Shown: one piece after another, positions 1 through 39,260 of the stretch
Layout: every line of letters begins with the position of its first letter
How positions within the stretch are numbered: position 1 is the stretch's first letter
NCBI GenBank assembly: GCA_003561895.1
Contig: PWXP01000101.1
Location: 1-39,260 of the forward strand
Reading direction: 5' to 3'
Length of the DNA: 39,260 nt
From: Planctomycetaceae bacterium
Lineage (GTDB): Bacteria > Planctomycetota > Planctomycetia > Pirellulales > Thermoguttaceae
Notes under the pieces: generated by a model
What the model was told of the DNA's origin: nothing
Seen by the model: only the letters and a program-made list of their open reading frames with translations
Database searches by the model: none
Translations under genes and position numbers: made by a program

Positions 1-112
1 CGCGATGAGCGAGCGGATTTGGAACCCGGCCGCCGGGCGCGATTTTGAGGATTTTTCGCGGCGGTTGCGGGCCACCGACGCCGGGCTGACGGCCCTGCTG
101 GGCGACAGGTGA
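1..112 (+). CDS. 3' end of a CDS running off the left edge (partial, unidentified)
   Basis: Open frame from position 2 (AMSERIWNPAAGRDFEDFSRRLRATDAGLTALLGDR) ending at TGA 110-112. Too short to assign. Confidence 0.3.
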   Translation, partial: AMSERIWNPAAGRDFEDFSRRLRATDAGLTALLGDR

Positions 113-207
113 GCTGCCGGGATAAACCGGCGGGGCGCACGTGTTTTTTGGAGTGGGGGAACAGGGATTGGCGCGTTCGAGGACAAAATATCGAAGGAGC
201 CGCATTG

Positions 208-1356
208 GTGCAAGTAACCCCCACAACCCGCTCGGCGAGTCGGCCGCGACGTGCTGTGCCGGCGGCGCCGACGCTTGCTTACGCGCCGCACCTGGCCGAG
301 ACCCTCCCCCGGCTGCGGCAGTTGTACGACCGCCGGGCGGGCGACCGGATTTTCGCCCGGTTCCCGCTGCCCACGCCCGCCCTGAAGCGTTTCGCCCAGC
401 GATACGGTGAAGGGTTTTGCGAGTACCCGAGCGTGCCGGAGCGGATTGCCTTCTGGGACGAGCACTTGGGCGAGTTGGGGGCGCTGGAGGACGACAACCT
501 GCCGGCCGCGTACCTCAGCGAGATGGACCAGGGCCTCTACGGCGGCATGTTGGGAGGCAAGGCGCAGTTCCTTTCCGATCCGGCCACCGGCTGGATCAGC
601 TCGATGGTCAAGCCGTTGCTGCGCGATTGGTCGGAACTCGACCGCCTGCGCTTCGATCCGGAGCACGCTTGGTGGCGGCGCTACCTCGAACAGCTCGAGC
701 GGTACGTTGAGGCGGCAAGCGGCAAGTTCTGCTTGAGCCATTTCATCCTGATCGACGGGCTGAACTTCGTGTTCGAGCTGGTCGGCGCCACGGGCACGTA
801 CCTGGCGCTCGACGAGCATCCCGCCGAGGTCCGCCGCGCCATCGAGTTCGCCTTCGACTTGAACGTGCGCGTCCAGGAAGCGTTCTTCGACCGCGTGCCG
901 CTCTTCGAAGGGGGAACGGCGAGCAACATGGCCGGCTGGCTGCCCGGCGGGCGCATCGTCTCGGAAAGCGTCGATCCGTTCCACATGACCAGCGTCGATT
1001 ACTTCGAGCGCTGGGGCCGCGAACCGGTCGAGCGCATGTTGAATCACTTCGACGGCGGGGTGTTCCACCTCCACGGCAACGGGCGACATCTGCTCGAGGC
1101 CGTGTGCTCCCTTCGCGGCGTGAAGGCCATCTTTCTGGGCGACGACAAGCCGTTCCCCGCGGCGTTCGACATTCGGCACGAACTGCGCGCCCGCGCCGGC
1201 GACGTGCCGCTGATCCTCCAGGCCGAGTACGAGCCGTTCCGCGCCGCCTTGGCCGAGCGCAGCCTGCCGGGCGGGATGCTGTACGTCGTGGCCGGCGCGC
1301 CCGACGCGTCGGCGGCGAACCGGTTGATGGACGAGGTGCGGGCATACAGCGTGTAG
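208..1356 (+). CDS. Hypothetical cytoplasmic protein, family not recognised
   Basis: Long ORF with ordinary, non Arg/Pro-skewed composition. GAAGGAG lies 7 nt upstream of GTG 208, in frame with track ORF 109..1356. A uroporphyrinogen-decarboxylase-like TIM-barrel fold is only a guess. Confidence 0.6.
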   Translation: MQVTPTTRSASRPRRAVPAAPTLAYAPHLAETLPRLRQLYDRRAGDRIFARFPLPTPALKRFAQRYGEGFCEYPSVPERIAFWDEHLGELGALEDDNLPAAYLSEMDQGLYGGMLGGKAQFLSDPATGWISSMVKPLLRDWSELDRLRFDPEHAWWRRYLEQLERYVEAASGKFCLSHFILIDGLNFVFELVGATGTYLALDEHPAEVRRAIEFAFDLNVRVQEAFFDRVPLFEGGTASNMAGWLPGGRIVSESVDPFHMTSVDYFERWGREPVERMLNHFDGGVFHLHGNGRHLLEAVCSLRGVKAIFLGDDKPFPAAFDIRHELRARAGDVPLILQAEYEPFRAALAERSLPGGMLYVVAGAPDASAANRLMDEVRAYSV

Positions 1357-1430
1357 CGGCAAAGAATGCACGGCAATGTCGACGCCGTAGGGGATTGCCT
1401 TTCCACGGCCTATTTGGCTCCGGTGGCCGG

Positions 1431-1688
1431 CTACGGTCGATCGACCTGGATTTTGTTGACCAGTTGGCAGTCGCCAAGCACGGCCGACGCCGCTGTCTGG
1501 GCCACCTGCTTGTGGTAGTAGCTCGCCACGCGGCCCTCCAGCCGGACGATGCCGTCGGCGGCGTGGATCTGGACGCCGGCGCCGGCAAAACGCCCGGTGG
1601 CCTGCAAGGCACGCGCCACGTCGGCCCCGAGCCGGCGTTGCTCGGTGACGGGCGAGGGAGAATTGGCAAATGGGGTCTTATCATCCAT
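1431..1688 (-). CDS. Small BON-domain protein (85 aa, no signal peptide)
   Basis: Internal ATG of track ORF 1431..1955 (MDDKTPF...). AAGGA lies 11 nt upstream. The C-terminal pattern VQIHAADGIVRLEGRVASYYHKQVAQTAASAVLGDCQLVNKIQV is BON-like. Confidence 0.75.
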   Translation of the reverse strand: MDDKTPFANSPSPVTEQRRLGADVARALQATGRFAGAGVQIHAADGIVRLEGRVASYYHKQVAQTAASAVLGDCQLVNKIQVDRP

Positions 1689-1741
1689 GGGGTGGTGTCC
1701 TTGGGGGTGCGAGTTGCACGGGCCGATTGTGGGGCGGCGGT

Positions 1742-2071
1742 TCACGCGTGGTACGCCTGCCGGTGGGAACAGCTCGACTCGAACAGGGCGAGGAGCCGTT
1801 CGGCGCGTTCCAGCAGGACCCCCGCGCCGTGGGCGGCTACGCCACGCTGGTGGGGTACGTCGCACGCGAGGAACGCGCTGCGGCAGTGCGTGCAGTAGAC
1901 ACGTTGGCCAAGATATTCGACCTGAATCACGAGCTTCCGCCCGCAGGTGGGGCAAGATTGCTGAAAGTAAGTGGTAAAGGGTGCCTCCGGGTCGGGGTCA
2001 GGCGGGAGGGCCGTCCCAAGGCGCCGCGTCGCGGCAATCGGGCGCTGCGAAGGGTATTCGAGCGAGTTCAT
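1742..2071 (-). CDS. MJ0042-type zinc-ribbon protein (paralog of 5494..5739)
   Basis: Contains CPTCGRKLVIQVEYLGQRVYCTHC (CxxC...CxxC) followed by a helix LLERAERLL. AAAGGA lies upstream of the ATG. Co-directional with the sigma-54 activator genes. Confidence 0.7.
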   Translation of the reverse strand: MNSLEYPSQRPIAATRRLGTALPPDPDPEAPFTTYFQQSCPTCGRKLVIQVEYLGQRVYCTHCRSAFLACDVPHQRGVAAHGAGVLLERAERLLALFESSCSHRQAYHA

Positions 2072-2164
2072 GGTGCGTCCTTTCTATGTCCACAAAGTGC
2101 AGGGCTGCGCTAAAGGGTTTTGCTGTTGGGGGGCGGGGGCGGTACGCCCTGCCCCCGGCGCCGC

Positions 2165-2623
2165 CTAAACAAGGCAGCGCTGCGGACGGGTGGCTGGGGC
2201 GGGCTGGCGGCGTGCCGGCCGGGCCCGACCCACCCTCCGGTTCAGGTCGGCCTGCGCCATGGCCAAGCCCACGCCGTCGAGCAGGCGTTCCATGGGCACC
2301 GGCTTCTGGAAGCAGGCGTGCGCGGCGACGCCCGTACGGCGGGCCAGCGCCGCCGGCGGGGCGTTGCCGAGGATGAAGACGGCGGGCGTTTCGGCCCCGC
2401 GACCCATCTCCAACCAGAACGCCGCGACGGCCGCGTCGCCGCCCCACGTGGCGTCCAAGTCAATGACAACCACCTCGGGCGCCAGCCGGCGCGCCTTGAC
2501 CAGCCAATCGCTCCGATTGTGGGCGACCTCCACCCGGAAACCGCATTGGGAAAAGAAACGTTTCAGTGCACGGTGCGACGGGAATTCGCCGCCGGTACTC
2601 AGTATGGTGGCATCCATGAGCAT
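2165..2623 (-). CDS. Stand-alone response-regulator receiver-like protein with a degenerate acidic pocket
   Basis: CheY-like layout: ILSTGGE replaces the usual DD pocket, VVVIDLD keeps a candidate phospho-Asp, and FILGN and FQKPV keep the T/S and K positions. No output domain. Confidence 0.7.
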   Translation of the reverse strand: MLMDATILSTGGEFPSHRALKRFFSQCGFRVEVAHNRSDWLVKARRLAPEVVVIDLDATWGGDAAVAAFWLEMGRGAETPAVFILGNAPPAALARRTGVAAHACFQKPVPMERLLDGVGLAMAQADLNRRVGRARPARRQPAPATRPQRCLV

Positions 2624-2704
2624 CCTGCCTTTTTGCCGTGAGTGTGTAGGAATGGGTTTTCCTCTGCCGCAACGCCCCGAAGGCGCCGCGCAGTTCTTGA
2701 TGGG

Positions 2705-3685
2705 TTAGTGGTAGCCATTCTGCCAGTGCTTCAGCCGGCGCTGGAGGGTGCGCACGGAAATGCCGAGCGTCTTGGCGGCGCGGGTGCGGTTTCCCCGCCA
2801 TCGATCCAGGGTCTGCTGAATCACGGCCCGTTCGACGTCCTCCAGCGTCAAGCCCTCGGGAACTTCAAAGGGGTCCGCCTCCCGCTTGGGTTGCCTCCCG
2901 ACCATGTCGGGAAGGTCTTTCACGGTGAGCGTCGGCGAATCGGCCAGTACAAACATGCTTTCCACGCAGTTGCGCAACTGGCGGATGTTGCCCGGCCAAT
3001 GGTACGTCTGCAAGAATGTCATCAAATCTCGGTCGGGTTCGGGCCGAGGCTGATCGTAGGCCTCCGCAAACTCGTCGAGGAACCGGTGAACCAGCGGTTC
3101 GACGTCCTCGGGCCGGTCGCGCAGGGGAGGCAGGTTGATGGCCACGACGTTCAGCCGGTAGTAGAGTTCCTCGCGGAACTCGCCGTCGCGGACCATCTTC
3201 ACGAGGCTCCGATTCGTCGCCGCAATGACGCGGACGTCCAGGCTCCGGTCCTCGTTGCTGCCGACGGGCGTAACGCAGTGGTTCTCGAGTACCCGGAGCA
3301 GCTTGGCCTGGCATTCCAGGGCCAAATCGCCGATCTCGTCGATGACGATCGTGCCCCCCTGGGCGGCTTCGAACCGGCCGATTCGCTTTCCCGTCGAACC
3401 GGTGAAGGCCCCGGCCACGTGTCCGAAAAGCTCGCTTTCGATCAGGTTTTCGGGCACGGCTGCCATATTGACCACCACCAGCGGGCAGTTTCGGCGTGGG
3501 CTGTTGGCGTGGATCGCTTCGCCGATCAGTTCCTTTCCCGTGCCCGACTCGCCGGTGATCAGCACCGTGGCGTCGACCTTTGCCGCCCGGCTGGTCTGAT
3601 CGAGGACCGGAAGCATCAGGTCGGAACAGGTGGTGAGTTTGTCGAACACGGGCTTTCCGGCTCGTACTGCAGCGAGGGTTTGCAT
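2705..3685 (-). CDS. Sigma-54-dependent transcriptional activator (AAA+ plus Fis-type HTH, no N-terminal sensory or receiver domain)
   Basis: Walker A GESGTGKE, GAFTGS sigma-54 contact loop, Walker B IVIDEIG, WPGNIRQLRN, and a C-terminal HTH RAAKTLGISVRTLQRRLK. The AAA+ core starts about 25 aa from the N-terminus. Confidence 0.9.
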   Translation of the reverse strand: MQTLAAVRAGKPVFDKLTTCSDLMLPVLDQTSRAAKVDATVLITGESGTGKELIGEAIHANSPRRNCPLVVVNMAAVPENLIESELFGHVAGAFTGSTGKRIGRFEAAQGGTIVIDEIGDLALECQAKLLRVLENHCVTPVGSNEDRSLDVRVIAATNRSLVKMVRDGEFREELYYRLNVVAINLPPLRDRPEDVEPLVHRFLDEFAEAYDQPRPEPDRDLMTFLQTYHWPGNIRQLRNCVESMFVLADSPTLTVKDLPDMVGRQPKREADPFEVPEGLTLEDVERAVIQQTLDRWRGNRTRAAKTLGISVRTLQRRLKHWQNGYH

Positions 3686-4085
3686 GGTTGCATCTTCCTG
3701 ACGTGTCTGAGGAAAGCCGGCCCGTTCGCCTTTGGGGGTCCGGCGGGTTATGTTTTGGAGAGGACGGCCGTGCTACCTCCGTTTTGGGGTCGCGAACCCG
3801 CTTTCGGGCTGCTGCGCCGCCAAAACGCCTGCCGTCTCCTCCGGCGATGACGAACGTAAGTCATTCTCGCATACCCGCGAGCCGCGCCAATTCTTAATTT
3901 GTCTGATTTCGATGTAGTGGAATCCATTATCCCCAGCGGAGGCGAGAGAGCCTGACTTCCCGATCCGCACCCCCGCTTTGCCCGGTAAATGTCACGTTTT
4001 TTTTGACTTGTCCAGGCTCGGTCCTGCAGGGAATCCGGCACCGCGTGCCACGGATGCAACCGGCGGCGTGTCCGACTCGGCACCC

Positions 4086-4114
4086 TTGACCGCGCTCGAA
4101 AGCCCTGCTATGGT
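4086..4114 (+). promoter_or_regulatory. Candidate sigma-70 promoter for aroA
   Basis: TTGACC (4086-4091), 17-nt spacer, TATGGT (4109-4114). The expected start is about 14 nt before ATG 4135, leaving the GGGAG SD in the leader. Confidence 0.4.
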
Positions 4115-4134
4115 ATGGGGTGGGAGAAACATCT

Positions 4135-5421
4135 ATGTCGGAACCCGCGGCCATCGAGATTCAACCCTGCGGTCCGGTCGATGCGCGCATTCGTCCGCCG
4201 GGCTCGAAGAGCATCACGAATCGGGCTCTGGTGTGCGCGGCGCTGGCCGAGGGAAAGTCGGTCCTGGAAGAGGCGCTCGACAGCGAAGACACCCGGGTGA
4301 TGATCGAGGCGCTGCGGAAACTCGGTCTGCGGCCCAAGCACGACCCGGCAGCCCGGCAGGTGACCCTTCCGGGGGGCGGCGGTAAGGTGCCGGTAGGCGA
4401 TGCGGACATTGACGTGGGCAATAGCGGCACGACGCTCCGTTTTTTGACCGCCATGTTGACCCTCGGACACGGGAACTTTCGGTTGGACGGCACGGCACGG
4501 ATGCGGCAGCGGCCGGTGTCCGACCTGCTCGACGCGCTGGGGTCGCTGGGCGCCGACGTGCTCGACGAGTTGGGAACCGGCTGCCCCCCGGTGCGCGTCC
4601 ACGCGCGCGGATTGCCCGGCGGACGCGCCGTGGTGGCCGGCAGCATCTCGAGCCAGTTCCTCAGCGCCCTGCTGATGGCCGCCCCCTGCGCCCAGGGACC
4701 GGTGGAACTGGCCGTCGAGGGCGAACTGGTTTCCAAACCCTACGTGCGGATGACCCTCGAGGTGATGGAGGCGTTCGGCGTCGCGGTTGGCCGGGAAGCC
4801 TTTGAAAGCTTTTGGCTCGACGGCGCGCAGCGTTACGTCGCCCGGTGTTATAGTATCGAGCCCGACGCCTCGGCGGCCAGCTATTTCTTCGCCGCCGCGG
4901 CCATCACTGGGGGGCGCGTGACCGTGGAAGGGCTCTCGCAACGGTCCCTGCAGGGCGACGTGGCCTTTTGCGACTGCCTCGCGCAGATGGGCTGCGAGGT
5001 GGGCTACGAGGAACAGGCGGTCACGATTCGCGGCGGGCGGCTGCGCGGCGTCGAGGTCGACATGAACGCCATTAGCGATACCGTACCGACGCTCGCCGCC
5101 GTGGCCCTGTTTGCCGAGGAGCCGACAACGATTAAGCACGTCGGCCATATCCGCCATAAGGAAACCGACCGAATCGCGGCCCTGGCCGCCGAGCTGCGCA
5201 AACTGGGGGCCGAGGTCGAGGAGCGCCCCGACGGCCTGACGATCCGCCCCGGCCCGTTACGCGGCGCCGCGATCGACACCTACGACGACCACCGCATGGC
5301 CATGAGCCTCGGGCTGGCGGGGCTCCGCGTTCCGGGTGTGAAAATTCGCAACCCTGAATGCACCGCCAAGACCTATCCGGGTTTCTTCGACGACCTGCGC
5401 CGCGTAGCTGGCCGGAGTTAG
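4135..5421 (+). CDS. aroA: 3-phosphoshikimate 1-carboxyvinyltransferase (EPSP synthase)
   Basis: PPGSKSITNRAL, LDSEDTRVMIEALRKLG, GNSGTTLRFL, HKETDRIAALAAELRKLGA, DDHRMAMS. The start is placed at ATG 4135 (GGGAG SD) rather than the track start 4120. Confidence 0.93.
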   Translation: MSEPAAIEIQPCGPVDARIRPPGSKSITNRALVCAALAEGKSVLEEALDSEDTRVMIEALRKLGLRPKHDPAARQVTLPGGGGKVPVGDADIDVGNSGTTLRFLTAMLTLGHGNFRLDGTARMRQRPVSDLLDALGSLGADVLDELGTGCPPVRVHARGLPGGRAVVAGSISSQFLSALLMAAPCAQGPVELAVEGELVSKPYVRMTLEVMEAFGVAVGREAFESFWLDGAQRYVARCYSIEPDASAASYFFAAAAITGGRVTVEGLSQRSLQGDVAFCDCLAQMGCEVGYEEQAVTIRGGRLRGVEVDMNAISDTVPTLAAVALFAEEPTTIKHVGHIRHKETDRIAALAAELRKLGAEVEERPDGLTIRPGPLRGAAIDTYDDHRMAMSLGLAGLRVPGVKIRNPECTAKTYPGFFDDLRRVAGRS

Positions 5422-5512
5422 CGTGGGTAGACGGAGTTAGCGTGGGTAGACGGAGTTAGCGTGGGTAGACGGAGTTAGCGTGGGTAGACGGAGTTAGCGT
5501 GGGTAGACGGAG
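5418..5512. repeat. Perfect tandem repeat, 19 bp x 5 (TTAGCGTGGGTAGACGGAG)
   Basis: Copies start at 5418, 5437, 5456, 5475 and 5494, read directly. The array fills the gap between convergent aroA and the zinc-ribbon gene. Confidence 0.95.
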
Positions 5513-5739
5513 CGTATCTGGCACTTGCAGCGGTCGACGTTATCGAGTAGCTCGTCGGCTCGGCGCAGGAGTGCATTCTTTCCCAGGGCTTCATCTATGC
5601 GCAGATTGCTAGGGTCGCTGGCGATCAGCCGCCCCTGACAATGCTGGCAGACGACCTGCTTGCCCAGGTACTCCACGCGAATCTGTAGCAGTCGCCCGCA
5701 CGTCGGACACTCCTGGACGAAATAGGTGGAGTTCGACAT
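5494..5739 (-). CDS. MJ0042-type zinc-ribbon protein (paralog of 1742..2071)
   Basis: CPTCGRLLQIRVEYLGKQVVCQHC plus LLRRADELL. AGGAGG SD lies 8 nt upstream of ATG 5739. The last codons (VYPR-stop) lie in the final 19-bp repeat copy. Confidence 0.7.
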   Translation of the reverse strand: MSNSTYFVQECPTCGRLLQIRVEYLGKQVVCQHCQGRLIASDPSNLRIDEALGKNALLRRADELLDNVDRCKCQIRSVYPR

Positions 5740-5763
5740 GGCAGCACCTCCTGATTTGCGGGC

Positions 5764-5797
5764 ATTCCATTCACCAAGCCTTCATTCACCAAGCCTT
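5764..5797 (-). promoter_or_regulatory. 15-bp tandem direct repeat (CATTCACCAAGCCTT x2, 5768-5797) overlapping a candidate promoter of the zinc-ribbon gene
   Basis: The repeat was read directly. On the minus strand: TTGGTG (5792-5787), 17 nt, TGGAAT (5769-5764), about 25 nt before the ATG. The repeat is certain; the promoter is weak. Confidence 0.35.
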
Positions 5798-5974
5798 AGT
5801 TTACCAGGAGCCGGACGGAGGTCAAGCACAACTCGACCGATCGCACGAAAGTGGGTAAAAATAGGAGGCCTGGGAAGCCTGCGCAGCATTAAATAGGGCC
5901 GCGACCAGTGCTCGCGCCACAAGTCGCGTCGGTCGCGTTCTATCGGCGCGACCACCGGTCGCGGCTTTATGCGG

Positions 5975-6658
5975 CTAACGAATCCGGCGGACCGACTCGA
6001 TCAGCACCGTTTTCACGGGTGTCTGGTCGAAATGTTCGGTCTGCGTAACCTCCACCTCGGCAATCCGATCCACCACGTCGAGCCCGTCTGTCACTTGGCC
6101 GAACACGCAATAGCCGAAGCCTTCGACACTGCGGTCCTGGTGGTCAAGAAATGGGTTGTCCCGCACGTTGATGAAGAAGTGGGCTGTCGCGCTGTCGATT
6201 GCGTCGGCGTCGCGGACCATGGCGATGGTGCCGCGGCTGTTCGTCAAGCCATTGTCGGCCTCGTTGCGTACGGGCGTACGGGTTGGCTTGGCCGCGAAAT
6301 CCGGCGTGAAAAGCCCGCCTAGAATCCCCTGGTTCGCGTATACCTGGTCAAAGATGGTCCCGTCGTAGTGTCCTCGCTCGACGTAGTGCAGGAAGTTGTC
6401 CACCGTAAGGGGTGCCTTTTCCGCGTCGAGTTGGAAGGTAATCGCCCCGAACGAGGTCACCATTTCCACGACCGGCCACCTTGCGTCGGGCGCTGGTTGC
6501 TCGTCATGCGGGGCGCCATCGTCCTGCCCGGCCTGGCCCGGGCTGTTGATTGCGGCGGCGGGCGCCGTGCCTTCCGAACCGCCGCCCCCACACCCGCCAA
6601 GCCCCAGCGGAGCCAGGATGCACATCATGCCGAATGTCGTGTGCCAACTCGATCGCAT
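5975..6658 (-). CDS. Cyclophilin-type peptidyl-prolyl cis-trans isomerase, probable lipoprotein
   Basis: Cyclophilin motifs are present (FQLDAEKAPLTVDNFLHYVERGHYDGTIFDQV, GTIAMVRD, HFFINV, YCVFGQVTDGLDVVDRI). The N-terminal signal has a lipobox LGGC. AAGGAGGG SD. Confidence 0.9.
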   Translation of the reverse strand: MRSSWHTTFGMMCILAPLGLGGCGGGGSEGTAPAAAINSPGQAGQDDGAPHDEQPAPDARWPVVEMVTSFGAITFQLDAEKAPLTVDNFLHYVERGHYDGTIFDQVYANQGILGGLFTPDFAAKPTRTPVRNEADNGLTNSRGTIAMVRDADAIDSATAHFFINVRDNPFLDHQDRSVEGFGYCVFGQVTDGLDVVDRIAEVEVTQTEHFDQTPVKTVLIESVRRIR

Positions 6659-6852
6659 GTCGAACCCTCCTTGCTAATTGGGTTGGTTCTGCCGGGAACC
6701 CCAGCGTCCATCCATAAGTTCGGTTATCATCGAGAGAATGGCATTTCAACGCAACACCTCTTTCTTGGACCCCGAGGCCCCATGGAGTTGGGGTTGTGCG
6801 CAATCTACGCAGGCAGGGTGTTGTTTCCGGCCCGGTTAGGTGGTAGCATAGA

Positions 6853-6951
6853 GGCTCTTCCGTTTCTAGGTGCAGGCCTCGCCAATGTAGTAGGCACACG
6901 CCGCTGTGCCGTCTCCCGGAAAAGCAATCTTCACCTAGAAACGGAAGAGCC
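6853..6951. repeat. 99-bp element with perfect 20-bp terminal inverted repeats and a nested hairpin
   Basis: GGCTCTTCCGTTTCTAGGTG (6853-6872) is the exact reverse complement of 6932-6951. The 59-nt interior holds GGCACA-CGCCGC-TGTGCC (6893-6910). It lies in a lower-GC non-coding stretch. Confidence 0.85.
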
Positions 6952-7106
6952 AGAATAGAATTGCTTCCGTAGGCCGAACTACCCAACGGCCCTAATCGTT
7001 GGTAAGGTGATGGAGGTTGGCCAATCGGGTGGGAGAGAGCGGACCCTGCCTGCGGGCAACCGAATGGCATACGCGAAACGATTCCCCATTTGCAAGCATT
7101 CAAGCA

Positions 7107-8105
7107 ATGTACAGCCGGTGGTTCAACTTGGCGGTGGTCCTGCTCTGGCTGGCCACGATGAGTTGGCTGGTAAAAAGCAAGGTGCTGCCCCCCCTGCTGG
7201 TAGGTGAGCCGCCGAGTTACCAGACCATTCTCGATGGCCGGCGGCGCGAGCCGCCAATCGGGTGGCGCCTGGCGATCAACGAACGCCCGGTCGGCTGGGC
7301 CTTAACCACCATCGAGCCGCAGTCGGACGGGCTCATCGAAATCGGCAGCCACGTGCAGTTCGACGAGTTGCCCTTGGACGAATTGACCCCCGCCTGGCTC
7401 CGTTCCCTGTGGCGTTGGGTAGACGAGCCGTTGCTGCGGCAAGCGATGGACGTCCGCAGCGCGCTGCTGCTCGACCCGCTGGGCCGGCTCACGCGGTTCG
7501 AGTCGACTGTCGGCATCGGGCCCGCCAAAGAGTTGATCTCCTTGACCGGGGAGGTGGTCGGCAGTCAGGTCCTGCTATCGGTGCGCTCCGGCGAGTTCCT
7601 GTACCGTTCCGAGGCGCCGTTGCCGGCGCAGGCGTTGGCAGGCGACCTGCTGCAGCCGCAGACCCGACTGCCCGGCCTGCGCCAAGGGCAGGCTTGGACG
7701 GTGCCCGTCTACAGCCCGCTCCGGCCTCCCAACCGCCCCCTGGAGATGTTGTACGCGGAGGTTGAGGGGGACCATTTGGTGGCGTGGGAAGACCGCACCG
7801 AGCGGGTGTGGCTGGTGGTCTACCGGAGCGATCCTGCTGCGAGTCCGGCCGGTCGGCGGGAGACGCGTGGGCGGTTGTGGGTGCGCCGCGACGGAACCGT
7901 ACTGAAGCAGGAGGTGTCGCTGTTTGGTTCCCGGCTCACCTTCTCGCGGGTCCCGGAACACGAGGTGCCCGCCCTGCAGGAGGCCGTTGGGCCGAAGCCC
8001 GCCCGGGCGAGGCGGCCGGCGGCGAGCCGGGTGGAGCATTGGCCGCTCGACTGGCCGGCCCTTCCACGCAACTGGCATTCGTCCTTCGCCGACCAGGACC
8101 GCTGA
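7107..8105 (+). CDS. Hypothetical single-pass membrane protein, first gene of an ABC-exporter operon
   Basis: ATG 7107 gives MYSRWFNLAVVLLWLATMSWLV (a TM helix). The rest looks like a soluble beta-rich domain. Its stop lies 3 nt before the ABC ATPase start. Confidence 0.6.
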   Translation: MYSRWFNLAVVLLWLATMSWLVKSKVLPPLLVGEPPSYQTILDGRRREPPIGWRLAINERPVGWALTTIEPQSDGLIEIGSHVQFDELPLDELTPAWLRSLWRWVDEPLLRQAMDVRSALLLDPLGRLTRFESTVGIGPAKELISLTGEVVGSQVLLSVRSGEFLYRSEAPLPAQALAGDLLQPQTRLPGLRQGQAWTVPVYSPLRPPNRPLEMLYAEVEGDHLVAWEDRTERVWLVVYRSDPAASPAGRRETRGRLWVRRDGTVLKQEVSLFGSRLTFSRVPEHEVPALQEAVGPKPARARRPAASRVEHWPLDWPALPRNWHSSFADQDR

Positions 8106-8108
8106 ACC

Positions 8109-8846
8109 ATGATCCAATTCGCCGACGTCGCCCGCAGTTACGATGGCAAGGTCGCCGTGGACGGCCTGACCCTCGAGGTACGCAGGGGCGAGTTGTTCGC
8201 TTTGCTGGGGCCCAACGGAGCCGGAAAGACGACCACGTTGAAGATGCTCGTCGGCCTGTTGCGGCCCGATTGCGGCGAGTTGCGCATTTGCGGGCGCGAG
8301 GTGGTGGACGATCGTCGCCACGCCGCCCGCTCGATCGGCTACGTGCCCGACGAACCGTTCCTGTACGAGAAGCTGACCGGGCGCGAGTTCCTCGCGTTTG
8401 TGGCCGAGATGCGCGGGCTGGATCGGTCAGCCGCGCGGCGGCGCATCGATCGCGAAACCGCCCGGTTCCGCCTCGCGCCGTTCCTGGACGACCTGACGGA
8501 AACCTACTCGCACGGCATGAAGCAGCGCGTCGTATTCGCTTCCGCCGTGCTGCACGACCCCCCCGTGCTGGTCATCGACGAGCCGATGGTAGGGCTCGAC
8601 CCGTGGAGCGTCCGTATGGTCAAGGATCTGCTGCGCGAGGCCGCTGCGGCGGGCCGAACCGTGTTTATGTCGACCCATACGCTCAGCGTGGCCGAGGAGA
8701 TCGCCGACCGGATTGGTATTTTCCACCGAGGTCGGCTGCATTTTCTGGGTACCGTCGACGAGCTGCGCCAGGTGCGCCGCTCCCACGACGCCTCGCTCGA
8801 AGCCCTGTTCCTGGAACTTACTGAAGAGGAGGCCGGACCGGTATGA
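8109..8846 (+). CDS. ABC transporter ATP-binding protein (ABC-2/exporter type)
   Basis: Walker A GPNGAGKTT, signature YSHGMKQRV, Walker B VLVIDEP, H-loop STHTL. Confidence 0.92.
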   Translation: MIQFADVARSYDGKVAVDGLTLEVRRGELFALLGPNGAGKTTTLKMLVGLLRPDCGELRICGREVVDDRRHAARSIGYVPDEPFLYEKLTGREFLAFVAEMRGLDRSAARRRIDRETARFRLAPFLDDLTETYSHGMKQRVVFASAVLHDPPVLVIDEPMVGLDPWSVRMVKDLLREAAAAGRTVFMSTHTLSVAEEIADRIGIFHRGRLHFLGTVDELRQVRRSHDASLEALFLELTEEEAGPV

Positions 8847-10672
8847 ATGCCGAGACCGACGCCCGCGCCCTTCCCGCAGGGCGCATCCGCAAGTTCCCCG
8901 CCGGCGGTCTCTGGGCCCCCGCGCCCCATGACTTCCTCCCCCCGGAACGGGAAGCCCGCGCCTTCTGGCGGCTGCGGGCGCGCGCCGCCGCCACCGTCTT
9001 GCGACAAATGTTGCTCCACTGCCGGTTCCGGCTGATCCTGGTGGTCGTGCTCAGCGCGATGCTGTGGGGCGCCCTGTTCTGGCTGGCCCTGGACGGGTTT
9101 CAGTTCATTCGCGCCGGCATCGGGCACGCTCCCACGCACGACCAGGTCATTCGCGCCGTGTTCGGAACGTTCTTCGGCGCGCTGATGGTGATGCTGGTGT
9201 TTTCATCGGGAATTATTCTGTACGGCTCGCTATTCCAGTCGCGCGAAACGGCTTTCCTGCTCTCGCAGCCGGCGCGAACCCAACGCGTCTTCCTCCACAA
9301 ATTCCAGGAGGCCGTCCTGTTGAGTTCCTGGGGGTTCGTCCTGCTGGGCAGCCCCATTCTCTTGGCCTACGGTATTGTGGCCGAGGCGCCGTGGTACTAT
9401 TTCGTGCTGCTGCTGCCGTTCCTCGTGGCGTTCATCTACGTGCCGGCGGCGGGGGGCGCGCTGGTGTGCCTGGCCATCGTGTACTGGATTCCCGCGGCCA
9501 GGCTGAAGGTGCTGCTGCTGGGCGTGGCGGCGCTGCTTGGCCTGGCCGCTTGGACGGCTTGGCAGGTGGTGGCCGGGCCGGAAGGCGACCTGCTCACGCC
9601 GGCCTGGTTCCAGGAAATGCTCTGCCGACTGAGCTTCGCCGAGGGGCGCCTGCTGCCAAGCTGGTGGCTCAGTTCCGGGCTGCTGGAGGCCACCGACGGC
9701 GATTGGTCGCAGAGCGTCCTGTTCCTGGCCCTGATGACCTCCAACGCGTTGATGGGCCGGCACCTCGCGCTGACCGCCGCCGGACATCTGTACCGGCCGG
9801 CCTACAGCGCCTTGCACGGTCAGGGGCAGCGCCGGCGCCGGCGCAAGCCGGGCATGCCCCGGTTCGACGCTCTGCTGCTCGCCCTGCTGGCCCCCATCCC
9901 GCTCCCCATGCGGCTGCTGGCGCTGAAGGACCTGCGCGTCTTTCGCCGCGATCCCGTGCAATGGTCGCAGTTCCTCATCTTCTTCGGCCTGCTGGTGCTG
10001 TACTTCGTGAATATCCGGCGGCTCAGCTACGACATGTATTACGTCGGTTGGGTCAACATGGTCAGCTTCCTCAATCTGGCCGTGGTCGGACTGCTCATGT
10101 CGACGTTCACCACGCGGTTCATCTACCCCATGCTCAGCCTCGAAGCCCGCCGCTACTGGGCCCTCGGCCTCATGCCCATCAGCCGCGACGCCGTGCTGTG
10201 GAGCAAGTTCTTCTTCGCCCTGGGCGGGACTACCATTCCATGTTGCGCGCTGGTGCTGCTGAGCGACACCATGTTGGGCGTCACGCTCCTGGTGATCCTC
10301 TGTCACCAGCTCACGTGTTTGATCCTCTGCGTCGGGCTGGCGGGGATTGCCGTTGGGCTGGGCGCCCGCCTGCCGAACCTGCGGGAGCATTCGCCCTCGC
10401 GCATCGCGGCCGGGTTCGGCGGTACCCTGACGTTGGTCGCGAGCACCTTGTACATCCTGCTCGTGGTCCTCCTAACCGCCGTCCCCATGCACTTCTACCT
10501 GGCCACCCACGCCAGCCGCGTCATGGAGACGCTGCGCGGCAGCGTCGGGTTCGACATCTGGCTGCTCTGGTGGCTGGGCGCCGGCACGCTGGGCAGCCTC
10601 GCGCTGGGCGCGGCGGCCACGGCCATCCCGCTGGCCATCGGCATTCGGGCTTTCCGGCGGCTCGAGTTCTGA
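8843..10672 (+). CDS. Large polytopic ABC-exporter permease (two multi-TM halves)
   Basis: ATGA start/stop overlap with the ATPase gene. About 12 hydrophobic segments fall in two blocks separated by a basic loop (GQGQRRRRRKPG). Confidence 0.8.
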   Translation: MNAETDARALPAGRIRKFPAGGLWAPAPHDFLPPEREARAFWRLRARAAATVLRQMLLHCRFRLILVVVLSAMLWGALFWLALDGFQFIRAGIGHAPTHDQVIRAVFGTFFGALMVMLVFSSGIILYGSLFQSRETAFLLSQPARTQRVFLHKFQEAVLLSSWGFVLLGSPILLAYGIVAEAPWYYFVLLLPFLVAFIYVPAAGGALVCLAIVYWIPAARLKVLLLGVAALLGLAAWTAWQVVAGPEGDLLTPAWFQEMLCRLSFAEGRLLPSWWLSSGLLEATDGDWSQSVLFLALMTSNALMGRHLALTAAGHLYRPAYSALHGQGQRRRRRKPGMPRFDALLLALLAPIPLPMRLLALKDLRVFRRDPVQWSQFLIFFGLLVLYFVNIRRLSYDMYYVGWVNMVSFLNLAVVGLLMSTFTTRFIYPMLSLEARRYWALGLMPISRDAVLWSKFFFALGGTTIPCCALVLLSDTMLGVTLLVILCHQLTCLILCVGLAGIAVGLGARLPNLREHSPSRIAAGFGGTLTLVASTLYILLVVLLTAVPMHFYLATHASRVMETLRGSVGFDIWLLWWLGAGTLGSLALGAAATAIPLAIGIRAFRRLEF

Positions 10673-10727
10673 ACGGGTCCCAACGAGCCCAACCGGTGGG
10701 CGCCGCCACGCGCGGGCTGCGCACCGA

Positions 10728-11048
10728 TCAGAACTCAATCGGGTTGTCCGCGCCGGGCACGGTAGGTACGAAGAATACTTTGCCATCGCCCATGCGGCCC
10801 GTTCGCGCGGCCTCGACCATGGTGCGCGCCACCTCGTCGGCCCGGGCTTCGTCGACCCAGACGGTAAGTTCGATTTTCGGCAGGAAGGCCAGCGAGTATT
10901 CGCTGTCGCGATATTCGTCCAGGTAGCTCTTCTGGCGGCCAAACCCTTTCACTTCGCGCACCGAGCAGGCCTCCAAAGGGGCGTTCTTCATGGCATCGAG
11001 CACCCGCTCGGCAAGAAACGGTCTCACAATGGCAATAAGCTGCTTCAT
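10728..11048 (-). CDS. P-II family nitrogen-regulatory-like protein (106 aa)
   Basis: MKQLIAIVRP..., T-loop GFGRQKSYLDEYRDSEY, B-loop TGRMGDGKVFF. The start is the internal ATG of track ORF 10728..11183. Confidence 0.85.
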   Translation of the reverse strand: MKQLIAIVRPFLAERVLDAMKNAPLEACSVREVKGFGRQKSYLDEYRDSEYSLAFLPKIELTVWVDEARADEVARTMVEAARTGRMGDGKVFFVPTVPGADNPIEF

Positions 11049-11157
11049 GGTGCCAGCCAGTATACCCGACCGGCCGCCGCCGGGGCACCCGGGATGGGCC
11101 GCCGGGCGCGGAAGTGCTATCATGCGCCTCGTAGGCGCCATGAGCGTCGTAGGCGTC

Positions 11158-11214
11158 GTAGGATGGACATTCCTGTCCCTCAACCTGGCAGACGGACAGG
11201 AAGGTCCATCCTAC
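11158..11214. repeat. Long imperfect palindrome (21-bp arms, one mismatch, 15-nt loop)
   Basis: GTAGGATGGACATTCCTGTCC (11158-11178) pairs with GGACAGGAAGGTCCATCCTAC (11194-11214). It lies in the divergent P-II/cdsA intergenic region. Confidence 0.85.
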
Positions 11215-11278
11215 CGGTAAATCGTTATCTGCCGCTTGCCGAGTTGCCCCCGTACCCGACGTTTTTCGACTCGATCCG

Positions 11279-12163
11279 ATGCTCCGCTGGCGACTATTGA
11301 TCGGAACGCTGCTGATCGCCGTCCTCGCGGTCCTTTGCTGGCTCGACCACGAGGCCGCCATGCCGGGCCTTTGGCTGTTCCCGGTTGCATTGGTGTGTAC
11401 GGTCGCCGCCACCGGCGAGGTGCTGTACCTGGCCAACGCGGCGGGCGTCGAACCGTTGTCCTGGACCGTGTACGCCGGCAACGTGCTGCTGTTGGCAAGC
11501 AGTTGGGTCCCGCACACGTGGAAGACGGTGACCGGGGCGATGCCCGGCGCGGCGGCCGGCACGTGGCCCTTGCCGGCCCTGGCGCTGTGCGTGCTGCTGG
11601 TCTTCCTGGGCGAGATGTACCGTTTCCAGAAGCCGGGCAGAGCCACGGTCAATGTGGGTGTGGCAATTCTGGCCCTGGGGTACGTGGGGCTGCTGCTCAG
11701 CCTGCTCGTGCAGCTTCGCATCCAGTGGGGCATTGGGGCTCTCGTGTCGCTGCTGTTGGTGGTCAAGCTGGGCGACGTGGGGGCGTACACCGTGGGCCGG
11801 ATCCTGGGCCGACACAAGATCGCGCCCGCCCTGAGCCCCGGTAAAACCTTCGAAGGCGCGGCCGGGGCACTGATCTTCTCCTGCGCCGCCTCCTGGGCAG
11901 CGTTCGCATGGGTCATCCCGTGGGCCTCTCCGGAAGCCGCAAGCCCCGGTCCCCGGTGGGGCTGGCTGGTCTTCGGACTGCTCGTCGGAACCGCCGGCAT
12001 GGTGGGCGATCTGGCCGAGTCGCTCCTGAAACGCGACGCCGGCAAGAAAGATTCCAGCCGTTGGCTGCCGGGCTTCGGAGGCGTGCTCGACATCCTCGAC
12101 TCCGTCCTGCTGGCCGCGCCCGTCGCTTGGTTCTGCTGGGCGCTGGGCATTGTGGGGCGGTAG
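11279..12163 (+). CDS. cdsA: Phosphatidate cytidylyltransferase (CDP-diglyceride synthase)
   Basis: Polytopic membrane protein with PGKTFEGAAGA and the C-terminal signature SLLKRDAGKKDSSRWLPGFGGVLDILDS. Confidence 0.88.
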   Translation: MLRWRLLIGTLLIAVLAVLCWLDHEAAMPGLWLFPVALVCTVAATGEVLYLANAAGVEPLSWTVYAGNVLLLASSWVPHTWKTVTGAMPGAAAGTWPLPALALCVLLVFLGEMYRFQKPGRATVNVGVAILALGYVGLLLSLLVQLRIQWGIGALVSLLLVVKLGDVGAYTVGRILGRHKIAPALSPGKTFEGAAGALIFSCAASWAAFAWVIPWASPEAASPGPRWGWLVFGLLVGTAGMVGDLAESLLKRDAGKKDSSRWLPGFGGVLDILDSVLLAAPVAWFCWALGIVGR

Positions 12164-12266
12164 CCGAAACGCCCTCGGCGGCGACGTCGAAGGAGCGGTG
12201 GGCGCCGTTTCGCAGGGCATGGGAGCCCCGCATGCTTACCGGAAGGGAGCCGCTCGGGTTCCGGTC

Positions 12267-12899
12267 TTACAGCGCCTCGTGCAAGCGCGCGGCGAACAGC
12301 CGGACGAGTTCCCGGGCCACCGCCGCCTTGCTGCCGGCCCATGCGGCCACGACCTTGCCCGTCTTGTCGAGCACCTCTACCGACGTGTCGGCGGCATGGA
12401 TGGCCGCCGGCCCGTTAACAACGATCAGATCGCAGCTCTTGCGTTCGAGCTTTTGCATCGCCCGCAGGTGCACGTCCTCGGTTTCGAGCGCGAAGCCGAC
12501 CATCCACTGGTGCCGGCGAACGGCAGCGAGCAAGGCGACGACGTCGGGCGTTTCGACCAGGTGCAAGAGCAGCGGTTCGCCGGTCTTGCGGATCTTCCGG
12601 TCGGCGATTTTCACGGGGCGGTAGTCGCTCGGGGCGGCAGCGGCGATCAGCCCGTCGCACATGGGAAACACCGCCAGGCACGCTTCCACCATGTCCTCGG
12701 TGGACACCACCGGGATGACCTCCGCGCCGGCCGGGTAGGCCACGTCGACCGGGCCGGTGACGACCACCGCCTGGTGCCCGGCCGCCAGCACCGCCTCGGC
12801 CAGCGCCGCCCCCATCCGGCCGCTCGAGGCGTTCGTCAGGAACCGCACCGGGTCGAGGTACTGCCGCGTGGGACCGGAGGTGATGAGGATGCGGGCCAT
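12267..12899 (-). CDS. coaB: Phosphopantothenate-cysteine ligase (CoaB domain as a separate ORF)
   Basis: RILITSGPTRQYLDPVRFLTNASSGRMGAALAEA is the typical CoaB N-terminus. Confidence 0.88.
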   Translation of the reverse strand: MARILITSGPTRQYLDPVRFLTNASSGRMGAALAEAVLAAGHQAVVVTGPVDVAYPAGAEVIPVVSTEDMVEACLAVFPMCDGLIAAAAPSDYRPVKIADRKIRKTGEPLLLHLVETPDVVALLAAVRRHQWMVGFALETEDVHLRAMQKLERKSCDLIVVNGPAAIHAADTSVEVLDKTGKVVAAWAGSKAAVARELVRLFAARLHEAL

Positions 12900-12914
12900 G
12901 GCCTGGGGCGGGCG

Positions 12915-13445
12915 TTACGCCAGCGCGCTTGCAATCGCTTGAAAGATCGCCTCGGGCTCGGCCATGCGGCCGGCGCCCGTCTCGCCGCAACTGAGGTATC
13001 CTTCACCGGGCTCAATGAGGAACGCGCCGTCAGCCCTCAATTGCGCAACATTCCGCCGGACGGTCGGCTTCTGCCACATCTGCGCGTTCATGGCAGGGGC
13101 GAACAACGTCGGGCCGTCGAAGGAGAGCAGGACGGTGGAAAGCAGGTCGTCGGCCAGTCCCACGGCGGCCTTCGCCAAAATATTGGCCGTCGCCGGGGCC
13201 ACGCACAGCAGTTCGGCCGGGCGGGCCAGCTCGATGTGCGGGTGGGCGCCCCGGCCGAAGGTGCGCGCGGCCACCGGCCGGCCGGTCAGCGCCTCGAAGG
13301 TCTTGGGGCCGACCAGCCGGGTGGCAGAGCGGGTCATGACGACCGTCACGCCGGCACCGGCCTGGACCAGCCGGCTTACCAGCACCGCCGTCTTGTAGGC
13401 GGCAATGCCGCCGCTGACGCCGATCAGCAGTTCGCGGTCCTTCAT
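12915..13445 (-). CDS. coaC: Phosphopantothenoylcysteine decarboxylase flavoprotein (CoaC domain as a separate ORF)
   Basis: LLIGVSGGIAAYKTAVLVSRL, APAMNAQMW, CGETGAGRMAEP. Confidence 0.9.
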   Translation of the reverse strand: MKDRELLIGVSGGIAAYKTAVLVSRLVQAGAGVTVVMTRSATRLVGPKTFEALTGRPVAARTFGRGAHPHIELARPAELLCVAPATANILAKAAVGLADDLLSTVLLSFDGPTLFAPAMNAQMWQKPTVRRNVAQLRADGAFLIEPGEGYLSCGETGAGRMAEPEAIFQAIASALA

Positions 13446-13452
13446 CGTGACC

Positions 13453-13713
13453 TTACAGCGTGCGGAAGTCGAGTTCCGGCGGCCCGCCCTCTTCGGCGCC
13501 GGCGACGGTTTGCAGGTTCAGTTCCGTGTCGAGGAAGACCTTGTCGTGCAGGATCTCCTGGATGACGATTTCCAGCCGATCCTTCGTATCGAGCCGCACC
13601 AGGGGCCGCGCTCCGGCATTCAGCGCCACCAGCCGTTTCTGAATGAGCGTGGAAAGTTTGAACCTTCCACCCACCTTGCTGACAATCGCCTCTTCCTTCA
13701 GTTCATCGAGCAT
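13453..13713 (-). CDS. rpoZ: DNA-directed RNA polymerase subunit omega
   Basis: Small protein with [23 protein letters not shown]. It sits in the conserved gmk-rpoZ-coaBC position. Confidence 0.8.
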
Positions 13714-14305
13714 ACGTGTGCTTCTCCGCTTCTTGGTTTAGGATGTGGCATATTTGGTCGACCGCGTGATCGACGCGGTCGTTGGTGATCTGAAACCGGT
13801 ATCGGTCAGCCAGGGCGATTTCGTCGCGTGCGCAGGCCAGCCGGCGGCGGACGGCGTCTTCGTCCTCGGTAGCCCGCCCTCGCAAGCGGCGTTCCAGCTC
13901 CTTGGCCGACCCCGGCTGGATGAAAAAGGTCAAGGCGTCCGGGTGCCGTTCCATCACGGCCAGCGCCCCCTGCACATCGATTTCCAGGACCGGCCACTTG
14001 CCCGCCGCCAGGGCGGCGTCCACCTCGCTCTTGAGCGTGCCGTACCAGTGCCCGCCGTCGAACACCCGGAAACACTCGAGGAACTCGCCGCGGCGCCGGC
14101 GGGTGTGGAACTGCTGTTCGCTGAGGAAGTGGTAGTCGACCCCGTCGCGCTCTGCCGGCCGCGGCGGCCGCGTGGTGGCCGAGATGCTCAGCACCAGCGG
14201 CAGCCGGCATTGCTGGAGCACCCCGCGCACCACGGTCGTCTTTCCCGCACCCGAAGGCCCGGAAAACACCACCAGTTTTCCCGATTCGACTTGCGGCTGG
14301 GTCAT
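13703..14305 (-). CDS. gmk: Guanylate kinase
   Basis: P-loop [29 protein letters not shown]. The start is internal ATG 14305, forming an ATGA overlap with the yicC stop. The upstream part of track ORF 13703..14938 is Arg/Gly-rich shadow. Confidence 0.92.
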
Positions 14306-15228
14306 TCCACATTCTGGAGCATCTCGCGGATTCGCTCCACCGCGCTCTTGATTTCGATGACCTGCTGGGCGATCTCCACGTCGTTGGCCTTCGAGCCGAT
14401 CGTATTGGCCTCCCGCAGCATCTCCTGCGAAACAAATTCCAGCTTGCGTCCGGCGCTTTCCGGGCCGGCCAGGATCGCCTCGAACTGCTCCTGGTGGCTC
14501 CGGAGGCGGATGATCTCCTCGGAAATGTCGGCGCGTTCGGCAAACAGCGCCACCTCGCGCACCACGGCGGCCGGATCGAGCACCACGGCGGCCGGATCGA
14601 GCACCACGGCGGCCGGATCGAGCACCACGTCCAACTCGGCAAGGCTTCTTTGGAGCCGCTCGGTCAGCCGCGCCGCATAATCCTGGGCAACCAGGGAGGC
14701 CCGCGCCTCGATCTTGGCAAGGCTCTCCGCCACCTGGCGGCAGTTGGCCGCGAGGTCGGCGGCCATGGCCCGGCCTTCGTCGCGGCGCATCTGCTCGAGG
14801 CTGTCGATGGCCGCGGCCAGCGCCTCCTCGATGATCGGCCAATCGTGCTCCAGCGGAATGGCGTCCGGTGGCTGCTCCTGGACCACGCCGGGCAGCGACA
14901 GCAACACGGCCAGGGTGACCGTCTCGGCCGCTCCCCACTCGCGCTCCAGCGCGCCGAGCTGTCGACGGTAGTGCCCGAGCACCTGCTCGTTGATCCGAAA
15001 ATCGTCGGCGCGGGGCGGACGATCGATCCGCAGGTTCACCTGCACCGTCCCCCGGCGGATCCGCCCACGCACCGCCTGCTCGACCCGGGGCTCCAGGGCG
15101 TTGTATCCCTCACTGCTGCGCACGCTGAGCTTAAAGAACCGGCTGTTGACCGTCCGCACTTCGGCACCGACGGCCACGCAGGCCTTCTGCCGACGGGCCT
15201 CGCCGAAACCAGTCATACTGAGCAGCAT
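14302..15228 (-). CDS. yicC: YicC-family stress-induced protein
   Basis: N-terminus MLLSMTGFGEARR. C-terminal DUF1732-like block ISEEIIRLRSHQEQF...KLEFVSQEMLREANTIGSKA. I prefer ATG 15228 (GGAG 10 nt upstream) over 15237. Confidence 0.85.
   Translation of the reverse strand: MLLSMTGFGEARRQKACVAVGAEVRTVNSRFFKLSVRSSEGYNALEPRVEQAVRGRIRRGTVQVNLRIDRPPRADDFRINEQVLGHYRRQLGALEREWGAAETVTLAVLLSLPGVVQEQPPDAIPLEHDWPIIEEALAAAIDSLEQMRRDEGRAMAADLAANCRQVAESLAKIEARASLVAQDYAARLTERLQRSLAELDVVLDPAAVVLDPAAVVLDPAAVVREVALFAERADISEEIIRLRSHQEQFEAILAGPESAGRKLEFVSQEMLREANTIGSKANDVEIAQQVIEIKSAVERIREMLQNVE
14560..14629. repeat. 21-bp tandem repeat, about 3.3 copies, in frame inside yicC
   Basis: CACCACGGCGGCCGGATCGAG occurs at 14560, 14581 and 14602, plus a partial copy. 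It encodes (VLDPAAV)x3. Confidence 0.95.
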
Positions 15229-15286
15229 TGGGGGCATGCTCCGGGGTGGTGCGGGAAAATGCCAAAAACGCCCTTGCCGATGGGGG

Positions 15287-15670
15287 CTAGGGTTGAGGGT
15301 CCGTACCGCGGCCTTCGTCAGCCGGTGCCGGGCCGACCGGTTCCTCGGGGTCGTCGAACTCCCAATCGTCGTTGGGCAACGGCTCGTCGTTGGTGACCGG
15401 CGGTGGGGTCAACGGGCCGGTCGGCTGGAGCCGGTCTTCCGCCCTGCTGAGCACCGCGACGGTAATCAGGCACAGCACGATCCAGAAGGTCGAGACGCCG
15501 ATGGTCACTTTCGTGAACACGTCGCCGGCCTTGGTTCCAAAGGCGCTCTGGCCACCCATTCCTCCGAACGCGCCGGACAGCCCCCCTCCCTTCCCGCGCT
15601 GCACGAGCACGAGCAGGATCAAGAAAAGGGCGGTCAGCACCAGCATAATCATCAAAATTGTCGGCCACAT
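15287..15670 (-). CDS. secG: Preprotein translocase subunit SecG with a long acidic/Pro-rich tail
   Basis: TM1, then LVQRGKGGGLSGAFGG, then TM2. It sits in the conserved position downstream of tpiA. Confidence 0.85.
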   Translation of the reverse strand: MWPTILMIMLVLTALFLILLVLVQRGKGGGLSGAFGGMGGQSAFGTKAGDVFTKVTIGVSTFWIVLCLITVAVLSRAEDRLQPTGPLTPPPVTNDEPLPNDDWEFDDPEEPVGPAPADEGRGTDPQP

Positions 15671-15690
15671 GATTTTCTTTTACCTTAATG

Positions 15691-16449
15691 TCACGCCTTC
15701 ACCCCGGCCACAATGCCCAGGAATGAATCGGCTTTCAAGGACGCGCCGCCCACTAAGGCCCCGTCAATATCGGGTTGGCCCAGCAATTCGGCGGCGTTTT
15801 CGGGCTTCACGCTCCCCCCGTATTGAATGCGGACGGACTCGGCAACCTGTGCATTATACTGTCCGGCAATGATCTTGCGAAGGTCGGCATGGACCTCTTG
15901 GGCCTGCTCGGGCGTGGCCACCTTGCCGGTGCCTATGGCCCAAACGGGCTCGTAGGCGATGACGGTCTTCGCCATCTGGTCGTCGGAGAGGCCGGCCAGC
16001 GAGCCTTCGAACTGGGCGCGGATCACTTGGAGCGTTTTTCCGGCTTCCCGCTCCGCGAGCACCTCGCCCACACATACGATGGGCGCCAACCCAGCCTGGT
16101 GTGCGGCATGGACCTTCCGATTGACCGCCGCGTCGGTCTCGCCGAGGATGTGCCGCCGTTCGCTGTGCCCCAGGATGACGTACTTGCAGCCCACGTCCAA
16201 GAGCATCGCCGCGCTGACCTCGCCGGTGTATGCCCCGGCGGCCTCGTGGTACATGTTCTGGGCGCCCACGGCCACTTTCGAGCCGGCAATGGCCCGGGCC
16301 ACGGCGTCGAGATACACGTAGGGGGGGCAGATGGCCAGGTCGACGTGCGCGAGGCTGGCGCTTTGGTCGGCAACTCCCTCGGCAAGCGCAATGGCGGACA
16401 CCCTGTCGGTGTGCATTTTCCAGTTTCCGGCAATGAACGGACGTCGCAT
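15691..16449 (-). CDS. tpiA: Triosephosphate isomerase
   Basis: FIAGNWKMH, ILGHSERR, AYEPVWAIGTGKVATPEQAQEVH, IQYGGSVKPENA. Confidence 0.95.
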   Translation of the reverse strand: MRRPFIAGNWKMHTDRVSAIALAEGVADQSASLAHVDLAICPPYVYLDAVARAIAGSKVAVGAQNMYHEAAGAYTGEVSAAMLLDVGCKYVILGHSERRHILGETDAAVNRKVHAAHQAGLAPIVCVGEVLAEREAGKTLQVIRAQFEGSLAGLSDDQMAKTVIAYEPVWAIGTGKVATPEQAQEVHADLRKIIAGQYNAQVAESVRIQYGGSVKPENAAELLGQPDIDGALVGGASLKADSFLGIVAGVKA

Positions 16450-16521
16450 CAGGTCTCCTCGATCTTTCGTGGAACTCGGTCTTTACGCGAAATATGCGAA
16501 GGGGGCGCCCCCCTCGAATGG

Positions 16522-17676
16522 TCATGAATCGATGGGGGTTGCGGCCGGGTAGGAGCCCAACACCTCCAGCCGAGAGGTCTTCTCCTTGAGGGCCTTCAGG
16601 GTCTTGCGCACCGGCAGGTCGGTCTCGTGCCCTTCCACTTCGGTGAAGAACAGGTAAAACCGGCCCGGGCCCGGCACTGGAAAAGACTCGATCCAGGCGA
16701 GGTTCAAACGAAATCGCTTGAACACGGCCAACGCGTCGACCAGGGCTCCGAAACGGTGCTCGGTCTGAAACAGCAGCGCCGTCTTGTCGGTGCCGGTCCG
16801 CGGCGGCGAATCGTCGCCGATCAGGGCGAAGCGGGTGAGGTTGGCCGGATTGTCTTCGATCCGTTCGGCCAGCACGTCCAGCCCGTACTGCACCCCCGCT
16901 TGCAGGCTGGCGATCGCCGCCGCGCCGGGTTTTTCGGCGGCAAGCTGGGCGGCCGTCGACGTGCTGGTCACTTCAATCAGCCGCGCAGCCGGCACGTGCT
17001 TCGCCAGCCAGTTGCGGCACTGGCTGAGGGCTTGCGGCCGGCTGTACACCTCGGTGACGTCCTCCCGACGGCATTTTCCCAAAAGGGTGTGATGGATTTT
17101 CATCTCGATTTGCCCGCAAATTCGCACCGGCAATCGGGTGAACATGTCGAGGGTGTCGGCGATTCGCCCATCGGTCGAGTTTTCGATGGGGACCACGCCG
17201 AAATCGCTGTGCCGCCGGTTGACCTCCTCGAAGACGGCCGAGATGCTTCCGACGGGCACGAACTCGACGCCCTGCCCGAAATGGGCCAGTGCCGCCAAGT
17301 GGCTGTAGCTGTACTGGGGCCCGAGCAGGGCGACGCGCGTCTGGCGGAGCAACGACCGGCAGCCGCTGACCACTTCGCGGAAGACGGCTCGAACTGCCCG
17401 GCGGGGCAACGGTCCTTCGACCTTCTCGAGCACGTCTGCGAGCAGGCGGTCTTCGAGTCCGGCAGCCAGGTCCGCCCCGAGCGTCCCCTCCCCCTGCTTG
17501 GCCATTTCCAGAACCAGCTTTCCCCGTCGCTGCACGAGTTTGAGCAACTCGCGGTCGATTTGTTCCAGTGCGGCCTGGGGTGAGGAACGGCCCTTCGTGC
17601 CCGTCTTCCGGGTGGACCGCTCCGCCACTTTGGTACGGACCGCCTTGCTTTTCGAAGCGGATTTGGTTTTTGCCAT
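16522..17676 (-). CDS. pheA: Bifunctional chorismate mutase / prephenate dehydratase (P-protein)
   Basis: CM helix LEQIDRELLKLVQRRGKL. PDT core VALLGPQYSYSHLAA...VPIENSTDGRI. ACT-like C-terminus TALLFQTEHRFGALVDAL and ESFP. Confidence 0.9.
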   Translation of the reverse strand: MAKTKSASKSKAVRTKVAERSTRKTGTKGRSSPQAALEQIDRELLKLVQRRGKLVLEMAKQGEGTLGADLAAGLEDRLLADVLEKVEGPLPRRAVRAVFREVVSGCRSLLRQTRVALLGPQYSYSHLAALAHFGQGVEFVPVGSISAVFEEVNRRHSDFGVVPIENSTDGRIADTLDMFTRLPVRICGQIEMKIHHTLLGKCRREDVTEVYSRPQALSQCRNWLAKHVPAARLIEVTSTSTAAQLAAEKPGAAAIASLQAGVQYGLDVLAERIEDNPANLTRFALIGDDSPPRTGTDKTALLFQTEHRFGALVDALAVFKRFRLNLAWIESFPVPGPGRFYLFFTEVEGHETDLPVRKTLKALKEKTSRLEVLGSYPAATPIDS

Positions 17677-17709
17677 GGCAATGACCCAACCGAGCGCGGG
17701 AAAACCAGT

Positions 17710-17738
17710 CTTTTATCCGGTGGCGGCGGGTTTGTCAA
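17710..17738 (-). promoter_or_regulatory. Candidate sigma-70 promoter for pheA
   Basis: On the minus strand: TTGACA (17738-17733), 17 nt, TAAAAG (17715-17710), about 35 nt before ATG 17676. Confidence 0.4.
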
Positions 17739-17807
17739 GCAGCACTTAACGAGGCTTGGCATTGTATGGGGAAACGGGACGGGTGGCCGCCCTGTAGCCG
17801 TTCACAG

Positions 17808-17889
17808 GGGGACGGTCCCAATTTTCGCGGCGCAAAGGGCGATTCACCCAATGAGTGACCGTTTCCGCCGCGAAAATGGGACTGTCCCC
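17808..17889. repeat. 82-bp composite inverted repeat whose arms each contain a GGGAC-N-GTCCC palindrome
   Basis: GGGGACGGTCCCAATTTTCGCGGCG (17808-17832) pairs with CGCCGCGAAAATGGGACTGTCCCC (17866-17889), with one indel and one mismatch. Confidence 0.8.
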
Positions 17890-17949
17890 TTCGCATACCG
17901 CGAGGAAAACGCCAGCCGACTGGGACCTCGCGCTGGCCGAATGACCCGA

Positions 17950-19173
17950 TCACAGCCTTCTGGGTGGTGAGTCCGGCGTGACGGAGCCTGGCAGGACCGC
18001 GTGGAGTACGAGGTGGGCCATTTCCGGCGGGCAGTTCAGACGTACGGGAAACTCGCCCGAGACGCCGCGAGTAACGTGCATGATCGTCGGCGGAGCATAG
18101 AAAATGCCGGAGGCGTATCGGACCCCCGCCTGGCTGGGGGTTAGGAGGGGGCCCAGGATTGGAAATCGAATCTGCCCCCCGTGCGTGTGGCCGGCCAGCA
18201 GCAGGTCGACATCCTGGGCCTGCGCCCATTTGATCTGGTCGGGGCTGTGGGAAAGGACGATGCGGATGGGACCCCCGCCGGGGGTGCGTCGCGGGCAGAA
18301 CCGCAGATCGGCCGCCGGGGCGATCCATGGTAGTTCGTTGCCCGCCAGAACGATCGGCTCGCCGCGCGCCTCGGCCATCACCCAGCGGCCTCCAAGGTCC
18401 ACCAAGCCGTGGTCGGTCAGCATCCGGCGGATCTCTTCGCCGTCGTTCCATAGGTCGTGGTTGCCGAGGACGAAATACACGCCATAACGGGCGGTGAGTT
18501 GCCCGAGCGTGTCGGGAATCCAGTCGAGGCAGCGGCGGTCGTCGACGAGGTCGCCGGTAACGGCGATCAGATCGGGCCGGGCATGGTTGGCCACGCGGAC
18601 GACCTCGCGGAAGTACGCCTTCCCCACCCGGCCGGTAAAGTGAAAGTCGGAAAGGTGGACGATCGAGAGCCCGTCCAGTGCGGCGGGCAGCCGCGGCACG
18701 TCGATGGCCCGCTCGCTGAGGTCCAAATCGAGTATTTCGTTTCCAGGTAAGTGGATCAGGAAGTGGTGTGCGTGCTCCTCGGAGGTGACCGCGTCGCCTA
18801 TCCCCTGCAAGGAGAGACTTCGGGTTTGCTGGGAACGGATCAGCGCGGGAGGGCCGAGTAGGATGTTCCGCCACACCCAGTGGGCGATGGCCATCCCCGC
18901 CCCCGCGGCACACACCCCCACGTACAACACCGCCACCATCCGGCCGGGCGGCGGGACGGGCCACAAGCGGAAACTCCCCAGGAATATTTGCCAGCCGGCA
19001 ACGTAGATCCACCCCCCGAAAAGCAAGGGAATCCCCAGTAGCAGTAACAAACAGATGGCGGAGGCCGTGTGTGCGGCTTTGCGCGGGAGGCTCGTGCCGT
19101 GCGTCCGGTTGACCACCGCCGCCCAAAGCAGCACGTGTCCGAGAATCGCGAGAAGAAGGGTGGGGAGCAGCAT
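17950..19173 (-). CDS. Membrane-anchored metallophosphoesterase
   Basis: N-terminal TM helices, then LSDFHF, VTGDLVD, GNHD and GHTHGG motifs. The start is ATG 19173, because the upstream 97 codons of the track ORF run through a repeat element. Confidence 0.85.
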   Translation of the reverse strand: MLLPTLLLAILGHVLLWAAVVNRTHGTSLPRKAAHTASAICLLLLLGIPLLFGGWIYVAGWQIFLGSFRLWPVPPPGRMVAVLYVGVCAAGAGMAIAHWVWRNILLGPPALIRSQQTRSLSLQGIGDAVTSEEHAHHFLIHLPGNEILDLDLSERAIDVPRLPAALDGLSIVHLSDFHFTGRVGKAYFREVVRVANHARPDLIAVTGDLVDDRRCLDWIPDTLGQLTARYGVYFVLGNHDLWNDGEEIRRMLTDHGLVDLGGRWVMAEARGEPIVLAGNELPWIAPAADLRFCPRRTPGGGPIRIVLSHSPDQIKWAQAQDVDLLLAGHTHGGQIRFPILGPLLTPSQAGVRYASGIFYAPPTIMHVTRGVSGEFPVRLNCPPEMAHLVLHAVLPGSVTPDSPPRRL

Positions 19174-19301
19174 GGTCCACTCGGACGGGATGGAACCGTG
19201 GGATGGCAGTCGGGAAATGGTCAATCGGAGAGCAACCGCTCCTGTGAACGGTCGCACCGGAGAGACTTCGCCGCAGCCGGAGCATGATCCTTGTTGACGG
19301 G

Positions 19302-19372
19302 GTTGGAGTTCACGCTTCAGCGTGGCGGATTCCGCTTGTGCTTGGTTCGCACGCTGAAGCGTGAACTCCAAC
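19302..19372. mobile_element. Nested-palindrome repeat element, copy A (MITE/REPIN-like), flanked by an 8-bp direct duplication
   Basis: GTTGGAGTTCACGCTTCAGCGTG ... CACGCTGAAGCGTGAACTCCAAC. TTGACGGG occurs at both 19294-19301 and 19373-19380. Confidence 0.65.
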
Positions 19373-19401
19373 TTGACGGGCAGCATGCCGTCCTGTACTA
19401 T
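19373..19401 (+). promoter_or_regulatory. Candidate sigma-70 promoter of the peptide ABC importer operon
   Basis: TTGACG (19373-19378), 17 nt, TACTAT (19396-19401), about 120 nt before ATG 19525. Confidence 0.4.
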
Positions 19402-19524
19402 ACTCTTATTGTATCCGCACCCGTCTGTCCACGGCGACGGTGGCCCAATGTAGTCGCACGACACCTCCGGAAGGGGTAAACGCCTTGTGCCCTATATGCC
19501 CTAGATACGCTAGAGTAGTGTACC

Positions 19525-21273
19525 ATGCGATTTATTATTCTCATCGTTGGCGTCATTGTGTCGTTCGGCGCGTTGCTGGTGTTCAGCGCGGGTGGTGAGC
19601 GTACCGGCACCGGCTCCGGCGATACGCTGTTGTTGGCCTACGGCAGCGATCCGAACACGCTCAACGCTATTACGGCGAGCGACACGGTGAGCGGACTCTT
19701 TCAACGGCACGTGTACGAGGGCTTGGCGCAGGCCGACTTCGCCGATCCCGACAACCTGCTGCCCGCCCTGGCGGAGAGCTGGGAGTTCGACGAGGAGACG
19801 CTCACGTTCACGATCCACCTTCGCCGGGGTGTGAAGTGGCATCCGATGAACCTTCCTGACGGCACGCCGCTTCCCGATCGCGAGTTCACCGCGCGCGACG
19901 TGAAGTTCACGTTCGACTGCGTGCTGAACCCGCACGTCGACGCCGCGCACATTCGCAGTTACTTTGAGAACCCGGACCCGGAGGACGGCTCGGACCGGTA
20001 CCGCATTCGCGTCAGCGTGGTGGACGACTACACGGTGACGATTCAGTGGACCGAGCCGTACTTCCTGGCCGAGGTGTTTACGCTGGCGGCCGTGCCCATG
20101 ATCCCGCGGCACGTTTACTCGGTCGACGAGTACGGCGAGCCCATTTCGTTCGATTTCTCTTCGCGGGAGTTTGCCGACGGCTTCAATACGCACTGGGCGA
20201 ACGGGATGATGTGCGGCACGGGGCCGATGATCTTCCGCGAGTGGATACCCGACCAGCGACTCGTGCTCGACCGGTTCGACGATTACTGGGGCGAGCCGTT
20301 CCATTTCACCCAGGTTCGCATCCGCGCCATCCCCAATACGAACACCATGGTGCAGATGGCGCTGCAGAACCAACTGGACTGGGCCGGTTTTCCCGAGAAG
20401 GACCAGTGGCTGCAAAGCGCGAGGAACCCGAACGTGCAAGCCGGCGAGGTGGAACTGGTCGAGTACGACTTTCCCGGCTACCGGTACGTGGGCTACAACT
20501 TGAACCGGCCGGTCTTTCGCGATCCCCAGTTCCGGCTCGCCCTGGCCTACGCCACCCCGGTCGAGCAGATCATCGAGGAGGTGTTCCACAGGCTGGCGAT
20601 GCCGGTGACCGGGCCGTTTTTGCCCGGCAGCGTGGCCGCCGACGATTCGATCGAGCCGATCCCGTACGATCCGGCGAAGGCTCGCCGCCTGCTGGACGAG
20701 GCCGGCTGGCGCGACAGCGACGGCCGCGGGATACGCAGCAAGGTCGTCGACGGCACACGGATCCCGGCCGCCTTCGACTTGATGATCTATTCCGATTCGC
20801 GCACCTTCCAAACCATCGCCGAGATCATCCAGGAGGAGTTCCGGAAGGTCGGCGTTCGGGTGCAGATTACGGCCGCCGAGTGGGCCTTGTTCCTTGATCG
20901 GCTCAGTTCGAAGGAGTTCGATGCCGCCATGCTCGGCTGGGCCACCGGCTGGACCCGGAGCGACCCCTACCAGCTTTGGCACGGCAGCCAGGCCGACATG
21001 CCGGCCAGTTCGAACCACGTGGGCTACCGCAACCCGGAGGTCGACCAGTTGATCGAAGAGCTTCGCGTCACGTTGGACGAAGCGAAGCAAGAGGAGCTGT
21101 ACCACCAAATCCATCGATTGATCTTTGAAGATCAGCCATACACGTTCCTGTTTTCGGAGAAGGCGACCGCCGGCTACGACGCCCGGCTCGAAAACGTCCG
21201 GTTCTACCGCGTGCGCCCCAGTGTCGACATGCGCGAGTGGACCAGCAGCCACCCGCGGCTCCTCGGACGGTAG
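19525..21273 (+). CDS. ABC transporter substrate-binding protein, family 5 (peptide/nickel type)
   Basis: N-terminal anchor or signal, then an SBP_bac_5-like sequence (LAESWEFDEETLTFTIHLRRGVKWH, DPAKARRLLDEAGW, GWATGWTRSDPYQLWH). Confidence 0.92.
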   Translation: MRFIILIVGVIVSFGALLVFSAGGERTGTGSGDTLLLAYGSDPNTLNAITASDTVSGLFQRHVYEGLAQADFADPDNLLPALAESWEFDEETLTFTIHLRRGVKWHPMNLPDGTPLPDREFTARDVKFTFDCVLNPHVDAAHIRSYFENPDPEDGSDRYRIRVSVVDDYTVTIQWTEPYFLAEVFTLAAVPMIPRHVYSVDEYGEPISFDFSSREFADGFNTHWANGMMCGTGPMIFREWIPDQRLVLDRFDDYWGEPFHFTQVRIRAIPNTNTMVQMALQNQLDWAGFPEKDQWLQSARNPNVQAGEVELVEYDFPGYRYVGYNLNRPVFRDPQFRLALAYATPVEQIIEEVFHRLAMPVTGPFLPGSVAADDSIEPIPYDPAKARRLLDEAGWRDSDGRGIRSKVVDGTRIPAAFDLMIYSDSRTFQTIAEIIQEEFRKVGVRVQITAAEWALFLDRLSSKEFDAAMLGWATGWTRSDPYQLWHGSQADMPASSNHVGYRNPEVDQLIEELRVTLDEAKQEELYHQIHRLIFEDQPYTFLFSEKATAGYDARLENVRFYRVRPSVDMREWTSSHPRLLGR

Positions 21274-21307
21274 TTTCTCCTCGAACCCTCCAACCGCACC
21301 GCACCCC

Positions 21308-23131
21308 ATGTGGATTTACACTGTCCGCCGTCTGTTCGTGATGATCCCGACCCTGTTCGGGATCACGCTCGTTGCATTCGGCGTCATGCAGCTTGCACCG
21401 GGCGATCCGCTGAAAGCGGAATTGGGGGCGGCAGGCACCATCGGCGAGACCAGCCAGACCCGCGAGGCATACCTCATCATGCGTCGCGACCTGCTGCTCG
21501 ACCGGCCCGCCCTGCTGAACTTCCGCTACTTCCGCAACTACACGGCGCCGATCCGCGAGGTGGTGTTCTTCCGGGGGCAGTCGCGCGGAGAAATCGTCGA
21601 GGAGCTGGCCCGGCTGACCGAGGCTCCCGGCGCGCCCGAAAACGCCGCCCGGCTGGCGTTCCTTCGCGGACTCGACATTGCCGACTTCGACGCGCTGCTG
21701 GCCGATCCGGAAGTTCATCCCCGGCTGGCGCACATGATCGCCACGGGCATTCAGGTGTACCTGGAGGAGGAGGTGGGCCTGCACGGCGTGCCGCCGGCGA
21801 TGGCCGTCCTGCGCGATCCCGGTTCGCCGCTTCAGGAGCGAATCGGCGCGATCCGCGCCATTCGGCTGATGGCGCTGGAGCCGTTCCAGTACAGCTTCGG
21901 ACGCGAACCGGATGAGGCCGACCTCCCGTACGTGGTGGCGCCGTGGCAGCTTTGGTGGTCGCGGGCCGAGGCCGATTTTCCCGCCGTAGCGCCTGCCCAA
22001 CGCGAGGAACTGGCCGGCAAATTGGAGGCGATGGTCCGGGAAGAGTCGCGCCGGGAAGTGCTGGAAATCCTGGAAACGCTCGACCGCGACGACATGCGGT
22101 TTTTCGCCGAGCGGCTGCTGGGCGACACGACCTTCGACGAGAAGCGGTTGTCGGCCGATGCCCTGCGCCTGTACATTGCCGACCCCTTGCAGCTCGACGT
22201 GCCGACCGGCGCCGCCGAGGAAACGGTCGACGAAGTGGCCGGGAATTGGCTGGTCCACTACGACCTGCACCTCGACCGATACGAGCCGGGGCTCGCGCGG
22301 AGGTTCGGCTACCTGCTGACCGACACCCAGTATGCCAACATGGTACGGCGGCTGGCCACGTTTCAGTTCGGCCGGTCGGCCACGCGAACGCGGGAGCCGG
22401 TCGGCCCGCGGATCCTCAGGGCCGTGATGGTTTCGGCGCCGCTGATGATCATGGCGCAGATCGTCATCTACCTGGTGGCCGTGCCGCTGGGGATCATCTG
22501 CGCGGTGAACCGGTCGAACGCCGTCGACCGCGGCGTTTCGCTGGGGCTGTTCGTGCTGTACTCCATCCCGCCGTTCGTGGCCGCCATGATGTTCCTGCTG
22601 TTTCTTGGCTATGGGGTGTTTTTCGACTGGTTCCCGTCGCTCGGGCTGCACTCGCCCGGCGCCGAGCAGTTCGGATGGGGGCGCTACCTGCTGGACTATC
22701 TTTGGCACGCCTACTTGCCGGTGGTGTGCCTGTCGCTGTTCAGTCTGGCCGCCATGGCCATGTACAGCCGCACGAGCATGTTGGAGGTGACCGGACAGGA
22801 CTACGTCCGCACGGCCCGGGCCAAGGGGCTTTCCGAACGCGCGGTTATCCTGAAGCACGGCTTGCGCAATGCCCTGATCCCCATCATTACCCTGTTCGCC
22901 GGCTTCCTGCCGGCCATGCTCGGCGGGAGCGTGCTGATTGAGGTGATTTTCGGCATTCCGGGCATGGGTCGGCTGAGCTACGAATCGATCCTCCAGCGCG
23001 ACTTCCCCACCCTGATGGCCCTCATTTACATCAACGCCATTGTGGTCATGCTCAGCATCCTGTTGACCGACTTGCTTTACGTGGTGGTCGACCCGCGCAT
23101 CAGCTTTGAAGGAAGGGAGCAGCGCCGATGA
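21308..23131 (+). CDS. ABC peptide-type permease (OppB/DppB-like) with a ~260-aa insertion after TM1
   Basis: N-terminus MWIYTVRRLFVMIPTLFGITLVAFGVMQLAPGDP. EAA-type loop DYVRTARAKGLSERAVILKHGLRNALIP. The start is internal ATG 21308 of the track ORF. Confidence 0.9.
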   Translation: MWIYTVRRLFVMIPTLFGITLVAFGVMQLAPGDPLKAELGAAGTIGETSQTREAYLIMRRDLLLDRPALLNFRYFRNYTAPIREVVFFRGQSRGEIVEELARLTEAPGAPENAARLAFLRGLDIADFDALLADPEVHPRLAHMIATGIQVYLEEEVGLHGVPPAMAVLRDPGSPLQERIGAIRAIRLMALEPFQYSFGREPDEADLPYVVAPWQLWWSRAEADFPAVAPAQREELAGKLEAMVREESRREVLEILETLDRDDMRFFAERLLGDTTFDEKRLSADALRLYIADPLQLDVPTGAAEETVDEVAGNWLVHYDLHLDRYEPGLARRFGYLLTDTQYANMVRRLATFQFGRSATRTREPVGPRILRAVMVSAPLMIMAQIVIYLVAVPLGIICAVNRSNAVDRGVSLGLFVLYSIPPFVAAMMFLLFLGYGVFFDWFPSLGLHSPGAEQFGWGRYLLDYLWHAYLPVVCLSLFSLAAMAMYSRTSMLEVTGQDYVRTARAKGLSERAVILKHGLRNALIPIITLFAGFLPAMLGGSVLIEVIFGIPGMGRLSYESILQRDFPTLMALIYINAIVVMLSILLTDLLYVVVDPRISFEGREQRR

Positions 23132-24366
23132 ACCAGGCGGGTGAATCCTATTTGGACATCGTTTGGAAGCAGTTCAAAAAGAACCGCTTCGCACTGGCGG
23201 CGCTGTGGACGCTCGTTCCGGTGGTGCTGATCGCCCTGTTCGCCCCGCTGATCGCTTCCAATCAGCCGCTGGTGTACTTCGACGGCGACGCGGTGCTGTT
23301 CCCATGGTTCCTGTCCCTGTTCCACCCGGATGAAACGGTCGACTTTATATTTAACATGGCCATGCTGGCCATGGTTCCGTGGGCGGTGGTTTCGGTCGTT
23401 CTCAGCGCGTGGTGGCGGCAGCGGAACGTGCCGAGCCGCACGCGCGTGCTGGGGGCGACGGGATTGCTCGTGTTGATGGCCGGCGCAATGGTCGTTGTTT
23501 TCTCTCTCCCCGGCATGGCGCCGCGGCACCCGTACGCCGGCCGGACCTTTGTCGAGGAGGAGTTCGGCAACCCCGACGCGCGCGGCTTCTACACGCTCGT
23601 GCCCTACAGCCCCCGCGACCAGGAGCGCGGCTCCGCCTTCCAACCGCCGCTGTACCGCAAGCCGGCCGCCGAACGGGAGCGCGCCAGCGAGTGGTTCCCG
23701 CACCTGCTGGGAACCGACGACATCGGCCGCGACGTGTTCGCCCGCATGCTCTACGGCACCCGCATCTCGCTGACCATCGGGTTCCTGGCCGTGGGCATTT
23801 ACTTGAGCATCGGGATCGTCCTGGGGGCGTTGGCGGGGTATTTCGGCGGAACAACCGACATTCTGATTTCGCGCGTCATCGAGGTCATCCTGCTGTTCCC
23901 CTCCTTCTTCCTGATCCTCACGCTGGTGGCGATGATCGGGCCGAGCATTTACATGATCATGGTAGTGATCGGCCTGACGGGATGGCCGGGTATCGCGCGG
24001 CTGATCCGCGGCGAGGTGCTCAAGCAGCGGGCGAACGATTATGTGACGGCGGCCCGGGCTCTGGGTGCTTCGCACAGGCGGGTCCTGTTCCGCCACATTT
24101 TGCCCAACGCGCTGGCCCCGGCCCTGGTGGCCGCCCCCTTCGGCGTGGCCAGCGCCATCGTGGTCGAGGCAGGCCTGAGCCTGCTCGGTTTCGGGGTGCG
24201 GCCGCCCACCCCCACCTGGGGAATCCTGCTGCGGCTGGGCAGCTCGAACTACAATTACTGGTGGCTGATCGTGGTCCCCTCGCTTGCCATCTTTTTCACC
24301 GTCACCATATTCAACCTCGTCGGCAGCGGACTCCGCGACGCCATGGACCCACGACTGCGAATGTAA
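23128..24366 (+). CDS. ABC peptide-type permease (OppC/DppC-like) with an N-terminal insertion
   Basis: ATGA overlap with the previous gene. HLLGTDDIGRDVFARMLYG, DYVTAARALGASHRRVLFRHILPNA. Confidence 0.9.
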   Translation: MNQAGESYLDIVWKQFKKNRFALAALWTLVPVVLIALFAPLIASNQPLVYFDGDAVLFPWFLSLFHPDETVDFIFNMAMLAMVPWAVVSVVLSAWWRQRNVPSRTRVLGATGLLVLMAGAMVVVFSLPGMAPRHPYAGRTFVEEEFGNPDARGFYTLVPYSPRDQERGSAFQPPLYRKPAAERERASEWFPHLLGTDDIGRDVFARMLYGTRISLTIGFLAVGIYLSIGIVLGALAGYFGGTTDILISRVIEVILLFPSFFLILTLVAMIGPSIYMIMVVIGLTGWPGIARLIRGEVLKQRANDYVTAARALGASHRRVLFRHILPNALAPALVAAPFGVASAIVVEAGLSLLGFGVRPPTPTWGILLRLGSSNYNYWWLIVVPSLAIFFTVTIFNLVGSGLRDAMDPRLRM

Positions 24367-24372
24367 GAACTA

Positions 24373-24389
24373 GGGGGACTGTCCCCTTC
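24373..24389 (+). repeat. 17-nt palindrome-containing motif GGGGGACTGTCCCCTTC (identical copy at 30876-30860 on the minus strand)
   Basis: Read directly. It lies in the gap between the second permease gene and the first ATPase gene, 23 nt before ATG 24413. Confidence 0.8.
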
Positions 24390-24412
24390 ACTGCACCAAG
24401 AAGAACCCCGCC

Positions 24413-25429
24413 ATGTCCGAAAACCTCGTAACCGTTGACCGGCTGAAGACCTACTTCTACACCGACGACGGCGTGGTCAAGGCCGTCGACGACGTGTCGC
24501 TGGCCGTGCCGCGCGGGGGGACGCTGGGGCTGGTGGGCGAGTCGGGGTGCGGGAAATCGGTCACGGCCCTTTCGATCATCCGCTTGGTCGGCCCGCCCGG
24601 ACGCATCGCCGGCGGAAGCGTCACCCTGCACCGTAACGGCGAGCCCAACATGCTCACCGACCTGAGCGAAGACGCCATGCGGAAGGTCCGCGGCGGCGAC
24701 ATCTCGATGATCTTCCAGGAGCCGATGACCTCGCTGAACCCCGTGTTCACCGTGGGCAGCCAAATTGCCGAGGCCGTCGAACTGCACCAGAAGGTGGGCC
24801 GGGCCGAGGCGCGCCGGCGCGCCGTCGATATGCTCCGCAGGGTCCGCATTCCCGAGCCCGAACAGCGGGCCAAGGAATACCCACACCAGTTCTCCGGCGG
24901 GATGCGCCAGCGGGCGATGATCGCCATGGCCCTGAGCTGCAACCCCCAACTGCTCATCGCCGACGAGCCGACCACCGCGCTCGACGTGACCATCCAGGCC
25001 CAAATCCTCGACCTGTTGCGGGCCTTGCAGAGTGAACTCGGCATGTCGATCCTGATCATCACGCACGACCTCGGGATTATCGCTGAGATGGCCGACCGCG
25101 TGGCCGTGATGTACGCGTCGAAGGTGGTCGAGTACGCGGCGGTAGGCGAGCTGTTCGGCCGGCCGCGCCACCCGTACACGGTGGCCCTGTTCCGCTCCCG
25201 GCCGAAGATCGGCCAAACCATTTCGGAGCGCCTGCTGACGATCGAAGGGATGGTTCCCAGCCCGCTGAACTTCCCCGCCGGCTGCAAGTTCCACCCGCGC
25301 TGCCCGCTCCGCCAAACGCTGCCCGACGCCGAGCAACGGCGGTGCGCCACCGAGGAGCCGGAACTGCTGGAGATCGGCCCCGGCCGCCAAGCCCGCTGCC
25401 ATTTCGCCGACCAAGTAGACAACCTATGA
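24413..25429 (+). CDS. ABC peptide-type ATP-binding protein (OppD/DppD-like)
   Basis: [40 protein letters not shown], and a C-terminal oligopeptide-type extension with CKFHPRC. Confidence 0.93.
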
Positions 25430-25450
25430 ACGCGCTGAAAGCAGCCCACT

Positions 25451-25520
25451 GTTGGAGTTCACGCTTTAGCGTGCCGGCGGTCGCGCACCGTCGCTCCGCA
25501 CGCTAAAGCGTGCACTCCAG
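25451..25520. repeat. Nested-palindrome repeat element, copy B (degenerate, no flanking duplication)
   Basis: GTTGGAGTTCACGCTTTAGCGTG ... CACGCTAAAGCGTGCACTCCAG, between the two ATPase genes. Confidence 0.8.
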
Positions 25521-25533
25521 CGAGGCCCCGGCC

Positions 25534-26559
25534 ATGACCTCTGCCCCAACAAACCATAAACCCATGTCTAACAGCCTGCTTACCGTCGACCGCCTGGAAA
25601 AGTACTTCCCGATCCGCCGCGGGCTGCTCTCGCGCGTGGTGGCCAACGTCAAAGCGGTCGACGACGTGAGCTTCGACATCGCCGAAGGGGAGACGCTCGG
25701 CTTGGTGGGCGAGAGCGGCTGCGGGAAGACGACCGCCGGCCGGACCCTCCTCCGCCTGCTGGACCCCACTGGCGGCACGGTCTGGTTCCAGGGCCGCGAC
25801 GTGGCCGCCGCCCGCGGCGACGCCCTCTGGCGCCTCCGCCGCGAAATGCAAATCGTCTTCCAGGACCCCTTCGGCTCGCTCAACCCGCGCATGACTATCC
25901 GGGGCATTGTCGAGGAAGGACTCGTCGTGCACCGGCTGGGTACAAAACACGAGCGGATGGAGAAGGTGCGCGAGACGCTCGAGCAGGTGGGGCTCGAACC
26001 CGGCTACATGAACCGCTACCCGCACGAGTTCTCCGGCGGCCAGCGCCAGCGCATCTGCGTGGCCCGGGCGCTGGCGCTGAATCCGCGGTTCATGGTGCTC
26101 GACGAGCCGATCTCGGCGCTGGACGTATCGATCCAGTCGCAGATCATCAACCTGCTGGTGGCGCTGCGCGAGAACTTCAAGCTAACCTACCTGTTCATCT
26201 CGCACGACCTTTCGGTGGTCGAGTACATTTCCGACCGGGTGGCGGTGATGTACCTCGGCCAGATTGTCGAGTTGGCCCCGGCGAACGTGCTGTACCGCAA
26301 GCCGCTGCATCCGTACAGCGAGGCCTTGTTGAGTTCCATTCCGACGATGGACCCCGCCACGCGGCGGGCGCGGATCGTGTTGCCGGGCGACGTTCCCAGC
26401 CCGGTGAATCCGCCCTCGGGCTGCCGCTTCCACCCGCGCTGCCCGCTGCGCGCGAAGCTGGCCCCGGCCGATCAGCGCCGCTGCCAGGAGGAGGTCCCTG
26501 CGCTGCGCGACCTAGCCCCCGGCCACCTCACCCGCTGCCACTTCGCCGAGAAGATGTAG
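25534..26559 (+). CDS. ABC peptide-type ATP-binding protein (OppF/DppF-like)
   Basis: [47 protein letters not shown]. The start is ambiguous (25534 or 25564); track start 25510 lies inside the repeat element. Confidence 0.9.
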
Positions 26560-26662
26560 GGGGCGGCCCGAACCCGCCGCGCACACACATGGCACACAAC
26601 ACACACACATGGGGTCAGGCCGACGTTACGCGTTCGGGTGCGCTCAGAAATAACTTGAACAA

Positions 26663-26690
26663 ATTGTAGTAAGCACACGCCGTGTGCCGT
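26663..26690. repeat. Second copy of a short palindromic repeat (TGTAGTA-R-GCACACGCCGTGTGCCGT)
   Basis: ATTGTAGTAAGCACACGCCGTGTGCCGT here matches AATGTAGTAGGCACACGCCGCTGTGCCGT at 6884-6912. Both are non-coding. Confidence 0.6.
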
Positions 26691-26717
26691 TCGCGAATTT
26701 CGGCCGGAGATTTATGG

Positions 26718-28229
26718 TTATTTTGGCCCGTTCTCGTCGGCCGGTTCGGCAGCGGGTTTGGGGCGGTGCGGGGCTTGCCGGGCAAGGGCCTGGGCAAGGG
26801 CCTGGGAAAGGGCCTCGATCGGCGTAGGGTCGAGGTGGCGGTCGAGCAGCTTCGACGTGTCGCCGAAGAGGGTTTCGATCTGCCGCTGCACGTGCGGGTC
26901 GGACGAGCGGAGTTGGCTCCGGCGAGTGGTCAGCCGGCGGCGGAGGGTTTCGCGGTCGGGAAGCCGGTGCAACTGGTCGCGCACCTCGCGGGCCTCGTCG
27001 AGGCGCCCCGCCTCGAGCTGCGCCTCGGCGCGCGCGAGCAATACTTCGCGTCGCGTGACCGTGTCGACCAACTCTTCCTGCAGCGCGGTCACGAAGGCCT
27101 CGGCCTCCAGGCGTTGGGTGTCGTCGGGAACGTAGGCGGTCCAGTCGCCGGCGAACCCCGCCACCACGGGAAGCCGGGCCAGGAGTTGCTGCCCGCTGCG
27201 CACCAGCAGGATGGCCAGCGGGTCGCCGGTCGGGGCCACTTCCACGCTGCCGGACCGATCCGTACGGCCGAGCAGGCGGGTGGCTTTCTCGCCGGGGCGT
27301 TGGAGGAACACCTCGTAGCCGGCCATTGGGTGATGGGGTTCGCGGCGGGCGAGCAGGGTCAGCCGGGAGGGTTCGGGACGCGGCACGACGCCCAGGGCAA
27401 GCTGCTCGGTGCGCCCCCGCCGGCTGGCCGAAAGCGGCGCGCCCAGCCCGCTTTCCACCCGGCACGGCACCTCGGCCGCCTCGACGCCTTCGGCCACCAG
27501 GAAGGTCCACGGCACCGGTTGCGGCAGGATGGGGTCTCCGTCGCGATTGCGCCGCAGGCGGCCGTCCCGGTCGTTGAGGCGAATGACCGGGCAGAACAAC
27601 TGCCCGGCATGCGCCAGGTGCAATTCGGGGTCGCGCGTGGGCAGGCCGCCGGCGCGGAGGCGGAGCACGGTGCGCTGGCCGTCCGGGCCGGTCTCGACCC
27701 GATCGATCCGGGCCAGCGGGCGGAAGGCCTCCAGCACCGCGCGGACCGCCGTATCGCGCAGCTTGGCCGGATGCCGAACCGGATACGCGAGCACCGGCCC
27801 GAGCCGCCAGGTGGCCGCGTCCCATTCGCGCGCGTCGAGCCGCCAGCCGTCCGCCGCCGGCTCGACCCGTAGCAGCACGACCTTATCGTGGTCGCCGTCT
27901 CGCCACGCGTCGGGCAGGCGTGCGGCATCGGTGGCCCCGGCGGGCAATGCGGTGAGAACGTCCTTCGTCCCCACAGACTCGCTCCTAGTGACTAACGGCG
28001 CTCTGACCCCAGTCGCCTCTACCTGCCACGCGGCGCCGAAGAGGTTTTCCAGCCGCGGTGCAAGCTCCTCGGCAAGCTGATCGGCAACGGCCCGCAGTTC
28101 CGGCAGGTCTGCCGCGGCCACGAGAACGCGCACCCGGTACGGCGTCAGTTCCCACACCGACTGGGCCCGCACCGGCGCCGGGCCGGACAGCAGGAGCCAC
28201 ACGGCAGCGAGCAGAACCACGTGGCGCAT
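26718..28229 (-). CDS. Secreted hypothetical protein (503 aa), last gene of the ExbBD cluster
   Basis: Internal ATG 28229 gives the signal peptide MRHVVLLAAVWLLLSGPAPVRAQS. Composition is ordinary and the C-terminus is coiled-coil-like. No family recognised. Confidence 0.65.
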   Translation of the reverse strand: MRHVVLLAAVWLLLSGPAPVRAQSVWELTPYRVRVLVAAADLPELRAVADQLAEELAPRLENLFGAAWQVEATGVRAPLVTRSESVGTKDVLTALPAGATDAARLPDAWRDGDHDKVVLLRVEPAADGWRLDAREWDAATWRLGPVLAYPVRHPAKLRDTAVRAVLEAFRPLARIDRVETGPDGQRTVLRLRAGGLPTRDPELHLAHAGQLFCPVIRLNDRDGRLRRNRDGDPILPQPVPWTFLVAEGVEAAEVPCRVESGLGAPLSASRRGRTEQLALGVVPRPEPSRLTLLARREPHHPMAGYEVFLQRPGEKATRLLGRTDRSGSVEVAPTGDPLAILLVRSGQQLLARLPVVAGFAGDWTAYVPDDTQRLEAEAFVTALQEELVDTVTRREVLLARAEAQLEAGRLDEAREVRDQLHRLPDRETLRRRLTTRRSQLRSSDPHVQRQIETLFGDTSKLLDRHLDPTPIEALSQALAQALARQAPHRPKPAAEPADENGPK

Positions 28230-28450
28230 GTTGCAAGGCGGCGCGGCGCACGCCGGGTTGCCCCGGGCGTGCGGGCCGGGTTGTTCGGCGCGTGGGTGAA
28301 CCCGGCGGCTCCCACAGCCGGAATCACCCCTCCTGCGCGTGTTCAAAAACGGGACAGCCATCGGTCTTCTTAATGGGCCTAACTTGACCAGCGAAATCGA
28401 GCGGTTTCTGAAGGGAATCCCACCACACGCCGGGGTTTTTTCAGGGGCTT

Positions 28451-30835
28451 TCATGGGGAAGCGAAGCGGAACGCGGGCCGCCACGCTTCGACGTTCTGAT
28501 ACAGCGTGACGGGTTGCGGGCCCACGCCCTCCAGGTCGGTACGGTAGGCGAAGTGCTCAGTAAGCTGCCAAAGGGGAATGACGCTCACCTCGTCGTGGAC
28601 GGCGCGGTGAATGGTGTTCAGCGCCGCGCGGGCGGCGGGCCAGTCGGCGGCGTCGGCCAGGCGGCGGAGCCCAAGCTGCAGGTAACAGCTCCCGTGCGAG
28701 CACAGCCCGCCGGCACCGAAAAGCCGCGCGGCGTCGGCTACCGGCTCCCAGGCGGCCAGTTCGACGTACAGCAGGTCGACGCCCTCGGGGAACCGGCCCT
28801 GCTCGGCGCCGGCCATCTCCTCGGGCGTGAGCGGCCGAATGGAAACCGCGATGCCGAGCACCTCCAAGTGCCGCCCGATCAGGCTGCACGCGGCTTGGGC
28901 CATCGGGTGGTCGGGGTGTGCCAGCACGAGCGGCCCTTCCGTGGGATCCGCCCCCGCTGCGGCCCCATCCTCCGAGTGGTCGTCGTTTGCCGCCGCACTT
29001 TGATCGCCATCTTCGTTCGACTCTGACGCCGCCGCGCCCGCGCCTTTCGCCTCGGATTGCCGCGCTACGGCGGCAAGTTCGCGGCGGGCAACCGACGCCA
29101 GCGCGGCGGCGAGGTGCGGGTCGTACGGGCGGGGCGCGACCTCCGGGTCGCGGGCGTAGCCTCGGGGGAACGGCCCGTCGGCAACCTCGCAACCCGGCGA
29201 CTCGCCCTCGCCCAGCAGCCGGCGTAGGATGCGCTCGCGGTCGATGCCGTACACCAGGGCTCGCCGAAACGAGCGCCGCGATGTGAGGCCGCCGTTGGGC
29301 CGGGGGATGAGGCAGTGCACCAGCGGGAAAGCATAGGGTTCCACGGCAATCGCCGCGTCCGGCTGCGAGGCTTCCTCGCGCAATTCCGCCAGCATCCACG
29401 GCGCCACCCGGTCGATCACGTCGATCGTGCCCACGCGCAGCTCCGCCACGGCCCGGCCGGGCTCCATGCGCTGCTCGACGATTTCGGCCGGTTGCCCCGA
29501 CTGCCGGGCCGCATCGTGTTCACTGGCGGTAAACACGGCCTCGCCGTCTTGGCCGCTTGCCGCATGGTACGGGCCGTTGGCGGGTACCGGGTCGGGGGGG
29601 CCGGGCCAGGTGACCGGCGGCACAACGGTTTGCAGCAGCCGTTCCGGGCGCACGTGCACGCGGCCGAGTTCCACCTCGACGCCGTACACCCCGGTAACGC
29701 TCACGCCGGCCATCAACTCGGCCCAGGGCGTCGAAGAGCCCAAATCGCCCCCCGCGGCCAGCCGCAGCAGGTGCCGCGATACGTCATGGCCGGTCAGCGC
29801 CGCCGACCCGCTCGACCCAACCGCTCCCGGGTGCAATTCGAATACCAACCGCTGCCCCAGTTCCTCGGTGGCGAACCGGCCCAGCGGGGACAGGTACCGG
29901 CCGCCGTCGGTTCCCGGCGCAGTAAGCTCCATGAGCGTGCGATAGCGCAGGCGCGCCGTCCGGCGCGCCGGCCAGTCGACGAGGCTGGTGGGGGCGGAAC
30001 CAGGCCCGCCCAGGTCGCTTACCGCCACCACGACGCGGGGATACCGCGCGTGGACCTGCGCGGCCAGTTCTTTTGCCTCCGGCAGATCGGGCCAGACGGC
30101 GGCCGCCTCGCGGCACAGCCGGGAGGCGTCGCCAAGACGCTGTTCGGCCGTGGCGGCCCGGGCTTCGCCCAGCAGCTTTTCGGCTTGCCCCTCGAGCCGG
30201 TCTTCCCACCGGGCGACTAGTTCGTGTTCGGGGAACCACTCACCCAGGTTGCCGATCAGCGTCCGCACCGCGGCATAGTCGTCCCGCGCGGCGTAGTGGT
30301 CGACCAGACTGCCGGTGGCCAGGCCCAGGGCCTTGTCGAGCCCCTCGCGCTGCGGATTCCGGTGATAGGTTTCCCGGAGCATGGCCAGCGCCAGGTCGAA
30401 CCGGCCGGCGCGGTGGGCCGCCTTGGCCTCTTCATAAACGTACGTCTCCAACGCCTCGGCCAGGCCCGGCAGCTTCGCGTAGTGCTCCTGGAGGAACGCG
30501 AAGTAGTCGTACGCCTCTTCCAGCTTCCCCGCGGCCACCAGCCGCTCGGCCTCGGCGAGGACCCTCTGCTCGAACAGTTCGACCTTGTCGATGGCCTGCC
30601 AAGGCACCTCGTAGTCGACCCCCGGACGCGCCAGCAGACGCATGCGCAGCCGCTGGCCGCGCGGAGGGTCGGCCGGGACGACTCGGTTGGGGAAGTCGAG
30701 CGGCTCCACCTCCAGCACCGCCCGGTCGTTCGCCGCGTTGAGCGTGATCCGGTCGAACGGCTCCTGCTCGTACAGCGGCAAGTCGGCCGGGACCGGCGCG
30801 AGCATGGCGGCGATGAGGAGGGTGGAGAGGCTCAT
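28451..30835 (-). CDS. Secreted TPR-like plus family-5 solute-binding-protein-like fusion protein (794 aa)
   Basis: Start ATG 30835 forms an ATGA overlap with the upstream stop. N-terminal signal, a helical-repeat region (LEEAYDYFAFLQEHY, AHRAGRFDLALAML), and a C-terminal SBP_bac_5-like region (RRALVYGIDRERILRRLL, YDPHLAAALA, IPLWQLTEHFAYR). Confidence 0.75.
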   Translation of the reverse strand: MSLSTLLIAAMLAPVPADLPLYEQEPFDRITLNAANDRAVLEVEPLDFPNRVVPADPPRGQRLRMRLLARPGVDYEVPWQAIDKVELFEQRVLAEAERLVAAGKLEEAYDYFAFLQEHYAKLPGLAEALETYVYEEAKAAHRAGRFDLALAMLRETYHRNPQREGLDKALGLATGSLVDHYAARDDYAAVRTLIGNLGEWFPEHELVARWEDRLEGQAEKLLGEARAATAEQRLGDASRLCREAAAVWPDLPEAKELAAQVHARYPRVVVAVSDLGGPGSAPTSLVDWPARRTARLRYRTLMELTAPGTDGGRYLSPLGRFATEELGQRLVFELHPGAVGSSGSAALTGHDVSRHLLRLAAGGDLGSSTPWAELMAGVSVTGVYGVEVELGRVHVRPERLLQTVVPPVTWPGPPDPVPANGPYHAASGQDGEAVFTASEHDAARQSGQPAEIVEQRMEPGRAVAELRVGTIDVIDRVAPWMLAELREEASQPDAAIAVEPYAFPLVHCLIPRPNGGLTSRRSFRRALVYGIDRERILRRLLGEGESPGCEVADGPFPRGYARDPEVAPRPYDPHLAAALASVARRELAAVARQSEAKGAGAAASESNEDGDQSAAANDDHSEDGAAAGADPTEGPLVLAHPDHPMAQAACSLIGRHLEVLGIAVSIRPLTPEEMAGAEQGRFPEGVDLLYVELAAWEPVADAARLFGAGGLCSHGSCYLQLGLRRLADAADWPAARAALNTIHRAVHDEVSVIPLWQLTEHFAYRTDLEGVGPQPVTLYQNVEAWRPAFRFASP

Positions 30836-33800
30836 GGGGATGCGTGCGGTTGGACGGGCGAAGGGGACAGTCCCCCATCGGGCACCTTGACCCGATACAG
30901 GCTCCCGGCTCGGCCGCCTACGAGCACCTCGTTGCCGATGGGCACGGGGGCGGTGGCCAGGGGGCGGTGGAGTTCGATGCGGGCGATTTCGCGCCCGTCG
31001 GCAGCGTCGATGCGCCAGAGGGTCCCCCCGGCGGTTGCCAGCAGGAAATGCCCGCCGTCGAGCGCGGCCGCACCGACCGGCGGCGTGTTGGGCAGGTCCA
31101 CGCGCCAGCATAGCTTTGCCGCGGCGTCGAAGCACAGCAACTGCCCGGCCTCGGTGGCCAGCAGCGCGTGTTCGCCGACGCGCCGCGGCCCCCAGGCGAG
31201 GGGCGCGTCGAGCGACCATTGGTCGCGGCGGTCAAGCCCGGGCAGTTCGTAGGCGGTCACCTCGGAGGCTTCATCGACGGCGAACACCATGTCGCCCGCC
31301 GCGGCCAGGGGCGCGGCGATCGGCCGCGCCACCTCGACCGTGGCCGTGGCCTTCAGGTGCGGCTTCGGGTCGGGCTCCATTCGCACAGAATACAACGTCC
31401 CGTGCCCGTCGGTAACGGCCACGTGCCCGCCGTCGCCGGCGGCCGGCAGTCGCCAGTCGAGGCGGCTTTCCGGCGCCAGGGGGGGCTGGAAGGGCGCGGC
31501 CGGCATTTCGCCGGTGCGCGGGTTGAACAGGAACAAGTGGCCCGGCACGCACGGCAGCAACACGCCATCCAGAAAGGCCGATGGGGGGCAGGTCAGTTGG
31601 TCCGGGAGCGTGCGCCAGGTGTAACGTCCCGGCGGGTCGGCTGGGGTGAACACGGCAAGTTGGTCGGAGCCGGCGCCGGTCGAGAGCACCAGGGTGCCGT
31701 CGCTGAGTTCGACGACCGTTTCAACGGGGCGGCGGAATTGCCCGGATTCCACGGCCGGCCGGTCGAGCACGGACTCGTCGACGATGTCGCCGATTTCCGC
31801 TTGGAACAGCGCGCCCGTGCTGCTCGCGGCGACCACCTGTTCCCCTCCGAGGTCGACGACGGGCGGGCCGGCCGGCGGAGCGGCAATTCGGCTTTCCCAT
31901 AGCGGGCGCCCGTCGTCGGCGTGGACGGCGGCCACGATCACCCCCGGCTCACCCCGGCGCCGCCGCACGTGGACGAGGGCATTGCCGATCGCCCGCGGGG
32001 GCTCGAGGAATGCGCTCTGCTCGGCGCTGACCCACTGCGGCACCAAGCGGCCCTCGGCGGCCCGCACGGCGAACTTGGTCAAGTGGTTGTCGGCCAGGTA
32101 GAGTTGCCCTCCCTGAAACAGACCATAGCGCACCAGCGGCTCGCTATCGGTCGTCTCACGCTGCAGGATGGGTACCAGGGGTTCATGGGGTTCGGCCGCG
32201 GTCAGTTCGAACGCGTACGCCGCGCCCAGGTCGGTGATGGCGATGACATTCCGCCCGGCGAGCACGGGCGAGGTATCGAACAGCCCCCGCACGCGGAACT
32301 CTTGCAGCCGGCGCCGCGGCGCGGCGTCGGCTTGCTCGTCTTGCTCATCGCCGGACGCCGCGCCGGCCGACTCCGCCGGGGCAGTGCCGTACACGCGCAG
32401 CACGGCCGATCGCGCGCGATCGTTCACCGGCACCAGCAGGACGCCGGGCGCCGGCACCGGCGCCGCCGTGAGGCTGCCCTGCGCATGGCCGAGGTGAATC
32501 ACGTCGAGACATCGGCCGCTGCCCAACTCCAGCACGAACAAGTTCGAATGGTCGACCGCCTGGTAGATCAGCCCCCGGCGGGGATCGACCGCGGGAGCCA
32601 CGGGAATCGGCTGCGGCAATTGGATCTGGCGGACGGATGTCCCGGCTTCGGCGTCGACGAGGTGCAGGCGCCCGCCGCGGGTTGCCACGACGAGCTGCCC
32701 GCCGGCGAGCACGGGCGGAACGTCGACCGGTTCGCCCAGGGGGAGGCGCCAGCGGGGCCGGCCGGTTCGCGCGTCGAGCCGCCACAGTTCCCGAAGCGGC
32801 GGGGCCAGGACGAACACGTCGCCGCCCGCACCCGCGGCAACCGGGGCGACCGGCGCGCGGAGCCCGTCCGGCGCCTGGCCCAAATGGCGTTTCCACAGCA
32901 GCCGGCCGTAGGCGGCGTTGAAGCCGTAGGCGGCGCCCGCGGCCGCGGTCACCAGCACCTCGTCTTCCACGTTGGGAATCGGCTCCTTGGTGGTCCGCTC
33001 CGCAAGGGTCAACACGGCCGAAGCGGACCGCGCCGGCAACTGCGTACCGGCTTCGATCGCTTCCTCGGTCACCTGCACCGCCGACTGCTGCGCCGCCGAG
33101 ATGGTCCGCGTGGCCGCCATAAGCTTCGGATCGCCGGCCAGGGCGGGGTAGTTGCGGAGCAATTGGTGGCGAGTATCGTAGGCCGCCGCCGCGTCGCCTT
33201 CGGCCAGCGCGTTCTCGATGGCGGCCACGGCCGCGTCGAGTTCCGCGCCCTGGCGAATCTGCCGTTCGACCAGTCCGAGCCGGGCTTCGATCTCGTCGAA
33301 TTTTGCCGTGGGCTGCAAGCGCGTGGGGACATAGTTGCGGTTGCTGGCCATTGCGAGGGCCTCGCGCGCCAGGTCGAGCAGTTCCGGATCGTTGTCGTCC
33401 TGGGCGCGGTCGGCCAGTCCCTCGGCAATGGCCGGCAGGATGCCCGCCAACTCGCTGCCCGCCTCGCCAAAGGCGTCTTCCTGGGGGATTTCGTCGAGGA
33501 CCTCCTGGGCGGTGGCCAGGGCGGCGGGCCAATCGCCGCCTTCGAGGAGCTTCTGCCGCATTTGCGCGAGCCCCCGCCGCACCCGGGCGCCGCTCGCGCC
33601 CTGGTGCCGGGGGAACCGGCGAAGGTATTGGTCGAACTGGTGGATGGCCTGCGTGTACGATCCGGCCCGGTACTCCTCATTGGCGGCAGCCAGCACGTCG
33701 TCGCCCGACTGCCGCACCAGGATCCAAAGCACGATCCCCCCGAGGATCAGCAGCCCGAGCAAGGCCCCGCCGCTGAGCAACAGGACGGGCGATTCCCACA

Positions 33801-34515
33801 CGTTTTCCCGCCGCTTCGGCGCCGTGGTCCGGCGGCCCCGCTTTAGCCACCCGAACAGCCCGCGCCGCTTGCTCGGCAGGGGGGTCAACGGGCTGCCGGC
33901 CGCCGCCGCCGTGTCCATGGCGTCGCCGGCCAGGAGGCCGTCGAGCGGCCCGCCCGCCGAATCGAGCGAACCCAACTCTTCATCCAACAGCGAGGTGCTT
34001 GGCGACGGTTCGGGCTCCTTGGCGGCCTCTTTGGGGCCGGGGGCCGGCTGCTTCGGGCGCTGTTGGGCCGAGGCCGGCGGTGTCTTTGCCGGCTGCTTCG
34101 GGGCCTGTTTGGCAGGTTGCTTCGCAGGTTGTTTGGCAGGGGGCTTCGCCGGCTGTTTCGTGGCCTTGGCCGCCGGGGAACGCTTGGGCCGGTCCTCCTC
34201 GTCGAGCGGGGCCAAGCCCAAATCGTCTTCGTCGGCCGCCTCCGGGGCGGTTTCGGCCGCCGGCGCCTCCCGCTGCGGTTCCTCCGGCTCCCGCTGGGCG
34301 TCCCCTCCGCCGCCCTCCGATTCCGGCAGCGCGGCCAGCAACCGCTTGGCCAGGGCCGGCGTCAGGTGCCCGGCTTCGATCAGTCGCTTGGCCAAGGCCT
34401 CGGGGCGAACGGGTTTCGACGCCTTTGCCACTTGCTGCCGCAGGCTGGCGAGCAGTTTTTCGGGCAGCAAGTCGCGCGCGGCCAAAATATCAAGAAACTT
34501 CTTGGTCGAAGACAT
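30832..34515 (-). CDS. 1227-aa membrane protein: helical N-domain, Lys/Pro/Ala low-complexity linker, one TM helix, TPR-like region, PQQ/BamB-like beta-propeller repeats
   Basis: PAKQ-type repeats (aa ~118-150), TM VLLLSGGALLGLLILGGIVLWILV, and repeated patterns of the type G-x-L-x-a-l-D-x-x-T-G-x-x-x-W (e.g. LWRLDARTGRPRWRL, LHLVDAEAGTSV, LWRIDAADGREIARI). Confidence 0.8.
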   Translation of the reverse strand: MSSTKKFLDILAARDLLPEKLLASLRQQVAKASKPVRPEALAKRLIEAGHLTPALAKRLLAALPESEGGGGDAQREPEEPQREAPAAETAPEAADEDDLGLAPLDEEDRPKRSPAAKATKQPAKPPAKQPAKQPAKQAPKQPAKTPPASAQQRPKQPAPGPKEAAKEPEPSPSTSLLDEELGSLDSAGGPLDGLLAGDAMDTAAAAGSPLTPLPSKRRGLFGWLKRGRRTTAPKRRENVWESPVLLLSGGALLGLLILGGIVLWILVRQSGDDVLAAANEEYRAGSYTQAIHQFDQYLRRFPRHQGASGARVRRGLAQMRQKLLEGGDWPAALATAQEVLDEIPQEDAFGEAGSELAGILPAIAEGLADRAQDDNDPELLDLAREALAMASNRNYVPTRLQPTAKFDEIEARLGLVERQIRQGAELDAAVAAIENALAEGDAAAAYDTRHQLLRNYPALAGDPKLMAATRTISAAQQSAVQVTEEAIEAGTQLPARSASAVLTLAERTTKEPIPNVEDEVLVTAAAGAAYGFNAAYGRLLWKRHLGQAPDGLRAPVAPVAAGAGGDVFVLAPPLRELWRLDARTGRPRWRLPLGEPVDVPPVLAGGQLVVATRGGRLHLVDAEAGTSVRQIQLPQPIPVAPAVDPRRGLIYQAVDHSNLFVLELGSGRCLDVIHLGHAQGSLTAAPVPAPGVLLVPVNDRARSAVLRVYGTAPAESAGAASGDEQDEQADAAPRRRLQEFRVRGLFDTSPVLAGRNVIAITDLGAAYAFELTAAEPHEPLVPILQRETTDSEPLVRYGLFQGGQLYLADNHLTKFAVRAAEGRLVPQWVSAEQSAFLEPPRAIGNALVHVRRRRGEPGVIVAAVHADDGRPLWESRIAAPPAGPPVVDLGGEQVVAASSTGALFQAEIGDIVDESVLDRPAVESGQFRRPVETVVELSDGTLVLSTGAGSDQLAVFTPADPPGRYTWRTLPDQLTCPPSAFLDGVLLPCVPGHLFLFNPRTGEMPAAPFQPPLAPESRLDWRLPAAGDGGHVAVTDGHGTLYSVRMEPDPKPHLKATATVEVARPIAAPLAAAGDMVFAVDEASEVTAYELPGLDRRDQWSLDAPLAWGPRRVGEHALLATEAGQLLCFDAAAKLCWRVDLPNTPPVGAAALDGGHFLLATAGGTLWRIDAADGREIARIELHRPLATAPVPIGNEVLVGGRAGSLYRVKVPDGGLSPSPVQPHASP
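30860..30876 (-). repeat. 17-nt motif GGGGGACTGTCCCCTTC, second identical copy
   Basis: Read on the minus strand, 24 nt before ATG 30835. It lies inside the 3' end of the 1227-aa gene. Confidence 0.8.
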
Positions 34516-34571
34516 AAACCATCTCGTGGCATCTCGGAATTCGAAATTGTACCTTCCGCTCAGCTCGGCCC

Positions 34572-34641
34572 GTTGGAGTTCACGCTTTAGCGTGTGAATT
34601 GCACCGTCGCGTTATTCCGCACGCTGAAGCGTGAACTCCAA
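34572..34641. mobile_element. Nested-palindrome repeat element, copy C, flanked by a 7-bp direct duplication
   Basis: GTTGGAGTTCACGCTTTAGCGTG ... CACGCTGAAGCGTGAACTCCAA. TCGGCCC occurs at 34565-34571 and 34642-34648. Confidence 0.65.
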
Positions 34642-34689
34642 TCGGCCCGGCTGCGAAGCCTGTTTACGGCTCGCGGGACCGGCCGGCGC

Positions 34690-35196
34690 TTAAAAATCGT
34701 CCTCATCGACCGTGGCCAGCCTCAGGCTCTCGAACCCGACGGCGTTTCCGGCGTCCAAAACGCGAACGACCGTCTCGTGGCGGCATCCGGTATCGGCCAG
34801 CACGAGCAGCCGCGACGGGCCTGCATGCCGGGAGCCGGCGCCGGCGGAGCGGGCGGCGCGAAGTCGGACGAGCAGGTCCTGCTCGCTCGGCGCCTCGCTC
34901 TCACCCACCCAAACCGTGTTGTCCTTGTCGATCTGCACGACCACGTAGTCGGCGTCGTCTTCGATCTGCTGAATGGTCCGGGCCTGCTCGGCCTGTTCGG
35001 GGTCGGGCGTGGGCACCTCGATCGACTTCTGAAGGCTGAACGCGGCCGTGACCATGAAGAAAATCAACAACAGGAACGTCACGTCGACCATGGGCGTCAT
35101 GTCCAGCTCGTCGGCTTCGCGCCCGGCGCCGTTGTGGAAGCGCACCGGCGGCGCTTCGTCGCTGGGAACTTCGGGTTGTTTCGGCTGCGCGCTCAT
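34690..35196 (-). CDS. exbD: ExbD/TolR-family biopolymer transport protein (second copy)
   Basis: DELDMTPMVDVTFLLLIFFMVTA is the signature N-terminal TM. One-nt TGATG overlap with the upstream gene. Confidence 0.88.
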   Translation of the reverse strand: MSAQPKQPEVPSDEAPPVRFHNGAGREADELDMTPMVDVTFLLLIFFMVTAAFSLQKSIEVPTPDPEQAEQARTIQQIEDDADYVVVQIDKDNTVWVGESEAPSEQDLLVRLRAARSAGAGSRHAGPSRLLVLADTGCRHETVVRVLDAGNAVGFESLRLATVDEDDF

Positions 35197-35765
35197 CAGC
35201 GAATCTCGTAAACGCCCAGGTTCAACTGGATTCCCTCGGTTTCGGCCGCGGCGACCGCCTGGGTGATCCGGGCCACGTCGCGGTGCAGCACGCCCTTCTC
35301 GGCCTTCACCAGCACGGTGGCCAGCCCCTCCCTGTGAAACCCGGCCGATACCGCCCGGCGAATGATCGCCGCCTGCTCGGCGGGGTCGTCGGGCAGCGCC
35401 ACCCCGGCCTCGCCGCGCAGCGCCCGCTCGATGGCCGCTTCCTGCCCGGCGATATCGGCGGGCAGGGGCTGCCCGCTCTTCCCGTCGCTCAGGTATACTT
35501 TGGCCGCCTGCTGTCCCCCGCGCTCCGCCAAGGTGAAGACCACCGCCGACCGCGGATTGATGCCCGTGCCGTGCCGGGCCGGCGGCAGGTCGGCTTCTAC
35601 CTGCATGTCGGGAATCGACGCTACGAGGAAGAAAATCAGCAGCAGGAACACGATGTCGATCATGGGCGTGATGTCCATATCGACCGAATCGCTCCGCCGG
35701 CCGCGCCGCAGCAGGACATCGACCGTTTCATCCTGCTCGTGCGTTCCGGCCACTTCAACCGCCAT
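35196..35765 (-). CDS. exbD: ExbD/TolR-family biopolymer transport protein (first copy)
   Basis: VDMDITPMIDIVFLLLIFFLVAS. Overlaps the exbB stop by 11 nt. Confidence 0.88.
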   Translation of the reverse strand: MAVEVAGTHEQDETVDVLLRRGRRSDSVDMDITPMIDIVFLLLIFFLVASIPDMQVEADLPPARHGTGINPRSAVVFTLAERGGQQAAKVYLSDGKSGQPLPADIAGQEAAIERALRGEAGVALPDDPAEQAAIIRRAVSAGFHREGLATVLVKAEKGVLHRDVARITQAVAAAETEGIQLNLGVYEIR

Positions 35766-36453
35766 GGCCGCTCCTTTCCGCGGCCTCGGCCGGAGCCGCC
35801 CCCCGACCGCGCCTCGGCGCCAGCGCCGCCTTGAACGCCTCGAGGAACCGCGTCAGCCCGAACCCCACCAAGTCCTCCATCTCCCGGATGCGCACGTTCA
35901 CGCTTGCCCGGGCCAGCACCAGTGGAATGGCGATGGCCAGCCCGCAGGCGGTCGTGATCAGCGCCAGGCTGATGTCGTTGGCCAGGACGTTGGGCGAGAT
36001 TCTTTCCTGCTGTTCGCCGGCCAGCTTGCTGAACGCCCCCATCATGCCGATGACCGTGCCGAACAGGCCGACCATCGGCGCGCTCTTGATGACCGTTTCA
36101 ATCCAACTGAGCCGGTGTTCGAGGTCGGCCAGCACGTCGCGGCGGAACCGGTCGACCAGCAGGTCGCGCACCTTGGTAAAGCCGAGCTGCCGGTTCGATG
36201 CGGCCAGCAGGACGAGTTGGGGGAGGGCTCGCAAGTCGCCGTCGCACATCTGGCCGGCGGCCTCTACGTCGCCACCTTGAAGCTGATCGTCGAGCTGGTC
36301 GAGGAACTCCGATTGCTCCCGCTCGTCGCGGAATCGGATTTGCGCCACGCGCCGCCACACCATAATGACGCTGAACGCGCCCCACAGGGCGATCAGCGCC
36401 AACGCACTGTAAATAAGGATGGCCAAAAAGCCGGTTATCGCCGTCAAGTCCAT
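35755..36453 (-). CDS. exbB: MotA/TolQ/ExbB-family proton channel
   Basis: Three TM segments with APMVGLFGTVIGMMGAF and LALITTACGLAIAIPLVLA. Confidence 0.9.
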   Translation of the reverse strand: MDLTAITGFLAILIYSALALIALWGAFSVIMVWRRVAQIRFRDEREQSEFLDQLDDQLQGGDVEAAGQMCDGDLRALPQLVLLAASNRQLGFTKVRDLLVDRFRRDVLADLEHRLSWIETVIKSAPMVGLFGTVIGMMGAFSKLAGEQQERISPNVLANDISLALITTACGLAIAIPLVLARASVNVRIREMEDLVGFGLTRFLEAFKAALAPRRGRGAAPAEAAERSGHGG

Positions 36454-36474
36454 AAACTCCCTCTATCCTCGTGT

Positions 36475-37329
36475 CTATCGAAACATCTGATCGGTCACCC
36501 GGAACCGGTATCCGTTTCCGTGCGGGCTGATGCCGAAGCGGGTTCGGCGTACGTGGTCGGCCTCGCCGCCGGCGTGCTGCTTTTCCAGGTGGGCCAGTTG
36601 CGCCTCCACCTCCGGCGGCAGGAACTTCAGGATGACGCGACCCTGGGCGTCGATTCCCGCACGGGCCAGCAACTCGCGGTCGGCCTCGATCAACTCGCCG
36701 CCGCGCCAGGTGAGGTAGTAGCGCTTCTCGGCGTCGGCGGAGCCGGTTCGCCTGTCGGGTTTCGGCTTGACCAGGTTGTACGCGTACGTCACCCGATTGC
36801 CCGGCTCGAGCACGCCCAACTCGATCTGAAAGAAGTCGAGCTGCCGGGCGTAGGTTTCCAGCGTGTTGCCCCGCATGAAGGTCCCCTCCCACCGGCGCTC
36901 GACGCCGCCCTGCATTCCCCCGCCGCCCCCTTCGGCCGCCTCCCGCCCCGGCATGGGATCGCCGAACATCGCCGGCTGCGCCGACACTGCGTCAGCAACC
37001 GCTGCCAGCCGCTCGGTAACCTGCGGCTCGAACAGGTCGGTCTGGTCGAGTTCCGGCGCGCCGAGGTCGCGCTGCTCGCTCAGCGGGCTGTCGCTGGTGC
37101 CCACCTGCTCCAAGACGACGGGCACGGCGGCGCGGCTTACGAAGAATCGGCTGGTCAGCCACAGGGCCAGCAAAATCAGCACCGACAGGCCCACCAACAC
37201 CAGGGCCGCCAGCACCATGCTCAGGACCCGATCGTAGAGCGAGACCCGAAGCCCGTCTTGTGAGGAACCGTTCGACTTGGATGGGACTGAAACACTCACG
37301 GAAATCCGCTCAGTTTTGGAACTCGGCAT
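36475..37329 (-). CDS. Hypothetical single-pass membrane protein (284 aa) immediately upstream of exbB
   Basis: A TM helix MVLAALVLVGLSVLILLALWL follows a short cytoplasmic N-terminus, then about 200 aa of extracytoplasmic domain. The start overlaps the upstream gene by 20 nt. No family recognised. Confidence 0.6.
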   Translation of the reverse strand: MPSSKTERISVSVSVPSKSNGSSQDGLRVSLYDRVLSMVLAALVLVGLSVLILLALWLTSRFFVSRAAVPVVLEQVGTSDSPLSEQRDLGAPELDQTDLFEPQVTERLAAVADAVSAQPAMFGDPMPGREAAEGGGGGMQGGVERRWEGTFMRGNTLETYARQLDFFQIELGVLEPGNRVTYAYNLVKPKPDRRTGSADAEKRYYLTWRGGELIEADRELLARAGIDAQGRVILKFLPPEVEAQLAHLEKQHAGGEADHVRRTRFGISPHGNGYRFRVTDQMFR

Positions 37330-38944
37330 TGGGGCGCACCGCCCGGTACCACGCTTGCCATTGGCGCACCGCCGCGGCGCGCTCGGGGGGGCCCGGGGCG
37401 TCGAGCAGGCCGAAACCCGCCGGCCGGCGCGCCAGCCGCCGCAACGCGTCGCGCGCCGCTCGAACCACGCCGGCGTCGGGATCGTCGAGCGCTTGGATCA
37501 GTAGCGGCACCGCGTCCAGGTCGCGCCCGACGCCCAGGGCGCGTACCGCCGCGATGCGGGCCTGCGGCGAGGCGTCTTGGGCGAGCTGATGCAAACGGTC
37601 CGGCCGGCCTCCGAACACCCGCTCCGCTTCCTCCGGCGTCAGTTCGATCAACCGGTCGAGTGCGCGGCCGTAGCGGTCGTCGGCGGGGTCGTCAAGCATG
37701 GCGAGCAGTTCCTCGGCGGGCTCCATCAGCGGCCGGGCCACCACCCGGCCCCGCCGAACCTCCACCTGCTCGGTATCGCTCGGCAGACCGCGCCCGCCCA
37801 CCATCAGCCCCGCCCCCAGACCCTGCGCCTTGTCGATGCTTCGCTTCATCGACCGCATGAGGAACAGCAATGCGAACGCGGTATCGACGGTGTCGCCGCT
37901 CCGGCTGTTCCAACTGCCGGGCTGCCCCTGGGTTTGCACAAGAAAGCCGGCGCCGCTGCGGTACCAGGGAATGCGGTGGCCCTCGCCTTCATGCGCTTCG
38001 CGGAAGCTCATGTACCGCTCGAGGCCGTACAGGTAGTAATGCGTCCAGCCTTCCGGATCGGGCCGGAAGTTCTGGGCCATCCATTGATTCCCGCGGCGCT
38101 GGACTGCGCGAACCAGGGCGGGATCGATACGGGTGCGCGCCGGGCGTTCGGCCGGCTGGTCGTCCCGCACCTCGCGCAAGGCCGGGGGAATACCCTCCTC
38201 CCGCTGAGGTGCCCGCTCGGAAAGGCCCAGCAGATCGGCGCAGATATATAGGCTGCCCAGCCCGGCAACCGTCAGGCTCAGGCGGATCGACGACTGGGGC
38301 ACGGGCTGCCAGTTGGGCGAGACGACGCCCTGGTATCCGTACCCCCCGCTGGGATCCTGCGTGCGTAGGAGCCATTCGGTGAGGCCTTCGATCATCGGCT
38401 GCGGCACGGTGAATCCGGCCCGCCGGGCCTCCCACATCGCCAGGGCAACGTACTGCACCATGGAGGTGTCCCCGGTGGGCCGGTCGCGATAGCCCCAGCC
38501 GCCGTGCGGCTTTTGCGAGCGGCGGAGGATTTCCAGCAGCAGTTCGATTTCGCCGCGATAGGTGCTCGGATCGACTTCGAGCAGGAAGATAGTCGCCAGC
38601 CCCAAAGAGTAAATCTCGTTATTTTGCCGCAGTTCACCCGGGTCGCGCCCCTCCAAAGACCTCCGGATTGCCGCGGCGGCGTGCTGGACCTTCGGATGGT
38701 CCGAATTCGAGCCGTGTTTCAGCAGCGCCAGCCCCACGAGGGCCTGCCCACCTACTCGCCTTTCGTCGTCCGCGCCGGCTTCGATGAATTCGATTCCGCG
38801 TTCGATCGCCCGCTGCACCTGAGGGCTTTCCGGACCCAAGGGGCCGACACCGGCCTGACCACCGGCAACGCCGGGCGCGAGGGACGCGGCCGAGAGCAAC
38901 CCCGTTACCCAGGTCAACCTTACAAATCGGACTTCGCTTGGCAT
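37310..38944 (-). CDS. Secreted prenyltransferase/squalene-cyclase-repeat-like (alpha/alpha toroid) protein with C-terminal HEAT-like repeats
   Basis: Signal-like N-terminus. QW-like repeats SQKPHGGWGY, TQDPSGGYGY and TQGQPGSWNS. C-terminus RIAAVRALGVGRDLDAVPLLIQALDDPDAGVVRAARDALRRL. AGGAG SD 8 nt upstream. Confidence 0.75.
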   Translation of the reverse strand: MPSEVRFVRLTWVTGLLSAASLAPGVAGGQAGVGPLGPESPQVQRAIERGIEFIEAGADDERRVGGQALVGLALLKHGSNSDHPKVQHAAAAIRRSLEGRDPGELRQNNEIYSLGLATIFLLEVDPSTYRGEIELLLEILRRSQKPHGGWGYRDRPTGDTSMVQYVALAMWEARRAGFTVPQPMIEGLTEWLLRTQDPSGGYGYQGVVSPNWQPVPQSSIRLSLTVAGLGSLYICADLLGLSERAPQREEGIPPALREVRDDQPAERPARTRIDPALVRAVQRRGNQWMAQNFRPDPEGWTHYYLYGLERYMSFREAHEGEGHRIPWYRSGAGFLVQTQGQPGSWNSRSGDTVDTAFALLFLMRSMKRSIDKAQGLGAGLMVGGRGLPSDTEQVEVRRGRVVARPLMEPAEELLAMLDDPADDRYGRALDRLIELTPEEAERVFGGRPDRLHQLAQDASPQARIAAVRALGVGRDLDAVPLLIQALDDPDAGVVRAARDALRRLARRPAGFGLLDAPGPPERAAAVRQWQAWYRAVRPNAEFQN

Positions 38945-39076
38945 GGCTCAACTCCTAAGATAGGACCACCCGGCCACAGGCTCCACCAGTTATGCCCCAT
39001 TATAAGGGCCCGCCACGACTGCGAAAACAGTGTCCCTGGGGAAAAGCGGTACGGAACCCCTCGAGTCAAAACTTTC

Positions 39077-39105
39077 ATAGTAGGGCAATTTTGGGCAGTT
39101 GTCAA
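39077..39105 (-). promoter_or_regulatory. Candidate sigma-70 promoter of the ExbBD cluster
   Basis: On the minus strand: TTGACA (39105-39100), 17 nt, TACTAT (39082-39077), about 125 nt upstream of ATG 38944, in a lower-GC non-coding stretch. Confidence 0.45.
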
Positions 39106-39260
39106 CAAGCGGTGTCGCCAGTCGGCCACAGAAATAACTGGGTGCAGGCAACCTAATGTTTTTCACGCAGCGGTACTGGCGGGGGGTTTTCTTGGGCGCG
39201 CATAGGGGGATCCCGGACGTTGTCGGAGGTACTTGGCAAGGCGGTCGTCGTGGGATAACA

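Follow-up and report, generated by a model that had tools for sequence, protein, structure and literature searches.

We lean, on balance, towards the view that a conserved gene cluster of Pirellulales encodes a dedicated motor driven by the proton motive force together with five partner proteins, and that these form a non-canonical Tol/Ton-like system of force transduction in the cell envelope. The eight genes (G1 to G8) stay together, all in the same orientation and downstream of a conserved promoter. In the window, which is the whole stretch of 39,260 nucleotides analysed, they lie co-directionally on the minus strand at 26718–38944 and comprise one MotA/TolQ/ExbB gene, two divergent ExbD/TolR genes and five partner genes, as follows.

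39077–39105, minus strand: sigma-70-like promoter, TTGACA-17-TACTAT, about 130 nt upstream of G1.
37310–38944, minus strand: G1, 544 aa, N-terminal alpha/alpha-toroid-like region and C-terminal HEAT repeats (HEAT_2, 1.9e-8).
36475–37329, minus strand: G2, 284 aa (274 aa from GTG 37299), family-less bitopic membrane protein.
35755–36453, minus strand: G3, 232 aa, MotA/TolQ/ExbB-type proton channel (PF01618, MotA_ExbB, 5.6e-24).
35196–35765, minus strand: G4, 189 aa, ExbD/TolR paralogue 1 (PF02472, ExbD, 8e-13).
34690–35196, minus strand: G5, 168 aa, ExbD/TolR paralogue 2 (PF02472, ExbD, 1.8e-22).
34573–34641, no strand assigned: copy C of a palindromic repeat, inside the 174-nt gap between G5 and G6.
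30832–34515, minus strand: G6, 1227 aa, membrane-anchored TPR-like and propeller protein (PQQ_2/BamB-like, 3e-30, four stretches; TPR_16).
28451–30835, minus strand: G7, 794 aa, conserved N-terminal segment, TPR-like helical region and divergent family-5 solute-binding fold (SBP_bac_5, 5e-13).
26718–28229, minus strand: G8, 503 aa, signal peptide, no family by sequence.

All eight ORFs were found on the minus strand at the coordinates given by the sequence-only reading, an earlier interpretation of this DNA, and their third-position GC content of 0.81–0.86 is high, as in real genes. The partner domains claimed there were confirmed by Pfam and NCBIfam matches and by family profiles, with G2 and G8 left without a family. 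A hydropathy scan agrees with the proposed topology for G2, G4, G5 and G6, each with one transmembrane (TM) helix, and for G7 and G8, whose N-termini are hydrophobic, but the N-terminus of G1 is below the threshold of the scan. Among the four overlapping junctions proposed, G3/G4 (11 nt), G4/G5 (1 nt, TGATG) and G6/G7 (ATGA) are unambiguous, whereas G1/G2 hinges on the start codon of G2, being an overlap of 20 nt with ATG 37329 and a gap of 10 nt with GTG 37299, the start in the public gene call. A Shine-Dalgarno sequence, GGAAAGGAG, lies upstream of G4. The G5–G6 gap of 174 nt and the G7–G8 gap of 221 nt exceed what the sequence-only reading implied, but the corresponding gaps in relatives are far shorter (85 nt and 9 nt in L081). 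The G5–G6 gap folds at −87 kcal/mol (z = −6.1). The palindromic repeat within it occurs in three copies in the window, matches no Rfam family and is missing from 82 of 83 loci, L001 alone having one arm, right after its G5. Copy C is probably a genome-specific insertion, and it is possibly an RNA hairpin.

The promoter is the sole sigma-70-like match in 12.9 kb, but since shuffled sequences yield 0.6 ± 0.7 matches, it is weak evidence by itself. It gains phylogenetic support from four of the five relatives compared (L002, L003, L004 and L081), in which both hexamers and their spacing are kept while the flanks diverge; the hexamers are not retained in L001. Internal promoters could lie within the 174- and 221-nt gaps, but the conserved promoter and the short gaps of the relatives argue against the need for one.

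Relatives of G2 occur in no fewer than 442 species genomes, and the best 80 relatives all come from planctomycete assemblies, those with a family or genus name being Pirellulales. Gene order was counted in the 47 loci that extend at least 9.5 kb beyond G2 on its downstream side; the canonical order holds in 36 and a variant order in 4, and G6, G7 and G8 lie downstream in the same orientation in 43, so the neighbourhood extends beyond the one genome in which it was first described. Of the 72 loci with 1.8 kb or more upstream of G2, 55 showed a G1 gene. The flanking genes vary by genome and include BREX genes, an AP endonuclease and a kinase. These data support the motor and its neighbours as a conserved unit rather than a chance adjacency, although some genomes show that the motor genes can part from the other five. 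The BREX genes, directly beside the cluster in one relative, raise the idea of anti-phage defence of the Zorya type, in which a MotAB-like motor works with effectors. Zorya uses a 5:2 motor. We regard this idea as very improbable: PADLOC models match only a generic HEAT repeat, the genes lack nuclease, helicase and other effector domains, and a cluster found in hundreds of species with a conserved order and no conserved neighbourhood looks vertically inherited, not like a mobile defence island.

The best NCBIfam match of G3 is TolQ, and its closest solved chains are TolQ (1e-10) and then ExbB (1e-7). The TM2 and TM3 motifs of G3 are conserved across 73 orthologues, and G3 is presumed to form the pentameric part of the motor. 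The closest solved chain of G5 is TolR (3e-5), and the periplasmic domain of G4 carries an insertion. G4 and G5 share only 27% identity and are both kept across genomes. At least 95% of 71 G4 orthologues retain the TM aspartate, which is also conserved in G5; the aspartate and TM motifs of the motor were compared in 70–73 orthologues. Judged by sequence, G3 and the divergent G4/G5 pair bear the hallmarks of a TolQR/ExbBD motor, among them a proton-binding aspartate conserved in both ExbD-type helices. In other phyla, Ton systems often have an ExbB gene and two ExbD genes, and the three motor genes might simply serve a canonical TonB and receptors encoded elsewhere, with functionally unrelated neighbours. 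A few genomes without motor genes in the cluster and a view of this genome limited to 39 kb, along with the frequent separation of tonB from exbBD (PMC12204202), fit such an ordinary Ton system. It is nevertheless improbable, as the order and the five partners persist in those 43 of 47 informative loci, even at protein identities as low as about 40% and despite changing flanks, some motor/partner junctions overlap or are tightly spaced, and TonB and its receptors have been reported in only four planctomycete genomes (PMC3422733).

The same two reports bear on the claim that the motor is TonB-less. No TonB_C, TolA, TolB_N, OmpA/Pal or receptor domain was detected in any tested ORF of the 39-kb window; none of TonB_C, TolA and Pal-type domains was found by sequence in the unknowns, in every family member scanned, nor by structure for G2. 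The claim stands for the window, but with tonB so often unlinked, 39 kb is a narrow basis for it, and the phylum literature is the better argument: besides the rarity of TonB, pal is recorded as absent from Planctomycetes (SI of PMC12204202), and non-TonB transducers have been proposed in PVC bacteria beside tolQ and two heterologous tolR genes (PMC12204202). The further statement that the cluster does not look like Tol was too strong, given that the nearest solved relatives of the motor are TolQ and TolR and that the fold of G8 weakly matches TolB. Compared with Tol-Pal, the cluster has a transducer-like protein, a propeller, a TolB-N-like fold and TPR repeats in parallel, minus Pal. No paper describing such a system was found in the literature.

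G2 adjoins the motor in both gene orders. In two loci (L069 and L061), ExbB-ExbD-ExbD-G2 stand alone, with G2 the sole partner detected beside the motor and no G1 or G6–G8 found nearby, and in two others (L082 and L083) the order is G1-G2-G6-G7-G8 with no motor genes in between. On contig P0381, the same motorless set carries an unnamed gene for 188 aa where G2 would be. G2 is thus the hinge of the cluster, keeping company with the motor without the other genes and with the other genes without the motor. Its family comprises 1592 clusters and matches no Pfam or NCBIfam family. G2 has a short cytoplasmic N-terminus and a TM helix that carries the motif S-x-Y-[DE]-R-V-x-S...G...W, followed by a disordered Gly/acidic linker of some 85 aa and, at the C-terminus, an alpha/beta domain of 140 aa; topology and disorder are read from a predicted model with a pLDDT of about 90 for residues 136–273. 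An AVPV segment follows the TM helix directly in about 70 of 79 sequences. A Foldseek search of the PDB gave no structural match for the C-terminal domain (best E only 0.18).

This layout, with an N-in TM helix, a disordered linker and a globular periplasmic domain, resembles TonB and TolA. However, TonB and TolA bind their motors through an SHLS/His motif, which G2 does not have, a His occurring anywhere in the corresponding region in only 9 of 79 sequences, and the G2 linker, with 7% Pro, is unlike the Pro-rich type. Some lineages have G2 fused to a PilM-like (PilM/FtsA-type actin-fold) domain and others to a Ser/Thr kinase, in both cases at the same slot of the cluster; the N-terminus of G2 is therefore cytoplasmic. 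Such large cytoplasmic domains are not seen in TonB or TolA and fit a scaffold or sensor of the GspL/PilN type at least as well. The cluster might then encode a trans-envelope scaffold for a surface structure or for signalling, in which G2 is a PilN/GspL-like alignment protein or sensor, not a transducer that is pulled, and the motor, by analogy with AglRQS-Glt and GldLM, powers the building or movement of an organelle at the surface, such as pili, fibres, a holdfast or crateriform structures. The GspL-like architecture given by the PilM-type fusion, which is present as the same protein on contigs from two sources, the kinase fusions, the cytoplasmic part of G6 and the match of G8 to a flagellar outer-ring chain agree with this, as does the Myxococcus Agl motor, which likewise consists of one TolQ-like and two TolR-like proteins. 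We consider it doubtful, because the fusions are rare (2–3 of the best 150 clusters), G2 gave no match to PilN, PilO, GspL or GspM in Foldseek, and pilins, secretins, ATPases and outer-membrane proteins are all missing from the cluster; moreover, gliding is not known from Pirellulales.

G6 begins with a cytoplasmic helical domain of about 65 aa without a family match and a PAKQ-rich linker, so that about 240 cytoplasmic residues precede a single TM helix at about residues 249–267. The periplasmic part contains a TPR-like region and BamB/PQQ-type beta-propeller repeats (residues 516–1210), matching BamB-like chains in the PDB, and the architecture is the same in homologues. G1 is probably secreted, although its N-terminus is only plausibly a signal peptide. 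Apart from a weak SQHop_cyclase_C match, its family profile matches alphaRep/HEAT (2e-32), squalene-hopene cyclase (1.7e-5) and the alpha2-macroglobulin thioester domain (4e-4). The family profile of G7 matches solved SBP5 proteins at 6e-12, and its TPR matches are weak (E 0.08–0.3).

The solute-binding fold of G7, genuine though divergent, speaks for an uptake machine, the role suggested in the sequence-only reading, in which the motor would energise the capture or import of peptides, oligosaccharides or other polymers, or their handling at the surface, with G7 as ligand receptor and the propeller and TPR proteins as conduit. Energy-dependent uptake of macromolecules has been reported for planctomycetes, and such a machine could relate to it. 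Alpha/alpha toroids such as that of G1 frequently bind glycans or lipids, an Opp-type ABC importer adjoins the cluster in the window, and an alternative energised route would be sensible in a phylum in which classical TonB-dependent uptake is rare. However, the Opp transporter is not a conserved neighbour of the cluster across genomes, the cluster has neither an outer-membrane channel nor a permease, and solute-binding folds also serve as scaffolds and sensors without a role in transport, so that we regard uptake as unlikely, if less so than a surface structure.

G8 has an alpha/beta region (31–191), a beta-rich region (211–367) and a weakly TPR-like helical C-terminal region (371–485). Its predicted model (pLDDT 90.3, pTM 0.83) matches a chain of 352 residues from the Vibrio LPHT ring (E 7e-8) and TolB of A. 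baumannii (E 9e-7) in Foldseek, with TM-scores of only 0.16–0.25. Both are periplasmic partners in systems powered by the same motor family. The fold match is weak and finds no counterpart in the sequence searches.

In the favoured force-transduction reading, the motor would have a 5:2 stoichiometry, with a heterodimer of G4 and G5 forming the axle, and G2, on account of its TonB/TolA-like layout, would act as the force transducer. The conserved short segment just outside the membrane in G2 could serve as a motor box, and the C-terminal domain may engage a periplasmic scaffold composed of the TPR and BamB-like propellers of G6, the putative TolB/FlgT-like fold and helical repeats of G8, the helical repeats and solute-binding fold of G7, and the alpha/alpha toroid and HEAT repeats of G1. 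The motor genes missing from the cluster in some genomes count against this reading, as does the lack of an outer-membrane component or peptidoglycan-binding domain in the cluster. Since the products show no detectable enzyme, outer-membrane barrel or peptidoglycan-binding domain and consist mostly of scaffold domains for protein interaction, the most likely task of the motor is to remodel or move an assembly of periplasmic proteins. Because the domain inventory resembles Tol-Pal without Pal, we prefer as its role the maintenance of the envelope, coordinating outer membrane, wall and inner membrane, but this is a guess that we hold only tentatively. Motors of this type normally power TonB or Tol systems, and the cluster may represent an envelope machine of a new kind that transmits force, in a phylum for which the absence of Pal and, mostly, of TonB has been reported.

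The minus strand carries eight open reading frames (ORFs) with gene-like GC content by codon position, running from 38944 down to 26718 and designated G1 (first) to G8 (last).

G1: 37310-38944, minus strand; 544 aa, HEAT repeats and a weak squalene-cyclase-like signal (Pfam/NCBIfam)
G2: 36475-37329, minus strand; 284 aa, matches no family (Pfam/NCBIfam)
G3: 35755-36453, minus strand; 232 aa, MotA/TolQ/ExbB (PF01618, 5.6e-24)
G4: 35196-35765, minus strand; 189 aa, ExbD (PF02472, 8e-13)
G5: 34690-35196, minus strand; 168 aa, ExbD (PF02472, 1.8e-22)
G6: 30832-34515, minus strand; 1227 aa, BamB/PQQ-type propeller repeats (3e-30) and TPR_16
G7: 28451-30835, minus strand; 794 aa, SBP_bac_5 (PF00496, 5e-13)
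G8: 26718-28229, minus strand; 503 aa, matches no family (Pfam/NCBIfam)

G3, G4 and G5 make up the motor and the other five products are its partners. A hydropathy scan places one transmembrane (TM) helix in each of G2, G4, G5 and G6 and a hydrophobic N-terminus in each of G7 and G8; the N-terminus of G1 lies below the scan threshold, and no lipobox cysteine is found in the N-termini of G1, G7 and G8. The domain calls of G1 and G7 were sharpened with family profiles built from their orthologues. For G1, the profile finds HEAT/alphaRep proteins (2e-32) and, through its N-terminal half, squalene-hopene cyclase (1.7e-5) and the alpha2-macroglobulin thioester domain (4e-4). The SBP_bac_5 fold of G7 is above the gathering score, and the profile of its family finds solved family-5 binding proteins at 6e-12. 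Since the domain calls and the hydropathy scan agree with it, the anatomy that the sequence-only reading had assigned to the eight proteins is correct. A weak CpoB/YbgF match in G6 (E = 1.2e-4, NCBIfam) is under the family cut-off, and all 32 G6 homologues have the same propeller domain families, with no informative extra domain. A by-eye resemblance of the G6 N-terminal domain to the c-di-GMP-binding MshEN/T2SSE_N type was dropped, as Pfam lends it no support even with E relaxed to 5. Apart from the solute-binding G7, the partner families (four of the five) stay under every curated family cut-off over their distinctive parts. Besides G2, the non-motor products comprise TPR, HEAT and propeller scaffolds, a single ligand-binding fold (SBP5) and a single toroid; no enzyme, outer-membrane barrel or peptidoglycan-binding domain is detected in any of the eight proteins.

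The G-x-x-G-T-V-x-G-M and A-L-x-T-T-x-x-G-L-x-x-A-I-P motifs in TM2 and TM3 of G3 are retained among 73 orthologues, and at least 95% of the 70-71 orthologues of each of G4 and G5 keep the proton-binding TM aspartate of the T-P-M-[IV]-D segment. Because G4 and G5 are only 27% identical and both are kept across genomes, they are likely to form a heterodimeric axle. The solved chains closest to the motor proteins are TolQ (1e-10) and TolR (3e-5), with ExbB and ExbD a little behind, and NCBIfam also favours TolQ/TolR, with every score far below the equivalog cut-offs.

The sequence-only reading placed these genes in one operon with start/stop overlaps at four junctions. Three of the overlaps are unambiguous, namely 11 nt at G3/G4 with a good Shine-Dalgarno sequence, 1 nt at G4/G5, and ATGA at G6/G7, but that at G1/G2 hinges on the start codon chosen. 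The site TTGACA-17-TACTAT at 39105-39077 is the sole sigma-70-like site in 12.9 kb; shuffled sequence gives 0.6 such sites, so the match by itself says little. Alignment of the upstream regions of five relatives shows that the hexamers and their spacing are retained in L002, L003, L004 and L081 amid diverged flanks but not in L001. Since they are kept while the surrounding sequence diverges, there is reasonable phylogenetic support for the promoter proposed at 39077-39105. In the 5' leader (38945-39076), a short block, GCTYTTCC ... CACT, is retained in the aligned regions of L002, L004 and L081 and could be a regulatory site. A riboswitch or other known RNA in the leader or the gaps was rejected, as an Rfam search of the whole window gave zero matches.

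The 174-nt gap between G5 and G6 is filled by a 69-nt palindromic repeat, which has three copies in the window (19303-19371, 25452-25520 and 34573-34641), every one of them intergenic. Its arms of about 22 nt (GTTGGAGTTCACGCTTYAGCGTG...) flank a variable centre, and the G5-G6 gap, which holds the third copy, folds at -87 kcal/mol (z = -6.1). One repeat arm lies directly after G5 in the nearest relative (L001:5322-5336). The repeat is probably a REP/MITE-like element; no Rfam family was found for it. An internal promoter in this gap was rejected because a sigma-70-like scan of the 174 nt is negative, a non-consensus promoter being possible there, and because the repeat insertion explains the gap, which is much shorter in most relatives (85 nt in L081). 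The G7-G8 spacer (28230-28450) is 221 nt long in the window as against 9 nt in L081, about 57 nt separate the matched regions in L004, and no promoter-like or terminator-like site is seen in 28230-28450. Internal promoters within G1-G8, though possible, need not be assumed.

TonB, TolA, TolB, Pal and TonB-dependent receptors are absent from all gene-like and leftover long ORFs of the 39-kb window, and no OmpA-like domain is found in any window ORF tested. Outside the cluster, the ORFs specify housekeeping enzymes, a sigma-54 activator, an importer of the Opp type and a pair resembling an ABC exporter. A hidden TonB_C, TolA, TolB_N or Pal domain in G2 or G8 was also rejected by Pfam and NCBIfam searches of the window proteins and by Pfam searches at E up to 1 of 29 G2 and 35 G8 family members. 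The claim that neither cluster nor window holds anything of this kind is thus borne out for these 39 kb. Since exbBD and tonB frequently lie apart (PMC12204202), the published record says more than the window does: TonB together with receptors was detected in only four planctomycete genomes by Speth et al. (PMC3422733), and pal is recorded as absent from Planctomycetes in the supplement of Williams-Jones et al. (PMC12204202).

The Opp/Dpp-type importer (19525-26559, plus strand), with one SBP5 protein and two each of permeases and ATPases, converges on G8. The ORF of the first permease encodes 668 aa, of which about 450 precede the permease domain, and it begins 149 nt inside the SBP5 gene, so its start may be miscalled. 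Across 80 related loci, the Opp genes have only two marginal tblastn matches, at 22-25% identity, and G7 is not associated with ABC permease or ATPase genes in related loci, being fixed between G6 and G8 instead. A functional tie between the cluster and this transporter was rejected because the transporter is not conserved beside the cluster.

The homologues of G2 are all unnamed proteins, and their named sources are almost always planctomycete. A G2 profile search of 1.84 billion representatives gave 1592 clusters, 591 of them below 1e-30, and a scan of one genome per species showed that at least 442 genomes encode a G2 relative. The best 80 of the 442 are all planctomycete assemblies (80/80); where an assembly carries a family or genus name, it is Thermoguttaceae, Pirellulaceae, Thermogutta, Rhodopirellula or Blastopirellula, all within Pirellulales. 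When the eight window proteins were placed on related loci with tblastn, 47 loci extending at least 9.5 kb downstream of G2 were informative. The canonical order, G(1)-2-3-4-5-6-7-8, is found in 36 of them and the variant order G1-G3-G4-G5-G2-G6-G7-G8 in four, and G6-G8 lie downstream of G2 in a single orientation in 43 of the 47, down to about 40% identity. The flanks vary by genome, with an AP endonuclease and a kinase at L082 and BREX genes at L081; in L081:1-7745, a BREX-type defence locus with an MmeI-type methyltransferase, PglZ and BrxL lies directly upstream of the cluster. Since the gene order is held, the flanks vary and the Opp transporter is not conserved alongside, the eight genes are, as judged from these comparisons, a discrete inherited unit.

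Partial versions of the cluster also occur. L082 (8409-18808) and L083 carry a motor-less set, G1-G2-G6-G7-G8, and a more distant contig, which encodes the protein P0381, has the same genes except that an unnamed gene of 188 aa takes the place of G2; ExbB and ExbD genes are missing between the members of both sets. A minimal version, ExbB-ExbD-ExbD-G2 only, is present at L069:8109-10825 and L061:8110-10825, where G1 and G6-G8 are not detected within 10 kb downstream of G2 or in the adjoining upstream DNA. The second ExbD of these two loci opens with a zinc-ribbon-like CxxC...CxxC segment (MIRFPCPACG...CTNC). G2 also adjoins the motor genes in both common gene orders. Because it stays with the partners in the motor-less loci, with the motor in the minimal loci and next to the motor in both orders, G2 keeps company with either half of the cluster, as expected of a coupling protein.

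The model of G2 (274-aa form) consists of a long TM helix (21-56), a disordered stretch (56-133) and an alpha/beta domain (136-273) with a pLDDT of about 90. Among 79 orthologues, the helix bears the motif L-x-V-S-x-Y-[DE]-R-V-x-S...G...W with an invariant acidic residue, about 70 have an A-V-P-V-x-[LM]-E-x-[IV]-G segment some 10 residues past the helix, and the disordered linker, 84 residues long on average, is 18% Gly and 7% Pro. This layout of a helix, a conserved juxtamembrane segment that may correspond to the motor box, a disordered spacer and a globular head resembles the one described for TonB, TolA and the recently proposed transducers with a vWA domain, but G2 lacks their SHLS/His motif and its head differs: S-x3-H-x6-L-x3-S is not found in G2, and a His occurs in that region in only nine of the 79 sequences. 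A Foldseek search with the C-terminal domain gives no significant PDB match (best E = 0.18, TM-score at most 0.17); the top matches, GHKL ATPase domains at E of about 0.2 and a TM-score of at most 0.17, were treated as noise. Pfam, searched to E = 1 with 29 members of the family, gives zero matches, and no TonB_C or TolA_C fold is seen.

N-terminal fusions are present in three of the 150 best G2 clusters, one to a PilM/FtsA-type actin-fold domain and two to a Ser/Thr kinase, one of the latter being a fragment. Both the PilM fusion and the complete one of the two kinase fusions occupy the usual G2 slot in otherwise typical clusters: G1-[PilM~G2]-ExbB-ExbD-ExbD-propeller giant-SBP5-G8 on contigs from two sources (L084:10001-11950 and L085:2055-4004), and G1-[kinase~G2] at L086:2081-4039. 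By their position in the normal slot, these predicted fusion proteins fix the N-terminus of G2 in the cytoplasm. Taken at the level of the encoded proteins, they show that G2, unlike TonB and TolA, can communicate with cytoplasmic machinery, and they keep open a GspL/PilN-like scaffold or sensor role for it.

The model of G8 (pLDDT 90.3, pTM 0.83) comprises an alpha/beta region (31-191), a beta-rich region (211-367) and a helical C-terminus (371-485). Foldseek matches it best to a chain of 352 residues in the LPHT flagellar ring of Vibrio (E = 7e-8, probability 1.0). The ring entry containing this chain, 8z5n_0, includes FlgH, FlgI, FlgT, FlgP, MotX and MotY, and the chain is presumably FlgT, whose N-domains are TolB-N-like. 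TolB of A. baumannii is also matched (E = 9e-7, probability 0.99, TM-score 0.16-0.20). Both matches are periplasmic partners in systems driven by the motor's family. Since the TM-scores of the fold matches are only 0.16-0.25 and sequence support is absent, the modelled likeness of G8 to TolB and the ring chain is a lead and not a classification; TolB_N is not found in 35 G8 family members (Pfam, E up to 1).

Compared with Tol-Pal, the cluster has motor subunits whose closest solved relatives are TolQ and TolR, a periplasmic beta-propeller in G6, a tentative TolB fold match in G8 and TPR-like modules, including the weak CpoB/YbgF match of G6. It differs in having no Pal or OmpA-like peptidoglycan-binding lipoprotein and two unlike TolR-like subunits, and G2 has neither the TolA C-terminal fold nor the SHLS motif. 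The propeller is of the BamB/PQQ type and membrane-anchored on the 1227-aa G6, whereas TolB is a soluble protein with TolB_N and a six-bladed propeller; G1 and G7 are extra and have no Tol counterpart. Outside the motor, no sequence homology to Tol-Pal is detected apart from the sub-threshold CpoB match. The cluster shares the motor family with Ton, G2, as candidate transducer, has a TonB-like layout, and one ExbB gene with two ExbD genes is a Ton arrangement known in other phyla. However, it lacks TonB_C in sequence and structure, the SHLS/His motif, a Pro-rich spacer and a nearby receptor, and an ordinary Ton motor with unrelated neighbours is unlikely. That the cluster is a defence system is hardly credible, as PADLOC returns only a generic HEAT-repeat match for G1, and ZorA/ZorB and the other defence models are unmatched.

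The AglRQS-Glt system of Myxococcus has one TolQ-like and two TolR-like proteins, bitopic inner-membrane proteins with cytoplasmic parts, and periplasmic TPR proteins. The cluster resembles it in these respects, with one TolQ-like and two TolR-like subunits, bitopic proteins and periplasmic TPR modules, but has no equivalents of the TonB_C-bearing GltG and GltJ, no outer-membrane Glt barrels and no homology detected outside the motor; Pirellulales are not known to glide. The Vibrio H/T ring (FlgT, MotX and MotY), which holds the PomAB stator, is likewise a periplasmic assembly associated with a motor of the same family, and the best structural match of G8 is a chain of the LPHT ring, but the cluster has no flagellar genes and the TM-scores of G8 are low. 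The proposed vWA transducers (PMC12204202) belong to the same superphylum; there, as in the cluster, a TolQ-like gene and two dissimilar TolR-like genes accompany a TPR protein and a TM-linker-globular protein distinct from TonB and TolA. The C-terminal domain of G2 is not vWA by Pfam and Foldseek (no vWA domain is found in any of the eight proteins), the vWA proteins keep the SHLS motif that G2 lacks, and the partners here are a propeller giant, an SBP5 fusion, a toroid-HEAT protein and a TolB/FlgT-like protein. Since non-TonB transducers on TolQR-type motors in PVC bacteria were published as a concept in 2025 by Williams-Jones et al. (PMC12204202), the G1-G8 cluster is not a categorically new system. 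A literature search on Planctomycetes, Rhodopirellula and crateriform structures with ExbB, ExbD, TonB and beta-propeller found no description of the cluster; R. baltica exbB (RB12053) and exbD (RB12055) are reported to be salt-induced together with pilus genes (PMC2754498).

The best-supported reading is that G1-G8 would form a dedicated proton-driven force-transduction system, in which G2 would link the motor to a periplasmic assembly. A motor like TolQR, a protein laid out like TolA, a propeller, a fold resembling TolB and TPR modules together parallel Tol-Pal minus Pal, in a phylum reported to lack Pal, and for this reason a role in envelope maintenance is tentatively preferred. The uptake machine suggested by the sequence-only reading ranks after envelope maintenance and is rather doubtful, and a surface-structure or signalling-scaffold role comes after uptake as less probable still.

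In two-membrane bacteria, TolQR/ExbBD/MotAB motors energise the periplasm and the outer membrane, compartments that have no energy of their own, and new sets of motor partners have so far each given new envelope biology, as in Ton, Tol, flagella, gliding, type 9 secretion and Zorya. The planctomycete envelope is unusual in its enlarged periplasm, the reported absence of pal and the finding of TonB in only four surveyed genomes, and many planctomycetes divide by budding. It is possible, if far from assured, that the cluster is a planctomycete replacement for a missing energised envelope system, either a stand-in for Tol-Pal or an energiser of the macromolecule uptake observed in planctomycetes, built around G2 as a new class of transducer. 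If this is true, the transducer would have a periplasmic head without a structural match and a cytoplasmic end that can carry an actin-fold or kinase domain. With one motor, the hinge G2 and four scaffold proteins, the cluster is a conserved and deletable candidate for energising the planctomycete outer envelope, and G2, as a candidate transducer with neither TonB_C nor vWA, would widen the range of couplings available to this motor family.
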